Source: an uncultured Candidatus Saccharibacteria bacterium (GTDB taxonomy: Bacteria; Patescibacteriota; Saccharimonadia; Saccharimonadales; CAIOMD01). Taken from it: a stretch of DNA of 64,000 nucleotides. This document shows positions 1-64,000 of the stretch, piece after piece (within the stretch, counting starts at the first letter, position 1; each line of letters starts with the position of its first letter). The DNA lies in the NCBI GenBank assembly GCA_964566135.1, contig CAZMHM010000001.1, forward strand, positions 69,829 through 133,828, written 5' to 3'. The position numbers and the translations under genes were made by a program. The notes under the pieces are model-generated. The model saw only the letters and a program-made list of their open reading frames with translations. It was not told the DNA's origin and searched no databases.

Positions 1-1
1 T

Positions 2-553
2 ATGACAGCCAATAGTACAAGAGAAGGAATGCCGACTAACCCCGAAGTAATTACTACCCGTGGCTACTTTGCTGGCGTCTTTTCTGCCTTAGCAAGCCAA
101 AATGTAGTTCATGGCCCACAAGAAAAAGAACCATACGTTGATATTCAAGAAATGCCTGCCGAGGCACTCGCCAAAATACAAGCTGGTGTCACGCTGGTTG
201 AGCCAACTTTATACAGCAAGCTTAGGGGCATTAAGCGTCGTATTACATGTAAGTGTGGTCACTATGAGGATTTTGAAGGCGCTGCATTGCAAGCAAAACC
301 ACTTGATGGATGGGTCGAATTACACGGTCGTGATACGATTACTATCTCATTACTGCAGCCAAGCTTCCGTGATATCGTCTGTGTTGAATATCGTTTGCAG
401 CATCCCGAAGATAGTGAGCCAACCTTGGCAATCGTTGTTACGCAGCCTGACCATCACCAGGGCGAATTCACCGCATTTAGCACACCACTGTTACCCGAGC
501 AAGAAGTGTCGATGCTCGAAACTATCGCATCAATTACGACATCACACTACTAG
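2..553 (+). CDS. hypothetical protein (may be 5'-truncated by window edge)
   Basis: Protein-like 183-aa ORF starting at window edge; overlapping frame 111..617 is Ser/Leu/His/Cys junk. No motif recognised. Confidence 0.4.
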   Translation: MTANSTREGMPTNPEVITTRGYFAGVFSALASQNVVHGPQEKEPYVDIQEMPAEALAKIQAGVTLVEPTLYSKLRGIKRRITCKCGHYEDFEGAALQAKPLDGWVELHGRDTITISLLQPSFRDIVCVEYRLQHPEDSEPTLAIVVTQPDHHQGEFTAFSTPLLPEQEVSMLETIASITTSHY

Positions 554-609
554 AAGGTTATGCTTGACCACTGTTTTAAAAGAGATGCAAATTTGGTACA
601 CTAAAAGCC

Positions 610-1275
610 ATGCATAAAAGTCGCATTAGCCACCCAGTCGTGGTGTATCTGTATGGCTTACCTGGTTCTGGTAAAAGCTTTGTATCACGCCAGCTCAGCG
701 AAACGCTTGGTATGGCACATGTCAGCTCAGACCGAATTCGCTACGAATTATTTGACGAACCACGTCATGATAAAACCGAACATCAGCTTGTTGCGAATCT
801 CATGAACTTTATGACCGAGCAGTTTTTAACTGCTGGTGTCAGTGTTGTATACGATATGTCAGTTAGCCGCCTTGCAGATAGGCGTGCACTCCGTGATATG
901 GCTCGACGCTTTAAGGCAAAGGAACTAATGGTTTGGATTCAAATTGACCCCGACACTGCCTTTAATCGTTCGCACGAACGCGATCGTCGCAAGATAGATG
1001 ACCATTACGCAAGCGCATTAGATCAAAGTACGTTTGAGTCATACATGCGCGCAATGCAGAACCCGCAGAACGAAGATTATCTCGTTATTAGTGGTAAGCA
1101 CTTATTTAATAGCCAAAAGACCGCAATTATTCGCCGCTTAAGTGACATGGGCGTTATTACCGCCGAATCACTAGAGCAAAAGATAGCCAAACCAGAAATG
1201 GTAAATTTGGTTTCCCGAGCTCAAGCTCAAGCCGGCAGAGTCGACTATTCTCGTCGCAATATTATTATCCGATAA
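610..1275 (+). CDS. P-loop kinase/ATPase (AAA_33-like)
   Basis: Walker A GLPGSGKSF near N-terminus followed by SSDRIR and a VVYD Walker-B-like strand; size and layout fit small P-loop kinases. Confidence 0.6.
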   Translation: MHKSRISHPVVVYLYGLPGSGKSFVSRQLSETLGMAHVSSDRIRYELFDEPRHDKTEHQLVANLMNFMTEQFLTAGVSVVYDMSVSRLADRRALRDMARRFKAKELMVWIQIDPDTAFNRSHERDRRKIDDHYASALDQSTFESYMRAMQNPQNEDYLVISGKHLFNSQKTAIIRRLSDMGVITAESLEQKIAKPEMVNLVSRAQAQAGRVDYSRRNIIIR

Positions 1276-1290
1276 GCATTGGAGCCACTA

Positions 1291-1992
1291 ATGGCTGCTA
1301 AAACCTACACAGTTGAAGGCATTGGTGAAGTAACCGTTTATAAGCGTCGTGGTACGCGCAAGATGAACTTACGACTAGTTGGTGGGCAGGTTCGTGTTAC
1401 TCAGCCTACCTGGTTGCCGTATGCCACAGGCCTACAATTTGCAAAAAGTAATACTAGTTGGATTGCCAGCCAGCGAGTAAAGCAGCCGAGCGCTGCTCTC
1501 GTTAGTGGTACTAAAATCGGCAAAACATTTACGATTGTATTTGAGTTTGCGCCCAAGTTACGCACACGAATAACCGATACCCACATCATCGTGTATGTTC
1601 CGTATGAAACACCCATTGCAGATGATGCAGTGCAGGCTAGCGCTAAAAACGCTATAAAGCGAGCTTTAAAAAAAGATGCTGAGGCAAAATTACCAGAACG
1701 ACTGGCGCATGTTGCCCAAAAGTATGGTTTTACGTACTCGTCAGTGCACTGTAAAAGTATGCGAACGCGATGGGGAAGTTGTAACAATAATAAAGAGATA
1801 ACCCTTAATATTTTTCTGATGATGGTGCCGTGGGAACTTATTGACTATGTGTTAGTGCACGAGCTGGCTCATACAAAGCACTTACATCATGGCCCAGATT
1901 TTTGGGGCGAAGTAGAATCGATTATGCCGGATTATAAAGAGCGACGTAAAGAGCTAAAGCAGATACAAGGTACGATTGCTCATTTGCAGTAG
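1291..1992 (+). CDS. YgjP/DUF45-like (M48-related) zinc metallohydrolase
   Basis: HELAHTKHLHH (HExxH) near C-terminus preceded by RWGSC, typical of the YgjP/SprT-like family. ATG at 1291 has GGAG 6 nt upstream; the track start 1279 is TTG. Confidence 0.6.
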   Translation: MAAKTYTVEGIGEVTVYKRRGTRKMNLRLVGGQVRVTQPTWLPYATGLQFAKSNTSWIASQRVKQPSAALVSGTKIGKTFTIVFEFAPKLRTRITDTHIIVYVPYETPIADDAVQASAKNAIKRALKKDAEAKLPERLAHVAQKYGFTYSSVHCKSMRTRWGSCNNNKEITLNIFLMMVPWELIDYVLVHELAHTKHLHHGPDFWGEVESIMPDYKERRKELKQIQGTIAHLQ

Positions 1993-1995
1993 CTG

Positions 1996-2613
1996 CTAAT
2001 ACGCTTTTAGGTCGCCAAGCTGATACAACACGTCATCAAGGTTAGAACAAAGCTTATCTGCGTACAAGTATACTGTTCTGTCATTACCAACATTGAGTGT
2101 TTTACGAAGTTCTAGACCGTTGCTTTTGGCAAGTTCTGGTATTTGCTTTTCAATAATGCGTACGCCACGTTGGCACGCATCAAGCTCAGGTATTGAACCT
2201 TGCAGGTCTTCTATTGTTACAGCTTCATATAAGGGAGCTGCTGCCTTTAAAAACACAAAATCATTGCTGACGCTTAAATCGAAGTTACCAGCGTTACCAG
2301 ATAAGCTTGGCAAGTACCCATAGGTTAATCGACGATCTTCATCTTTAGCAGGTAACATGAGCTTTTCTTGTGCAAAAAAGAACTCACCAGTGCGCGCGTC
2401 AACAGGTACTGGAATTTTAGACATCTTGGCAGTTATAAGCGCCATCTGTCGTGTTTTATCTAACTGCACTTGTTGCTCGGTAGTATTTACTTTGCTTGTC
2501 AGCCAGCCAGCCCAAATAACTATCCCAAAAATGAAACAGAGCGCTATAAGGCTAGTGATAATTAATAACCGTTTGTTTTTTGTGATTACTTGGTTTGTTT
2601 TGCTGTTTGCCAT
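1996..2613 (-). CDS. hypothetical N-terminally membrane-anchored protein
   Basis: One N-terminal hydrophobic helix (LLIITSLIALCFIFGIVIWAGWL) then a soluble domain; no motif recognised. Confidence 0.45.
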   Translation of the reverse strand: MANSKTNQVITKNKRLLIITSLIALCFIFGIVIWAGWLTSKVNTTEQQVQLDKTRQMALITAKMSKIPVPVDARTGEFFFAQEKLMLPAKDEDRRLTYGYLPSLSGNAGNFDLSVSNDFVFLKAAAPLYEAVTIEDLQGSIPELDACQRGVRIIEKQIPELAKSNGLELRKTLNVGNDRTVYLYADKLCSNLDDVLYQLGDLKAY

Positions 2614-2700
2614 CTACCAGTAATTGTACGACAACGCGTACATATACCAAATTCAGATGGGTACTACTCAGGCCACAACAAACTATATATAATACTGCTA

Positions 2701-3816
2701 ATGGCTAACGAAATAAAAAAGCAAACTGGCCCAAGCGATCACATTGCGGCGCTCGAGCATGAACGCCTAACGTCCCTTATTAACAGCATGGCTGATGGTG
2801 TAATTGCCGTCGACGAGCATCAATCTGTTGCTGTCTATAATGGTGCAGCCTTAAATATCCTTGATGTTAACAGCGAGCTAAAAGGCAAGCGGTTGCGAGC
2901 GATATTAAAGTTGCAAGATAAGAACAATCAGCTTATTGATACCGAAGAACTCGTTCGTAAAACAACCACTCAGTTCACGACGCGTGACTTAACATTGCAA
3001 TATCCAAACGGTGAATCAATTAACTTATATCTAAGTGTGGCGCCGGTGCACCTAGGCTTTGGGGTTGAGGGTGCGAGGGGGCATGTTATTTTGCTGCGTG
3101 ATATAACTCACGAAAAAAGCCTCGAAGAAGAACGGGATGAATTTATTAGTGTCGTCAGCCATGAACTACGCACGCCGATTGCGATTGCCGAAGGAAATAT
3201 CGGTAACGCGCAATTCGTCGTTGAAAAAGCAGATAACATCCCAGAGGCCGTAATTAAATCGCTCAAGGCAGCGCACGACCAGACAATATTCTTAAGTGGC
3301 ATGATTAACGACCTTGCAACACTTTCACGTGCCGAACGCGGCAAGCTGAATGTCGAAATTGAATCAATTAACGCTCATGAGCTTTTGCTAGATCTAGAGC
3401 AAAATTACAAACCATCTGCCGAAGATAAAGGCCTCAAACTTGTAGCAAAAGCAGACCCAAGTCTTGAGCTTTTACAATCAAGTAAATTATACGTACGTGA
3501 AATTCTACAGAACTTTATAACTAATGCCATTAAATACACCGAAACTGGTAAAGTGACCGTTGCCGCTCACAGCAAAAAAGACGGCGTATTGTTTACGGTT
3601 ACAGATACTGGTATTGGAATTAGTAAAGCAGACAAAGAAAAAGTCTTTGATAAGTTCTTTAGAAGCGAAGATTACCGTACACGCCAAAGTAGCGGCACAG
3701 GCCTAGGGTTATATGTAACGATGAAGCTTGCAAGGTTGATACACGCAGACATAGATCTTGAAAGCGAAATCAACAAAGGCTCAACGTTCTCAATTTTTAT
3801 TCCGAACTTAAAGTAA
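2701..3816 (+). CDS. sensor histidine kinase (PAS-HisKA-HATPase), cytoplasmic, no adjacent response regulator
   Basis: H-box SHELRTPIAIAEG, N-box NFITNAIKYT, G-boxes DTGIGI and GTGLGLYV. First ATG is at 2701; the track start 2590 is TTG and overlaps the upstream minus-strand gene. Confidence 0.8.
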   Translation: MANEIKKQTGPSDHIAALEHERLTSLINSMADGVIAVDEHQSVAVYNGAALNILDVNSELKGKRLRAILKLQDKNNQLIDTEELVRKTTTQFTTRDLTLQYPNGESINLYLSVAPVHLGFGVEGARGHVILLRDITHEKSLEEERDEFISVVSHELRTPIAIAEGNIGNAQFVVEKADNIPEAVIKSLKAAHDQTIFLSGMINDLATLSRAERGKLNVEIESINAHELLLDLEQNYKPSAEDKGLKLVAKADPSLELLQSSKLYVREILQNFITNAIKYTETGKVTVAAHSKKDGVLFTVTDTGIGISKADKEKVFDKFFRSEDYRTRQSSGTGLGLYVTMKLARLIHADIDLESEINKGSTFSIFIPNLK

Positions 3817-5412
3817 TTATTCGATCTCTGGTAAGTGAGGGTATACGTGCATTGCGGGTGTCGTAACGTTTCGACCCTTCCAAATGACTTCGCCGAACTC
3901 GTAGCGGTACATAGAAATATGCAGTGCTACAAAATCAATCAACACAACGATAGGGAAGTTCACTGGTGCTAACCAGGCTGCTACCGGGTTAGTTACAAGA
4001 GCAACAGCTAAATTTGAACCAACGAGCATCACGATGCTTAGCGCTGTCATTACGATGACAGCAACCGAGCCGTCAGCTGCCAGTATTAGGGGCAGCAAGA
4101 TAAATGGCGTAACCAAAAAGTAGAGCATAATTAGCACCCGCAGTGCGGCGAATTCTGGGCGACGATGGGCTTCTGGGTACCGCGTTCGGACAGCAGTAAG
4201 CCACTGGCTTCTAAAGTCTTTATGCGTTGTGATGTTTAAATCATCATTAGTACGAACAAAAGCATATGCCTGTTCTTTGCCAAAACGGGTGCTCAGGATT
4301 TCTTCTGGGACTATAGCTCGAGTTACGGCCTTAAAACCTCCCGCATCGAGCAATGCTTGCCGGCTTGCAACCCAGCTTGTACTGAGTACCGGCTCGTGTT
4401 TTATAACCCACTTTGGCAGCGCTAGCTCCCACCAATAGCGCATAGGTTGGATGAAGGCCGCTAAGATACCGCTGTGAGTGCGTTTAGGTAATACACTAAG
4501 CATCGTTACGTTTTTTGCCGTAAAGACCTCTACGAGCTTGCGTAGTGAGGTCTGATGCAGGCGGACATCAACACCCATGTACACGATTACCTCGCCAGAG
4601 GCTTCCTCTAGGAGTGTTTGATAGGCTGCATTTTTTGCTAACCAGGTTTTGTTGGGCTCTATACCTTGCACGAACCTAACGCCGTCATGCGCGAAGCTTT
4701 TGATGATATCTGCAGTATGGTCTTGCGAGCAATCATCAAGCACAATAATTTCTAGTTTTGGATAATCGCTTGCAAGCGCAGATTCTAGGCATTGCCGCAA
4801 CACGTCGTTTTCATTACGTGCAGCGATTGCAAGTGTTACCGTTGGCAACTCTTTATCACTTAATGGTTTGCCGCTAGTGACCCTGGTTTTAAGAATAGAT
4901 CTGACAGACGTCGCAAATATATAAGCGCTTGCAATCAATAAGCTTGCGCCTATCAACAGAAATGCCACATTACTTGAGATAATGCCCGGATATACACGAA
5001 CTACGTACCACGCGGCAATTGTTAGAGACTGCGTTCCACCAAGCCAAGCAAAACTTCGTACCGTTACACGACGCAAATACTGTTCGTGCATACGATTTTC
5101 AATTAAACGCAACAGGTTAATAGCTCGATATACCATCAGTAGCGCTAGTAGCACCGTACCGGCACTAAATGCTTCCGCCAAAAAGATTCCGACACTAAAG
5201 CCAGAAATTATCAGACTAAATCCGGCTAAAAACTTTTTTGCTCGCCAGCCGACTTTTGTTACATGAATTAATGTTTCTGCGATAAGTCCTAACGCAAAAC
5301 ATATGGCCGCTACCCCAAGAGTATTTATTTCCATTATTACTGTAAGTTTATCATAAGCGATATCTAACGCAGTTATACTGCCTATGCTTGCAGCTCGGCT
5401 GATTACTGCCAT
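3817..5412 (-). CDS. membrane-embedded family-2 glycosyltransferase
   Basis: TVTLAIAARNE...IIVLDDCSQD GT2 signature flanked by multiple TM helices on both sides. Start uncertain (GTG 5439, ATG 5412 or ATG 5334). Confidence 0.65.
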   Translation of the reverse strand: MAVISRAASIGSITALDIAYDKLTVIMEINTLGVAAICFALGLIAETLIHVTKVGWRAKKFLAGFSLIISGFSVGIFLAEAFSAGTVLLALLMVYRAINLLRLIENRMHEQYLRRVTVRSFAWLGGTQSLTIAAWYVVRVYPGIISSNVAFLLIGASLLIASAYIFATSVRSILKTRVTSGKPLSDKELPTVTLAIAARNENDVLRQCLESALASDYPKLEIIVLDDCSQDHTADIIKSFAHDGVRFVQGIEPNKTWLAKNAAYQTLLEEASGEVIVYMGVDVRLHQTSLRKLVEVFTAKNVTMLSVLPKRTHSGILAAFIQPMRYWWELALPKWVIKHEPVLSTSWVASRQALLDAGGFKAVTRAIVPEEILSTRFGKEQAYAFVRTNDDLNITTHKDFRSQWLTAVRTRYPEAHRRPEFAALRVLIMLYFLVTPFILLPLILAADGSVAVIVMTALSIVMLVGSNLAVALVTNPVAAWLAPVNFPIVVLIDFVALHISMYRYEFGEVIWKGRNVTTPAMHVYPHLPEIE

Positions 5413-5423
5413 AATACCTGTCA

Positions 5424-6425
5424 ATGAGTGACATACCACATGACGGCACAGCGCGGCGGTTTGAAGTTATACTGCCACCCGAGCATACAACCTTGCAAAG
5501 GCTTGCGTTTATGTCTATGGTTAATGCCTTTGGCTGGAATTCAAAAGAGACAACACCAGATACGACGATTGTTGACAGTAAGGCTCTCCTAGCTGTGTCC
5601 GAGCAGCTTTTTGGCAACGAGTCGGCAGGCAAGTTAGCCAACGATGTTCTAGATTGTTACACAAGCGCCGCAACAGGAAGCGTCTATAGCACAACTGGTG
5701 CCTCTGGTCCGTTTAGGTCTGAAGATCCATATCGAATTGTTTTTAATCATGGTAACTATGTGTCTTTACGGGGGTTTGGTCTAAAGAACTACCCGAATAC
5801 GTTCACCCTTCCACAAGAACTCCATGATGCACTCGCAAAAGGAGGCGGTGGGTATCCCGCAGTATATATGCCGCTTGATTTTGCAATCCATAGCGTGCAA
5901 GCCACTGGGTTTGACTATTATGGGTACAAAACCATGAGGATTTCTCCTTTAAAACCCACAAAAGACCGCGTTAAAGGTTATGTTGACTTTAGAATGCAGC
6001 AGGACAAGACACCACCAAGAGGAGCTGTCGCAAAGATGATGCAGGCTTTAGCAACTGCAGCCGGTACGAGCGTTTCAGTTGCGGACGAAGATCCAAAGAC
6101 TGTTTTCATGCCTGTAGAAACCTTGCTCGAACTTGGTCAGCAAGCGGGGCTCTCAGCGGCAATGCTAAAAAAGCTAAGTAGCAACATCCATACGGTATTA
6201 GTGCGAGATGCACTGGGCGAAGAGTCAGCATATAGTGCATATGGTTTGGCAAATAACGAGATTGTATTTGGCGGTGAAACGAGGATTGGCAAAGTCGACA
6301 CTATTTCGGTAGATTCTATACCTAAGTTAGTAAAAACCTATGGTGGCGAGACTCCCTCTATCGATTTTCTGAAATCATTTGAAGATATTGCCTCAACTGT
6401 TGATATAAATGAACCCCAAAATTGA
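5424..6425 (+). CDS. hypothetical protein
   Basis: Long protein-like ORF of 333 aa; no motif recognised. Confidence 0.45.
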   Translation: MSDIPHDGTARRFEVILPPEHTTLQRLAFMSMVNAFGWNSKETTPDTTIVDSKALLAVSEQLFGNESAGKLANDVLDCYTSAATGSVYSTTGASGPFRSEDPYRIVFNHGNYVSLRGFGLKNYPNTFTLPQELHDALAKGGGGYPAVYMPLDFAIHSVQATGFDYYGYKTMRISPLKPTKDRVKGYVDFRMQQDKTPPRGAVAKMMQALATAAGTSVSVADEDPKTVFMPVETLLELGQQAGLSAAMLKKLSSNIHTVLVRDALGEESAYSAYGLANNEIVFGGETRIGKVDTISVDSIPKLVKTYGGETPSIDFLKSFEDIASTVDINEPQN

Positions 6426-6477
6426 CAGCAATCATCTTGTAAACCTCCTGTAATAATGCTAGTATTGACGTTGACGA

Positions 6478-6505
6478 CCTAAAGACTTTATCTTTAGGCT
6501 TTTTT
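6478..6505 (+). terminator. intrinsic terminator downstream of 5424..6425
   Basis: CCTAAAG-actttat-CTTTAGG stem followed by CTTTTTT. Confidence 0.5.
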
Positions 6506-6518
6506 AATTGGAGAAACT

Positions 6519-6926
6519 ATGGCAGAGGACAAGGCAGAAAAAAAGAAGCCTCGTATTCGCAAAGCACCCGAAACGGTACGCGAACGAGCCGACAAGCAAA
6601 CAGCCAAAAACAACGCCCCAAAAGGTAAGCTTAAGGGCAAGATTCATCGCCCATTGAGTATTTTGCGCAAAGCAGGAGCAAAAGAGTTTCACCCGGTTAA
6701 GGCGCCAGAAAAGAAGGGCGTACGCCACTTAAACAAGCGTGTCCGCTTTGTACCTAAGTTTGTGCGCGAAGCATGGGCGGAACTTAAACTTGTAACATGG
6801 CCAACAAAAAAAGAAGCTGCACGCCTGACGTTTGCGGTTATCGTTTTTGCCGTGTTCTTTAGCCTATTCATCCAGCTACTCGATGTAGTATTCAACAAGA
6901 TAGTTAAGGAGATTTTCTTAAAATGA
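6519..6926 (+). CDS. secE: preprotein translocase subunit SecE (long basic N-terminal extension)
   Basis: C-terminal ELKLVTWPTKKEA plus a single TM helix; sits immediately upstream of and overlaps nusG (ATGA); GGAGAA RBS. Confidence 0.85.
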   Translation: MAEDKAEKKKPRIRKAPETVRERADKQTAKNNAPKGKLKGKIHRPLSILRKAGAKEFHPVKAPEKKGVRHLNKRVRFVPKFVREAWAELKLVTWPTKKEAARLTFAVIVFAVFFSLFIQLLDVVFNKIVKEIFLK

Positions 6927-7468
6927 GCAGCAAACGCTACGACTCAAGCAAACAATGGTATGCAATTCATACCTATAGCGGTTACGAAGAAAAGGTAGCC
7001 GAAAGTATTCGCCAGCGCGCCGAAAGTTTGGACATGGCCGATAAGATCTTTAACGTACTTGTACCTAAAGAAAAGCAGATCGAAATTAAGAACGGTAAGC
7101 GTAAAGTTGTAGAAAAACGTATTTTCCAAGGCTACGTTCTTGTACAAATGAAATTGTCCGAAGATGCCTGGTACATCGTACGAAACACGCCAAACGTTAC
7201 TGGCTTCGTTGGCAGTGGCACCGAGCCAACGCCAATTAGTAACGATGAAATGGAAAAGATTAACAAGCGTATGGGCGTTGACCAGCCTAAGCACAAAATC
7301 GACTACAAAGTTGGTGAAGTGGTTAGTATTGTTGATGGGCCTTTTAAAGGCTTTGATGGTTCAATTAACGAAATTGACACCCAAAAGGGCAAGATTAAAG
7401 TTTTGGTTAACATGTTTGGTCGCGAAACACCTGTAGAGCTTGATAGCCTTCAAGTTAAGCGCGTGTAA
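6923..7468 (+). CDS. nusG: transcription termination/antitermination factor NusG
   Basis: WYAIHTYSGYEEKV NGN motif and KOW motif GEVVSIVDGPFKGFDGSI. Confidence 0.95.
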   Translation: MSSKRYDSSKQWYAIHTYSGYEEKVAESIRQRAESLDMADKIFNVLVPKEKQIEIKNGKRKVVEKRIFQGYVLVQMKLSEDAWYIVRNTPNVTGFVGSGTEPTPISNDEMEKINKRMGVDQPKHKIDYKVGEVVSIVDGPFKGFDGSINEIDTQKGKIKVLVNMFGRETPVELDSLQVKRV

Positions 7469-7470
7469 GT

Positions 7471-7659
7471 ATGGACGGCACCATTGCAAATCCGTATGAG
7501 CAAGCCGTACGTGCAGCAGAAGCACGGCGCTTGCGGGATGCAGGAACGCTACGTGTAGCATCACTTGCAACGCTCGAAGCATTCGCTCGTATGGATGCAA
7601 TTGTTCCTCCGTTATCGGTAGTTACAGAGAACACTGAATGTGACCCGACAGATAGCTAA
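7471..7659 (+). CDS. small hypothetical protein directly following nusG
   Basis: 62-codon ORF starting 2 nt after the nusG stop; Ala/Arg-rich and helical; no motif recognised. Confidence 0.35.
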   Translation: MDGTIANPYEQAVRAAEARRLRDAGTLRVASLATLEAFARMDAIVPPLSVVTENTECDPTDS

Positions 7660-7694
7660 TATCTAGATAATGTGGTGGGCAGAAGCAGCAAAAA

Positions 7695-8063
7695 ATGACT
7701 TCACGAGAAGAATTTCTAGCAGAACACCATCGAATTATCTCGACTTATCCTGAGTTTACGACCGGGCTTGACGAGTTCCTAAATCATCCTGTCAAGACGA
7801 AAAAGCACCGCTCCAAACTGGAATCAGCGGCTTCTGCGTTAAGCCCGCATCAACTTCACTTTGTATTATCAAAGCTAGTTGAGGTCAATGACCATGTACG
7901 TGGTCATACACTAGTTGCTGCGGCACTCGTTGCGAGCGACAGAAAAGTATCAGGTACCATAGCAGAAGTATTTCATGCTCGACGCTCAGCGGCACACTAT
8001 CAAATTGTAGGTCAAGAAGCTTTGTTTGGTTTTGCTACCGCTGAAGACCCAGAAGCGCCATAA
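7695..8063 (+). CDS. hypothetical protein
   Basis: 122-aa protein-like ORF between nusG and the high-GC cassette; no motif recognised. Confidence 0.4.
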   Translation: MTSREEFLAEHHRIISTYPEFTTGLDEFLNHPVKTKKHRSKLESAASALSPHQLHFVLSKLVEVNDHVRGHTLVAAALVASDRKVSGTIAEVFHARRSAAHYQIVGQEALFGFATAEDPEAP

Positions 8064-8081
8064 GTAATACATTTTTGGCAT

Positions 8082-8103
8082 AAAAAAATCGCCGTATTGG
8101 CGA
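8082..8103 (-). terminator. AT-rich intrinsic terminator (minus strand) just outside the left inverted repeat
   Basis: On the minus strand: TCGCC-aatac-GGCGA followed by TTTTTTT. Confidence 0.5.
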
Positions 8104-8111
8104 GTTGTAAC

Positions 8112-8129
8112 GACATATTGGATTGTTAC
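8112..8129. repeat. left arm of perfect 18-bp inverted repeat (GACATATTGGATTGTTAC)
   Basis: Exact reverse complement of 9748..9765; sits at the boundary where GC content jumps. Confidence 0.9.
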
Positions 8130-8138
8130 GATCCCGAA

Positions 8139-8170
8139 GGGGGAGGCCGTCATCGCTGACAGCCTCCCCC
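8139..8170 (-). terminator. GC-rich terminator-like hairpin immediately downstream of the cassette gene
   Basis: GGGGGAGGC (8139-8147) pairs with GCCTCCCCC (8162-8170), starting 15 nt after the stop codon. No U-tract, which is the style of high-GC organisms. Confidence 0.5.
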
Positions 8171-8184
8171 TTGTGGGTTCTGGT

Positions 8185-9642
8185 TCAGGCAGCCGTGACG
8201 GTGACCTGTCCCAGGGTGATGTCCTTCAGGAGCTGGGTGTGAGCCGCGTCGCGGTAGGCCTTGAAGCCCACCACTACGGTCACGGTCTGCCCCTTGATGA
8301 CACCGAACTGGTCGAGCGGGACGTTGGTCGTTCCACCCGTGGTCAGGTTCGTGTTGACGGTCTTGTCACCGATGGTGACCGTTCCGACGTAGAACCTGAT
8401 GCTGGCGGGCACCGTGAAGGTGACGTTGCTCACCGAGCAGCTTGCGCAACCCAGCGACACCGTCACCGTGGCACCTGCCCACGGCGGGCAGACGATCTCG
8501 ACCGGCGAACCGATCTTGACGTATGCCGACGTGCAGACACCCTTCACGGAGATGCAGTAGGACGCTTGAAGCTTCATCCCGTCAGGGAGCTTCTTGACGA
8601 CCGAACCACACGAACCACCGTTGACCGTGAGTACGGCAACGGCCTTACCGGTCGCAACGTCAGTCCAGGTCCAGTGCTGCTGGCTTGCACCAGCAGGCAC
8701 ACAGGCCGGCTTGAGCGTCACAGTGGCGACTCCGTAGCAGTTGGTCGTGCACTGCGCCACGACGGCCGGACGAGCCGGCTGACCGCCGACAGTCCACTTG
8801 GTCGTGTAGTTGACCATGAAACCGCCGATGAGCAACCGCTGCGTGCCGGGTGCGGCCACCGTGAAGGTAGCCTTGAGCCAGCTCGGCGCAACAGCGACGA
8901 CAGACCCGTGAGGGTAGCCGACGCCGGTACGCGTCACAACGGTTGATGCCATGCCCTTGCTGTTGGTGACAGCCACCTTGCGGCTCAGCGTGCCGTTGGC
9001 GACGCTGAACGTGACCTTGATACCAGCCGGGGCAGGCAGACCAGCCGTCGTCGTCAGACGAGCGACGATGGTTGCATGCTGTCCGGGCAGGATCTTGGCG
9101 GGGGAGACGGTCGAAGTGAGCTTGTAGGGCCCAGTCTTCTGCGTCAGCATCATCTTGACCTTGGCCTGGACCGACGAACTCACCTTGTGGTTCGTGACGA
9201 GCCAGGCGTAGTACTTCTGCAGAGGCTTGTCACCCCGCAGAATCCAGTAGCTGAACGCAAGCGCCGCAGCTACATCCTTGTTCGTCGTGCGTACGTACTG
9301 GTTGACGAGCATCTTTGCTCGCGCCGAGTTCGCAGCGGTCATCCCCGGGATGTTCCCGGTGACGATGAACGAGCTCTTGCTGATGCCGGCACTCTTCATC
9401 GAGTCCGAGCAAAGCCCGAGCTCGAGTTCGTGCCTCCAGGTGTAGGCGTACACCGGCTTGGCGTAGCCGAGCTTGGGTGCGGCCGGGTAGATGATGCCCA
9501 AGTAGGGCTTGGCGTAGACGGTTGCAGCACTGGCCGGAGCCGCGGTCGTGACGGACACGACAGCGACAACACCAGCGACCATGGCGATGGATGCGAGGCT
9601 GGCTACTCCACGAAGGAACAGCCGGCGCAGCGTCTCATACAC
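8185..9642 (-). CDS. secreted Cys-rich protein with twin-arginine-type signal peptide and Ig-like (Big-like) middle region; high-GC foreign-looking gene
   Basis: GTG at 9642 is preceded by GGAGGAGCAGAAAGGAAG. N-terminus VYETLRRLFLRGVASLASIAMVAGVVAVVSVTTAAPASA/A fits (S/T)RRxFL plus an h-region and AxA. The beta-rich segment ATIVARLTTTAGLPAPAGIKVTFSVANG resembles bacterial Ig-like domains. Nine Cys fall in the C-terminal third. Codons are strongly GC3-biased, unlike neighbouring genes. Confidence 0.75.
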   Translation of the reverse strand: MYETLRRLFLRGVASLASIAMVAGVVAVVSVTTAAPASAATVYAKPYLGIIYPAAPKLGYAKPVYAYTWRHELELGLCSDSMKSAGISKSSFIVTGNIPGMTAANSARAKMLVNQYVRTTNKDVAAALAFSYWILRGDKPLQKYYAWLVTNHKVSSSVQAKVKMMLTQKTGPYKLTSTVSPAKILPGQHATIVARLTTTAGLPAPAGIKVTFSVANGTLSRKVAVTNSKGMASTVVTRTGVGYPHGSVVAVAPSWLKATFTVAAPGTQRLLIGGFMVNYTTKWTVGGQPARPAVVAQCTTNCYGVATVTLKPACVPAGASQQHWTWTDVATGKAVAVLTVNGGSCGSVVKKLPDGMKLQASYCISVKGVCTSAYVKIGSPVEIVCPPWAGATVTVSLGCASCSVSNVTFTVPASIRFYVGTVTIGDKTVNTNLTTGGTTNVPLDQFGVIKGQTVTVVVGFKAYRDAAHTQLLKDITLGQVTVTAA

Positions 9643-9695
9643 AATGCACTTCCTTTCTGCTCCTCCGAAGAGGGCAAAGGACTCTACCACCAGTT

Positions 9696-9742
9696 GGCAG
9701 AGTACACACAAACCCACCATATGTGCTTGTGTGTACTCTGCC
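9696..9742. promoter_or_regulatory. perfect 16-bp-arm palindrome upstream of the cassette gene (operator or hairpin)
   Basis: GGCAGAGTACACACAA (9696-9711) and TTGTGTGTACTCTGCC (9727-9742) are exact reverse complements with a 15-nt loop. It lies between the right IR and the GTG start and overlaps a TTGTGT...TAGAGT promoter-like pair on the minus strand. Confidence 0.5.
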
Positions 9743-9747
9743 GATGT

Positions 9748-9765
9748 GTAACAATCCAATATGTC
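9748..9765. repeat. right arm of perfect 18-bp inverted repeat (GTAACAATCCAATATGTC)
   Basis: Exact reverse complement of 8112..8129. Confidence 0.9.
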
Positions 9766-9903
9766 AAAGTGCGTGCCTCGTAAAGCGAGCTAAACTGGCA
9801 TCGCGCCTCTGATGTTACTCATAAAACCATGAGCAATTTCAGAGTATATATACTATAGCATAAATATGTATATTTTGCAAGATATACGAGCATAATATTG
9901 CAG

Positions 9904-9933
9904 TTGATGCAAGCACTATAACTGTGGTAGAAT
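9904..9933 (+). promoter_or_regulatory. putative sigma70-type promoter for rplK
   Basis: TTGATG (9904-9909), 18-nt spacer, then TGG-TAGAAT (extended -10, 9928-9933), about 95 nt upstream of rplK. Confidence 0.4.
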
Positions 9934-10028
9934 ACTTGGGTTACGCACTTCTATTTACTTTTAACAAATGGAAGGAGAGTAAGTAGGCACGCTTCAACAC
10001 GCCGAACACTCGAACGAAAGGATTTATC

Positions 10029-10457
10029 ATGGCAAAGCCCGTAAAGGCTAATTTAAAAATGAAAATTAAAGGCGGCCAAGCATCGGCAGCTCCTCCAGTA
10101 GGTAGCTCACTTGGTCAGCACGGTGTAAACATGATGGATTTTATTAATCCATTTAATGAATCTACCAAAGATCGCATGGGTCAAAACTTGACTGTGCACA
10201 TCACTATTTACGAAGATCGTACTATGGACTGGCGTATCGTTGGCACCCCAACTGACGACCTTATTCGAGCTAAGTTAAGCATCGATAAAGGTTCCGGCCG
10301 TCCAAATACCGAAAAAGTTAGCAAAAAGCTTACCGATACTCAGTTAACTGAGATAGCAGAAGCTAAAGCATCTGACATGAATACCGATGATATCCCAGCC
10401 GTGAAAAAAATGGTTGCCGGTACTGCTCGCAGTATGGGTGTCGAAATAGAGGGCTAA
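10029..10457 (+). CDS. rplK: 50S ribosomal protein L11
   Basis: KIKGGQASAAPPVGSSLGQHGVN matches the L11 N-terminal signature; 142 aa. Confidence 0.95.
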   Translation: MAKPVKANLKMKIKGGQASAAPPVGSSLGQHGVNMMDFINPFNESTKDRMGQNLTVHITIYEDRTMDWRIVGTPTDDLIRAKLSIDKGSGRPNTEKVSKKLTDTQLTEIAEAKASDMNTDDIPAVKKMVAGTARSMGVEIEG

Positions 10458-10458
10458 T

Positions 10459-10800
10459 ATGGCAACAACCGAAGGCTTTCCATCATCCAGCAGTAACTCA
10501 CAAAGAGATATCAATGAAGCTTTGTGGGAACAAGCAGTGGATGACGGAGCAAGCACTGGCGACTATGGCCCAGCACAAGTAATTGAGCTTACCCGTAAGC
10601 TTGACTTGCTAAGCCCGCAGATAGCAGCGGTTACTGCAGCCCAGGAACATCTCAAAGCAACCGTCGACTTTTTAGTGAAAGAAGCATATGACGACGGTAG
10701 GCCAGATAGGGACATCCTAAGCCATAAAGACTACCTTACGGCACGTGAACGGCTGTTAGCAGCCGAGCAGGCCCTACAGGAAGCATCAGCAAGAGTGTAA
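10459..10800 (+). CDS. hypothetical acidic coiled-coil protein inserted between rplK and rplA
   Basis: ATG lies 1 nt after the rplK stop, with GAGGG SD inside the rplK 3' end; 113 aa; no motif recognised. Confidence 0.5.
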   Translation: MATTEGFPSSSSNSQRDINEALWEQAVDDGASTGDYGPAQVIELTRKLDLLSPQIAAVTAAQEHLKATVDFLVKEAYDDGRPDRDILSHKDYLTARERLLAAEQALQEASARV

Positions 10801-10859
10801 ATTAATACGTAATTTGTGGGAGGCCATATGGCCGCTACGACCACGAAAGGACAACAATT

Positions 10860-11921
10860 ATGGCAGAAGCCAAGAAACCATCAAAGAAAGAAGAGCTATT
10901 AGCAGAAGCAAAGAAGCTAAAGCTAAGTGTATCTGCAAAAAACACTATTGTTCAGATAGAAGAAGCAATTGCAGAAGCTAAGGCAGCAAAACAGTCTACT
11001 GCTAAGGTAGCTGAACTCGTAGAAACCGAAGCTATTGCAGAGGCAATTGTCGAAGCAGAAGCAGAGATTGATGCCGAAGAAGCTAAGACTACTAAGGCTG
11101 GTAAGCACAGCGCTAAGGGACTTAAAGAGGCAGAAGAAAAAGCTGCAAAAGAAGAACGCAAAGCACACGCATCAGAAGCTAAAGCCGAAGAAGCAGCTAA
11201 GCCAAAAGTAATTATCAAAAGTCGTTCTCGTTTAGAGCGACAAGGCAAGAAGTTCCGCGCAGCGAGTGAACTTATTGATAAGACAAAAGAATATTCACTT
11301 AAAGAAGCACTTGAGCTTGCTATCAAGACAAGCCCAGTAAAATTTGATGCAACTGTAGAGTTGCACATTAAGCTTGGTGTTGACCCACGTCACGCTGACC
11401 AAAACTTGCGCGCTAATCTTGTATTGCCAGCAGGTACTGGTAAGAAGGTAACGATTGCAGTGTTAGCTGAAGCTGATGATGCAGCTGCAGCTCTAAAAGC
11501 TGGTGCTGATATCGCTGGTAGCGACGACTTAATGGCGCAACTTGATAAAGGTCTAATTAACTTCGACGTGCTAATCGCAACTCCAGCAATGATGCCAAAG
11601 CTTGGTAAGTACGCACGTGTCCTTGGCCCTAAGGGTCTTATGCCTAGCCCAAAGAGTGGCACAGTAACACCAGATGTTGCTAAAGCTGTTTCTGAAGCTA
11701 AAGCAGGACGTGTAGAATACCGTGTCGATAGCACCGGTATTGTCCATCTTGGTATCGGTAAAGTAAGTTTTGGCGCTGACAAGCTAGACCAAAACGCAAA
11801 GGCCGTACTAACGAGTATCCGTGGCGCGAAGCCAGCGAGCATTAAGGGCAACTATGTACAGTCTATCTACGTTACAAGTAGCATGGGCCCAAGCGTAAAA
11901 GTCCTTTCAAGCGAAATCTAA
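10860..11921 (+). CDS. rplA: 50S ribosomal protein L1 with ~120-aa Lys/Glu/Ala-rich N-terminal extension
   Basis: The canonical L1 core begins near residue 123 (KFRAASELIDKTKEYSLKEALE...LGVDPRHADQNLRANLVLPAGTGK). No canonical start codon lies near the core, so the extension is in-frame from the ATG with AAAGGA RBS. Confidence 0.9.
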   Translation: MAEAKKPSKKEELLAEAKKLKLSVSAKNTIVQIEEAIAEAKAAKQSTAKVAELVETEAIAEAIVEAEAEIDAEEAKTTKAGKHSAKGLKEAEEKAAKEERKAHASEAKAEEAAKPKVIIKSRSRLERQGKKFRAASELIDKTKEYSLKEALELAIKTSPVKFDATVELHIKLGVDPRHADQNLRANLVLPAGTGKKVTIAVLAEADDAAAALKAGADIAGSDDLMAQLDKGLINFDVLIATPAMMPKLGKYARVLGPKGLMPSPKSGTVTPDVAKAVSEAKAGRVEYRVDSTGIVHLGIGKVSFGADKLDQNAKAVLTSIRGAKPASIKGNYVQSIYVTSSMGPSVKVLSSEI

Positions 11922-11945
11922 ATACAGAACTTCGATTGACTTTAA

Positions 11946-11976
11946 TAGCCCCACAGTAATGTGGGGCTATTTTTTT
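11946..11976 (+). terminator. intrinsic terminator after rplA
   Basis: TAGCCCCAC-agtaat-GTGGGGCTA followed by TTTTTTT; overlaps the stop codon of the convergent gene. Confidence 0.7.
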
Positions 11977-13610
11977 ACTTGCATGGCGCGGTTAAGCGAA
12001 TTCATAGCACGGCTAAAACCAACTATGCCGTCTTGGTAGGCAATATATCTGTTACGCCATTCTGGGTCGAACTTGCTTTTAAAGCGTGCGAGGCCGGTAA
12101 ATCCAAAGAATCTGTTACCGTTTTGATAGACAAACTTCATAAAGTTAGTAATAACCGTAGTAGACTCATCGATATCGTCAATACCGACTAGCGGGCACAA
12201 GCCAAGATTGGCTGTTTCAAAACCTTGTTCTTCGATTGCTTTAAAGAAACTAATGAACATAAAATCATTTACATTTGGTGGTGCCGTAGCCTGGTGGCGC
12301 ATTAAGTCGACATTAGCCTCTGTTTTTGTGCCGGGAACTTGATTGGTAAAGGCAATGATTTCACCAGCTTCATTCTTAACGATAAGGATTGAGCAGCGAT
12401 TGATATATTCTGAATCAAAATAGCCAAGCATAAAGCTTCGCTCTGACTTACCGGGTAGCGTTAGCCAGCTATCAGACACCTCGCGTAGCGTCTGTACGAA
12501 CGAATCAGAAAAAGGTGGTGCGACCAGCTCGGCCGTAAAACCTTGCTTATCAAAGCGGTTCTTAACATTCCTAAAGTGCTTATTGCGAACAGTGACCGTA
12601 TTAAAGTGCTCAATCTTTATGATTGCCTCTTGTCCAAGTTTTTGGAGCTCAAATCCTAAATCCATCAATTGCTGCCGATAGGTGCTATCGATGTGCACAA
12701 ATGAAACGGTCCAGTCATTGATATGACATTCGTCAACAAACAGTTTTAGCAATTTTGGGATATCTGCCTCATTGCCCACCGGGTTACCAACTACCAAAGC
12801 AATGCCGCTCACGACCTTATAGGCGAGCGCCGACTCTCGATAGAAATAATAGTGCTTGTCGGCTGGCCAAATTTTAAAGAAGTCTTCGCTGTCACGGGAG
12901 TATTTTTCAAGTAGCGCTAGCATCGCTTCACGGTTTGAGGTTTGGTCGACATATGATTGTTTGATTGGCCCAAATAACGATATAAGCACATATGCGTAGG
13001 TCATCAGCGTCATAATATATAGCGAGTCTAAAAACAGATTGCCCGCTAGATTACGGGAGGTAAATTGCTCAGTAACAATACCAAATGCGTCAACAGTAGA
13101 TACGACTGCCGAGCTAAGCGTTACTTCCGTATCAAACGAACGTGCATCGAGCAGCATAAAGCCGAGCACCCCGTACACAAACATTAATGCAAGCGCCAAA
13201 ATAGCATTTCGAGATGCAACCTTAAGACTACTAATGCCGCTTTTAACAATAAAGTCACGCCGATATCGCATAAGCCCATAGAGCCCGATAGTTGCCAAGA
13301 ATGCGTCGAATAACTCGAGCGTAAAGAGACTACTCAATAAGTAGAATCCAAAGAGTACTACCGTAACGTACCATGCACTACGTTTTCGACGGCGCAATAA
13401 CAACGATAAATATATAAATGATAGTCCCGCTATGAGTGGTGCTGTTTGTGTTAGTTGAAATGGCACTAAATCTTGTGCCGTATCCCGCACTAGTGGCACT
13501 TTCGTAAATAACACTTCAAGTATTAGCGAAACACCAACAAGTAGTACAAAAACAGAAACTATCTTGATTGAAAGCTGCTCGGGTAACTTAATTTTTTGCA
13601 TTATCAACAT
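11967..13610 (-). CDS. aminoacyl-phosphatidylglycerol synthase-like protein (MprF C-terminal/DUF2156 type) with N-terminal TM domain
   Basis: About 6 N-terminal TM helices, then a soluble domain with ALAYKVVSGIALVVGNPVG, SERSFMLGYF and GLARFKSKFDPEWRNRYIAY, characteristic of the lysyl/alanyl-PG synthase domain. AGGAG RBS. Confidence 0.65.
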   Translation of the reverse strand: MLIMQKIKLPEQLSIKIVSVFVLLVGVSLILEVLFTKVPLVRDTAQDLVPFQLTQTAPLIAGLSFIYLSLLLRRRKRSAWYVTVVLFGFYLLSSLFTLELFDAFLATIGLYGLMRYRRDFIVKSGISSLKVASRNAILALALMFVYGVLGFMLLDARSFDTEVTLSSAVVSTVDAFGIVTEQFTSRNLAGNLFLDSLYIMTLMTYAYVLISLFGPIKQSYVDQTSNREAMLALLEKYSRDSEDFFKIWPADKHYYFYRESALAYKVVSGIALVVGNPVGNEADIPKLLKLFVDECHINDWTVSFVHIDSTYRQQLMDLGFELQKLGQEAIIKIEHFNTVTVRNKHFRNVKNRFDKQGFTAELVAPPFSDSFVQTLREVSDSWLTLPGKSERSFMLGYFDSEYINRCSILIVKNEAGEIIAFTNQVPGTKTEANVDLMRHQATAPPNVNDFMFISFFKAIEEQGFETANLGLCPLVGIDDIDESTTVITNFMKFVYQNGNRFFGFTGLARFKSKFDPEWRNRYIAYQDGIVGFSRAMNSLNRAMQVKK

Positions 13611-13732
13611 TGTAAACGACTCCTATAATATCTGCATCAAAAACTACAACAGACAGGCACTATTTGTTTGCTATTATTAAAGCAAAGGGTGGGAAACAAA
13701 AACGCAAAATAACGGATGAGGGAGCCAGTGGT

Positions 13733-14446
13733 ATGGGGGTATATAGTAATAAGCAAATTAGGCAGGCCCTAAAAGAGGGTCATATTGTTTGTCATCCGTT
13801 TAACGAGAAACATGTAAGCCACGCGAGCCTTGACGTCACACTTGGCTATTATTTTTATAGGGTCGAAAACGCCAATGAACGCGTTATGTATAACCCATTT
13901 GACCGCGAGGACGTCGAGCGTTATTTTGATGGGCCGTATAAGGCAGTCCCTCACAAGCAGTGGTGTGAACTTAATGGTCTTAAATTACAGCGCGGTATCC
14001 CAGAGGATCACCCAGTAATTGCACTTAAGCCTGGTGAGCGCATATTGGCGCATACGCATGAATTTTTTGGCATTAAACCGCCTGGTGCTTATGAGATAAA
14101 AAGCCGCTCGAGCTGGGGCAGAAATGGCGTAGCGGTATGCTTTGATGCCGGCTGGGTTGACCCAGGGTATATTAATCGTCTAACTCTTGAAATTTTTAAT
14201 CTGAATCAACGCGAAACAATCCTGCTCCCCGTCGGCGAGCGTATTGCCCAGGCTGTGTTTTACGAAACGGGTGAGGTGGAAGGAAATTATGGCGAAGGCA
14301 GGGACGGCGGCTTTAGTGGCAAATATCAACAGGGTACTGATTTACAGACTATTATCCCGTCGTGGTCACCAGACCAAATGCTACCTAAGGCATATCGTGA
14401 TTCACGAAACATGCCGGTAAAGATTGAGGGTTTGAGCTATGAGTAA
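13733..14446 (+). CDS. dcd: dCTP deaminase family protein (dUTPase fold), longer than typical
   Basis: N-terminal SNKQIRQALKEGHIVCHPF and core SRSSWGRNGVAVCFDAGWVDPGYINRLTLEIFNLN...GERIAQAVF match the Dcd/Dut fold. ATG has GAGGGAG SD; the track start 13664 is TTG. Confidence 0.75.
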   Translation: MGVYSNKQIRQALKEGHIVCHPFNEKHVSHASLDVTLGYYFYRVENANERVMYNPFDREDVERYFDGPYKAVPHKQWCELNGLKLQRGIPEDHPVIALKPGERILAHTHEFFGIKPPGAYEIKSRSSWGRNGVAVCFDAGWVDPGYINRLTLEIFNLNQRETILLPVGERIAQAVFYETGEVEGNYGEGRDGGFSGKYQQGTDLQTIIPSWSPDQMLPKAYRDSRNMPVKIEGLSYE

Positions 14447-16739
14447 ACTGCATGGGTTATACGTGGTGCTCGAGGGGCCGCAAGGAGTCGGTAAAACAAC
14501 ACAGATTGAGTTGTTGGCTGTTCGACTGCGCAAAGAAGGCTATATTGTTCGGCAGTTTCGCGAACCAGACAGCCAAAGTGATTTAACTGCTCGGGCAATC
14601 AGGGCACTCACACAAGATATCCGTTACCCAATGAATACCCGCACAGAAGTCTTGCTATACAATGCGGCTCGCTCGCAATCGCTCGAAGTTATTCGTAAAG
14701 CTCGTGCTCAGGGCGTCGTGTGCCTGGTTGATCGTAATTATTTGACGACACTGGCTATTCAGTATTACGGACGTGGTGATGTACCTGATTACGACACAAT
14801 CAATAGCATTATTAGCTTTGCTGTTAATGATATGGAGCCCGACATTACGGTTATTCTTGATGCGCCCGTAATGACGCTACGCGAACGTGCTGTCGAACGC
14901 GGTCAAGGCGAGCGGTTCGATAATTTGAACATCGAGTTTTTAGAGCGAGTACGAACCGGATATCTTATAGAAGCCAAGCAACGAAATCTGCCAGTTATCA
15001 CTGCGCTTGGCTCCGCACAAGAAATTAACGATGAAATTTGGGGTTTGTTGCATGGCAAAGAAATCAGCGCCAAACATGTAGCGGCTGCCGCCCCACCGGC
15101 AGAACTACGTAAGTCAGAAGTGCCGGAAAAACCATTGCAAACCAGTGACCTCATTATAAAAACTGATACAGGCTTTGAAATTACAAAGGCTGGCAACGAG
15201 TATCTGCAAAAGGCAGTTACCAATACCGCAGGTAATGTATACGCGTTTACTGACCACTTTAGCCCTGTAACAATTGCTGCAGCCATGGCACGGCTCAGCC
15301 GCCGCGCTGATGATATGCGAATTACACTGTTGGATGAATTTGCTGCGAACGCCGGCAAAGACGAGGAATTGTTGCAACGCGTAATCACAGCCTATGGTGA
15401 CGACTCGGTACAGCAACTTGTTGGCCAGCATGTCGTGGTAGAGGGCGCTAGTAACTTATTAACAAAAAAACTTGAATGGGGTAGGCTTGCTGCCTATCTA
15501 GAACAATCAACGCGTTACATTTACTTTGACCAGAAAGACGAACAAGGCAATTATCGCTATGTTGTTCCGTCAAACTTCAGTAAAAAAACAAAAACGGCTT
15601 ATATTAAGACGCTCGATACAATATTCGATAAGTACTCTGAGATGGTTCGTAAGCTTACGGATTACGTTCGGGCTAGCTCAGACACACCCAAAGAACAGCA
15701 GGATGGTGCCTGGATGGCCGCTACCCGCGCACAAGCGTGTGATGCTATACGCCCTGTTTTACCGGTTGCCACAAAATCTACTGTAGGAATTTACGCATCT
15801 GGGCAAGCACTTGAAAGCCTTATTATGCATCTACTCGGCGATGACCTACCTGAGGCTCGCGAGGTTGGCGAACAATTACTTCGTGAATCACGCAAAGTAG
15901 TACCAACATTTTTAGAGCGTGCAGATAAGCCTGAGCGAGGCGGTGCAACCATAGCGTATCAAGCAAATAAGCGCCAAGAGGTCAAAAAACTCGCCGACGA
16001 ACTATTGACCGCAAATCATGCTCCACAATCCGAAGATGTAACGTTAACTGATGTTTGGCCACGTAACGAGCTCGATATTGTTGCCGATATGCTGTATGAA
16101 CACTCTCATTTACCGCTCGAGTCAATTCGTCAAGAAGTCTCGAATTGGTCGTATAAGCAAAAACTAGATGTATTTAACGCCTATATAGGCGAACGATTGA
16201 ATCGTCGGCATCGCCCAGGCCGAGCACTGGAAAAAATTCATTACAGCTGGGATTTAGTGTGTGATTATGGCATATTCCGCGATTTACAACGGCATCGCAT
16301 TGTTGATGACTTAGAATGGCAGTTGCTTACACCTCGCTATGGCTATGAAATTCCAATGCTTGTTGAACAGGCGGGCCTTGCCGAGCCATTTTTGGACTGT
16401 TTCGACCTGAGCCTAGAGCTATATAGTTTGCTACAGGGCGCTGGCCATGAACTTGAAGCGCAATACGCAACACTGCTCGGCCATAAAATGCGCTGGAAGG
16501 TCACCTACAATGCGCGTGAGGCGTTCCATCTCCACGAGTTGCGCACAAGCCCGGCCGGTCACCCAGGTTACCGTAAGCTAGTGCTACAGATGCACGAACA
16601 ATTGCTACAGGTACATCCGTTACTCGGTGAGGCTATGAAATTCGTTAATTCAGATGAAGATCCAGCGCTAACTAGACTTGCAGCCGAACGATACACGCAA
16701 TTTAAATTACAAAAATTACAAAATACTAAGAAAATTTAG
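14439..16739 (+). CDS. fusion protein: thymidylate kinase (N-terminal) plus long tandem-type FAD-dependent thymidylate synthase ThyX (C-terminal)
   Basis: Tmk: VVLEGPQGVGKTTQ P-loop and DRNYLTTLAIQ. ThyX-like: first half EQSTRYIYF, second half DLQRHRIVDD...TPRYGY and FHLHELRTSPAGHPGYR. The start overlaps the dcd stop by 8 nt. Confidence 0.7.
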   Translation: MSKLHGLYVVLEGPQGVGKTTQIELLAVRLRKEGYIVRQFREPDSQSDLTARAIRALTQDIRYPMNTRTEVLLYNAARSQSLEVIRKARAQGVVCLVDRNYLTTLAIQYYGRGDVPDYDTINSIISFAVNDMEPDITVILDAPVMTLRERAVERGQGERFDNLNIEFLERVRTGYLIEAKQRNLPVITALGSAQEINDEIWGLLHGKEISAKHVAAAAPPAELRKSEVPEKPLQTSDLIIKTDTGFEITKAGNEYLQKAVTNTAGNVYAFTDHFSPVTIAAAMARLSRRADDMRITLLDEFAANAGKDEELLQRVITAYGDDSVQQLVGQHVVVEGASNLLTKKLEWGRLAAYLEQSTRYIYFDQKDEQGNYRYVVPSNFSKKTKTAYIKTLDTIFDKYSEMVRKLTDYVRASSDTPKEQQDGAWMAATRAQACDAIRPVLPVATKSTVGIYASGQALESLIMHLLGDDLPEAREVGEQLLRESRKVVPTFLERADKPERGGATIAYQANKRQEVKKLADELLTANHAPQSEDVTLTDVWPRNELDIVADMLYEHSHLPLESIRQEVSNWSYKQKLDVFNAYIGERLNRRHRPGRALEKIHYSWDLVCDYGIFRDLQRHRIVDDLEWQLLTPRYGYEIPMLVEQAGLAEPFLDCFDLSLELYSLLQGAGHELEAQYATLLGHKMRWKVTYNAREAFHLHELRTSPAGHPGYRKLVLQMHEQLLQVHPLLGEAMKFVNSDEDPALTRLAAERYTQFKLQKLQNTKKI

Positions 16740-16749
16740 GTGTTCACGG

Positions 16750-16845
16750 GCGGGCCCGCGAAGCATTTGAATCATCCGGGTTGCGGATTCATTCATCAGT
16801 TTTGTCAGGATCGCTGACAAATACTGTGCTTCGCTAGGCCCGCCA
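16750..16845. other. ~96-nt nested inverted-repeat element (three-way-junction-like); candidate structured RNA or DNA-level site (oriT/att-like)
   Basis: The outer stem GGCGGGCC-c-GC-GAAGCA (16750-16766) pairs with TGCTTC-GC-ta-GGCCCGCC (16828-16845). It encloses hairpin TGAATC/GATTCA (16769-16792) and hairpin TTTGTCAG/CTGACAAA (16802-16822). Sits at the left edge of the second high-GC islet. Confidence 0.4.
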
Positions 16846-16869
16846 CGTTGGTGCGAACGGGTGTTGTTA

Positions 16870-17001
16870 TCACGGGAGAGGCTCGTCCTTCGCCTTGTCG
16901 GTTGCCTCCGTAACAGCCTCGAACCCGAATGCTTTGGCGATTGCCGGGTCGAGAAGTGCGACGATTGCGCCGCTAGAAAGATCGGAAGTTCCTCCGCACA
17001 T
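16870..17001 (-). CDS. small ORF (43 aa, MCGGTSDLSSGAIVALLDPAIAKAFGFEAVTEATDKAKDEPLP) coupled downstream of the wHTH gene
   Basis: Translated by hand; too short for the supplied ORF track. GGAG lies 6 nt upstream of the ATG and 14 nt after the wHTH stop. GC-rich like its neighbour. Confidence 0.35.
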   Translation of the reverse strand: MCGGTSDLSSGAIVALLDPAIAKAFGFEAVTEATDKAKDEPLP

Positions 17002-17015
17002 ATGCCGCTCCGTTT

Positions 17016-17246
17016 CTAGCTAGCCTCTGCTAGCTTGGCAATCCAGGTTCCGTCGGGCTTGCCAACGACAACCACCTTGTTGCTTGCTTCGAGTACGCCA
17101 CTGACCGTAGCGCTGCTGATGTTGAGCTTTGCAGCAATCTTGCCGCAAAGTCTGGCGTGGCTCCCCACGGCCACAAACGGCCCGTCTGCCAGCAGTGTCA
17201 AGACACGCTTGCTGTCTTTGACACTCGGCGATTGCTTCTTACCCAT
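17016..17246 (-). CDS. small winged-helix/HTH DNA-binding protein (76 aa) in high-GC islet
   Basis: MGKKQSPS...RLCGKIAAKLNISSATVSGVLEASNKVVVVGKPDGTW reads as helix-turn-helix followed by a beta wing. An internal ATG is preferred over the track start 17330. Confidence 0.5.
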   Translation of the reverse strand: MGKKQSPSVKDSKRVLTLLADGPFVAVGSHARLCGKIAAKLNISSATVSGVLEASNKVVVVGKPDGTWIAKLAEAS

Positions 17247-17270
17247 GATTATGCACCACCCATCTCGCAT

Positions 17271-17297
17271 GTCTGCGCACGGCTTTCGCACGCAGAC
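17271..17297. promoter_or_regulatory. palindrome upstream of the wHTH gene (possible autoregulatory operator)
   Basis: GTCTGCG (17271-17277) and CGCAGAC (17291-17297) flank a 13-nt GC-rich spacer, 25-50 nt upstream of the ATG at 17246. Confidence 0.3.
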
Positions 17298-17329
17298 TTC
17301 GAGATATGTGGCTAGATTGTTAAATAGCA

Positions 17330-17358
17330 AAACCGGGTTCTTTGTTGGAACCCGGTTT
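17330..17358 (-). terminator. intrinsic terminator (likely for the GGDEF gene)
   Basis: AAACCGGGTTC-tttgttg-GAACCCGGTTT; on the minus strand it is followed by TTTTGCTATTT. Confidence 0.5.
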
Positions 17359-17484
17359 ATTGAAATTTCTAACGTTAAACAGGCCCCAATTACGAGTCAA
17401 TAAGTAGTAGACCACACATAATGGCCTGCTTGCTTGTGATGACGTAATTGAAACGAGTCATGTGTATAGTTTTACTTGTTTTGA

Positions 17485-18252
17485 TTATGGTTTGTCAACC
17501 GTTAGCTCTTTAGGTGTCAAAATTCCCTCAGGGCTTCTCGTTAAAACAAATGTTGATTGCGTGCGAACTTTTGGGTCAGCGTCAGCAATAATATCGGCAT
17601 AACTACGGTGCACTGTTGGATCGATAATTGTCACAGAACCGCGAATACCAAAGCCATCAACACGTAATTCGTTTAGTAAATCAACCAGACGTCCATTTGT
17701 TACAACCCTAAATAATTTTTCACGAAGAATAGCAATCGGATCAACATCGCTAAAGGGTTTGTCATCACGCAGTAAGGCTGCAAACTCATCACCGCCAATT
17801 CGATACGCATCAGAATCGAAGGTATAATCTCCGTTGCCTAGCAGGTAAAGTCCATCGGTGTACGTTGAATGTGAGGTTCGAATTGAGTTAAGCAATGCTT
17901 GCGCAGCGAGCGATATTACCTCGTCACCTATGCTTTGCCCGAACTGAATATTAAACTCGCCGAACTTGACAAGGTCGGTGGCGATAAGCATACCGTAAAC
18001 TGATTCGCTAGTAAGCAACGAATCTATGGCATGTTCAAGCATAATCTGTTGGCCAAGCTTTGTCTTGGTATCGATAACAGACTGCTCTAGCAGTGATGCC
18101 AAACCTAAATCACCAAGTAACATGAGCTGCTGCCGGGCATGGGTAGCGTGTTCGCCTCCGCTACGTAATTCCTGGATAAGTCGAGGCACGTTTAAATGAG
18201 GCTGTTCACCTCCACTGCGTCTGTTCTCTTGTGTCTTCGGTATGTCTGTCAT
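17485..18252 (-). CDS. GGDEF-domain protein (putative diguanylate cyclase)
   Basis: YRIGGDEFAALL active-site motif, upstream DLVKFGEFNIQFGQSIGDEVI and DTKTKLGQQ. ATG 18252 is preferred over TTG 18270. Confidence 0.75.
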   Translation of the reverse strand: MTDIPKTQENRRSGGEQPHLNVPRLIQELRSGGEHATHARQQLMLLGDLGLASLLEQSVIDTKTKLGQQIMLEHAIDSLLTSESVYGMLIATDLVKFGEFNIQFGQSIGDEVISLAAQALLNSIRTSHSTYTDGLYLLGNGDYTFDSDAYRIGGDEFAALLRDDKPFSDVDPIAILREKLFRVVTNGRLVDLLNELRVDGFGIRGSVTIIDPTVHRSYADIIADADPKVRTQSTFVLTRSPEGILTPKELTVDKP

Positions 18253-18400
18253 AAAAAAATAACCTGGCAAAAACCAGGTAATTAATACTAATTTCCGGTT
18301 TCGCTACTAGCTCAACATATACCAAGCGGCCAATTACAGTATATGTTTCATCGCTTCAAAAACTACAATACTATATTAATTAAGATTCGTCAATATATGT

Positions 18401-18429
18401 TTGACTATACATACTGTATCTGTTAATAT
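18401..18429 (+). promoter_or_regulatory. sigma70-type promoter for the rplJL operon
   Basis: TTGACT (18401-18406), 17-nt spacer, TAATAT (18424-18429). Confidence 0.55.
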
Positions 18430-18435
18430 TACATA

Positions 18436-18598
18436 GATTTACCAAAGACAGCGACGGGGAAACCTTGATAATGTCGCCGAGGTGAGAACAATCTGTTTTC
18501 TACTAGTAAACTTTGGTGAATGTTGCCAAAGTTTTTTATTTGGTAACAAACACATTTACAAATTGGTCGATTGTAAATAACTAAACAGGAACTATTCT
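18436..18598 (+). promoter_or_regulatory. rplJ 5' leader with attenuator hairpin (L10-leader-like)
   Basis: Long structured 5' UTR: CGACG...tgTCGCCG stem, then ACTTTGG-tgaatgttg-CCAAAGT followed by TTTTTT (18510-18538) about 60 nt before the rplJ ATG. Position and terminator-type design fit L10(L12)4 autoregulatory leaders; no covariance-model check was possible. Confidence 0.4.
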
Positions 18599-19120
18599 AT
18601 GGCTTTAAGCAAAGAACAGAAGACTGCAGTTATTGCTGACCTTACCGACCTTCTTACCGGCTCTAAGATGACCGTTGTTGCCCAATATAAGGGTATGACC
18701 GTTAAATCTATGCAAGCCTTGCGTAAAGAAGCAAAAGGTAATGGCACAGCAGTAAAAGTAGTAAAAAATCGTTTGGTAAAACAAGCGCTAACCGGTGTCG
18801 ATACTCTTAAGGGAGTTGACGTTGCTGCGTTAGAGGGTCAGCTTTTATACGCATTTAACGATGCAGACGAAGTTGCTCCAGCAAAAGTCTTAAGTGACTA
18901 TGCAAAAAAAGAACCAGCTTTACAATTTGTAGGCGCAATTACAGCCGAAGGTACATTCATTAGTGCCGACGAAGTAAAAGCACTTGCAAGCTTGCCAAGC
19001 AAGAACCAACTTATCGCTGGTATCATCAACACCTTGCAATCGCCAGTACGCAACACTATGAGCGCACTAAATGGCAATTTGCATGGTTACTTACAGGCTA
19101 TTGAAGCCTCTAAGGCATAA
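18599..19120 (+). CDS. rplJ: 50S ribosomal protein L10
   Basis: MALSKEQKTAVIADL...VVAQYKGMTVKSMQALRKEAK is typical L10; followed by rplL. Confidence 0.95.
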   Translation: MALSKEQKTAVIADLTDLLTGSKMTVVAQYKGMTVKSMQALRKEAKGNGTAVKVVKNRLVKQALTGVDTLKGVDVAALEGQLLYAFNDADEVAPAKVLSDYAKKEPALQFVGAITAEGTFISADEVKALASLPSKNQLIAGIINTLQSPVRNTMSALNGNLHGYLQAIEASKA

Positions 19121-19148
19121 CTAAGAACTAACTTACAAAGGAACTATC

Positions 19149-19529
19149 ATGGCAGATTTAAAGAAACTTGCTGAACAATTAGTTAATCTAACTGTTCTAG
19201 AAGTAAACGAACTCGGTACTATCTTAAAAGACGAATATAACATCGAACCTGCTGCTGCGGCTGTTGCAGTTGCTGCACCTGCTGCTGGTGGCGAAGCCGC
19301 TGCTGCTGCAGACGAAAAGAGCGAATACGATGTTGTTCTTAAGGATGCAGGTGCTCAGAAGGTAGCTGTTATCAAGGCTGTTAAAGAAATCACTGGCTTA
19401 GGTCTTGGCGAAGCTAAGGCATTAGTTGATGGTGCTCCAAAGACTATCCTTGAAAAGGCTAAGAAGGAAGATGCAGAAGCAGCTAAAAAAGCTTTGGAAG
19501 AAGCTGGCGCTGTTTCAGAACTTGTTTAA
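19149..19529 (+). CDS. rplL: 50S ribosomal protein L7/L12
   Basis: Ala-rich hinge plus C-terminal [28 protein letters not shown] signature. Confidence 0.95.
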
Positions 19530-19548
19530 TCAGTTTGATTATAAAAAA

Positions 19549-19575
19549 GCACTCACATTTGTGGGTGCTTTTTTA
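19549..19575 (+). terminator. intrinsic terminator after rplL
   Basis: GCACTCAC-attt-GTGGGTGC followed by TTTTTTAT. Confidence 0.75.
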
Positions 19576-19709
19576 TTGCCAACATTTTGTAGTTTTCCAC
19601 AGTTACATAAAATAGGGTTCTCATTTTTGACTTTTTGTTGTATTTCATGATATGGTACGCATATATAGGAGATAAGGGAAACAAACACCCAAGTTAAGGA
19701 TAACCTGCG

Positions 19710-20219
19710 ATGTCCGATGTACCAGAGAAACAAATTAAACGACTCAAAGCTCTCATAACAGAGGCAGAGACTAATTTGGCCGCTGCAAAAGAGCTGCTTA
19801 TTAGTCTTGTGGGCGAAGATCCAGTAGTTACAGCTACTGCGCGTGAAAATATCAGCGGTAAGGTGTTAGAGGGCGTCTTTGACGGCCAAAACATGGTTGG
19901 TAGCGATGGTAAGACGTACCCAGTACCAGCAAACTATGCAAGTAAATCAAAGCTTGTTCAGGGTGATATTCTAAAGCTTACTATCGGCGATGATGGTGCA
20001 TTTTTGTACAAGCAAATTGGGCCGATTCCTCGTAAGCAAGTCGTTGGCGTACTAACGCAAAAAGAAGGCCACTACTTTGTTGAAGTAGGCGAGCGTGCAT
20101 ACCGAGTATTACTTGCAAGCGTAACCTACTTTAAGGCAAAGCCAGGCGACCAAATCAGTGTTAACGTGCCAGATGACGACACCGACACTGAATGGGCAGC
20201 TATAGAAGCCGCACTTTAG
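19710..20219 (+). CDS. hypothetical protein
   Basis: 169-aa ORF in the position where rpoB normally follows rplL; N-terminal helix then a beta-rich domain; no motif recognised. Confidence 0.45.
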   Translation: MSDVPEKQIKRLKALITEAETNLAAAKELLISLVGEDPVVTATARENISGKVLEGVFDGQNMVGSDGKTYPVPANYASKSKLVQGDILKLTIGDDGAFLYKQIGPIPRKQVVGVLTQKEGHYFVEVGERAYRVLLASVTYFKAKPGDQISVNVPDDDTDTEWAAIEAAL

Positions 20220-20240
20220 TATCAATGTAGCGTTGCAAAA

Positions 20241-20264
20241 GGGGCTCGTATGAGCCTCTTTTTA
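20241..20264 (+). terminator. intrinsic terminator between convergent genes
   Basis: GGGGCTC-gtat-GAGCCTC followed by TTTTT. Confidence 0.55.
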
Positions 20265-20275
20265 TATACCCGGAG

Positions 20276-21091
20276 TTATACAATTGTATGAGCACCGGCG
20301 CTAAGGGTAACTGCTCGCTCCACAATCCTCGGATACATATATGCCAGCCCAGCCTCGTACTCACTAAAGTCTTCGGGATTTCTGTTTGAATCAAACAGCT
20401 TCTGTAACATCTGATTATACTGAGCATCCATTGCCATGAGATAGTAATAGGCATCTCTGACAAGATAAAAATCTAATGGCTCATTTGGGTTGTCGGTTTC
20501 AATACACATAGGTAGTATCGTACCTGATAGTCGCATCCATTTACGATCTAGTGCCCGCGGTAGTTCAAGAGCACGCTGAAAAGCATTGAAATCAATGTCT
20601 GGATTAGTCATTGCTTTGGTAAACTTCTCTGATTTTGCAGATACAAACGAATGATAATCATGTTCATATGATGCGGTAGCCGGGGAAAGCTGTTGTGCTG
20701 GCTCACCGATTCTAAAGCGAACATCTGGCTCTACTTCTTTGAGGTAATCCAAAAACAATGATTCAACGCCATGATTACCGCTACGTGCAACAGACTGCTT
20801 TACGATTATTGGCTCAAGCGGAACATGTGTAAGCTCGGTAATGCCTCGAAGTGCCTTGACGAATCGAGCTAAACCGGCATATGAGAGGTGGTCTGGGAGT
20901 ACTACTAGGCAATCGACATCACTCCGTATATCATGGCGTCGCTCGTCAACCGAGCCGTATATCATGAGCTCTGTGCCTCTAAGTTCAGGCGCTTCTGGCA
21001 AAGCCATGATTGCATGCGCTGCTTGCTCAAAATCATCGAGTCGAGGTATCTGGTTTCGCCTAACTTGTTCAGGTGTGAATACTTTTGCCAT
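20276..21091 (-). CDS. nucleotidyltransferase-fold protein (Pol-beta superfamily) with helical C-terminal domain
   Basis: LMIYGSVDERRHDIRSDVDCLVVL fits the GS-x(n)-DxD NTase motif. ATG at 21091 (MAKVFTPEQ) is preferred over the long track ORF that reaches 21310. Confidence 0.55.
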   Translation of the reverse strand: MAKVFTPEQVRRNQIPRLDDFEQAAHAIMALPEAPELRGTELMIYGSVDERRHDIRSDVDCLVVLPDHLSYAGLARFVKALRGITELTHVPLEPIIVKQSVARSGNHGVESLFLDYLKEVEPDVRFRIGEPAQQLSPATASYEHDYHSFVSAKSEKFTKAMTNPDIDFNAFQRALELPRALDRKWMRLSGTILPMCIETDNPNEPLDFYLVRDAYYYLMAMDAQYNQMLQKLFDSNRNPEDFSEYEAGLAYMYPRIVERAVTLSAGAHTIV

Positions 21092-21235
21092 TTGTATATA
21101 GTGCAACCGGTTTTGCCGTAATGCAAGCAATAGCAATTTAGCTCGTAGAATTAACAACGAACTAGCGACATTTAGCCAAGCTTTTTCTATACTAAAAGCA
21201 GAACGACAAAAACAAAGGTGGGCACGAGGGGTAAA

Positions 21236-21949
21236 ATGGGAAAGAAATTCATATGGCACGAAGGCCCGATGGATGCTGGTAAAACATTGCAGCTGATGGT
21301 TGCGAGGCATAACTACGTGAAAAAAAATAAGCCCGTAGTACTAGCCAAGCCAGATAGAGATAAAAAGGGTGACGATACGATAGAAACCCGCGCGAAAGGT
21401 TTCGACCCAGTAACTGTTGACGTTCTTTTTGATGATGAGGACAACGCATACGAGCAACTGCTTCGCGGAATCGGCTCTAACTCGCTTCGAGAAGCAGGAA
21501 TTAAATGCGTTTTCTTAGACGAAGTACAGTTTATGACCCCGCCACAAGTTGACGATATCTACTGGAACGTGACAAAAGGCGAAAAAATCGCAGTGATGGC
21601 GTATGGATTAAAGACTGATTTTATCGGTGAGCCTTTTCCGGGGTCTGTACGGGCACATGCTAGGGCAAATAAGGTTCGTGAGCTCGTTACTGTTTGCGGC
21701 TGCGATAGGGACATTAAAGCAGAACACAATACGCGCTTCATTGATGGAGTCTCCGTATTTGTTGGCGATCAAGAGTCAATTGACGGAATCGATAGCACTT
21801 ACGAATCGCTTTGTGCATATTGCTACGCTGATGAACTCTACGGTGCAATCAAGGAGGGTAGGCCGATTAGTCCCACTCTCAAACCCACGGTTGACGCAAT
21901 TTTACGGTTTGCGGGTGTACTAACTACAACAGACAAAAACGAGGCCTAG
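21236..21949 (+). CDS. tdk: thymidine kinase (TK1 type)
   Basis: GPMDAGKT P-loop, FLDEVQF, and zinc-ligand pairs CGC...H and CAYC. GAGGGG SD precedes ATG 21236. Confidence 0.85.
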   Translation: MGKKFIWHEGPMDAGKTLQLMVARHNYVKKNKPVVLAKPDRDKKGDDTIETRAKGFDPVTVDVLFDDEDNAYEQLLRGIGSNSLREAGIKCVFLDEVQFMTPPQVDDIYWNVTKGEKIAVMAYGLKTDFIGEPFPGSVRAHARANKVRELVTVCGCDRDIKAEHNTRFIDGVSVFVGDQESIDGIDSTYESLCAYCYADELYGAIKEGRPISPTLKPTVDAILRFAGVLTTTDKNEA

Positions 21950-21979
21950 GGCTATACTAAAATGTAACAAAGGGGAACT

Positions 21980-23500
21980 ATGGGGCAAGCGTTATACCGA
22001 AAATATCGGTCAAAAAAACTCAGTGAGATTGTCGGCCAAAAACCGATTACAACTGCCCTTGAACACGCCCTAGAATCTGGCCAAATTAGCCATGCGTATC
22101 TATTTACTGGGCCACGTGGCGTTGGTAAAACGAGTATTGCGCGTATATTAGCCCACGAGATAAACGGCATTACATATGAGACCGATGAGTTACCAATAGA
22201 TATTATTGAAATTGATGCCGCCAGCAACCGCCGTATTGATGAAATTCGAGACTTACGCGAAAAAGTGCGTATTGCGCCAGTTAGTGCCAAATACAAGGTC
22301 TATATCATCGATGAGGTGCATATGCTGACCCGTGAGGCATTTAACGCACTCTTAAAGACGTTAGAGGAACCGCCAGCACACGTCATATTTATTCTTGCTA
22401 CTACCGAATCGCATAAGCTACCAGAAACCATCGTGTCTCGCACACAGCGCTACAGCTTTAAGCTTGCCACCGAGCAAGAAGTTACCAATCATCTCAAGAC
22501 AATTGCCAAAAAAGAATCAATTGATATTACTGACGAAGCCCTGGCATTGCTAGCCAAACACAGTGGAGGCAGCTTACGTGATGCGCTCAGTCTACTTGAT
22601 CAAGTACGGCATAGCGCTACGCAAATTGATGCAGCGTTAGTACGCCAGAACCTAGGCTTACCATCGCAAGATCTCGTTACAGCGCTTCTTACCGCACTAC
22701 AGTCGCAAGAAACCAGTACAATTATTGACGCGCTCGAGCAAGCTCGGGCCGACGGAGCATCCGCAACTCTTATTGCCGAGCAATTACTACAAACATTACG
22801 TAGTAATCTCATTGCGCATACCTCAACGCTTGGCGTGGATGAAAGCTTGCAGCTCGCTCAGGCACTACTGCTAGTCGAGACATCATCACGGCCTGACATT
22901 CAGCTCGAAATAGCGCTGATTGGTGCGCAACTTTCGCGTCATAATTTAGGCAAACCGGTTGTTTCGCAAGCAAAGATGCAAACCGATCAACCGCCTCTTA
23001 CAATATCCGAACCTGCCAAACGCCCTGTGCGTAAACATCTCGACCAGCCAAAAAAAGAAGAATCAAAACAAGCTGAACCAGTTGCGACTACTACTGTTGC
23101 TAAAACGGAATCATCTGAAACCCATGAGATGAATGCAGAGATTTGGGCCGAACTGCTTAATAAACTACGCCAAACACATAATACGATTTATAGCATCTTG
23201 CGTATGGCGCAACCCAATTATGACAACCTAGGGGCAAAACAAATATCGCTCTTGTTTAAGTTTCCGTTCCATCAAAAACGCATGAACGAGGCAAAGAATA
23301 AACAAGTAATCTTAGATACGCTGGCTTCACTGGGCGTAACGGGATACGAGCTATTGTGTGATCTTATCCCTAAGGATAAACACGAGGAAATTCGTGAAGT
23401 AGAACTTGAACCATTTACCTACGAAACGCCGCCCGAGCAAGATAATGTTGTACTTAGCCAAATCCGTAGCGTCTTTGGTGGCGCAGAAGTGTTAGAATAG
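21980..23500 (+). CDS. dnaX: DNA polymerase III subunit gamma/tau
   Basis: YRKYRSKKLSEIVGQ, GPRGVGKTS, IIDEVHMLT, SRTQRY. Confidence 0.95.
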   Translation: MGQALYRKYRSKKLSEIVGQKPITTALEHALESGQISHAYLFTGPRGVGKTSIARILAHEINGITYETDELPIDIIEIDAASNRRIDEIRDLREKVRIAPVSAKYKVYIIDEVHMLTREAFNALLKTLEEPPAHVIFILATTESHKLPETIVSRTQRYSFKLATEQEVTNHLKTIAKKESIDITDEALALLAKHSGGSLRDALSLLDQVRHSATQIDAALVRQNLGLPSQDLVTALLTALQSQETSTIIDALEQARADGASATLIAEQLLQTLRSNLIAHTSTLGVDESLQLAQALLLVETSSRPDIQLEIALIGAQLSRHNLGKPVVSQAKMQTDQPPLTISEPAKRPVRKHLDQPKKEESKQAEPVATTTVAKTESSETHEMNAEIWAELLNKLRQTHNTIYSILRMAQPNYDNLGAKQISLLFKFPFHQKRMNEAKNKQVILDTLASLGVTGYELLCDLIPKDKHEEIREVELEPFTYETPPEQDNVVLSQIRSVFGGAEVLE

Positions 23501-23505
23501 ACCGT

Positions 23506-24879
23506 ATGGCCAAAGAGAGCAGTGCTGCCAAAATTCCACCACAAAATACCGATGCCGAAGCAAGCCTATTAGGTGCGATATTAATTGATAGTGATGCGAT
23601 TGTGCGTATCGCTGATTCAGTGCGTGTTGATGATTTCTACGACGAACGTCATCAGCGTATTTACGAGGCAATCAAAAAGCTGTACGAAAAGCACAGCCCA
23701 ATTGATGTTTTGACACTGTCAAACCAGTTAAAAGAAGATAGCTTTTTAGACATCGTTGGCGGCGCCTCATACCTCACAGACCTTACAAACTATGTTCCAA
23801 CCGCTGCCCATGTTGAGCATTACGCCGAAATTGTTTCACAAAAGGCTATTCGTCGGCGCCTGATTAAAGCCTCACAAGATATTACGGGCCTGGGATTTGA
23901 TGAAACAAAATCAGTCCAAGACCTTATTGAAGAAGCAGAAACACAATTATTTCAAGTAAGCCAGCAACACGTTAAGCAAGATATTTCATCTATCGAAGAT
24001 ATCTTGGCTGAGAGTTTTGAACGTCTTGATGAGCTGCACAAAGATAAAGGTAAAATTCGTGGCGTACCGACTGGCTTTAAAGACCTCGATAATATCTTGG
24101 CCGGCCTACAGCGAAGCGACCTTATTATTATCGCAGCCCGCCCAAGTATGGGTAAAACTGCGCTTAGTCTTAATTTGGCGCATAGTATTGCTACTAAGGC
24201 AGAACAGCCTGTACTTGTATTTAGTCTTGAAATGAGCAAAGAACAGCTGGTTGACCGTATGCTTTCAATGGAATCGGGAGTCGATGCATGGAACATCCGC
24301 ACGGGTAACCTAAGCGATGCTGATTTTGAAAAAATTGGTCAAGCTATGGGAACACTGAGCGAAGCACCGATATATATTGATGATTCAGCTGGTATTACCG
24401 TGAGTGACTTGCGTACAAAAGCACGCCGCGAACAACACCAACGCCAGTTGGGCCTAATTTTGGTCGACTACTTGCAACTTATGAGCGGTGGCGCCCGCTT
24501 TGGTGGTGATGGTAACCGTGTACAGGAAATTTCCGAGATTAGTCGTGGTCTTAAGGCCATTGCCCGTGAGCTTAACGTACCTGTCATTGCGCTTAGTCAG
24601 CTCAGCCGTTCTGTTGAATCACGTAGTCCGCAAATTCCGCAACTATCTGACTTACGTGAATCAGGTTCTATTGAGCAAGATGCCGACGTCGTGGCCTTTA
24701 TCTACCGCGAAGATTACTACAATCCAGATACAGATCGTAAAAATATTACAGATATCCTTATTAAGAAACACCGTAACGGCCCAGTGGGTAATGTCGAGCT
24801 GTACTTTGATAAAGACAAACAGCGATTTAAGAGTTTAGACAAACGTCAGGCAAGTTCGCACGTGCCCTTTGACGCATAA
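23506..24879 (+). CDS. dnaB: replicative DNA helicase DnaB
   Basis: PPQNTDAEASLLGAIL, Walker A ARPSMGKTA, SLEMS, IALSQLSR, RNGPVG. Confidence 0.95.
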   Translation: MAKESSAAKIPPQNTDAEASLLGAILIDSDAIVRIADSVRVDDFYDERHQRIYEAIKKLYEKHSPIDVLTLSNQLKEDSFLDIVGGASYLTDLTNYVPTAAHVEHYAEIVSQKAIRRRLIKASQDITGLGFDETKSVQDLIEEAETQLFQVSQQHVKQDISSIEDILAESFERLDELHKDKGKIRGVPTGFKDLDNILAGLQRSDLIIIAARPSMGKTALSLNLAHSIATKAEQPVLVFSLEMSKEQLVDRMLSMESGVDAWNIRTGNLSDADFEKIGQAMGTLSEAPIYIDDSAGITVSDLRTKARREQHQRQLGLILVDYLQLMSGGARFGGDGNRVQEISEISRGLKAIARELNVPVIALSQLSRSVESRSPQIPQLSDLRESGSIEQDADVVAFIYREDYYNPDTDRKNITDILIKKHRNGPVGNVELYFDKDKQRFKSLDKRQASSHVPFDA

Positions 24880-24902
24880 AACTGCTATACTATTTTCAAC
24901 GC

Positions 24903-26114
24903 ATGAAAAAGCATTATACTGCTGCCATTTCGTGGCTCAGCAATCATTGGCGTGGGGTAGTCGTAAGCATCTTATTATCGGTGCTTGCTGTGATTACCTT
25001 AAGTCTACAGCTTGGTACGCTAATACCTGGCCAAAACCAGTTTGAGACAAGTACGCTTGATAGTCTTACCAGTTTTCCAGTGCCATGGCACCGTGCAGTT
25101 AACGCGCCATACATGGTGCCTGCGTACTTAGTAGGCAAAGCAATAAGCGATCCATTACACGGGGCGCGACTCGTAAGTGTTGTCTATGGGCTCCTCTCAA
25201 CAGCTTTGATGTTCTACGTAATACGTATCTGGTTCAATATCCGGATAGCAACCGTTGGCGCACTGCTTTTTATCACAAGTAGTTGGCTACTGCATGTAAC
25301 GCATATGGCAACACCACTTATTATGCTGGTGTTCGCACCACTGTTAGCACTTGCGCCATTTGCGTGGTTTTTAAGAACAAAGAAATATAAAACACTGAGC
25401 TTTTTTGTACTAGTTGCTGCGCTTGCAGTTACGGCCTATATACCGTATATGCTCTGGATTGTTGCAATATCACTTGGCATACTCGTATTTTTCGAACGAA
25501 AATTGCTAACAGGATTAAAAACATGGCAAATTGTTACGGCAGCCTCGATTTACGGCGTTATACTGCTCCCACTATTTGTAAGCCTGGTGGGCCATCCCGG
25601 GCAGTTATACGAGCTACTTGGCATACCAAAGGTATTCCCATCGCTTCATACATACATCATTCATTTCTTGTATACAATTTCAATGATTGTATTTAGGGCT
25701 CAGCCGTTCCCAGAACTTAATCTTGGTGGGCTACCAGTACTCGATATCTTTAGCGCGGCAATGTTTGCGTTAGGCATTTATTACTTTGCAACGCGAATTA
25801 AAAGCAGGCGCAGTATTACGCTTTTTAGCTGCCTTGGTTTGCTACTTATTTTGGTACCTCTGGCTCCCGTATACCAACTCAATGCTACGATTTTAATGTC
25901 ATTCGTGTACATCTGCGTCATCAGTGGGGTGGTCGAGCTACTAAATCAGTGGTTCAGCTATTTCCCTCGTAACCCGTGGGCTCGCAACTTTGGCGTAGCT
26001 ATGGTTGTTATTGCTATTGGATTCGCAAGCTTTTATCACTTACAGCGATATTTTATTGCATGGCCAAATACCCCTGAAACAAAAGCCGTTTACGTGGTAA
26101 AATCTAAAGAGTAA
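24903..26114 (+). CDS. polytopic membrane protein (possibly GT-C-fold glycosyltransferase)
   Basis: About 10-11 predicted TM helices with a first extracytoplasmic loop containing acidic residues; the assignment is weak. Confidence 0.35.
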   Translation: MKKHYTAAISWLSNHWRGVVVSILLSVLAVITLSLQLGTLIPGQNQFETSTLDSLTSFPVPWHRAVNAPYMVPAYLVGKAISDPLHGARLVSVVYGLLSTALMFYVIRIWFNIRIATVGALLFITSSWLLHVTHMATPLIMLVFAPLLALAPFAWFLRTKKYKTLSFFVLVAALAVTAYIPYMLWIVAISLGILVFFERKLLTGLKTWQIVTAASIYGVILLPLFVSLVGHPGQLYELLGIPKVFPSLHTYIIHFLYTISMIVFRAQPFPELNLGGLPVLDIFSAAMFALGIYYFATRIKSRRSITLFSCLGLLLILVPLAPVYQLNATILMSFVYICVISGVVELLNQWFSYFPRNPWARNFGVAMVVIAIGFASFYHLQRYFIAWPNTPETKAVYVVKSKE

Positions 26115-26142
26115 TTTACGAGAGACAGGAAGGAAACCAATT

Positions 26143-26436
26143 ATGAGTAAAATTGATCAAGCTAAGATGCTTATGAAAGTTCGTAAACTGCAAAAAGAAT
26201 TGCAGAAAATGATTATTGACGTAGAAGCTGGCGACGGCGCAGTCAAAGTTGAGATTACCGGCGAACAAAAGATTAAGAAAATTCACATTGATCCAGAATA
26301 TGTCGACCTTGACGATATTGGTCAACTCGAACGCTGGGTTGAGGAAGCTGTAAAAGAAGCAATTAGTAAAAGCCAAAAGGTTGCAGCAGAAAAAATGCAA
26401 CCAATGCTTGGCAATCTCGGAAATTTGGGTCTTTAG
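26143..26436 (+). CDS. ybaB: YbaB/EbfC family nucleoid-associated protein
   Basis: 97 aa with MLMKVRKLQKELQKM...GDGAVKVEITGEQKIKKIHIDPE pattern; lies next to recR. Confidence 0.85.
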   Translation: MSKIDQAKMLMKVRKLQKELQKMIIDVEAGDGAVKVEITGEQKIKKIHIDPEYVDLDDIGQLERWVEEAVKEAISKSQKVAAEKMQPMLGNLGNLGL

Positions 26437-26459
26437 GTTTCTAGAACAGACGATACCGT

Positions 26460-27065
26460 ATGAATATACTGCCAAAAGCACTAGAGCAGGCAATTGAAGC
26501 ATTTGGCGCGTTACCAGGTGTAGGCCCGCGAACAGCTGAACGCTACGCGTACTGGTGCTTACGGCATGATAAAAACACCGTTGGCAAGCTTGCTGATTCG
26601 TTAGTCCATTTGCATGAGGGCATAGCGGTGTGTCCAAAAACCTTTGCACTCATCGATGCTTCGCAAGAGATTTCGCCATTATATAGCGATGATTCTCGCG
26701 ATAAAAAGGTAGTAGCAGTTGTCGCGGAGCCATTTGATATAGTCGCACTTGAAAAAATTGGTAGCTTTAAAGGCACCTATCACGTGTTGGGCGGTCTCAT
26801 TTCGCCAATTGATGGTGTTGGTCCCGATCAACTACACGTTCGTGAACTACTACAGCGCGTGGACGAAGACGGCATTACCGAAATTATTCTTGCAACCAAT
26901 GCCAGCGTAGAGGGCGAGACCACCGCAATGTACCTCCAGCAACAGCTAAGTGATAAAGACGTCAAACTGACACGGTTGGCACGTGGTCTGCCGATTGGCG
27001 TTGACCTAGAATATGCAGACCAAATAACGCTCGCTCGTGCCCTAGAAGGACGCACAAATATATGA
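26460..27065 (+). CDS. recR: recombination protein RecR
   Basis: LPGVGPRTAERYAYW HhH motif and Toprim region VVAVVAEPFDIVALE...YHVLGG. The Cys4 zinc-finger positions are mostly non-Cys. Confidence 0.85.
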   Translation: MNILPKALEQAIEAFGALPGVGPRTAERYAYWCLRHDKNTVGKLADSLVHLHEGIAVCPKTFALIDASQEISPLYSDDSRDKKVVAVVAEPFDIVALEKIGSFKGTYHVLGGLISPIDGVGPDQLHVRELLQRVDEDGITEIILATNASVEGETTAMYLQQQLSDKDVKLTRLARGLPIGVDLEYADQITLARALEGRTNI

Positions 27066-28060
27066 TTCCAAATATTCAAGAAATAAAGCAAGTAATCGAA
27101 ACCTCAAAAGACATCCTCATCATTCAAGCCGATAACCCGGATGGTGATAGTCTTGGAAGTGCCTTAGCGCTCGAACAAATCCTAGCAGATCTAGGCAAGA
27201 ATCCAAGCATGTATTGCGGTGTTGAAATACCTGATTATCTTAAATTTATGAGCGGCTGGGATAGGGTTTCAAAAGATATCCCGCATAAAATTGATGCGAG
27301 TATCATTGTTGACACTTCCGCGCATTTGCTTCTCGATCAGCTCGAGCATTCTAGCGACCTCACATGGGTAGCATCAAAGCCAGTCATCGTTCTTGATCAT
27401 CATTCGAATGTAGAATGTGATATTCCGTATGCAACAATAATAGTTAACCAGCCCAATTTTGCGGCCACGGGTGAACTTATTTATGATTTAGCCAAAGAAC
27501 TTAATTGGCCACTGGCTGTTAACGCTCAAGAGTTTCTAATGCAAAGTATCCTTTCGGATACACTCGGCCTTATAAGCGAAGCTGCGACAGCAAAAACGTA
27601 CATACGACTGAGCGAGATGATAGAGGCAGGCGTGAGCCGTACTAAGCTCGAAGAGTCTCGTCGCGCATTATCAAAAATGCAGCCAAGCGTCTATCAATAT
27701 AAGGCAGACCTTATTAAGCGTACAGAATTTTACGGTGATGGCAACGAAGTTGCAACAGTAACCATTCCCGAGGATGAACTCTATAGCATTGGCACGTTGT
27801 ATAACCCTGCGCCGCTTATTCTTAATGAGCTTACAATGGTAGAGGGCGTTCGAGTTGGAATCGTACTTAAAAAATACAAAGGAAAAATTACTGGCGCCAT
27901 ACGTTGCACCGACGGCGCAGGCATTGCACATACACTAGCCGAGAAGTTTGGTGGCGGTGGTCATCCATACGCAGCTGGATTTAAAATTGAAAAACCATTT
28001 ATTAATTTTGCAGAAATCAAGAGCGATGTTATTAGCGATGCGCTAGAATTGCTACAATAA
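27062..28060 (+). CDS. DHH-family phosphoesterase (NrnA-like oligoribonuclease/pAp phosphatase)
   Basis: DNPDGDSLGS, IVDTS, VLDHH and GGGHPYAAGF motifs. Confidence 0.8.
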   Translation: MIPNIQEIKQVIETSKDILIIQADNPDGDSLGSALALEQILADLGKNPSMYCGVEIPDYLKFMSGWDRVSKDIPHKIDASIIVDTSAHLLLDQLEHSSDLTWVASKPVIVLDHHSNVECDIPYATIIVNQPNFAATGELIYDLAKELNWPLAVNAQEFLMQSILSDTLGLISEAATAKTYIRLSEMIEAGVSRTKLEESRRALSKMQPSVYQYKADLIKRTEFYGDGNEVATVTIPEDELYSIGTLYNPAPLILNELTMVEGVRVGIVLKKYKGKITGAIRCTDGAGIAHTLAEKFGGGGHPYAAGFKIEKPFINFAEIKSDVISDALELLQ

Positions 28061-28068
28061 GTGTACGT

Positions 28069-29490
28069 ATGCTGAAGTTCTACAATACAAAGACAAGACG
28101 AATTGACGAATTCACTCCTATCAGTGATGGCACAGTGTTGCTCTATACCTGTGGCCCAACCGTTTACAATTATTTACATGTTGGCAACTGGGTCGCGTAT
28201 ATCCGTTGGGACAGCCTGGTTCGTACGCTGACTGCCAGCGGTTACGATGTTGTGAGAGTTATGAACATAACAGACGTAGGGCACCTTGTGAGCGATGCTG
28301 ATGACGGTGAAGACAAAATGGAAAAAGGTGCCAAGCGCGAAGGAAAGACAGCTTGGGAAGTCGCTAAAATGTACGGCGATGATTTTTTGGCCGGTATGGA
28401 AAAACTGCAACTGATTAAGCCAACATATATTACCAAAGCTACCGATTACATCCCCGAGCAACTTGCTCTTGTCCGCAAACTCAAAGAAAAGGGTTATACC
28501 TATCAAATTGATGACGGTATCTATTTTGATACAAGTAAGTTCCCAACCTATGCAGATTTTGCACGACTTGACTTAGACGAACTAAAAGAGGGAGCACGTG
28601 TAGACTTTAACCCTCAAAAGCGCAATGCTAGTGACTTTGCGTTATGGAAGTTTAGCCCAGCAGGTGAAACGCGCGATATGGAATGGGATACGCCTGTAGA
28701 TTTATTGGACGAAGCCGAAACCCGAAAAGGCTTTCCGGGGTGGCATCTAGAATGTAGTGCTATGGCCATGGATAAATTGGCAGAGACAATCGACATCCAT
28801 ACGGGTGGAATTGACCATATCCCGGTGCACCACACCAACGAGATTGCGCAAAGCGAAGCAGCGACAGGTAAGCCGTTCGCAAATTATTGGCTTCATAATA
28901 ACTTTTTACTTGTTGACGGAACAAAGGTGAGCAAAAGCCTGGGCAACACGTACGAACTAAAAGACTTAGCCGAAAAGGGTTTTACACCCGAGGATTTTCG
29001 CCTATTTGTATTGCAAAGCCATTATCAGAGCGAAAGTAACTTTACATGGGAAAACCTCCAAGGTGCCAAGAACCGCTTGCAGGGCTACAGGGCTATGGCT
29101 CAAATGCGTTTCCAGCCACAACTAGGCCAAGATGCTGTTGACTTTAATAGTGCATATCAAGCGATTCTACAGGCCTTCCAAGACGATCTTAACTCGCCAG
29201 TTGCCTTGCAAATACTAAGCGATGTCAGCAGCCGAGTGGATGAAAATGGCATTGCGGCAGGCGATAGCGAAGCATTTGAAACATTTCTTGTTAAACTTGA
29301 TGCACTTTTGGGCACAACACTATCCCACGAACAAGATATTTCTGAATCACAGAAAAAGATTATCGATTCACGCCAAAGCGCGCGCGATGCGAAAGACTGG
29401 GCTACTTCTGATACATTACGTGACGAACTAGCTAAAGATGGCATCTCTGTCCGTGATACGCCAGCTGGCCCTATCTGGTCACGAAAATAG
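28069..29490 (+). CDS. cysS: cysteine--tRNA ligase
   Basis: HVGN (HIGH-type) and KVSKSLGN (KMSKS-type) motifs, plus WHLECSAM zinc/cysteine-binding region. Confidence 0.95.
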   Translation: MLKFYNTKTRRIDEFTPISDGTVLLYTCGPTVYNYLHVGNWVAYIRWDSLVRTLTASGYDVVRVMNITDVGHLVSDADDGEDKMEKGAKREGKTAWEVAKMYGDDFLAGMEKLQLIKPTYITKATDYIPEQLALVRKLKEKGYTYQIDDGIYFDTSKFPTYADFARLDLDELKEGARVDFNPQKRNASDFALWKFSPAGETRDMEWDTPVDLLDEAETRKGFPGWHLECSAMAMDKLAETIDIHTGGIDHIPVHHTNEIAQSEAATGKPFANYWLHNNFLLVDGTKVSKSLGNTYELKDLAEKGFTPEDFRLFVLQSHYQSESNFTWENLQGAKNRLQGYRAMAQMRFQPQLGQDAVDFNSAYQAILQAFQDDLNSPVALQILSDVSSRVDENGIAAGDSEAFETFLVKLDALLGTTLSHEQDISESQKKIIDSRQSARDAKDWATSDTLRDELAKDGISVRDTPAGPIWSRK

Positions 29491-29565
29491 ATAAATTTTA
29501 CAGCAGGTGTTTTTAGGTATCTGCGGTAGAATAGTTTTTGACTGTAAAAATAAACAAGGTACTTT

Positions 29566-30630
29566 ATGGATACTACCGATACCGAATTAACGATGAAAGA
29601 CGAGTTAGCCACAGCAGAAGCTCCGGCTACGATAGAAAATAAAGCTGCAGACACAGCAGCCCTTGCCGACAACCAGGAAACTGATATTTTTGCGTGGGCA
29701 AATAATCTCGTGCAATATGTTGACGAGCTTAAAATTGACCTATACCTATTCAATAAGAATTATACTGTGTACCGCGCACAACTTTCTGGTGATGTGGCGA
29801 GACAACTCCGGCCGCTATTTTTAGATGATGTGCTTGAACATATCTTAAGTGGGATTGAAACCGGTCTTATCGTGCGTGATTTTGAAGCAGCCGAGAAAGA
29901 AGACGGCGTATTGCAAAAGACTCGAACAAGTAACGTACAGAAACTTGCAACCGTGCTCAACTGGATTCGCAACGAACAACATAATATCGAACTATTCAAC
30001 GATACAGAGCACGACTTAAAAAGAATCAAAGGTGTCGCTGCGCATTGCACGCATAAGGATTTGGCCAAAAGCTTCACTCTCATTAAAAACCTGCCGACAA
30101 GCCAAATAATGAAAGGGCCGACAGCCTGGACACTAACAGATAGCACGTTTAAACCCTTTGACACAATGACTGCCGTAAAAATCCCAGCTGAAAACCAGCT
30201 CCTGGTAATTGACCAAGACGTTTTTGTTTTTAACCAAACGCGGCTTAAACAGTTGTTTGGCTACGATGCCAAGGCAGCGAGCATTGCAGCTAAGAAAGTG
30301 GAAGAAATCGAAGCTAACTTTAACCTTACGTTCGCCGACGGTTTTGGCCTGCAAGCACTAGTTATGGATAAACCATCGACAATTAAAAAACTGCAAAAAA
30401 TAGAACCTAGCTTAATCAAGCAACAAGATCTTCTTGATCACGCTGAGGAGATGGGCATCGAACTTATGACTGATGACTCGGGTGCTATTATCATCATGGA
30501 CGGCAAAGATCTTGTGAAGTTCGTAAATCTTTTAAATGACGATTACGTCGAATCTAATATGACTGGGCAACGTTACGAGATTTTAAGCAAACGCCTGCTC
30601 AAGCCAAGTGAATCAGATAACCTGGTATAG
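29566..30630 (+). CDS. hypothetical protein, possibly DUF4868/KwaB-like
   Basis: About 350 aa. The central LLVIDQDVFVFNQTRLKQLFGY and C-terminal FVNLLNDDYVESNMTGQRYE resemble my recollection of DUF4868 (Kiwa KwaB) conserved blocks. Not verifiable here, and no KwaA-like partner is present. Confidence 0.3.
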   Translation: MDTTDTELTMKDELATAEAPATIENKAADTAALADNQETDIFAWANNLVQYVDELKIDLYLFNKNYTVYRAQLSGDVARQLRPLFLDDVLEHILSGIETGLIVRDFEAAEKEDGVLQKTRTSNVQKLATVLNWIRNEQHNIELFNDTEHDLKRIKGVAAHCTHKDLAKSFTLIKNLPTSQIMKGPTAWTLTDSTFKPFDTMTAVKIPAENQLLVIDQDVFVFNQTRLKQLFGYDAKAASIAAKKVEEIEANFNLTFADGFGLQALVMDKPSTIKKLQKIEPSLIKQQDLLDHAEEMGIELMTDDSGAIIIMDGKDLVKFVNLLNDDYVESNMTGQRYEILSKRLLKPSESDNLV

Positions 30631-30718
30631 CAATCATTTAGATATGCTATGATGTATCGAGAATTGTTTTCGAGGTTACATCAGAAAACACAATAATTAA
30701 TTATTGAGGGTATGTCAC

Positions 30719-31432
30719 ATGGCAAAATCAGCTGAAAAAATAGCAAAACAACCACTTAAAACCACAAAATACTATGACATTATTTTGGCGAGTTTTGTTA
30801 GTTTTTTGCTAATCTCAAATATTTCTGCAGTCAAGATTATTGATTTGCACGGCTTTCTTACCGATGGTGGCGCGTTATTATTTCCACTCACTTATATTTT
30901 TGGCGACATATTGACAGAAGTATATGGCTATCGGTATGCCCGCCGAGCTATCTGGACAGCTTTTAGCATCATGGCAATTGCCAGTATTGTGTTTTTACTT
31001 GTTGGCGCAGCGCCGGCCGGAGCAGAGTGGGGATTGCAGGATTCCTGGAACAACATTCTCGGCTTTGTACCGAGAATCGTGCTTGCAAGTTTAGCGGCAT
31101 TTTTGGTTGGTCAGTTTTTGAACGCTTTTGTACTTGCAAAACTAAAGGTGCGATTTGGTAAAAATAAGATGTGGGTTCGTTTAATCGGCTCAACAGTAGT
31201 TGGTGAGCTTTTTGACACCATGATTTTTACCCTCGTCGCGTTCACCGGTTCCGGATTTATGTCGGGGCCGCAAATGGTCAAGTTCATTATCCAGGGATGG
31301 ATATTTAAAACAATCATCGAGATTATCATGCTTCCGGTAACATATCGAGTAATTGCATACCTTAAGAAAGCCGAACATCAAGACGCTGTCGACAAAGACA
31401 CGAACTTTACTCCCCTTAGCCTTAAGGTCTAG
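30719..31432 (+). CDS. yhhQ: queuosine precursor transporter (YhhQ/VUT family)
   Basis: FPLTYIFGDILTEVYGYRYARR signature with about 6 TM helices. ATG 30719 is preferred over TTG 30704. Confidence 0.85.
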   Translation: MAKSAEKIAKQPLKTTKYYDIILASFVSFLLISNISAVKIIDLHGFLTDGGALLFPLTYIFGDILTEVYGYRYARRAIWTAFSIMAIASIVFLLVGAAPAGAEWGLQDSWNNILGFVPRIVLASLAAFLVGQFLNAFVLAKLKVRFGKNKMWVRLIGSTVVGELFDTMIFTLVAFTGSGFMSGPQMVKFIIQGWIFKTIIEIIMLPVTYRVIAYLKKAEHQDAVDKDTNFTPLSLKV

Positions 31433-32646
31433 CTTTTGGCCGCATAGTATCGGCCGAGCCATAATGACTTAAAGTCATCGAACGTGCCATCGATAATACT
31501 GAGCCGAATATCGTCGACAAGCTTCACAATAAAATGCTCGTTGTGGATTGTTGCAAGCGTCGCTGCAAGTCGTTCGCCTGCTCTAAAAAGGTGTGATAAG
31601 TACGCCTTTGTATAATTTTTACACGTGTAGCAATCACAGTCTTCAACAAGCGGAGAAAAATCTTCTGCATACTTTGCTTTTTTAACTGTAAACCTACCGT
31701 CTAACGTATATATCGAGCCATTACGCGCGACACGGGCAGGTGATACACAATCAAACGTATCCGCGCCATGTTCAATACCAATAAAGATATCATCAGGTTC
31801 ACTAAGCCCTAATAAATGCTTCGGTTTATCTTCAGGTAATATCTCATTGACCCATCGTACGATTGTGCCTAGATTTTCTTTTTCAAGTGCGCCACCAATA
31901 CCATATCCGTCAAATGGCAGGTTACCCATGAACGTCGCAGCTTCTTTGCGCAGACTTTCGTACTGTGCACCTTGTATCACGCCAAACAAGGCCTGGTACG
32001 GCTTACCCTTACGCCGTTTTGTAAGTTTGTCATGTTCATCAAGACAACGCAGAGCCCATTTGTGCGTTCGTTCTAATGATTCAACCTGATAGTAGTACGA
32101 TTGCATAATTGACGTGCATTCATCAAAAGCAAACATAATGTCTGCGCCAATGCCGTGTTGTATTTGCATTGATATCTCGGGTGTAAAACGGTGCGAACTG
32201 CCGTCGATATGTGATTTAAAGGTAACACCATCATCGTCGACGCGGGCAAGTCGTTCGCCTTTTTTTGCAACCGCCATGTGCGTATCGACACTTGAAGTAT
32301 CCATAGCAAGAACTTTCTTATAACCAACGCCAAGGCTCAGCACCTGAAAACCACCGCTATCAGTAAACGTCGGTTTGTGCCAATTCATAAAACTGTGTAG
32401 ACCGCCAGCCTTATCAATTGTTTCGTGTCCAGGCTGCAAATATAAATGGTATGCATTGGCAAGCACTGCCTGTGCGCCGGTTAGTTCAATTTGCTCAGGT
32501 GTAAGGGCTTTAATTGTTGCCTTAGTGCCAACAGCAATAAAAGCAGGTGTTTTAATATCACCATGCGGAGTATGAATGACCCCGGCCCGGCCAAGACCGT
32601 TTGGTAGCTTATGCTCAAGTGTAAAACTAAACTCTTTTTTCGACAT
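31429..32646 (-). CDS. tgt: tRNA-guanine transglycosylase (queuine tRNA-ribosyltransferase)
   Basis: LANAYHLYLQPG, FTDSGGFQV, FDECT and zinc motif CDCYTCKNYTKAYLSHL. Confidence 0.95.
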   Translation of the reverse strand: MSKKEFSFTLEHKLPNGLGRAGVIHTPHGDIKTPAFIAVGTKATIKALTPEQIELTGAQAVLANAYHLYLQPGHETIDKAGGLHSFMNWHKPTFTDSGGFQVLSLGVGYKKVLAMDTSSVDTHMAVAKKGERLARVDDDGVTFKSHIDGSSHRFTPEISMQIQHGIGADIMFAFDECTSIMQSYYYQVESLERTHKWALRCLDEHDKLTKRRKGKPYQALFGVIQGAQYESLRKEAATFMGNLPFDGYGIGGALEKENLGTIVRWVNEILPEDKPKHLLGLSEPDDIFIGIEHGADTFDCVSPARVARNGSIYTLDGRFTVKKAKYAEDFSPLVEDCDCYTCKNYTKAYLSHLFRAGERLAATLATIHNEHFIVKLVDDIRLSIIDGTFDDFKSLWLGRYYAAKS

Positions 32647-32663
32647 GCAAACTATATTGTAAA

Positions 32664-33248
32664 CTACTCACCACTGTTTTGCATCTGAGAAATGGCGTTT
32701 CTGCGAACCCATTCATACATAATGATGCCCGCAGCAACCCCAACATTTACCGAACGTGTCGAGCCAAACTGCTCAATCGCAATAATTTGCGTACAATTGT
32801 CTTGCATCTCATTTGAAAGGCCAGGGCCCTCTTGGCCAAAAACCAACACTGCATTTTGCGGCAAAGCAGATTGAGCTAGCGGAGTACTTGAGGCAATATT
32901 ATCAATACCAATAATAGCTAGTTTGGCATTCTTAACCCAATCGACAAACTCTGCGACAGACGAATGCTGAAAGACTTGCAAATATTTTTCAGTCGACATA
33001 GCACCACGCTTATTCCAATGTCGCTTGCCAATAATATGTACACTTGCAGCGTTAAATGCGTTTGCACTACGCACTATCGTACCGATATTAAAATCATGCT
33101 GATAATTTTCTATTGCCACATGAAAAGGGAAGGCAGTCTGCTGCATCTTGGCGGCAATTGCCTCTACCTTCCAGCCTTTAAACTCGTCTTTAACATTACG
33201 CGTATCAGTTTCTGGAGTCATCGCTTCGTCGTATTGGTCGTTAGTCAT
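32664..33248 (-). CDS. SpoU/TrmH-family RNA 2'-O-methyltransferase
   Basis: NIGTIVRSANAFNAASVHIIG, VLVFGQEGPGLS and SVNVGVAAGIIMYEW SpoU motifs. Confidence 0.8.
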   Translation of the reverse strand: MTNDQYDEAMTPETDTRNVKDEFKGWKVEAIAAKMQQTAFPFHVAIENYQHDFNIGTIVRSANAFNAASVHIIGKRHWNKRGAMSTEKYLQVFQHSSVAEFVDWVKNAKLAIIGIDNIASSTPLAQSALPQNAVLVFGQEGPGLSNEMQDNCTQIIAIEQFGSTRSVNVGVAAGIIMYEWVRRNAISQMQNSGE

Positions 33249-33333
33249 CTTTCCGCTATTATACGCGACATATGATGAGTACTGTTACTAGCGTCTACTT
33301 TAGTGCTACACTACTTTCAAATAAGGAGTTTGT

Positions 33334-34995
33334 ATGGCGAAAAAACCAAAGCAAAACCGTTTGCGGGGCTGGATAACGCTAAACTATACAGGATTGGTGT
33401 GTGGTCTAATCTTCTTCTACCTATCGTTTCTACCGTCATTATTACCACGTCCATGGTTATTCCAGGGACTCATCAGTGGCATTAGCCTAGCAGCTGGCTA
33501 TGGATTTGGTCTACTAGTTAGCAAAACAATTCGATGGATGTTGCAAAAAGAGTTTCCCGCCGCATATAAGCCGCTGGCCTGGAAGATACTTGCTGTCTTT
33601 GCGTTTCTCGTATTCGTCATATCTTTGGTACTCGGTGCAAAATGGCAAAACCAAGTACATCAACTTGTGGGCGAGCCACCGCTAGAAAGCATGCATGTTT
33701 TCAAACTAACACTGATAGCGCTCGTTACTGCAGTTGTGCTAGTGCTGATTGCACGGGGGATTCGCGCACTCTACCGATCTATATTTCACTTTTCGGCAAG
33801 ATTTATTCCACGAAACATAGGCAAAGTTATCGCCTATGCCTTTGTAGGTCTTTTGTTTTATTGGTTGCTAAGCGGTGTACTGTTTAATGCGTTTGTGACT
33901 GTCTCAAATAACATATATAGAAAAAAAGATAGCACTACCGCACCAGGAATTGCGCAGCCCACGAGTCCGTATCGTTCAGGTAGCCCAGAATCGCTGATAC
34001 CCTGGAATACCCTTGGCTATCAGGGAAGAAGTTTTGTGGCGCGTGGCCCAAATCAGGCGCAGTTGCAATCATATACCGGCGAGGCACCTACCGAGCAAAT
34101 TCGTACATACGTTGGTTTAGCTAGTGCATCTAACGCAACTGAACGTGCGAATCTAGCTGTCAAAGAACTTGAACGCACTAACGCTTTTAATCGTAAGGTA
34201 CTGATATTAGCAACCGTCACAGGTACGGGTTGGCTCGAGCCTCAATCGGTCGATTCACTTGAATATATGTATGGTGGCAATAGCGCTATCGTCGCGCAAC
34301 AATATTCGTATTTACCAAGTTGGATTTCGTTCTTAGTTGATAAACAAAATGCAACTGAAGCAGGGCAAGCACTGTATAACGCAGTGTACGCAAAGTGGGC
34401 AACCCTACCAAAAGAATCACGTCCTAAGTTAATTGCCTACGGCCTTAGTTTGGGATCTTTTGGTGGCCAAGCCGCATATACCGGGCCAAGCGATGTTGCA
34501 GCATCTATTAACGGTGCGCTATTTATGGGTACGCCAAACGACACAACAATGTGGCGAAACGTTACTGATAACAGGGATAAAGGCTCACCCGAATGGCAGC
34601 CAACATATCAACAGGGCACAACCGTACGATTTGCGGCATCAAACGAAGATATTCAAAAGAATCAGGCAAATTGGCAATTCCCGCGCGTACTATACATGCA
34701 GCATGCCTCAGACCCCGTTGTCTGGTTTAGCTTCAACCTACTCGCAAATGAGCCAGATTGGCTAGCAGAAACACGTGGCCCAGACGTGTCGCCCAACACG
34801 CATTGGTATCCATTTGTAACATTTCTACAAGTTACAGTAGACCAGTTTTTTGGTGTTAGTGTTCCAAATGGTCATGGGCATAATTATCCCAACACTATCG
34901 TAAGCGCATGGGGCGCTGTCGTACCGCCGGCGGGCTGGAATACAGATAAAGCTGCCAAACTACAGGCAATAATTAATACGTACAGTAACGAATAG
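33334..34995 (+). CDS. membrane-anchored alpha/beta-hydrolase family protein
   Basis: About 5 N-terminal TM helices then a large extracytoplasmic domain with nucleophile elbow GLSLGS; AAGGAG RBS. Confidence 0.5.
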   Translation: MAKKPKQNRLRGWITLNYTGLVCGLIFFYLSFLPSLLPRPWLFQGLISGISLAAGYGFGLLVSKTIRWMLQKEFPAAYKPLAWKILAVFAFLVFVISLVLGAKWQNQVHQLVGEPPLESMHVFKLTLIALVTAVVLVLIARGIRALYRSIFHFSARFIPRNIGKVIAYAFVGLLFYWLLSGVLFNAFVTVSNNIYRKKDSTTAPGIAQPTSPYRSGSPESLIPWNTLGYQGRSFVARGPNQAQLQSYTGEAPTEQIRTYVGLASASNATERANLAVKELERTNAFNRKVLILATVTGTGWLEPQSVDSLEYMYGGNSAIVAQQYSYLPSWISFLVDKQNATEAGQALYNAVYAKWATLPKESRPKLIAYGLSLGSFGGQAAYTGPSDVAASINGALFMGTPNDTTMWRNVTDNRDKGSPEWQPTYQQGTTVRFAASNEDIQKNQANWQFPRVLYMQHASDPVVWFSFNLLANEPDWLAETRGPDVSPNTHWYPFVTFLQVTVDQFFGVSVPNGHGHNYPNTIVSAWGAVVPPAGWNTDKAAKLQAIINTYSNE

Positions 34996-34997
34996 TC

Positions 34998-35174
34998 TTA
35001 TTCGCCAAAGTTTTGATACGCTTTGTATCCGGCCCATAGCCCGATAAAGCTTCCGAGCGCACCAAATAGGATGCTAACGACACTAAATGGGTCAACATGA
35101 AATAACCAAACAGGTAGGTATGAGCCAACGAGGCTGCCTACTGTTATTCCGCCATAGATAAAGAGCTTTCCCAT
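34998..35174 (-). CDS. small membrane protein (58 aa)
   Basis: Hand-translated MGKLFIYGGITVGSLVGSYLPVWLFHVDPFSVVSILFGALGSFIGLWAGYKAYQNFGE with two hydrophobic helices. Its ATG overlaps the stop of the upstream GT4 gene (TAATG). Confidence 0.45.
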   Translation of the reverse strand: MGKLFIYGGITVGSLVGSYLPVWLFHVDPFSVVSILFGALGSFIGLWAGYKAYQNFGE

Positions 35175-36277
35175 TAGCGATATAATTCGACGATTTGTGG
35201 GCCGACTTTGGCAACATCATATTGCTTAACGGCTTGTTTAGCCCAAGCTGCGGCAGCTTGCCGTGCTTGTTCGTGTTCTAAAAAGTACTGTAAGCGATTC
35301 GCAAAGCCCTTAGCGTCACGAGCATTAATGAGTAAATCAGGATGATCGCTGAGCACGCTTTGATAGCCAACATTATCTCCACCCAGTACAACACGTGCTC
35401 CGGCAGCCATCGCCTCTATCAGCACAATTCCAAAGCTCTCGCCACCAGTGCTGGGGAATACTGCAATATCGGCACTTGCGAGCAACGCCGGCTTTGCTTC
35501 TTCGCTGACAAAACCGGTAAACGAGACGTTCTTAATATGATGCTTGTTGGTATATGTCTCGAGCTTAGATAACAACGGTCCTTTGCCAGCAATTGTCACG
35601 GTGTACGCACCACTATATTGCTTTTGCAACAGAGCAAGCGCCTCTAGCAAATGCGCGCAACCTTTACGCTCTACAAGCCTACCCAAAAAAACAATATGAG
35701 CGACATCGTTATAGCTAGGCTCATGGCGCATAGTCTTGAGGTTGACGACGTTAGGAATAACTGTAGACTCAATTCCAAAAACAGTTTTGGCAAAGTTTTC
35801 TGCAGCTGGCGAAACGCAAAGTATGGTATGAAATTTCTTGAGCGTCCGTCTATTCAATAGCTCAAGACTGCGTGCCCCGGCACTATGTAGCCACGAAGCG
35901 GGTACGATATGAAATGTGCCGACAACTTTTGTGCTCGCTGGCGCCGCAGAAACAACGCGTCCTGCAAACATAGGGCTATATGGCATCTGAACATGCAAAA
36001 CATCGAGTTTAAGCTCAGCAAGTTTCGCGGCAATCATTTTTTTGTTTGTGGGCAGGGGAATACTAAGTCTATTTTTGTTAAATCGGACTTTTACGTTTCG
36101 AGCCATAGAGTGAACATTCGATATGTCATGCCTAATAGATTCACCCACCAGATAGTGCACATCATGCCCTTGGCTACTGAGCCACGAGCCGAGCGTTAGC
36201 ACATATTGTTGTACGCCATCAGGAGTATCAAGGGTATCATCGAGTACAAAACCAATTTTTAAAAAAGTTTTAGGCAT
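35174..36277 (-). CDS. GT4-family (GT-B fold) glycosyltransferase
   Basis: C-terminal FPSTGGESFGIVLIEAMAAGARVV (EX7E-type motif) and N-terminal GGVQQY-like motif. Confidence 0.8.
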   Translation of the reverse strand: MPKTFLKIGFVLDDTLDTPDGVQQYVLTLGSWLSSQGHDVHYLVGESIRHDISNVHSMARNVKVRFNKNRLSIPLPTNKKMIAAKLAELKLDVLHVQMPYSPMFAGRVVSAAPASTKVVGTFHIVPASWLHSAGARSLELLNRRTLKKFHTILCVSPAAENFAKTVFGIESTVIPNVVNLKTMRHEPSYNDVAHIVFLGRLVERKGCAHLLEALALLQKQYSGAYTVTIAGKGPLLSKLETYTNKHHIKNVSFTGFVSEEAKPALLASADIAVFPSTGGESFGIVLIEAMAAGARVVLGGDNVGYQSVLSDHPDLLINARDAKGFANRLQYFLEHEQARQAAAAWAKQAVKQYDVAKVGPQIVELYR

Positions 36278-37394
36278 GTACCTTTAGCGCTTGTTTATAT
36301 ACCGCTTCGTACGCGTCAGCAATTCTATCAAACTGGTATTGTGCAACATGCTCTTGTGCCCAAGTACGCCATAAATCTCTAATCGCTTCATCATATAAAA
36401 GCAGCTCTAGCCTTTGAGCGAAGTCATCAATACTTTTAGGATTAACAAGGCTTAATCGGCCACGGCCTGTCATAACGCTTGCATAGCCAGCATTGTTGCC
36501 AGCCACAACTGGCGTACCGACTGCCATTGCTTCGAGCAGTACTATTCCAAAGCTCTCACCGTACAACGCAGGCGAGCAATATATATCGGCATCTGCTAAA
36601 AGTGCGACTTTTTCTTCTTCGGGGATAAAACCCGCAAAGGTAACATCTGGTAACTCGTATTGTTCGACGTACTTTTCTAGCGATTTTCGTTTTACGCCAC
36701 TACCGGCAACAACTAATTGCACATCATCGTGCGTTTCACGCAGGCGCGCATAAGCTTGTAATAAATAATCAACGCCTTTGCGCTTTTCGAGACGCCCTAG
36801 ATACAAAATCGTCTTTTTTGCTGCTGTGTGTTGAGCTTCGCTTTCGACAAATCTTGTCAAATCAACGCCGTTTGGAACGATTTCAACGGGCTCAGATGTC
36901 ATACTGCGTACATATTCAGCTGCAGAGTCAGAAACGGCTGTATAGGCGTGCAGATAGCTCAGAACAGACCTTGTATACGGCACAACTACGTTCAAAAGAG
37001 ATTTACTCATAATAGTTGCCGGTGGTGTCGCATGAAAGGTGGCAACATTAATCGAGGTAGACCTACTGAGTATCTGGCGAGAAAGCAATGGCACCCATGG
37101 TTCATGGAAATGTAAAACATCAAATTGTTCGGTATCTAAAATAGCTTGAATTTCATCACCATCAGCCTCAAAACCAAAATCAACCATCGTTGCAAATGGC
37201 GTATTCATCTTGGCACTTCGGCCAACAAGAATCATATCTTTTGGTGGGTTATCTAAATGCGCCCGCGGACGAGGCGTAATAATTTTTACGTCGTGGCCTT
37301 TAGCTTGCAGACTCTTTTGAAGTTGGACGACAATTTCTTGTACTCCACCAGCAAACTGGAACATATTGTATGGGCAAACGAGGCCTATTTTCAT
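36270..37394 (-). CDS. GT4-family (GT-B fold) glycosyltransferase
   Basis: GGVQEIV near the N-terminus and SPALYGESFGIVLLEAMAVGTPVV; overlaps the downstream GT4 gene by 8 nt. Confidence 0.8.
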   Translation of the reverse strand: MKIGLVCPYNMFQFAGGVQEIVVQLQKSLQAKGHDVKIITPRPRAHLDNPPKDMILVGRSAKMNTPFATMVDFGFEADGDEIQAILDTEQFDVLHFHEPWVPLLSRQILSRSTSINVATFHATPPATIMSKSLLNVVVPYTRSVLSYLHAYTAVSDSAAEYVRSMTSEPVEIVPNGVDLTRFVESEAQHTAAKKTILYLGRLEKRKGVDYLLQAYARLRETHDDVQLVVAGSGVKRKSLEKYVEQYELPDVTFAGFIPEEEKVALLADADIYCSPALYGESFGIVLLEAMAVGTPVVAGNNAGYASVMTGRGRLSLVNPKSIDDFAQRLELLLYDEAIRDLWRTWAQEHVAQYQFDRIADAYEAVYKQALKVHA

Positions 37395-37406
37395 AGTGTT
37401 AGTATA

Positions 37407-38351
37407 TCATTTACGCGCTTTAGGTTTCTTTAACAGTATCTTTCGGAGCTGTGGTGGAATAAATCCGGCTGCATCTTTAACATCGCTTATGACAGTAGGG
37501 GCATGATTGGCAATATGTGCCTTATAAATTGTTACGTTGTTATAGACCATAGCAAGATGCTTCTTTACTCTGCGATTATCAAAATACTGATCAGCATCAA
37601 CAGCAATATGAACAACAGGTAGGTCAATTTGCGTGTTTGTCATATCAATCCCCAAAAACACGACTGAAGTGTACATGTATGTCCGTACATCGTTGGCGTG
37701 CCACAAAAAAACTTCAAAATTAAGCCGTGTCGCAAGCTCATCGGGGCTCGCACCCTTCATTTTTGGGTGACTATTTGCTTGAAGCCTGTAGATAGTCTTA
37801 AGAACAAATGGCTGTAATACTGTGTAGCGCACAAAACCCGCCATTATTGCGGTGGAACAAACCCTAGCGAGGTTCTTATAAACAAGTTGTCTGCGCTTAG
37901 ACAGCGTGAAATCTTCATGGTGCATAAATCCGACCATGCTTATCAAAAGCTCAACTTGTTTAGTCATTTCTGGGTACTTTTGTAGCATTCGTGTCACTAC
38001 CAAAAAGCCATAACTCATCCCACCAATGACTATCGGACGCTTTTTAAAGCGCAACTTAATAAATGTAGCTAAGTAATCTGCCATTGCATCAAGCGTTGGC
38101 TTTTCGTGTAAATGATAAAAGCTATCCATACCACCAAAGCCGGGTAAATCCGGGATTGTCACAGACCCAAACTCGGCAAGATTGGCTGCAATCGCATACA
38201 TGCGTTCGAGCGCTGAATGATGACCATACACAAGCAATATCTCTTTATGCTTGTTCTTTTTTTGCGCAGGAATATGCATGACTCGTCCATGCAAGCCATT
38301 AATAACCAGTGGCGCGATAAAATCGGCCGGTGTATGTTCGGAAATTTTCAT
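37407..38351 (-). CDS. alpha/beta hydrolase
   Basis: LLVYGHHS oxyanion region and GMSYG nucleophile elbow. Confidence 0.6.
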   Translation of the reverse strand: MKISEHTPADFIAPLVINGLHGRVMHIPAQKKNKHKEILLVYGHHSALERMYAIAANLAEFGSVTIPDLPGFGGMDSFYHLHEKPTLDAMADYLATFIKLRFKKRPIVIGGMSYGFLVVTRMLQKYPEMTKQVELLISMVGFMHHEDFTLSKRRQLVYKNLARVCSTAIMAGFVRYTVLQPFVLKTIYRLQANSHPKMKGASPDELATRLNFEVFLWHANDVRTYMYTSVVFLGIDMTNTQIDLPVVHIAVDADQYFDNRRVKKHLAMVYNNVTIYKAHIANHAPTVISDVKDAAGFIPPQLRKILLKKPKARK

Positions 38352-38390
38352 ACGTTCTTATCTGTTGTTATAGCAGATTTTAGACAAAAT

Positions 38391-38424
38391 AAAAAGTGGC
38401 CGCGCGTAGGTTTGGCCACTTTTT
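38391..38424 (-). terminator. intrinsic terminator after 38435..39067
   Basis: AGTGGCC/GGCCACT stem with A-run and T-run on either side; on the minus strand it is followed by TTTTTATTTT. Confidence 0.65.
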
Positions 38425-38434
38425 AAGGGGTCAA

Positions 38435-39067
38435 CTAGTTCGTTTTTGTGGTAGTCGTATTAGTTGTCGTAGTCGTTGTAGTTGGTGCAGGTGGAATAGT
38501 TATACTTGCACACGCAGTACCACAAGTTGTCTTAAGCTTTGTAGCAGTTTCAGTGAGAGTCTTGATATATGCGCTTTGCGTATCAATTGTCTTTTGCAAA
38601 GCTGCATTCTGTGTCTTAAGGTCTGAGATTTGCTTGTTCAAGTCAGCAATCTGTTGTTGAGTTGCAGATTGTTGAGTAGCAGCTGTCTGTGCTGCAAGCT
38701 CTTTTTGGACTTGAGCTGTCTTCGCGTTTGCCGCATCGAGATCCTTTTGAGCTTGATTAGACTGGTAGAAATAGACTCCAGCTGCTGCTGCGCCTGCGAA
38801 AAGAACAACGAGCAAGACAACAAGCCATACAGCCATGCCTTTTTTCTGCTCTTTAAGTTTGGCAACTTCAACTTCGTGAGCAGGCGCAGGTGTGCTTTGC
38901 TCGGCAGAAGCATCAGAACTTGCTGCTGGTGTGTCGGTAGTTTCAGCTGGTGCTGGCGTCGCCTCTGGGCGTGGATTCGTAACAAATCCATCAACATTAG
39001 ATACTGGTGCTTGCGTCTCAGTTGGCTTTACGCCATCGACGTTTTGATTCTGGTCGTTTCCGTCCAT
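38435..39067 (-). CDS. hypothetical single-pass membrane protein with coiled-coil ectodomain and poly-Thr C-terminus
   Basis: Pro/Thr/Ala-rich N-terminus, TM helix MAVWLVVLLVVLFAGAAAAGVYF, Gln/Ala coiled coil, and C-terminal PPAPTTTTTTTNTTTTKTN. Confidence 0.5.
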   Translation of the reverse strand: MDGNDQNQNVDGVKPTETQAPVSNVDGFVTNPRPEATPAPAETTDTPAASSDASAEQSTPAPAHEVEVAKLKEQKKGMAVWLVVLLVVLFAGAAAAGVYFYQSNQAQKDLDAANAKTAQVQKELAAQTAATQQSATQQQIADLNKQISDLKTQNAALQKTIDTQSAYIKTLTETATKLKTTCGTACASITIPPAPTTTTTTTNTTTTKTN

Positions 39068-39169
39068 ATGTAATTATCCCCTCGCTTTTTTACTAGTTAA
39101 GGTTAGTATACCTCAAAAGTGCTTATGGCAACAGTTATTTACAACAATTTTTGTGCAAAATCGTGCAGC

Positions 39170-39607
39170 TTAATCTTCGGGTTTGATGCCTTGGTGCGAT
39201 TTCGAGCGATGACGACGAATCCGAACGACTTCTAGCCTAATAGCGTGACGATCCACAAGCTGTTGCGCACGATGTAATTCGCCTTTATCGCGCACGCCTT
39301 CTTTTGCTGCTTTTGCACGAGCAAGTGCTTCAACAATTTCTGCTTCAACTAAGTCATCGGCATGTTCTGCTTCGTCAGCTAGTAAGCGTACACGATTATC
39401 GATAACTTCAACAATCCCACCAAATGTTGCAAAGAGCTCTTCGGATTTTCCTTTTGACCGTACGGTAACTGGGCCAGGTGACACTATGGCGGTAAATGGT
39501 TCGTGATGCGGCAAGATAGCTAAACTACCCTCAGGCGTCTTTAATGATACCTCGGCAATTTCGCCAGTATACTTTGCACCTGTAAGCGTTAAAAGCTCAA
39601 ATTGCAT
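39170..39607 (-). CDS. atpC: F0F1 ATP synthase subunit epsilon
   Basis: Position after atpD; N-terminal beta-sandwich pattern with GSLAILPHHEP. Confidence 0.85.
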   Translation of the reverse strand: MQFELLTLTGAKYTGEIAEVSLKTPEGSLAILPHHEPFTAIVSPGPVTVRSKGKSEELFATFGGIVEVIDNRVRLLADEAEHADDLVEAEIVEALARAKAAKEGVRDKGELHRAQQLVDRHAIRLEVVRIRRHRSKSHQGIKPED

Positions 39608-39609
39608 TG

Positions 39610-41579
<1,970 letters not shown>

Positions 41580-41583
41580 GTAG

Positions 41584-42432
41584 TTATCCGTTAATTGCCT
41601 CAGCGCCAGCGGTAATTTCGGCAAGTTCTTGCGTAATCGCTGCTTGGCGAGCGTTGTTAAATGCTAAGGTCAAATCCTCAATTAGCTCTGTTGCGTTATC
41701 GGTTGCGTTCTTCATCGCCAGCATACGTGAAGCTTGCTCGCTTGCCTGTGATTCTAAGATTGCCTGCAAAACCTGCGCTTCTAAAAGGCGTTTTATTGCT
41801 AAATCAAGTAAGATTTCAGGCTCAGGCTCGTACGTGCGGCTTGCCCGGCCAGTAGCAGTGGCAACAACTGGCAGAAGCTGCTCAACTTGGACCTCTTGGT
41901 GTACGGTGCTCATAAATTTGGTATATACCAAGTGAACAACGTCGACCTTACCAGTCACAAAAAGTTCAAGCGCTTCGCGTAGTGCCGGCTGGGCAATCGC
42001 AACATCAGCATTTGCAGCATCCATATCGTACGCTGCGAGCTCGTCAAGGTTTTGCATACGCGCCACATGCTGTGCGGCATACTTACCAATTGCGATAATC
42101 TGCTGTGGAACACCAAACTCTAAAGCATGCTTTGATAGTGCTCGGTTAACATTACTGTTATAAGCACCAGCTAACCCTTTATCGCTCGTAATGGTAATAG
42201 TAAGGGCATTTTTTACCTTACGTACTTCAAACAGGGGATGGTATTGTGCCTCGGGCGTACCGGCAAGTGATGCAAGGATTTCTTGCGCGGCTGCAATATA
42301 GGCTTTTGGACCAAGCGCAGCATCTTGAGCACGGCGAAGCTTACTTGCAGCAACAAGCTGCATAGCTTTCGTAATCTGTTTTGTATTACTAACAGATTTA
42401 ATTCGATGCTTGATGCCTTGCAGTGCAGCCAT
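41584..42432 (-). CDS. atpG: F0F1 ATP synthase subunit gamma
   Basis: N-terminal IKHRIKSVSNTKQITKAMQLVAASKLRRAQ and C-terminal ARQAAITQELAEI. Confidence 0.95.
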   Translation of the reverse strand: MAALQGIKHRIKSVSNTKQITKAMQLVAASKLRRAQDAALGPKAYIAAAQEILASLAGTPEAQYHPLFEVRKVKNALTITITSDKGLAGAYNSNVNRALSKHALEFGVPQQIIAIGKYAAQHVARMQNLDELAAYDMDAANADVAIAQPALREALELFVTGKVDVVHLVYTKFMSTVHQEVQVEQLLPVVATATGRASRTYEPEPEILLDLAIKRLLEAQVLQAILESQASEQASRMLAMKNATDNATELIEDLTLAFNNARQAAITQELAEITAGAEAING

Positions 42433-42435
42433 AGA

Positions 42436-43980
42436 TTATTTGCGAGCCTTTTCAGTGCCGAATGTCTTTGCGACAGCAGCAGCTTCTTTAACAATTGTAT
42501 CGATGTCAGCATCTTCGGGCTTAACACCTTCATCTAGGCTGGCATACAACTTGGCGTGCGATTTCTTAACAGCAGCAATAACGCGGTGTACTGCGCTTTC
42601 TACATCATGGTTTGTTAAGTGGTCAAATGCACCCTTTGTTGCAGCAATCAGCGCAATCACTTGTTCGGCAACACTCAGTGGCTGGTACTGCTTTTGCTTG
42701 AGTACTTCAGTTAGCAAGCGGCCACGGGCAATACGTTGCTTCGTATCTTCGTCAAGGTCGCTCGCAAATTGTGCAAAGCTTGCAAGCTCACGGAACTGGG
42801 CAAGTTCAAGGCGCAACGTACCGGCCACACTCTTGGTTGCTTTGGTCTGCGCAGCTCCACCAACACGACTCACGCTAAGACCAACCGAAATAGCCGGGCG
42901 AATACCTTGATAAAATAGGTTCGTTTCAAGATAAATCTGGCCATCGGTAATACTAATAACGTTCGTTGGAATATACGCACTCACGTCACCAGCTTGTGTC
43001 TCGATGATAGGCAGGGCAGTTAGACTTCCCGCACCAAGTTCATCAGATAATTTAGCCGCACGCTCCAATAAACGGGAGTGCAAGTAGAACACATCACCCG
43101 GATACGCTTCGCGACCTGGTGGGCGACGCAGTAGTAATGACATCTGGCGATACGCAACAGCATGCTTAGAAAGATCATCATAAATAATCAGCGCATGGCC
43201 TTTGTTGTCCCGGAAATACTCGCCCATTGCCGTACCAGCATATGGCGCAAGATACAAAAGGCTAGCGGGGTCAGCGGGGCTGGTCGCTACAACAATTGTT
43301 TGATCCATAACACCTTCGGTCTTAAGTCGCTCAACTAATGCAGCAACCTTGGCGCTTTTTTGTCCGATAGCAACATAAATGTTAACAACGCCAGTTTTTT
43401 GGCGAGCTTGGTTAATCATCGTATCAATAGCAATGGCTGTTTTACCAGTTTGGCGGTCACCAATAATAAGTTCACGTTGACCACGGCCAATTGGCACCAT
43501 CGTATCAATGGCGATAATACCGGTTGCAAGCGGTTCGTGCACGCCCTTACGAGCCATAACTCCTGGGGCAGGACGCTCAATAAGGCCAGTTTTCTTAGTC
43601 TTGATAGGGCCAAGGCCATCAATAGGGCGGCCGAGGGGGTCAACGACACGGCCAACAAGCTCAGGGCCAACAGGAACCTCAAGTGTCGTGCCAGTAAGCG
43701 TAACGCGCGCACCCGCGCTAACACCGATTTCGCTATCAAGCAGCACTGCACCAATTTCATCTTCATATAAGTTTAGGGCAAATGCGCGAGCAGGGGCGCC
43801 ATCTGTTGTTTCAATTTCAAGTACATCACTAAAACCACAATCTCGTAAGCCATATACCCAAACAATGCCATCGCTAACACGGGTGACGACACCAGATTGT
43901 TCTAGCTTTGCACCTTGGCCAAGGCCACTTATCGCTGCTTCGAGCTCTTGGCTCAAAGCCTTAACATTTAAATCACTCAT
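42436..43980 (-). CDS. atpA: F0F1 ATP synthase subunit alpha
   Basis: [10 protein letters not shown]-loop, [31 protein letters not shown]. Confidence 0.97.
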
Positions 43981-44366
43981 CGGCTTGCTCCTTCAACAAT
44001 TTTCGCGAGGCGCGCTCGTACACTCGCATCCAACGTTCCGTAGGGTGTATGCACCAGCACACCTCCAATTAGTTTGTCATCAATCAAAAACTCACACTCA
44101 ATCTTAGTTGCACCAGTAGAGGCCGAAATATACGATTCTAGTTCTTTCTTTGTTTCGGCAGAAACAGGTCGCGCCGTCGTTAGCTGCGCAAAAACATAGC
44201 CACTATCGGCCAACGCTACCGCAACATCTTGCGCCAAATACGTAGCTTGTCGCGATTTGCCGTGTTCTTTAAGCCAAGCTGCAGCTTCTTTAGTAACCAT
44301 TGCTCTATCGCCACCATTTTGTAGGCTCGAGGCAATGTAGCGGGCGATTGCAGTGCGAGAAGTCAT
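43977..44366 (-). CDS. atpH: F0F1 ATP synthase subunit delta (short, 129 aa)
   Basis: Position between atpF and atpA; C-terminal [29 protein letters not shown] matches the OSCP/delta C-terminal motif. Confidence 0.75.
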
Positions 44367-44896
44367 TACTTACTATCCTTTAAGCTTCGTTCAATTAACG
44401 CTGAATCTTTACGCTCATCAAGTTTTTCGCCCAACACTTCACCGGCTGCTTTAGCAACTAAGCGCGTTGTTTCGGTCTTCAGCTCGGTTCGTGCCTTTTC
44501 GACGTCTCGGTGAAGTTGCTCGCGCGCTTCTGCCACAATACGTTCTGCTTTAGTAGCAGCTTTGTCTTCGACGGATTTGAGTAATTGGGCTGCTTCGCCA
44601 TGTGCGGCAGAAAGAATACCATCGGCTTCATTTCGAGCTTCAGCAAGAGTTTCGTCAGCCTTCTTAGCAGCCTTTTCGAGCTCTAACTTCGCCTCATCTG
44701 CACGACTTAACCCTTTTTCAAGTTCAGCGCGCCGCTCATCCATAACAGCTAAAAATTTCTTAATAGCAAACTTGTTTAAAATCCACAGAACAATCGCAAA
44801 GGCAATAATCTGGAAAATAATACTCTTGATATTAATACCAAGAGCGCCGATTCCTGACGCTTGCTCTCCGGTTGCTGCTACTAAGGCTATATTCAT
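44366..44896 (-). CDS. atpF: F0F1 ATP synthase subunit b
   Basis: Single N-terminal TM helix then a long Ala/Glu/Lys/Arg helix; operon position. Confidence 0.85.
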   Translation of the reverse strand: MNIALVAATGEQASGIGALGINIKSIIFQIIAFAIVLWILNKFAIKKFLAVMDERRAELEKGLSRADEAKLELEKAAKKADETLAEARNEADGILSAAHGEAAQLLKSVEDKAATKAERIVAEAREQLHRDVEKARTELKTETTRLVAKAAGEVLGEKLDERKDSALIERSLKDSK

Positions 44897-44916
44897 CTAA
44901 AAAATCTTCCTAAAAA

Positions 44917-45132
44917 CTATTTGGTTGTGAAAACAATAAGAAGTACGAACACCATAACTGCGTCAACAAGACCAGCCATAATAAGTGCCATCGTTAAAAC
45001 TTTGCTTTGCGCTTCTGGGTTACGGCCAACTGAATTTACAGCTGCTGCACCTACGAGGCCAAGGCCGATAGCAGGCCCAATAGCACCGATAGCGATTGTT
45101 AAACCTTTGATGAGTTCTGGTGATATTTCCAT
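44917..45132 (-). CDS. atpE: F0F1 ATP synthase subunit c
   Basis: 71-aa two-helix hairpin with GRNPE loop and a carboxylate (D) in helix 2. Confidence 0.9.
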   Translation of the reverse strand: MEISPELIKGLTIAIGAIGPAIGLGLVGAAAVNSVGRNPEAQSKVLTMALIMAGLVDAVMVFVLLIVFTTK

Positions 45133-45150
45133 ATATTTCTCCTATATGAC

Positions 45151-46005
45151 TTAATTACTTGTTACTACTTCGCCTTGTTGTAATGGCTTACGTTTGGGTG
45201 AATGCGATGGTTCATGGTCGTCGTGTTCGACCGGGGTCGTTGCCATAGCTAGGTAAACCGAGCTCAGCATGATAAACAAATACGCCTGAATAGCGCTAAA
45301 GAATATTTCCATTAAAATAACCGGTACCGTACCAGCCCAAGCAAAATTACCACTGAGTTGTGTGATAACGTGCAGCAGGACTTCACCGGCATAAATAACA
45401 CCAAACAACCTTAGGGCGAGGGTTAGTAAGCGAATCAGTTCACCTAGAATTTCGATTGGCCCCAAAAAGAAGTTCATTGGATTCCACCAAGGTTTCATCA
45501 CACTAAAGTAATGTTTGATATGCGGGAAGAAACCCCGAGTTTTGACTGCATATACTTGTACGGTACCAATGGCAATGATAGCAAGCGCTAACGTACCATT
45601 TAAGTCGGTCGTAAACGGTCGTAGCAAGGCAGATTTAACGCCTTCAGACTCGACATACACACTACCGCCCATACCAGGCAAGAGCCCAAACAGATTATTG
45701 AGCAAAATAAAGATGAAGAACGCCAAAAATAGTGGTAAGAACTTGCGAGCTTTTGCTTCATCACCACCAAAGTTACTTTTAAGAGTAGTCAATATAAAAC
45801 TCACGACGTTTTCGATAAAGAAACTAAACCGAGAAGTACCGCGCACCTTAGCTTTGCGTGCAGCAGTAATAAATACTAACGAGATAATCGTGATAATGAC
45901 TAGTGCCATAATCATTGAGTTTGTTATCTCAAAATTGCCAATGCTAACAATCGCCTCTGGCGACAACGGCACGCTTTCTTCGGCTGCAAACAGGTGGGGA
46001 AGCAT
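45151..46005 (-). CDS. atpB: F0F1 ATP synthase subunit a
   Basis: Polytopic protein with LALRLFGVIYAGEVLL (conserved Arg region). ATG 46005 is preferred over TTG 46020. Confidence 0.9.
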   Translation of the reverse strand: MLPHLFAAEESVPLSPEAIVSIGNFEITNSMIMALVIITIISLVFITAARKAKVRGTSRFSFFIENVVSFILTTLKSNFGGDEAKARKFLPLFLAFFIFILLNNLFGLLPGMGGSVYVESEGVKSALLRPFTTDLNGTLALAIIAIGTVQVYAVKTRGFFPHIKHYFSVMKPWWNPMNFFLGPIEILGELIRLLTLALRLFGVIYAGEVLLHVITQLSGNFAWAGTVPVILMEIFFSAIQAYLFIMLSSVYLAMATTPVEHDDHEPSHSPKRKPLQQGEVVTSN

Positions 46006-46166
46006 TACAATCGACCCCAACTATACAACAAAGAGCTGCCGTGTTTTTTTGACACACTCTCTCTAAGGCCCGTTGTATTCTTGCTACCCATATTTGCCTT
46101 AATCGTACCAAAAATACCGATGTAAGGCAATCAAGTTTACGGATATATGCGTATAATGTATACGAT

Positions 46167-47198
46167 ATGTCAATTAGGCGGATTGTGACCATCGACATTT
46201 TGCGGGGGTTCTTTATTTTCATGATCATTGTTGATCACCTAGAACGCTTCCCAAGCGGCTTCGACTTTTTTACTGGTCGAGGTCTTTTGTGGATGTCTGC
46301 CGCCGAAGGATTTTTCTTTTTATCTGGAGTAATGATTGGGATTATTCGCGGGCGCAAGGAAAGTAACGAGCCATTTGCAGAAGTAGCCCATAAGTTACTA
46401 AAACGAGCTCTCATCTTGTTTGCTTGGACAATAGGTATGACGTTAGTGTTTACGTGGCTCGCGCATCTTATCGGGCCAAATCCAAACCTTAAAGCAGATG
46501 TCTGGCAGGGAGGCATCGTGCAGCTTCTATTACATTCGGCAACCCTGCAATATGTGTATTCATGGGCCGATTTTTTGCGCTATTACGCGGTATATTTAGT
46601 ACTTTCTATAGCCGCGATCCCATTGCTTCGAGCAAACAAAGCATGGATTATTGCCGTTATGAGCATCGTAGCATGGCTGGTTGGCCGACATACGACTCAA
46701 TTCCTGACGTGGCAGCTACTCTTTTTTGGCGGCGTGCTAGCGGGTTGGTATTGGCATCAATTGACGCGTTGGTTTGGGCAACTTCCAAAGATTATTGTTG
46801 CGCTCCATTATCCGGTTGCTTTATTGATGGTAGCGTATAGCATCCTCGTGGTATTTGGGCCGTACCAAGATTTGCACAATCAATTAGCGCCGTATTTTTT
46901 GCGGGCTGAAATGCCAATACTGCGTGTTGCCATGTTTATCTTGTGGTTTAGCGCTTTATACCGATTCGTACGATCGCACGAGTCACTATTTGCGCGCACT
47001 GTTGGCAAACTCCTTATTCCGCTTGGTCAAAATTCGTTGTATGCCTACATATTGCATGGCATCATTATCTTTTTTGTACACCTTTGGATACCAAAGGGGA
47101 CATCACTCATCGTCAACTTTATAATAACCGCAAGCGTACTTGCGGTTATTTGGGCTGCAATTAAGGCGCGATTTTTGTTTGGATTTATTCCTCGCTAG
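46167..47198 (+). CDS. OpgC/acyltransferase-3-like polytopic membrane protein
   Basis: N-terminal DILRGFFIFMIIVDHL motif and about 10 TM helices. TATAAT lies at 46152-46157, only 9 nt upstream of the ATG, so the mRNA is near-leaderless. Confidence 0.5.
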   Translation: MSIRRIVTIDILRGFFIFMIIVDHLERFPSGFDFFTGRGLLWMSAAEGFFFLSGVMIGIIRGRKESNEPFAEVAHKLLKRALILFAWTIGMTLVFTWLAHLIGPNPNLKADVWQGGIVQLLLHSATLQYVYSWADFLRYYAVYLVLSIAAIPLLRANKAWIIAVMSIVAWLVGRHTTQFLTWQLLFFGGVLAGWYWHQLTRWFGQLPKIIVALHYPVALLMVAYSILVVFGPYQDLHNQLAPYFLRAEMPILRVAMFILWFSALYRFVRSHESLFARTVGKLLIPLGQNSLYAYILHGIIIFFVHLWIPKGTSLIVNFIITASVLAVIWAAIKARFLFGFIPR

Positions 47199-47710
47199 TC
47201 TTTGGTTTTATACAAAACCAACATCGGTACAGCACACACGGCTAAAACAACGATTAATCCAGGAATAAAGTATGGCAAGAACTGGGTGTTAGCCGGTGGA
47301 TTGTTTGTATACAAGAACCACAGTGCCTGCACAACTACGACAACCAACAGCAATGCTGCTAACAAATGGGTGACGGCAAAGCTCCAATCAATCCAAGACG
47401 TTTTTTGCGTTTTACGCACATAAAAAATGTATGTGTACAAAACTGCACGTACACCTAGGGCGACTGCGGCCAAAAACGTCGCGACAAATATTGCCGAAGA
47501 TAAGCCGTCTATAGCCTGCGTGAACATCATGACAAGCATGACAACCGCGAACACAAGCAGTGTGTGCGTAACTTCCCAGGTGGCAGATAAATAACCACTT
47601 TTGCCAGCCTTGGGGTTCTTAAGTCGCCTAAAACTTAAATATGTTTCATACAAGAACGCGATTACGAATATAAGCGTAGGAATAAGAAACAAGATAACTG
47701 CAGCAGCCAT
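47195..47710 (-). CDS. small polytopic membrane protein translationally coupled to cydA (non-canonical bd-oxidase partner?)
   Basis: 171 aa with about 5 TM helices. Its ATG overlaps the cydA stop (TAATG). It is about half the length of canonical CydB and I do not recognise CydB motifs. Confidence 0.45.
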   Translation of the reverse strand: MAAAVILFLIPTLIFVIAFLYETYLSFRRLKNPKAGKSGYLSATWEVTHTLLVFAVVMLVMMFTQAIDGLSSAIFVATFLAAVALGVRAVLYTYIFYVRKTQKTSWIDWSFAVTHLLAALLLVVVVVQALWFLYTNNPPANTQFLPYFIPGLIVVLAVCAVPMLVLYKTKD

Positions 47711-49047
47711 TATTTTTGTACCTTTCCGCTTTTAGCATTATCGTTAACTATCTTTTTAATTGCCAATATCGTTACTATAAGTAGAAGTACAAATGCCGCA
47801 GGGAAGATATAGCCAAAACTTGTAATATTGTTGGTTTTTGTGACGGCCTGTTCGGTAGTCACATACCCGGTGACCGCCCACGGCTGTCGCCCAATCTCAG
47901 TGAGCATCCAGCCAAGTTCAACAATAATCACACCCAAAAAGCCAGCGAGGCCCAGCCCTAAAAGAATGACTGAGTTTGCCAGCATCTTAGGTTTCCAAAT
48001 GCGCAGTGCAAAGTAGACAAAGAAACCAGCAACTAACACGCCAATAAGCGTCAGCTTAATATTAAATAACGCACGAATATACGACGGTGGTCGTTGATCA
48101 ACAGGGTAATCGTTAATGCCTTTAACAACAGTGCTACTAGAGCTACCAACCAAAATGCTCAGTGCGTTTGGAATAATAAAGTATGGCCCGGCAATCTTAC
48201 CGTCCTCGCCAGGAACACCACCAAAAATAAATGGTAAATTACTGCCGGTATTGCTCGTCATCTCAATTGCGGCCATTTTAACAGGCTCGTATTTAGCAAG
48301 ATACTTACCTGTAATATCTGCAGTAATTACAAGTGCCACCATTGCGCCAGCCGCAAACAGTAGTAGTCGTTGAATAATCACCCAGTCAAAGGAATGTTTC
48401 GCACTTAAGCGCTCCTTTGATTTTGCTCGGAGTAGCTTGAAAAGATATAGCGAAGCAATAATCATTGATGCCGCCAAATAATACGCTGGCATCGAGTGGA
48501 TAAACTCTATAATCGCTGTTCTTGAAAACAACGCTTGCCACACATCAATATCCTCAAATTTACCCTGTACGATAGTAAAGCCAGTTGGTAAATTCATCCA
48601 TCCGTTTATAGCAGTAATCGCATAGGCGCTCAGGGTTGCGCCCACGATAACCATAAATCCAAAGAACACGTGCAGTGCCCTCGGGAGTTTTTTATTATGC
48701 CAGGTTGCCATATACAAGCCTAAAAATACCGCCTCAATCAAAAAGGCATAGGTTTCGAACATAAATGGTAGGCCAATAACTTCGCCACCAAACTTCAAAA
48801 TTCCAGGCCATACAAGTGACATCTGTAACGCAATAACCGTGCCCGAGATTACACCGGTAATGACAAGTAATGCCATAATCTTTGACCAAAAATAGGCAGT
48901 ATCAACTGATTTTTTATCCTTACGATGCAGCCCCCACCATTCAAACCAAACGACCAGAACCGGTAGGGTGAGGCTAAACATTACAAAAATAATATGAAAA
49001 GCCAGCGAGTCTCCCATGAGTACTCGTGACGCATTTATGTGCTCCAT
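47710..49047 (-). CDS. cydA: cytochrome bd-type quinol oxidase subunit I
   Basis: N-terminal FHIIFVMFSLTLP region with His, and GWMLTEIGRQPW signature near the C-terminus; 445 aa (short Q-loop type). Confidence 0.85.
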   Translation of the reverse strand: MEHINASRVLMGDSLAFHIIFVMFSLTLPVLVVWFEWWGLHRKDKKSVDTAYFWSKIMALLVITGVISGTVIALQMSLVWPGILKFGGEVIGLPFMFETYAFLIEAVFLGLYMATWHNKKLPRALHVFFGFMVIVGATLSAYAITAINGWMNLPTGFTIVQGKFEDIDVWQALFSRTAIIEFIHSMPAYYLAASMIIASLYLFKLLRAKSKERLSAKHSFDWVIIQRLLLFAAGAMVALVITADITGKYLAKYEPVKMAAIEMTSNTGSNLPFIFGGVPGEDGKIAGPYFIIPNALSILVGSSSSTVVKGINDYPVDQRPPSYIRALFNIKLTLIGVLVAGFFVYFALRIWKPKMLANSVILLGLGLAGFLGVIIVELGWMLTEIGRQPWAVTGYVTTEQAVTKTNNITSFGYIFPAAFVLLLIVTILAIKKIVNDNAKSGKVQK

Positions 49048-49199
49048 ATGTTATTCCCACTTTTTTAATTAGTCTTATTCGTGATTGTAGACCCGATATT
49101 TACAAAATGCTAGAGCTTTTTTTAGCTTAAGGAGTAATTAATTAACAGGGATAAGTATTATTTTAGGCACACCAATTTGTATAGTGCTATAGTAGGGTT

Positions 49200-49883
49200 A
49201 TGAAACGTGGAAAACCAATTATAGTTATCGCATTTGTAATTTTATTACTCGTTATTGTCGGTGTAGCAGCCTTTTTATTAGGCTCAAAGCGAAATGCAGA
49301 ACAAGCTGGTTCGTCAGTTACCACATCTACAACCGATAGTCAGGGGACTGCGTCGACTGTAACACCAACAAACACAAAGAACTCATATGTAGCAACTAAC
49401 CAAGGGCTCACATCTTTCCCGAGCGCCGCCCTTAACAACACTAATATCATTCTACTCGACGTTTCGCGCAATCAAATTCCATCACTGCCGTCTCAAATTG
49501 GCCAACTTACAAAATTAGAGGACATGAATGTAAGTTACAACAAGCTTACTGGCTCTTTGCCAGGCGAAATCAGAAAAATGTCACTCAAGAAGCTGGATGC
49601 GAGCTACAACTCTCTTACTGGTGTTCCGGCAGAAATTGGTCAACAACCCAACCTAAAGAATATTAATTTTTCGTACAACAAGTTGACGGGACTTCCGAAC
49701 GAAATGGCTAATATTCCAGTTATCGATGTGCTCGACCTTTCATACAATGCCATCGATTCAATTACTGATCTTTCTAAGTACAAAAACGTAAAAGTATTAA
49801 AATTGACGGGCAACAAGCTAACTACTGCCCAAGTAGCGCAACTACAGACAGCTCTACCAAATACCCAGATAGTTACAAACTAA
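49200..49883 (+). CDS. membrane-anchored leucine-rich-repeat (LRR) protein
   Basis: N-terminal TM helix, Ser/Thr linker, then about 6 tandem 23-residue LRRs (LxxLxLSYNKLTGLPxEI). Confidence 0.75.
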   Translation: MKRGKPIIVIAFVILLLVIVGVAAFLLGSKRNAEQAGSSVTTSTTDSQGTASTVTPTNTKNSYVATNQGLTSFPSAALNNTNIILLDVSRNQIPSLPSQIGQLTKLEDMNVSYNKLTGSLPGEIRKMSLKKLDASYNSLTGVPAEIGQQPNLKNINFSYNKLTGLPNEMANIPVIDVLDLSYNAIDSITDLSKYKNVKVLKLTGNKLTTAQVAQLQTALPNTQIVTN

Positions 49884-49910
49884 AAAGAGCACCCGTATGG
49901 GTGCTCTTTA
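49884..49910. terminator. bidirectional intrinsic terminator between convergent genes
   Basis: AAGAGCACCC-gtat-GGGTGCTCTT flanked by an A-run and T-rich sequence. Confidence 0.65.
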
Positions 49911-49927
49911 CTAATAACGATTAAACG

Positions 49928-50452
49928 CTAGTTAGTAGCCGACATTGGAGCGGTCGTGCTCTTTACTGCGCCGTCATGCATGCCGCGCCCGCCATGACCT
50001 TTACCGGGTTGCGGTACTAGATCGGTAGGGATGTTATTGGCTTTTAGCCAAGCGTCAAAATCAGCTTTATCCTTGTCCATTGCTGCTTTTCGCTCGGTAT
50101 CCGTCTTTGACTGCATAGCAGTACGGTTTGCTTCGCGTGCCTTATCCAACTCAGCCAGCTTTGCGAGTAACTTAGTTTCTTGGTCGGCAGTAATCTTGCC
50201 ATCTTTAACTGCCTGATCAAGCTTTGTCTTCATGTCAGCCTGACGTTGCGCATCACGCGCAGCATGTTCTTCGTCGAAAACTTTCTGCACGTCATCTTTA
50301 TTTAAATTAAACTTTTGTGCAATCTTACTTGCGATACTATCGGTACCCATCGATGTTCCACTTTCTGCCGATACAGCTCCAACACCAACGACAGAGGCAA
50401 GCGCTACGACAGCGGTTGAGCCTCCAATTAATAATAGTTTGTTCAGTGCCAT
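49928..50452 (-). CDS. secreted hypothetical protein (Lys/Asp/Ala-rich helical)
   Basis: Signal-peptide-like N-terminus LLLIGGSTAVVALASVVGVGAVSAES; no motif recognised. Confidence 0.5.
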   Translation of the reverse strand: MALNKLLLIGGSTAVVALASVVGVGAVSAESGTSMGTDSIASKIAQKFNLNKDDVQKVFDEEHAARDAQRQADMKTKLDQAVKDGKITADQETKLLAKLAELDKAREANRTAMQSKTDTERKAAMDKDKADFDAWLKANNIPTDLVPQPGKGHGGRGMHDGAVKSTTAPMSATN

Positions 50453-50551
50453 TCGTTTCTCCTTACATTAATAGCCATAGAAGTATGCGAGGCTTAGCTG
50501 GCAAAATGCTGATACATTGTACTTTGTCACTATACATAGTATAGTTACTGT

Positions 50552-51364
50552 ATGGATTCGCTCAATAAACTAGCAGAGAAGCTACAGGCATCGCCACGCA
50601 TGCCCGTGTTGTTTGTTGGTCATGGAAACCCAATGCATGCTATTCAAAACGATACCATCACAGAAACGTGGGGAAGTGTCGGTAAGGCATTGCCAAAGCC
50701 ACAAGCAATTGTTGTTATCAGCGCACACTGGCTTACCAGTGGAACGCACGTCACAGCTGCCAAAAAACCAGAAACAATATATGACATGTATGGTTTCCCA
50801 CCTGAATTGTATGAGGTAAGATACCCGGCAAATGGTGACCCAAAGATAGCAAAAGAAATTGTAGATTACTTGCGTTATGAAACGTTTCTAGATGCCAACC
50901 GCGGTCTCGACCATGGCACATGGTCAGTTTTAGTACATCTCGCGCCCAAAGCAGATATCCCTGTTATACAAATTAGTCTTAATGTCAATCAAAGTCTCCC
51001 CGAGCTTTATGATTTTTTTGCCAGCCTAAAACCACTCCGCGAAAAAGGCGTAGTGTTTATTGGCAGTGGTAATATCGTGCACAACTTACGCATGGTTAAC
51101 TGGCAGGATGACAGCACATTCGATTGGGCACTTGAATTCGACGATGCAATTACCAAAGCACTCGAGGCAAAGGATATGCAGCTTCTTACAAAGCCACAAA
51201 AAATGGGAATAATCACACAATACGCCGTCCCAACTGACGATCATTACCGACCCTTAATTGCCGCGCTCGCGCTTACGAATAGTGACGAGCAGTTTACGTA
51301 TTTTAATGATGTGTTCGAGCTTGGTAGCATCAGTATGCGCTCGTTTATTAGCACACCCATATAA
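50552..51364 (+). CDS. ygiD: 4,5-DOPA dioxygenase extradiol-like (LigB family, YgiD type)
   Basis: PVLFVGHGNPMHA, VISAHW and LDHGTWSVL motifs. Confidence 0.8.
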   Translation: MDSLNKLAEKLQASPRMPVLFVGHGNPMHAIQNDTITETWGSVGKALPKPQAIVVISAHWLTSGTHVTAAKKPETIYDMYGFPPELYEVRYPANGDPKIAKEIVDYLRYETFLDANRGLDHGTWSVLVHLAPKADIPVIQISLNVNQSLPELYDFFASLKPLREKGVVFIGSGNIVHNLRMVNWQDDSTFDWALEFDDAITKALEAKDMQLLTKPQKMGIITQYAVPTDDHYRPLIAALALTNSDEQFTYFNDVFELGSISMRSFISTPI

Positions 51365-51403
51365 ACTCAGTCATATCTCAGACTGTTTCGCAATACTACC
51401 AGT

Positions 51404-51907
51404 ATGAAAAAATATTTTGCCATTTTTGCTGCTGTCGCCATTCTTGGTATGCTAGCTATTTATTTTGTGCCCGAAAAAACTATCACGAAAGCAACGACAA
51501 CGAGTGTTACTACGGCTGCTCCTGCGACAGACGCGACTTCCGCGCAATCGACCGCAACTACAGCTACGTCTACTGCTAATTCCGTTACAACAAGCGCAAC
51601 CAGCTCCAGTACCGCAAATAGTAGCTATAAAGACGGCAGTTATAACGGTTCAAGTGCTACAACGCCATATGGTGATGTACAGGTAGCTATTGTCGTATCT
51701 GGTGGTAAGATTACTAATGTTACATTCTTAGCATTACCCAATGACGATAACCATTCAGCGCGCATATCACAGCAAGCATCTCCAATACTCAAGGCCCAGA
51801 CATTAAGTGCACAAAGTGCAAATATAGATGGCGTTTCGGGTGCAACCTACACGAGCGAAGGCTATGCGCAGTCATTACAATCAGCCATAGATGCGGCCAA
51901 GGTCTAG
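51404..51907 (+). CDS. membrane-anchored FMN-binding domain protein (flavinylation substrate)
   Basis: N-terminal TM helix, Thr/Ser/Ala linker, then an FMN_bind domain with DGVSGATYTS (ApbE-type flavinylation motif). Confidence 0.75.
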   Translation: MKKYFAIFAAVAILGMLAIYFVPEKTITKATTTSVTTAAPATDATSAQSTATTATSTANSVTTSATSSSTANSSYKDGSYNGSSATTPYGDVQVAIVVSGGKITNVTFLALPNDDNHSARISQQASPILKAQTLSAQSANIDGVSGATYTSEGYAQSLQSAIDAAKV

Positions 51908-51910
51908 CCA

Positions 51911-52618
51911 ATGAGAAAAGTCCAAGAACACATGGGTATGCCCATCAGCATAGATATTCCTGGCTCGAAAAGCACTAAGCTTTTTGATGCCCTGTTTGCG
52001 ATTTGCGAAGATACCGATGAGCGATTTAGCCCATATAAACTTACAAGCGAGTTACAGAAGCTTTGGCGTGGCCAAATTAAGGAACGCGATGTCAGTGATG
52101 ACATGAAGTTCATCATGGCAGAATGCGAACGCTACGAAGGTATCACCGACAGATATTTTTCGGCACGATTTGCCGGCTCGTTTAACCCTACTGGGTTTGT
52201 AAAAGCATGGGCTATTCAGCGAATGGTTGATTATTTGGCAGAACAAAAAATTGGTACGTACCTTATTAATGCTGGTGGCGATATTGTTGCCCACAGCGAT
52301 GCAGGGCATAACTGGAAAATAGCCATCGCGAATCCTTTTGACACAAGTAAGCCAGTTGCAGAACTTACTGTAGATAACCTTGCCGTTGCAACTTCAGGTT
52401 CATACGAAAAGGGAAGTCACATATATGATCCCCACACCAAGATTCCAACTGATACGTTTGCAAGTGTTACTATTTTTGGCCCTGAGATTACGACTGCTGA
52501 TGTTTTTGCTACTGCCGCCTTTGCGATGGGCGACAAAGCAACCGAGTTTATTGCTGCTCACAAAAAATACCAAGCAATAATTATCGATAAAAACGGCGTT
52601 GTTAGTACGACCACTTAA
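51911..52618 (+). CDS. apbE: FAD:protein FMN transferase (ApbE family), short form without obvious signal peptide
   Basis: INAGGDI and LAVATSGSYEKGSHIYDPHT motifs; starts 4 nt after the FMN-bind gene. Confidence 0.75.
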   Translation: MRKVQEHMGMPISIDIPGSKSTKLFDALFAICEDTDERFSPYKLTSELQKLWRGQIKERDVSDDMKFIMAECERYEGITDRYFSARFAGSFNPTGFVKAWAIQRMVDYLAEQKIGTYLINAGGDIVAHSDAGHNWKIAIANPFDTSKPVAELTVDNLAVATSGSYEKGSHIYDPHTKIPTDTFASVTIFGPEITTADVFATAAFAMGDKATEFIAAHKKYQAIIIDKNGVVSTTT

Positions 52619-52625
52619 TTACGCA

Positions 52626-53948
52626 TTAAAACATAAATCGTTCGGCAACAATATGCTTATTTGGCACACCTAAACCAGGCAACATCTTTTTAAGTGCCGA
52701 TGTCATTGGGTCGGGCCCGCACAGGTACACAGTAACTTCATCTTCGTTGCCCTCAAAGTAGCGTGAAAGCGTCGCTTCACTTACGCGACCGCGCTCAGAA
52801 GACACATGGGCCGTCACGCCAAACCGTTCTTGGGCGACGTCTTTTAGCAGTGCAAAATCACGCTTAAATACAATGTCATCACGAGTATTCACACTATATA
52901 AAATTTGTACGTTCTTACCTTCGCGCAATAGTGCCTTTGCGGTTGGTATGAAGGGCGCAACTCCTATGCCACCAGCAACCAGCAAAACATTATGCGTGGC
53001 GGCCCTATTTGCAGTAAACGACCCACGCGGGCCATCAATCAAGACGGGAGTGCCGGGTTTAACATGCTGTAATTGCTCCGTGTAATCACCACTCGCTTTA
53101 AAGGTAAAACGAACCATGTCAGTGCCGGGCTCTGATGAGAACGAAAAAGGATGACTCTCTAGTAATAAATCTTTATCCAAAAATCGCCAATGTGCGTATT
53201 GCCCAGCAGTATATCGATAGTTTCGTATCGCACGTCCAGTAATATATACCGAATATATGCCCGGAGCTTCCTCGACAACATGTGACACTTTAAAACCATG
53301 GCGAAAATACAATAGCAGGTGGCGGCCAAAGCGATAGTAGGCAAGTAAACCAAATACGACGGCATATATACCGTACCAGAATACTTGCATCCATTTTTGC
53401 GTTACTAAATCACTACCACTGTGCACTTGATGTCCAAACGCCAGTAGCACGCCGCCGTACACTAATATGTGCATAAAATACCAAATCTCGTACGGCAAAC
53501 GCTTGCGCATCAAATGGAGCGAGGTAATTGCCACAGCAAAGAAAACAGCAGACCCGATGATTGCTTTTAGTACATCCTCGAATTCGCTACTAAAGCCCCA
53601 GAATTGACCCCACCAACCAAGATGGTTAACAATGCCATACCCTGCAACTAATGCCACAATGTGCACAAGCAGGGCATAGGTCATGGTGTACCCGTTATAT
53701 CTATGGAACTCGTTAATTTCTTCTAGATCAAAGTTGCGCTCGATGAATGGCGCTCTACTCATTACAAGTAATTCAAGTAAGACCGCTGCTGTTGCAACAA
53801 TGCCTGCAAGCCTACCAATAGCAATAAGTTTTGTGGATTGGCTCGTTAAATGATGGCCCGTGCCACTCCACCAGCCAAACAACATTATGCCAAGAGCCAA
53901 TGCGATAGTTACGAGAATTATGGCTCTTTGTTTGCGAATCATGCTCAC
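52626..53948 (-). CDS. ferric-reductase-domain (di-heme TM) / FAD-NAD(P)H oxidoreductase fusion
   Basis: N-terminal TM domain with spaced His (HRYNGY, HIVALV, HILVYG, GHQVH), then HPFSFSS (FAD) and LLVAGGIGVAPF (NAD(P)H) motifs. Confidence 0.75.
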   Translation of the reverse strand: MSMIRKQRAIILVTIALALGIMLFGWWSGTGHHLTSQSTKLIAIGRLAGIVATAAVLLELLVMSRAPFIERNFDLEEINEFHRYNGYTMTYALLVHIVALVAGYGIVNHLGWWGQFWGFSSEFEDVLKAIIGSAVFFAVAITSLHLMRKRLPYEIWYFMHILVYGGVLLAFGHQVHSGSDLVTQKWMQVFWYGIYAVVFGLLAYYRFGRHLLLYFRHGFKVSHVVEEAPGIYSVYITGRAIRNYRYTAGQYAHWRFLDKDLLLESHPFSFSSEPGTDMVRFTFKASGDYTEQLQHVKPGTPVLIDGPRGSFTANRAATHNVLLVAGGIGVAPFIPTAKALLREGKNVQILYSVNTRDDIVFKRDFALLKDVAQERFGVTAHVSSERGRVSEATLSRYFEGNEDEVTVYLCGPDPMTSALKKMLPGLGVPNKHIVAERFMF

Positions 53949-53991
53949 ATTACACGCCCAGCTTCTGAATATAGCCTGAGAAACAACCCAA

Positions 53992-55455
53992 TTACTGCAA
54001 TGCAGATGTTAAGCGAGCTATATTATCCGAGAATTTCTGAGCCTTCGGACGCTGTAGCCACGCATGCAACTTAAGCTCGCGACTATTTGCAAAATACTTT
54101 GCCTCTACTTTGCGCATTTCTTTCACGAACGCTTTGCTATATACCAATAACGATACTTCCATATTGAGACTAAACGATCGCATATCCATATTACTCGACC
54201 CAATGACCGATATCGTATCATCGATGGTTACATGCTTTGCATGCAGTACGTATGGCGACTTATACATATAAATTTTTACACCAGCCTTCATGAGCGCTTC
54301 GTAGTAAGAACGCTGCGCATGATATACAAGCCACTGGTCGCCAATCTCAGAAACAAACAATACAACCTCAAGCCCGCGCTCTGCCGCAGTTGTGACCGCG
54401 TTAAACATTGATTCGTCAGGTACAAAATACGGGCTGGTGATAATAATCTTCTTTTGGGCATTGTACATTAGCGAATTAAACATTTTAAGGTTATTCTCGC
54501 TATCAAACCCGGGGCCACTTGGCACTATCTGGCAATCCAAATCACCCTTATCAACCATAATATCCAGCATCGGAATGTCCTTCACTAAAAGTTCATCCGT
54601 TTCGGCATACCAATCATTAATAAATAGTGCGTTTAGCTCTGTTACAACCGGACCTTCAAGCCGTACCATCAATTCATGCCACTTCAGGCCTGCCTTAATA
54701 TTCTTTTTCTTGTTGTAGCTTCTATCGATAATATTTTGCGAGCCAGTAAAACCATGCGTGCCATCGACAACAAGAATCTTGCGATGGTTACGTAGGTCAG
54801 GACGCTGGAACTTTCCCTTAAGCGGTTGCACCGGCAACAGTAAGTGCCAATTTATCTCGTGTTCGTCTAAAAATGCTAGCGTTGCCTTGTAGCCAGGATA
54901 TTGCAGTGATCCAACATGGTCTAAGAGCACCTTAACAACAACGCCACGTTTTTTTGCACGCGCAAGTGCGTCAAAAAAGACATTAGAGGTATTGTCTAGC
55001 GACATAATATAAAACTCTGCATGCACGTATTCGGTCGCAGAATCAATTAACCTGGCCATGGCACGCAATGATTCTTCGTAGCCATCGTACAGGGTTGCGT
55101 TATTGCCACCCACAAGCGGCAATGCACCTAGCTTAGAATTAAGCGCAGCCAGTGACTCAAACCACGCCGCTGGTTTGTTTTCTTCGTTAATAGATGCGGC
55201 GCCCTGAGTCTTTTCTAGAATCAACTGGTTGATATGCTTCTGTTTAGCGCGGCGTTTCTTTGATAATTTATTGCTGCCGAGTAACAAAAAGGCGATACCG
55301 CCCAAAATGGGGATAAAAAATATCGCAAGTAGCCAAGCGGTAGCAGCTGATGGCTTACGATTGTTCGGGATATAAGCTATTGCCGCAAGACGAATACCAA
55401 AATCAAGCGCTACGGCGAGTACCGCAAATAAAGCTGTAAGTTGTTCGTGATTCAT
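53992..55455 (-). CDS. cls: cardiolipin synthase (PLD superfamily)
   Basis: Two HKD motifs (HRKILVVDG and HAKHVTIDDTISVIGSSNMD) and two N-terminal TM helices. Confidence 0.9.
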   Translation of the reverse strand: MNHEQLTALFAVLAVALDFGIRLAAIAYIPNNRKPSAATAWLLAIFFIPILGGIAFLLLGSNKLSKKRRAKQKHINQLILEKTQGAASINEENKPAAWFESLAALNSKLGALPLVGGNNATLYDGYEESLRAMARLIDSATEYVHAEFYIMSLDNTSNVFFDALARAKKRGVVVKVLLDHVGSLQYPGYKATLAFLDEHEINWHLLLPVQPLKGKFQRPDLRNHRKILVVDGTHGFTGSQNIIDRSYNKKKNIKAGLKWHELMVRLEGPVVTELNALFINDWYAETDELLVKDIPMLDIMVDKGDLDCQIVPSGPGFDSENNLKMFNSLMYNAQKKIIITSPYFVPDESMFNAVTTAAERGLEVVLFVSEIGDQWLVYHAQRSYYEALMKAGVKIYMYKSPYVLHAKHVTIDDTISVIGSSNMDMRSFSLNMEVSLLVYSKAFVKEMRKVEAKYFANSRELKLHAWLQRPKAQKFSDNIARLTSALQ

Positions 55456-55481
55456 TGCAACCAGTATAGCAACACTAGTCG

Positions 55482-56063
55482 CTAATTATTGAGATTAACC
55501 GTAGAAACGATTTGCTGATAGTTCGGAATTTGAAATTGGAACAGCTGGTTTAACGTAGGTACATTGCCCTTAGAAGTTCCGTTCTTATTACACGTCGTGG
55601 CCCATACGTTTGTCGGCGTATTCGGGATATTATTCGAGGTATACGTGTATCGATACCCAAGAGCGCATTGCCCAGCGATATTTGTTACCGGCGCATTGGT
55701 ATTTACGGCGGTAAAACCATTTACATAAATCGAGTTCAAAAAGCTGTTGTAGGCTTGCTCGTTATTTGCATAACTTTGCGTTTGTATTATGTTGCCTTGA
55801 TAGCCCTGAATAATATTTATCACGCGCAAGCTTTTGCTGACAGTTATCTGAATCTGACGGTGATTTTCATTACTGTTTATAACGCCATCGGTCAAAAAGA
55901 CGACAGAAGAATCAGTACTGGCTGCACTGGCAAAGCTAGCTTGGGTTAGCTGCTCGCTCGGTTTAGCGGGTGATTTTTTGTCACCGCCAAAAAGCACACT
56001 GACTAAAATTGCCAGGATAAGCAGTACTGCGAATAGTAATAGGACATACCTCAAGAAACGCAT
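55482..56063 (-). CDS. membrane-anchored/secreted hypothetical protein
   Basis: N-terminal hydrophobic helix then an Asn/Thr/Gln-rich domain; no motif recognised. Confidence 0.45.
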   Translation of the reverse strand: MRFLRYVLLLFAVLLILAILVSVLFGGDKKSPAKPSEQLTQASFASAASTDSSVVFLTDGVINSNENHRQIQITVSKSLRVINIIQGYQGNIIQTQSYANNEQAYNSFLNSIYVNGFTAVNTNAPVTNIAGQCALGYRYTYTSNNIPNTPTNVWATTCNKNGTSKGNVPTLNQLFQFQIPNYQQIVSTVNLNN

Positions 56064-56115
56064 ATGTTCTCCGTATTACATTTATACCATAATTTATATA
56101 TACTAGCAAGCTTCG

Positions 56116-56298
56116 TTAGATGGTTGTTACCAGATACACAGCTGTGCCAAGCGCGGCAAGTGCGAACAAAAAGAACAAGCCTTCTAAAAATTTGCCAAAA
56201 AATGACTTACGAAACTCGGTGTTCTGCCGAATAATCTGAATACACACAAGCAGAAATAGTGGCAACACTAGTAATACGAATGAAAAGAAAAACTTCAC
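56116..56298 (-). CDS. small two-TM membrane protein (60 aa)
   Basis: GTG at 56298 is preceded by AAGGAG (6-nt spacer); the track ORF extends to 56346 without an RBS. Confidence 0.4.
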   Translation of the reverse strand: MKFFFSFVLLVLPLFLLVCIQIIRQNTEFRKSFFGKFLEGLFFLFALAALGTAVYLVTTI

Positions 56299-56393
56299 AC
56301 TTAGCTCCTTAGTTATTGTTGAAAGTATAGTGCAAAACAGCAGCAAGAGCTACCCATATTACAGATATACCCCTAGCGTGATACAGTAGAACG

Positions 56394-57125
56394 GTGAGCA
56401 AGAATACTATAAAACCCTACAAAGATAGTTCGACAACTAAAAAGCAAGAAGTAACCCAGATGTTCGACAATATATCTGGTACGTATGATTTTTTAAATCA
56501 CTTCATGTCTGCAGGTATCGACTTCTTATGGCGTAAAGCTGCTATAAAAATACTTCGTCCGCATCAGCCAAAAACGATACTAGATATTGCAACCGGGACA
56601 GGGGATTTTGCGGTCGAGGCAATGAGCCTTAAGCCAAATTCAATTATTGGCCTTGATATCTCCCCTAAAATGATTGAGCTGGGTAAACAAAAAATCGCAA
56701 AAAAAGGACTTACGAATGTAATCTCGCTAGAAGTTGGTGATTCTGAAAAACTACGATTCAAATCAGAAACATTTGACGCCGTTACCGTTGGCTTTGGCGT
56801 ACGTAACTTCGAAGACACCGCTAAAGGGCTCAGTGAAATGCTCCGCGTAACAAAAAAAGGTGGTACTGTAATTATTTTAGAATTTTCTAAGCCACAGACG
56901 TTCCCCGTAAAACAGGCATTTGGCTTATATTCACGCTTTGTTATTCCAACAGTTGGCAAAGCAGTCTCGAAAGACGCCAGCGCCTATAGCTACTTGCCGG
57001 AATCAGTTGCGGCATTCCCCGAAGGCAAAGCATTTACAGATTTACTTACAAAAGTCGGATACAAAAAAGTTGGCTCAAAACGCTTGAGCGGTGGCATTGC
57101 CACAATCTATTACGGCTCAAAGTAA
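56394..57125 (+). CDS. ubiE: demethylmenaquinone/ubiquinone C-methyltransferase (UbiE/MenG)
   Basis: VTQMFDNISGTYDFLNHFMSAGIDFLWRK family N-terminal block and SAM motif LDIATGTGD; GTG start. Confidence 0.8.
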   Translation: MSKNTIKPYKDSSTTKKQEVTQMFDNISGTYDFLNHFMSAGIDFLWRKAAIKILRPHQPKTILDIATGTGDFAVEAMSLKPNSIIGLDISPKMIELGKQKIAKKGLTNVISLEVGDSEKLRFKSETFDAVTVGFGVRNFEDTAKGLSEMLRVTKKGGTVIILEFSKPQTFPVKQAFGLYSRFVIPTVGKAVSKDASAYSYLPESVAAFPEGKAFTDLLTKVGYKKVGSKRLSGGIATIYYGSK

Positions 57126-57905
57126 TTACGGTAAAATATTCGCCAACGAAACCATCACGCTAAATCCAAGCAGTGCGATAAGCGAGTAGCGGAACACTTT
57201 TTTAGCCCATGTAGTAGTATCTTTTGTTCCAAAATCAATAATCGCTACGCGCAACCAAATAACCCCAATACTGATCATAGCAACGCTATATACGTAGCCG
57301 GCAAGCCCAAACAAGGGTATCAGTAGTGTTGCAACAATAAACGCTACAATATATACAAGTATCTGGATCTTTGTAGTGCGCATTCCTTTTACGACCGGCA
57401 AGACCGGAATACCAGCTGCTTTATAGTCTTTTGCCCGAAACATCGCGATGGCATAAAAATGTGCCATTTGCCAAAACACCATGACTACAAACAATAGGGC
57501 CGCACCAATATCAAATCTGCCCGTTACTGCGCAGTAACCAGCGACCGGTGGTGTAGCGCCAGAAATAGTACCAACAAGCGTACCGTGCACTGATGTACGC
57601 TTAAAATACGCATACAAAGCTACATAATCGACGACACCAATTACGCCTATAAGTACCGTTAGCCAATTTGTCCAAAGTGCCAATGTTCCAAAGCCAACAA
57701 CCGCCAAAACTGCTGCATATATCAATGCGTTTCGAACACTAATCGCGCCTGTCACCAGTGCTCGATTTTTTGTTCGTTCCATTTTTGCATCAATAAATCT
57801 ATCAGTGTAGTTGTTTACAACACATGCGGCAGCCATCACAAAGCTAATGCCACATAGTGTCGCAACAAACAGCGCTATATCAAAGCCATTTGTTGATGCA
57901 AACAA
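57126..57905 (-). CDS. cyoE: protoheme IX farnesyltransferase (heme O synthase); true start probably upstream of 57905 at a non-canonical codon
   Basis: NNYTDRFIDAKMERTKNRALVTG UbiA-type motif. The in-frame upstream sequence (to 57992) encodes YYRLAKPGIIYGNAIAAIAGFL, which matches the conserved CyoE/CtaB N-terminus but contains no ATG/GTG/TTG. Confidence 0.85.
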   Translation of the reverse strand: MFASTNGFDIALFVATLCGISFVMAAACVVNNYTDRFIDAKMERTKNRALVTGAISVRNALIYAAVLAVVGFGTLALWTNWLTVLIGVIGVVDYVALYAYFKRTSVHGTLVGTISGATPPVAGYCAVTGRFDIGAALLFVVMVFWQMAHFYAIAMFRAKDYKAAGIPVLPVVKGMRTTKIQILVYIVAFIVATLLIPLFGLAGYVYSVAMISIGVIWLRVAIIDFGTKDTTTWAKKVFRYSLIALLGFSVMVSLANILP

Positions 57906-57987
57906 AAAGCCAGCGATTGCCGCAATCGCATTGCCATAAATAATGCCCGGCTTGGCCAGCCGATAATACCGTTTTACTATTGCGCGA

Positions 57988-58392
57988 TTAATTGCTAAAG
58001 CCCTCGTCCTTAATAATAAAGCTGTCTTCGGCCTTAGGGTTATTAAGCTGCATGTTGTAATCGAGATTTGCCATAATCCAGATAGAACCAGCTACTAATA
58101 TTGTTACTACGAGAGCCGCAAACATAAGAACTTGCAAGTTCCATCGCGGCTTCTTTTCGCGGCCTAAGTGTAAAAAGAACACCAGCTGCACTACAAGCTG
58201 TAACATAGCCAACAGTAATATAACGCCAACTAAAAATGTATGAGTCAAAAAGGCATGGTGTCCAGCAACGTGTTGTTGCACTAATATATACGCACCCAGC
58301 GTGAGCACAATCGATAGTAAGAACCCAACAACATATGACGTAACGCGTACGCTTTGTGGTGATACATCAACATGCTTTTTAGTAATTTTCAT
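57988..58392 (-). CDS. cyoD: cytochrome o-type quinol oxidase subunit IV
   Basis: Three-TM small subunit in the cyoC/cyoE position; SYVVGFLLSIVLT pattern. Confidence 0.75.
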   Translation of the reverse strand: MKITKKHVDVSPQSVRVTSYVVGFLLSIVLTLGAYILVQQHVAGHHAFLTHTFLVGVILLLAMLQLVVQLVFFLHLGREKKPRWNLQVLMFAALVVTILVAGSIWIMANLDYNMQLNNPKAEDSFIIKDEGFSN

Positions 58393-58393
58393 A

Positions 58394-58999
58394 CTATAGC
58401 GCTCCCATTAGGTACACGACCGAGAAAATGAATATCCATACAATATCTAAAAAGTGCCAAAACAAACTGAACAACGTAAGTCGTTTAACGTTTGTGGCAG
58501 TAATACCTTTTTTAAGTAACATCGCAACCAGCACGATAAGCCATAGCAGGCCAGCCGTAATGTGCAGGCCGTGCGTACCAACAAGCGTAAAGTAACTCGA
58601 TAAAAACGCGCTCTGCGTCCAACTGTGGCCCTCATGCGCCAATTGCGCAAACTCTGTTACTTCCATGGCTAAAAAGGCAAAGCCAAGAGCGGCAGTAATA
58701 CTAAGCCATAACAGCACCTGATTACGATTGTTTCGATGTGTCGCTAGCAGGGCAAGGCCACTAGTAAAGCTACTCGTAAGCAGTAATAGGGTTTCAATTA
58801 ATACATATGGCAAGCTAAATAGTTCGTTTGAGCCATGGCCGCCATTTGTATTGTGGTGCAGTACCAGGTATGTCGCGAATAACGATGCAAATAGCACGCA
58901 GTCCGTCATTAGGTAAATCCAAAAACCAAGACTCACTTTGCTAAAGTCTTCTTCGTGCTTCGATCCGGCATTTACGCCAGTACGGGTAACGGCACTCAT
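58394..58999 (-). CDS. cyoC: cytochrome o-type quinol oxidase subunit III
   Basis: [24 protein letters not shown] and [11 protein letters not shown] motifs. Confidence 0.9.
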
Positions 59000-60984
59000 G
59001 CTTTTGCTCCCTTTAGGCGCGCTGTTTCTATACGCTCAATTTCAGCTGCAGGTACCATATATTCAATCTCGTCATCAAACGATCTGATAATTAAGACCGC
59101 AATAACTCCAACTAAACCGATAACCGCAAGCCATACCAAGTGCCATATCGCCGCAAAGCCAAACAAAAAGGCAAAGCCCGCAATATAAATGCCGAGTGCA
59201 CTATTCTTTGGCAGCCAAATAGCTTTATAGTGTGGTTTTGGCTGAACTTGTTTGTTCTTTTTGGCAACCCAAAACGCATCAACATCAGTTACTTCAGGTA
59301 GCACGGCAAAATTATAAAACGGAGCTGGCGATGCAGTTGACCATTCAAGCGTGCGCCCGTTCCATGGGTCGCCTGTCGTATCGAGATTCTTCTTTCTATC
59401 TTTAATGCTAACAACAACCTGTAGCAGCTGTAGTGCAATTCCGGCGCCAATAATAAGCACACCAATACCTGCGACTATAAACAACCCTTGCCAGCCCATA
59501 GACGCCTCGTAGTGATCCAGGCGACGCGTCGCACCCATAATGCCCAAAATATACAAAGGCACAAAAGCCACAACAAAGCCGATAATCCAGAACCAAGCAG
59601 CTAATTTACCCAAGCGCTCGTTAAGTGTGAAGCCAAATATTTTAGGGAACCAATAGGTGAGACCCGCAAAGTAACCAAACACCACGCCACCAATAACCAT
59701 ATTATGAAAATGAGCTACCAAAAACAGACTGTTGTGTAGCTGAAAATCGATTGCCGGTACAGCCATTAATACGCCAGTTACACCGCCAATTGTAAAGGTT
59801 GCTATAAAGCCCAAAAACCAAACCATTGGCGAGGTCAAATGAATCCGCCCACGGTACATCGTAAACAGCCAGTTAAACACTTTAACACCCGTCGGTATGG
59901 CAATTACCATTGTCATAACACCAAAAAAGGCGTTTACGTTACCACCAGCGCCCATTGTAAAGAAGTGGTGTAGCCACACAACGTACGATAAGAACGTGAT
60001 AGCAATAATTGCCACAACCATAGAGGTATAGCCAAATAGTCGCTTGCGTGAATATGTCGCAACGATTTCTGAAAATATTCCAAAGGCCGGCAAAATGAGG
60101 ATATAGACCTCTGGGTGACCCCACGCCCAAATAAGGTTCACATACATCATTGGGTTACCACCGGCAACAGATGTAAAGAAATGCATGCCAAATGTTCTAT
60201 CTAAACTCAGCAGAGCAAGGGTAGCGGTTAAGATAGGGAACGCAAAAATAACTAAAATCATACTGCCAAGTACTGTCCAGCTAAAGATTGGCATCTTCAT
60301 AAGGGTCATACCCTTAGTGCGCATTTTTAAAATGGTCGTTAAGAAATTTACGCCAGACAACATACTACCAATACCTGCAATTTGTATACTCCAAATCCAG
60401 TAGTCAACACCCGGGCCAGGGCTATAGGCAAGCTCTGAAAGCGGTGGATAGGCAAGCCAGCCTGTTGCGGCAAATTCGCCGCCTACAAGTAACGAAATAT
60501 TAATAAGTACTGCCCCAGCGGCGTATAGCCAAAAACTAACCGAGTTCAAAAACGGAAACGCAACATCACGAGCACCAAGCTGTAGCGGCAAAACAAGGTT
60601 TATGAGCCCAAACATAAGACCCATGGCAACAAAAAATATCATGAGCGTGCCATGCGCAGTGAATATTTGCTGATAATGGTCAGACCCTAAAATACCTGGC
60701 TGCGAGCCAACCGAAATTGCTTGCTGTGCGCGCATCATGAGTGCGTCGGCGACACCACGTAGCAACATGACGGCGGCAATCACAATGTACATAACGCCAA
60801 TCTTTTTTGGGTCTAGTGATGTGAGCCACTCGCGCCAGAGCCATTTCCATTTTTTGAAATAGGTCAGTGCTGCGGCGATAGTTATTGCCCCAAGCACAAT
60901 CCCCAGTTTTCCGCCCAACAAAATTGGGCCGTCAGCGGGCAAGAATTGTCCTATAAATGGTAGGTTAGCAAGCAACGCGTGCAT
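58996..60984 (-). CDS. cyoB: heme-copper oxidase subunit I (quinol oxidase type)
   Basis: [24 protein letters not shown] and [11 protein letters not shown] signatures; 662 aa. Confidence 0.95.
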
Positions 60985-61880
60985 TAGTCGTGTGCTCCAT
61001 TGTCATGTGTTTTTTCTCCACCCTCTGGCATCATATATTTCATAACAATCGTATCATATAGATTTGGGTCAACAGACGAATAAACCGTAATCGGATTATT
61101 TTCGCTTGGTTGTGATAACTCATCATACGTCGCCACACTCAATCGTTCCGGCGATTGCTTAGCATCGCGCACCCAGGCATTAAAATCAGATTCAGCGGTT
61201 GCCTTGGCAACAAAATGCATCCCAGAGAATCCTTTACCGCTAATATTTGCAGACACGCCCGCATATTCACCAGCTTCACTAGCCAGTAAATGCAGCTGGG
61301 TAGACATACCACTCATGGCGTATATCTGACCGCCAAGTTGCGGTATCCAAAACGAATTCATTGGCGCATCAGACGTGACTTTAAAGTTAATTGGCGTATT
61401 AATCGGAATTCTTAATTCATTTACGCTTGCAACATTTTGCTCAGGGTAAATAAATAGCCACTTCCACTGCAATGCAACAACTTGGACAGTCAATGGTTTT
61501 TTGTCTGAATTAAGTGGCTTAAACGGGTCAAGCGAATGGCTTGTCTTCCAGGTGATAACAGATAATATCGATATTAGTACAATGGGCACCAGCCACCATA
61601 CAAGCTCGAAGCTACGATTATGCTCCCATTCGGGGCTGTATGTAGCTTTTGTGTTATCGGCACGATACTTCGTAACGATAAAAATAGTAAGTGCAAAAAC
61701 AGGGATAACGACAAACAATGACAACGCTGCTCCAAAAAGCAGTAAGTTTTTTTGGCTCTGCCCGATAGTACCCTTTGGTTGTAGCACAGCAAACGTACCA
61801 TCACGCAAAAGGTACGCGCCTCCCCCTATTACTAGCAGTGCTACTACAATCAGTGCAACAGCTTTTAATTTTTTGCCCAT
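60984..61880 (-). CDS. cyoA: quinol oxidase subunit II (no CuA ligands)
   Basis: Two N-terminal TM helices plus a cupredoxin domain. The CuA CxExCxxxH site is replaced by [14 protein letters not shown] (no Cys), as in quinol rather than cytochrome c oxidases. Confidence 0.85.
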
Positions 61881-61995
61881 AATATGTACAAATCATACCA
61901 TAAGCATTAGCCTTCATAATGCATTAATATTGGCAGTTACTCTTAACTTTTTAGGTGTTTTAGTACATAATTATATGAACTAAGGGAGTATATGT

Positions 61996-62649
61996 GTGAG
62001 TAACCAAGAAATAACTATTGTTTTAGATAAACGCGAAGTAGTGGGCAAGGGTCTTGGCAAGATGCGCCGCGAAGGTCATGTGCCAGCGGTCATTCATCAG
62101 CCAGGTAAGGATTCAATTAACGTTACAGCTGGTTTTGAAGATGTAACAAAAGTGTTCTTACAAGCAGGCAAGCACGCGCCAGTCACTGCAACCGTAGACG
62201 GCAATAAGTTGTTAACAATTATTAAGGATGTTGATTTACATCCAACAAAGCACACTATTCGACATATTGTTTTTGGTGTTATTAATAAGAACGATAAAGT
62301 TCATACCGAGGTGCCAGTAGAACTCGTTGGTGATGCGCCTGCACTTAAGGCTGCGCTACTTGTGCATCAAAACGCAGACGTACTCGAAATTTCAGCATTA
62401 CCACAAGACCTCGTTGACAGCATCAAGGTTAACGTTGAATCACTTGTAGAAGTAGGCGATAAGATTATCGTGGGCGATATCGTTGCGCCAAAGGGTATTA
62501 CTATCCTTACGGATCCTGAACACCCAGTCGTAACTGTTGATGCTGCGCATGTCCAATCAGAAGAACCAGAAGTTTCTCCAGCCGAAGCAGAAGCAGCAGC
62601 AGTTGCAGCAATTGCCGGCGAAGATGCCGAAGAACCAAAAGCCGAATAG
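61996..62649 (+). CDS. rplY: 50S ribosomal protein L25/general stress protein Ctc
   Basis: REVVGKGLGKMRREGHVPAVIH N-terminal signature and acidic C-terminal tail; GTG start. Confidence 0.85.
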   Translation: MSNQEITIVLDKREVVGKGLGKMRREGHVPAVIHQPGKDSINVTAGFEDVTKVFLQAGKHAPVTATVDGNKLLTIIKDVDLHPTKHTIRHIVFGVINKNDKVHTEVPVELVGDAPALKAALLVHQNADVLEISALPQDLVDSIKVNVESLVEVGDKIIVGDIVAPKGITILTDPEHPVVTVDAAHVQSEEPEVSPAEAEAAAVAAIAGEDAEEPKAE

Positions 62650-62665
62650 CTTCATTCGTACTTTT

Positions 62666-62697
62666 AAAATGCCCCTCACCAGAGGGGTATTTTTTTA
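62666..62697 (+). terminator. intrinsic terminator after rplY
   Basis: CCCCTC-acca-GAGGGG followed by TATTTTTTTATTT. Confidence 0.7.
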
Positions 62698-62952
62698 TTT
62701 CTTCCAACGCTCTAGATGCGGAATTTGCTTGCGTGCCGCCCAGCGCATGAGACTGCTGCGACCATCTGCTTTTAATGCTGTATCTACAATTTCTATCATC
62801 TGATCTAATGTGCAATCTGGCCCGATAAATGCGCCATCCGCATAGCAGAGTACACAGTACTTTTCACTTTTGCTTCCGTCTTTTTCTGTTCCACGCATAT
62901 CACCGTTCTTGGTGTGTAGTGGCATACCACAGCTTTGGCATTGTTTTCTCAT
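62695..62952 (-). CDS. putative zinc-ribbon domain protein
   Basis: CQSCGMPL...KYCVLCYADGAF, four Cys in a CxxC...CxxC arrangement typical of the small 'putative zinc ribbon' family. Confidence 0.6.
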   Translation of the reverse strand: MRKQCQSCGMPLHTKNGDMRGTEKDGSKSEKYCVLCYADGAFIGPDCTLDQMIEIVDTALKADGRSSLMRWAARKQIPHLERWKK

Positions 62953-62995
62953 AGTTCTATCGTAGCAGATTAATTTAGACTGAATCTAGCTATGG

Positions 62996-63979
62996 TTACG
63001 GCAGTTGTAATTCTGGGAATTTGGTTTGTAGGCCAGTATAAAATTGCCGATACACACTTTCGGTGCCATCGATGTAGGGCATAGCGCTACTCAAATACTT
63101 TTGTAACTCATCACTTATGCGTATGGCCTCTTCGCTATCAGGCGCAACATTTTGCACTAACGAATTAATTGCCACATCAAAAAGTTGGATTGCTCCAAAC
63201 TGATCTTCTGCTTTCGATGTCTCGCTCATGCTAGCAAATAACGATTTGCGCATTGCTTCATACCGGTGCGTCCTGCTGCGCAGTACGGCTGCGCCAATAA
63301 TACCTAACAGCACCGCATCATATTGTCCTAGTAGCTCATCGAGGCGCGCATCGATTACTTTTCGTTCTTCAGCGTCTTCTTCATTGTCTACTCCCGCAAA
63401 CTGCGTACGTCTATTAATATAGGCAGTTCGTTCAAGTAGTTGCGCTCTTTCGATAAAATTATCTCGCAGCACCACCGCATCTGGTGCAATTTGCCGCCAC
63501 AAGGTTGTGGGGCTTGGGTCTTGTTTTAGTAATTTCTCAACGATTGCTGCAGCAGGCAACTGAATAATGTTTACTTCCTTTTGGTGCCGTGCGGTTGTTT
63601 TACCTATTTGTGTAATATGCTGGCTGTCATCTGCTTCAAACCCCAGTTCTTTTGCAAGCCGATTATAGTTTTCGTCGTAGCGGCGGGTAAGTGATACACC
63701 GCCAGATGAGACCCTACGTATATATTTGTCATAACTTTCGCACAACCCCAGTAAGCTTGTACCTAGCATGATAATCGTGTCACCGGATGCAATATTAAGC
63801 GCAGCGCCATCCCAAAGTGAAACGCCAACATCAAAATCATTATCTGCAATGTGAGACTTTGCCCAGCTAAGAATATCGCCCGCCTTGAGTGCAACATTAG
63901 ATACGCCAGAGACCGAAATATCTCTATCGAAATACGTACGAGCTTGTTCGCCAGCTAAAACAAGCGGCTTTGCCTGCAT
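62996..63979 (-). CDS. hypothetical protein
   Basis: 327-aa protein-like ORF; no motif recognised. Confidence 0.45.
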   Translation of the reverse strand: MQAKPLVLAGEQARTYFDRDISVSGVSNVALKAGDILSWAKSHIADNDFDVGVSLWDGAALNIASGDTIIMLGTSLLGLCESYDKYIRRVSSGGVSLTRRYDENYNRLAKELGFEADDSQHITQIGKTTARHQKEVNIIQLPAAAIVEKLLKQDPSPTTLWRQIAPDAVVLRDNFIERAQLLERTAYINRRTQFAGVDNEEDAEERKVIDARLDELLGQYDAVLLGIIGAAVLRSRTHRYEAMRKSLFASMSETSKAEDQFGAIQLFDVAINSLVQNVAPDSEEAIRISDELQKYLSSAMPYIDGTESVYRQFYTGLQTKFPELQLP

Positions 63980-64000
63980 AGCAATCTCAACGCTATTTTC

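Follow-up and report, generated by a model that had tools for sequence, protein, structure and literature searches.

Is the GC-rich islet within a ribosomal protein gene cluster of an uncultured Saccharibacteria genome a foreign remnant or a native part of the chromosome? The islet spans positions 16740-17330 of the 64,000-nt stretch that was analyzed (the window), and it lies inside a split rplKA/rplJL cluster, straight after the tmk-thyX stop codon. Its GC content is 55.8%, versus 44.4 ± 2.4% in other 591-bp windows (z = 4.7), and its trinucleotide distance to background is 0.38, compared with 0.20 ± 0.04 (maximum, 0.30) in control windows; the GC and k-mer profiles called for in an initial annotation of this DNA thus identify it as an outlier, and the hand count of 35 G or C residues among the 60 nt of 16861-16920 is correct. 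Only one other region, islet 1, exceeds the median GC by more than 4 MAD in 400-bp windows. GC3 is 0.675 and 0.614 in the two ORFs of the islet, against a mean of 0.41 over 56 window genes, and the next-highest value in the window is 0.48 when islet 1 (0.80) is set aside. The coordinates and features initially proposed for the islet are all present, and it contains no enzyme, recombinase, or toxin, as had been stated. It is neighbored by a GGDEF gene controlled by a c-di-GMP-II riboswitch and by the dTMP synthesis genes tmk-thyX. Its proposed right border needs correction: the functional unit runs to the base of a 5' stem-loop at 17306 at least, and possibly to 17498, taking in a promoter, a micro-ORF, and a terminator.

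We consider it somewhat probable that the islet is a vertically inherited mini-operon of one Saccharimonadales clade, consisting of a winged-helix (wHTH) gene with a structured RNA at each end. Its constant core, predicted to be carried on one transcript, comprises a 46-nt 5'-UTR stem-loop, a 74- to 80-aa wHTH protein, and a 3' three-way junction (3WJ) of ∼100 nt, and the module co-occurs as a unit at a single locus. The wHTH family forms nine clusters among 5.8 billion proteins, and all nine lie between rplJ/[GGDEF] and tmk-thyX or a rearranged equivalent; an exhaustive HMMER search yields five full-length representatives, and no homologs are found outside this locus in sets of 5.8 billion or 1.84 billion proteins. 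All contigs recovered are from relatives of the window organism and have the module at one locus. Carriers share 77 to 90% rplJ identity; in 80 GTDB loci from Saccharimonadales, where the wHTH protein and the 3WJ RNA are both missing without exception, it does not exceed 66%. Identities of wHTH and rplJ to those of the window fall together (54 and 87%, 49 and 83%, 44 and 78%, and 35 and 77%, respectively), and their pairwise divergences are correlated (Spearman rho, 0.56). A single old acquisition by the ancestor of the clade is possible.

The unusual composition is shared by the relatives. GC is raised in eight of eight lineages, with a module GC3 of 0.49 to 0.69 versus 0.25 to 0.44 in neighboring genes, and because it is kept high in lineages with saturated synonymous sites, the composition is maintained and not derived from a recent donor. 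The wHTH coding sequences each fold better than their own shuffles (z = -1.3 to -3.2); a conserved RNA fold within them was considered as the cause of the high GC and rejected, with RNAalifold giving no common structure (-6.9 kcal/mol).

The wHTH gene (17246..17016, minus strand) codes for a 76-aa orphan protein with the motif MG[RK]KxxPSxK ... [ST]GGxGRLxGKIA, and its early designation as a winged helix agrees with a canonical AlphaFold model (AF2; pLDDT, 88) of topology H1-S1-H2-H3-S2-S3, with helices at residues 9-21, 30-41, and 45-54 and strands at 24-27, 58-62, and 67-72. The top Foldseek matches are all winged helices, placing the protein in this fold superfamily, and the best of them, to ArsR/SmtB proteins (CzrA, E = 0.017), reflect generic fold similarity only. 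There is no match to Pfam, PHROG, PADLOC, or PDB families; Sigma70_r3 (14.1 bits; cutoff, 25.3) and MarR (PF01047; 11.8 bits; cutoff, 24.6) do not reach the Pfam gathering threshold (best E = 0.05), and no sub-threshold family is common to more than one of seven members. The protein does not belong to the Zalpha family, as helix 3 reads SSATVSGVLE, IATVMGILE, or HSYVVEILY without a conserved N or Y, and the wing aromatic position is W, F, Y, or C, depending on the member. Differences from the related lineage L001 are distributed 15/11/34 over the three codon positions, indicating purifying selection.

The palindrome GTCTGCG...CGCAGAC, reported initially as lying upstream of the wHTH gene, is present once in the window, at 17271-17297 (27-bp duplex, GTCTGCGTGCGAAAGCCGTGCGCAGAC), and forms the top of a 46-nt, 20-pair stem-loop in the 5' UTR (17261..17306, minus strand). 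The 3' base of this stem-loop adjoins a Shine-Dalgarno (SD)-like GGGUGG, 9 to 15 nt ahead of the ATG. The 20 RNAalifold pairs are nearly all paired in nine sequences, and 11 of 24 pairs have double-sided changes, a count that took in four added outer pairs later found to be out of register; none of 500 shuffles does as well, and 86% of cells are paired versus 24 to 51% in slid alignments. The covariation score is 0.355, versus 0.174 in shuffles (0 of 500), as expected of a structured RNA. There are 23 G·U cells and 3 A·C cells, an imbalance that shows the stem to fold as RNA on the operon strand, and in L103 the DNA palindrome is down to 8/11 while RNA pairing is complete via U·G. Purines and pyrimidines alternate in the stem top, where the positions G-N-CUG ... 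CAG-N-C are invariant. An RNA stem-loop accounts for the palindrome better than a simple DNA operator does.

The 3' element (16746..16848, minus strand) was first recognized as a nested inverted repeat, and it is real, folding at -59 kcal/mol (z = -8.2 versus dinucleotide shuffles) into a 3WJ of ∼100 nt with a 3-bp P0, then a bulge of 1 nt and a long P1, and two hairpins, P2 and P3; the loop of P3 is an invariant CG-N-AACC-CG. All 11 variants adopt this architecture as their MFE fold. With covariance model R1, each locus that bears the module gives a single match (67 to 96 bits), and there is no second copy in the window. In the window, 6 nt separate the element from the thyX stop codon; across lineages, its distance to the convergent stop codon is 5 to 19 nt. 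Double-sided changes are present in 22 of the 38 pairs, and 85 to 86% of cells are paired versus 30 to 43% in slid controls; the covariation score, from 10 to 12 related sequences of a narrow clade in an alignment fitted to the model, is 0.43 to 0.46, compared with 0.25 to 0.27 in shuffles (0 of 500 reach it) and 0.07 to 0.16 in slid controls. Compensatory pairs thus go beyond the controls, as in structured RNAs, and the alignments demonstrate selection for pairing in both of the predicted RNA structures. Window and L001 have 93% identity over the 3WJ, although their thyX third positions differ at 53%. Its assignment to the operon strand is moderately resolved, with 41 G·U versus 23 A·C cells overall (19 versus 6 in P1), fold z-scores of -8.2/-7.8 versus -4.5/-3.1 on the opposite strand, and a mean MFE 4 kcal/mol below that of the other strand, on which three variants fold as well or better.

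None of the 4,227 models of Rfam 15, which cover hammerhead, 5S, THF, purine, and c-di-GMP riboswitch families, is found over 16746-16848 or 17261-17306 at gathering cutoffs or at E ≤ 10, or at E ≤ 1 in nine related loci; at E ≤ 10 there is a spurious lncRNA match at the element edge. In type III hammerheads, a three-way junction is surrounded by the conserved cores CUGAUGA and GAAA, and a CUGAUGA at the 3WJ junction of the window suggested such a ribozyme, but this motif is present only in the window copy, with GCAGAUGA in L001 and CAUGAGCGC or AAUAGGCAG elsewhere, and there is no GAAA strand. A canonical intrinsic terminator is also rejected, since neither strand has a U-run within ∼10 nt in any of the lineages, and a terminator scan reports nothing at 16746-16848. 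Likewise, on reading of the sequence, the stem bases show neither of the cores of an integron attC site, GTTRRRY and RYYYAAC, and there is no integrase among the ORFs beside the element. A metagenome scan with the 19-mer GGCGGGCCTAGCGAAGCAC gave two matches on a high-GC, proteobacterium-like contig that otherwise has nothing in common with the element, and these are ascribed to chance. An 18-nt, 83% inverted repeat and a common AACCCGG gave rise to the idea that the upstream terminator or leader pairs with P3, which was rejected because duplex energies are no better than those of shuffles in six of seven lineages (z = -1.5 to +0.8; L099, -3.1).

Between the wHTH gene and the 3WJ is a 43-codon ORF (MCGGTSD...FGF...PLP; 17001..16870, minus strand), here called MC, and as initially described, it is coupled to the wHTH gene at a distance of 14 nt and has its own GGAG SD, located 8 nt upstream. 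Its homologs are found at the islet locus only, are 39 to 53 aa long with GGAG always ahead and indels in multiples of 3, and share the consensus MC-x-D-x-S-x-LD-x6-FG; the peptide is acidic rather than hydrophobic. The ORF is missing from four of eight lineages (L093, L096, L099, and L100), in which the wHTH and the RNAs remain, and it is an optional component, confined to one sub-clade that includes the window. It evolves fast, and the even spread of substitutions over codon positions relative to L001 (17/18/22) indicates weak purifying selection on the peptide. The alternative proposal, a regulator/small-peptide pair, holds in part. Between the MC stop codon and the 3WJ is a conserved linker, UAACAACACCCGUUCGCACCA (16849..16869, minus strand), which is identical to L001 at 20 of 21 nt with thyX synonymous sites near saturation, and which could lengthen the basal stem of the 3WJ by predicted pairing (GUUC/GAAC).

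Upstream of the 5' stem-loop, a terminator scan identifies an intrinsic terminator, AAACCGGGUUCC-loop-GGAACCCGGUUUUG (17330..17358, minus strand), between the stem-loop and a 23-codon micro-ORF, MTRFNYVITSKQAIMCGLLLIDS (17390..17461, minus strand). The terminator hairpin has the properties of the intrinsic class and is nearly invariant in the window, L085, L091, L101, and L100, the last of which has no GGDEF gene; it may end the GGDEF/micro-ORF transcript or serve as an attenuator of the wHTH operon. The micro-ORF has no SD, begins 7 nt after a -10 box, and looks leaderless. All of it folds into a long hairpin, which is also found as a consensus hairpin, and its peptide is kept in L085, L091, L101, and L100, where most changes are synonymous and there is an indel of 3 nt. 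It is missing from L093 and L096, and its membership in the module is uncertain. A sigma-70-like promoter, TTGACA-18 nt-TAAAAC (17469..17498, minus strand), is recognized by its match to consensus and overlaps the last GGDEF codons; TTGACA at the same distance and a -10-like box 6 to 7 nt before the micro-ORF ATG are present in the window, L085, L091, L101, L100, and L099. The promoter, the operon boundaries, and the RNA ends are predictions from sequence.

If the islet is a mini-operon, a wHTH dimer would recognize GNCUG...CAGNC, the invariant positions with two-fold symmetry at the top of the stem, in the form of a DNA operator or of an RNA hairpin, and could thereby autoregulate the operon. 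The mRNA ends may be protected by the 5' stem-loop and the 3' junction, the junction could also stop or insulate transcription converging with thyX, and the invariant C-rich loops (AACC in P3 and AYCC in P2) may point to a further sequence-specific partner. It is a tentative possibility that the wHTH binds RNA, with the 5' hairpin and/or the 3WJ, whose two hairpin loops each present A-Y-C-C, as ligands; the 3WJ would then be a stable ncRNA or part of an RNP, cut from the mRNA, and more than a passive structure at its end. This would account for the strict co-occurrence of the wHTH and both RNAs, for the invariance of the P3 loop (AACC) and part of P2 while the stems covary, and for 5' stem-top positions that do not change although RNA pairing would allow it; it also fits the alternating purine-pyrimidine stem top, the 93% nt identity of the noncoding parts versus 71% aa identity of the protein, and the presence of Roquin ROQ and Zalpha in the Foldseek list. 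However, those matches reflect the general fold (E > 0.01), with DNA-binding ArsR/MarR proteins ranked just as high, the family does not conserve the Asn/Tyr of helix 3 through which Zalpha makes contact, and the AYCC motif is missing from the 5' hairpin loop. It would be similarly speculative to regard the wHTH, 5' hairpin, and 3WJ as an undescribed, clade-specific RNA-protein regulatory unit, in which the wHTH binds its own RNAs, the 3WJ is an ncRNA or sponge from the mRNA 3' end, the unit is coupled to the c-di-GMP or dTMP genes, and GC-richness is kept by selection on RNA structure. The 3WJ is unlikely to act instead on the other strand or as DNA, be it as a 3' UTR or terminator of tmk-thyX, a bidirectional insulator, or a ssDNA site, with its adjacency to the wHTH gene incidental. 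It does lie between convergent genes, always 5 to 19 nt from the convergent stop codon, and the reverse strand gives a mirror 3WJ of similar energy in several variants, but it is missing from the 80 Saccharimonadales loci that have thyX without the wHTH, stays with the wHTH beside a different 502-aa gene in L085/L090, and has no U-tract on the thyX strand, and both the excess of G·U over A·C cells and the fold z-scores favor the operon strand.

The initial annotation viewed the islet as a possible remnant or minimal module of a foreign, high-GC mobile element; an insertion behind thyX of such an element, from an actinobacterial plasmid, ICE, or phage, is very unlikely. Composition is a clear outlier in both GC and trinucleotides, Saccharibacteria live on high-GC Actinobacteria, the thyX-rplJ gap varies across the order, and a second high-GC islet with 18-bp inverted ends is located 7 kb away. 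Against this, locus, architecture, and raised GC are alike in every carrier lineage found, the very conservation that the annotation had named as contrary to its proposal, and wHTH divergence broadly follows that of rplJ. There are no flanking repeats, target duplication, or recombinase, DNA and protein searches find nothing in phages or plasmids, two pattern scans of viral contigs are without a match, and no homolog is found off-locus in either protein set or in other organisms; by repeats, recombinase, patchiness, and donor, the islet does not qualify as a mobile element or genomic island, being at one fixed locus in all carriers. Nor is there a motif in common with islet 1: the 18-bp repeat and GTCTGC...GCAGAC are each confined to their own islet, and no repeat, palindrome, or RNA element is shared, which speaks against the suggested role of the wHTH as regulator of the palindromes of the first cassette. 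A toxin-antitoxin or defense pair, with the wHTH as antitoxin or regulator of a small toxic peptide, is extremely improbable. Two small coupled ORFs behind a palindrome, and an upstream micro-ORF with a hydrophobic tail and highly structured mRNA, are reminiscent of such systems, but the MC peptide is acidic, weakly constrained, and missing in about half of the lineages that keep the protein and RNAs, and the single fixed locus has no mobility. The small ORFs of the islet match no defense, toxin-antitoxin, or phage families (PADLOC, Pfam, and PHROG), and the pair lacks the hallmarks of type II toxin-antitoxin or defense systems.

As a vertically inherited mini-operon, the islet would be a counterexample to composition-based calls of horizontal transfer, with an old vertical module standing out by +12% GC in a reduced, AT-leaning genome. 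It also adds to Saccharibacteria two candidate RNA families that have no Rfam counterpart, together with an orphan family of winged-helix proteins. Because the genomes of this group, of ∼1 Mb, encode few regulators, a regulatory unit that is conserved and rich in RNA is likely to be important, and the c-di-GMP-II riboswitch-GGDEF and dTMP gene neighbors suggest testable regulatory targets; the narrowness of the clade makes the impact of the finding moderate.

Like genomic islets, MITE-like cassettes, and attC sites, the islet is a compositional outlier of ∼0.6 kb in a variable gap with an imperfect, folded inverted repeat, but terminal repeats, target duplication, and recombinase are missing, as are R'/R'' core sites, and it occupies a fixed orthologous position and codiverges with its host. 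The wHTH shares with autoregulated repressors of the ArsR/SmtB and MarR type a single-domain H1-S1-H2-H3-wing organization, the position of first gene in a short operon, and a two-fold symmetric conserved sequence just before the start codon, but at only 74 to 80 aa it has no dimerization helices or metal/ligand site, and its "operator" shows wobble pairs and compensatory changes of the kind that mark an RNA stem. In Zalpha domains, Asn and Tyr in helix 3 and a Pro-Pro-x-Trp in the wing contact Z-form nucleic acid. The wHTH resembles Zalpha and ROQ domains as a winged helix of ∼70 aa (Foldseek TM-score, 0.55 to 0.71, normalized to target length, and no better than for ArsR), with an alternating purine-pyrimidine stem in the hairpin and a wing aromatic in most members, but it lacks the Asn/Tyr of helix 3, and the wing Trp is not invariant. 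Some mRNAs have a protective 5' stem-loop or a functional 3' UTR, as in the ompA/aprE-type stabilizers and the icaR 5'-3' UTR pairing of Staphylococcus aureus. The islet mRNA is similar in having a stable 5' stem-loop by the SD and a structured 3' UTR with C-rich loops; unlike icaR, it has no significant 5'-3' complementarity, and unlike stabilizer hairpins, its 3' element is a far more elaborate three-way junction with invariant loops. Finally, although the 3WJ matches no Rfam model and sits 3' of its gene, whereas riboswitches and leaders are 5', it resembles the Rfam orphan motifs of cis-regulatory or unknown function in its covarying multi-stem fold, its narrow phylogenetic range, and its fixed gene association.

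The islet lies in a segment from a member of the Saccharimonadales (Saccharibacteria/CPR) with ~44% GC and a gene order of nusG, rplK, rplA, an mprF-like gene, dcd, and a tmk-thyX fusion (14439 to 16739, plus strand), which directly precedes the GC-rich islet (16740 to 17330); beyond it are a GGDEF gene (18270 to 17485, minus strand) and then, on the plus strand, the L10 leader, rplJ, and rplL. The ribosomal-protein clusters rplKA and rplJL are separated by dcd and tmk-thyX (10029 to 19529 in the window). This split also occurs in 80 GTDB Saccharimonadales loci (L003 to L082), and tblastn recovers the order rplK-rplA ... dcd ... thyX ... rplJ-rplL in most of them; the mprF-like gene is within the split in the window and in about a quarter of the 80 loci. 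The thyX-rplJ gap ranges from 0.3 to 5 kb across these loci and is a variable accessory-gene hotspot in the Saccharimonadales. A c-di-GMP-II riboswitch (RF01786, 59.7 bits; 18367 to 18284, minus strand) immediately precedes the GGDEF diguanylate-cyclase gene, so that in this Saccharibacterium the synthase of c-di-GMP appears to be controlled by an RNA that senses it; the pairing is repeated in the relative L099 (1551 to 1634 and 1670 to 2356), where the riboswitch scores 46.5 bits, below the gathering score. Elsewhere in the window, cumulative GC skew has its maximum at ~29000 to 31500, where gene orientation turns from mostly plus to mostly minus, and GC drops to 36.6% in a 500-bp window at 30.5 to 31 kb; the replication terminus or the origin may lie in this region.

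The compositional anomaly reported in the initial annotation is real. The hand count of 35 G/C in the 60 nt of 16861 to 16920 is correct, the islet has 55.8% GC compared with 44.4 ± 2.4% (z = 4.7), and profiling confirms it as an outlier, with a trinucleotide distance to background of 0.38 (control windows, maximum 0.30). In 400-bp windows, only the islet and the first high-GC cassette (islet 1) exceed the median plus 4 MAD, and the GC3 values of the islet's two open reading frames (ORFs) (0.675 and 0.614) exceed both the 56-gene mean (0.41) and the top ordinary gene (0.48). These ORFs, coding for a 76-aa winged-helix (wHTH) protein (17246 to 17016, minus strand) and, after a 14-nt spacing, a 43-aa product (17001 to 16870, minus strand) with its GGAG motif, are as described, as is the upstream palindrome. 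Structure prediction confidently gives the wHTH protein the canonical winged-helix fold (pLDDT 88); its structural neighbors (ArsR/SmtB, MarR, Fur, Zalpha, and ROQ) are generic only, each with E > 0.01.

The islet is not a lone insertion. A word-index search finds one wHTH homolog, 71% identical and in the same layout beside thyX on a 1.6-kb metagenome contig, and five full-length relatives of 74 to 77 aa are added when 1.84 billion representatives are searched exhaustively with HMMER; a profile search of 5.8 billion proteins gives a family total of nine clusters. In the contigs examined for all nine, the gene is flanked on one side by rplJ, in most cases together with the GGDEF gene, and on the other by convergent tmk-thyX, or in one lineage by a rearranged 502-aa Tmk-like gene that is likewise convergent. 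The nucleotide-metabolism genes of L085 (8470 to 12178) and L090 (573 to 4446) are rearranged such that the 502-aa Tmk-like protein, a separate or fused DCD-Tmk, and a separate Thy1 replace the tmk-thyX fusion, and the wHTH module with its 3′ RNA element still adjoins the convergent gene. The organisms that carry the module are closely related to that of the window, with rplJ identities of 77 to 90%, compared with no more than 66% in the 80 GTDB loci, all of which lack both the wHTH protein and the 3′ RNA element. Identities of wHTH and rplJ to the window fall in parallel (54/87, 49/83, 44/78, and 35/77%), with a pairwise rho of 0.56.

The initial annotation interpreted the islet as a remnant or minimal module of a foreign mobile element, or else as a regulator/small-peptide pair. 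The foreign reading fails by the annotation's own criterion, because the elevated composition is conserved in related lineages at a fixed locus. GC3 of wHTH is 0.49 to 0.69 in all eight lineages, with neighboring genes at 0.25 to 0.44, and is ~0.65 in both the window and the related locus L001, between which 53% of thyX third positions differ, near saturation; the conservation across carriers shows, at the sequence level, that the GC richness is maintained and not recently imported. No flanking repeats or recombinase were found at the islet, DNA and protein searches of phage and plasmid collections give no match, and its proteins match nothing in PHROGs, PADLOC, Pfam, or PDB sequences. Acquisition long ago by the ancestor of the clade is conceivable, with no detectable donor. 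The wHTH coding sequence folds somewhat better than its dinucleotide shuffles in 8/8 lineages (z of −1.3 to −3.2, compared with −1.1 to +1.1 for three control segments), but no conserved structure within it, a possible cause of the high GC3, was found across lineages.

The palindrome is the top of a 20-pair stem (17306 to 17261), the 3′ base of which adjoins an SD-like GGGUGG. Among nine sequences, 11 of 24 pairs change on both sides, with 86% of cells paired compared with 24 to 51% when slid, and the score is reached by 0/500 shuffles; the 24 pairs counted include four added outer pairs that are out of register, and pairing is nearly complete for the 20 core pairs. G·U cells exceed A·C cells by 23 to 3, which places the fold on the operon strand, and the comparative evidence shows that it folds as RNA. 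In L103, a near relative, only 8/11 positions of the DNA palindrome are left, and the RNA stem is still fully paired via U·G. The symmetric stem-top positions G-N-CUG ... CAG-N-C never vary, suggesting sequence-specific recognition by a dimer, of either DNA or RNA.

The nested repeat at the 3′ end of the operon (16746 to 16848, minus strand) is likewise borne out, as a covarying three-way junction (−59 kcal/mol, z = −8.2). It is 93% identical between the window and L001, with substitutions in loops or junctions or neutral to pairing (two compensatory, one U-A to U·G). In distant lineages the sequence is heavily changed, with an entirely different P2 and P1 strand pairs of GGCGGGCC/GGCCCGCC, GGUGGGCC/GGCCCACC, GGCAGGCC/GGCCUGCC, and GGCAAGCC/GGCUUGCC, but all 11 variants share a minimum free energy (MFE) architecture of a 3-bp P0, a 1-nt bulge, a long P1, and hairpins P2 and P3. 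The covariance model R1 finds exactly one copy per carrier locus (67 to 96 bits), and a single copy in the window with filters off. On alignments fitted to the model, 22 of 38 pairs change on both sides, 85 to 86% of cells are paired compared with 30 to 43% with slid partners, and 0/500 shuffles reach the covariation score. The loops have conserved motifs (CG-N-AACC-CG in P3 and A-Y-C-C in P2), and Rfam has no matching family for the window or its relatives. The operon strand is favored, but not decisively, with G·U over A·C cells at 19 versus 6 in P1 and 41 versus 23 overall, fold z-scores of −8.2/−7.8 versus −4.5/−3.1 on the other strand, and a mean MFE 4 kcal/mol lower. It is not a canonical terminator because a U-tract is missing on both sides; a hammerhead is also rejected, the suggestive CUGAUGA being confined to the window copy, and pairing with the upstream terminator was tested and dropped.

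The 43-codon ORF is probably translated. It has a good GGAG Shine-Dalgarno in 6/6 copies, and its homologs, confined to this locus, keep an N-terminal Met-Cys and an LD-x6-FG core with indels in multiples of three. Substitutions relative to L001 are even across codon positions (17/18/22), and four of eight lineages have a short hairpin in its place; by these comparisons the ORF evolves fast and is accessory to the module.

Upstream, a conserved TTGACA-N17/18-TAAAAC promoter (a consensus match) overlaps the GGDEF stop codon. In the window, where promoter and micro-ORF MTRFNYVITSKQAIMCGLLLIDS together occupy 17390 to 17498 (minus strand), the spacer is 18 nt and the ATG of the micro-ORF comes 7 nt past the −10 box. 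This ORF of 22 to 23 codons, 6 to 7 nt beyond the promoter and without a Shine-Dalgarno, looks leaderless; it is conserved in four other lineages with mostly synonymous changes, and its mRNA folds into a single long hairpin, after which comes an intrinsic terminator (17358 to 17330, minus strand). Its product could be a small protein or a leader peptide, or its transcript could be a dual-function sRNA. Promoter, micro-ORF, and terminator are present in most carriers, including one without GGDEF. They could form an independent small gene with a terminator that serves the GGDEF transcript as well, or they could act as leader/attenuator for the wHTH operon. Two lineages (L093, 4397 to 4810; L096, 180 to 467) instead have a GC-rich 68-aa ORF (GC3, 0.67), for which no family was found, and then two highly stable hairpins ahead of the 5′ stem-loop.

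Islet 1 (8112 to 9765; 60 to 65% GC, GC3 of 0.80) does look like an inserted cassette. The perfect 18-bp inverted repeat GACATATTGGATTGTTAC bounds it and nothing else, and it has a single secreted-looking 465-aa ORF (9582 to 8185, minus strand) without a Pfam match; tblastn finds no relative in the 80 GTDB loci, which include only part of the sequence upstream of rplK. The proposal that the wHTH protein is a candidate regulator of this cassette is not supported, as the two islets share no motif, repeat, or RNA element and have no detectable relation: GTCTGC...GCAGAC is exclusive to the second islet, and R1 gives merely a trivial hairpin match in islet 1 (E = 0.23). The interpretation is supported in part: the components of the islet were correctly recognized, its origin and the proposed regulatory link were not.

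Comparisons among carriers show that an orphan wHTH gene and two nucleic acid structures under selection are inherited together, as a unit, at one fixed locus. The wHTH protein may autoregulate through the symmetric stem top, the 5′ and 3′ structures would shield the mRNA ends, and the 3′ junction may keep the convergent wHTH and thyX transcripts apart. Because the junction loops are invariant, they suggest a further partner, possibly the wHTH protein itself, although a ribonucleoprotein of that composition seems rather unlikely. A literature search found no description of the module, which comprises an orphan wHTH family and two predicted RNA motifs that have no counterparts in databases, all from a narrow clade of Saccharibacteria. 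Small regulator operons with structured untranslated regions are a known kind, and the members here are new.
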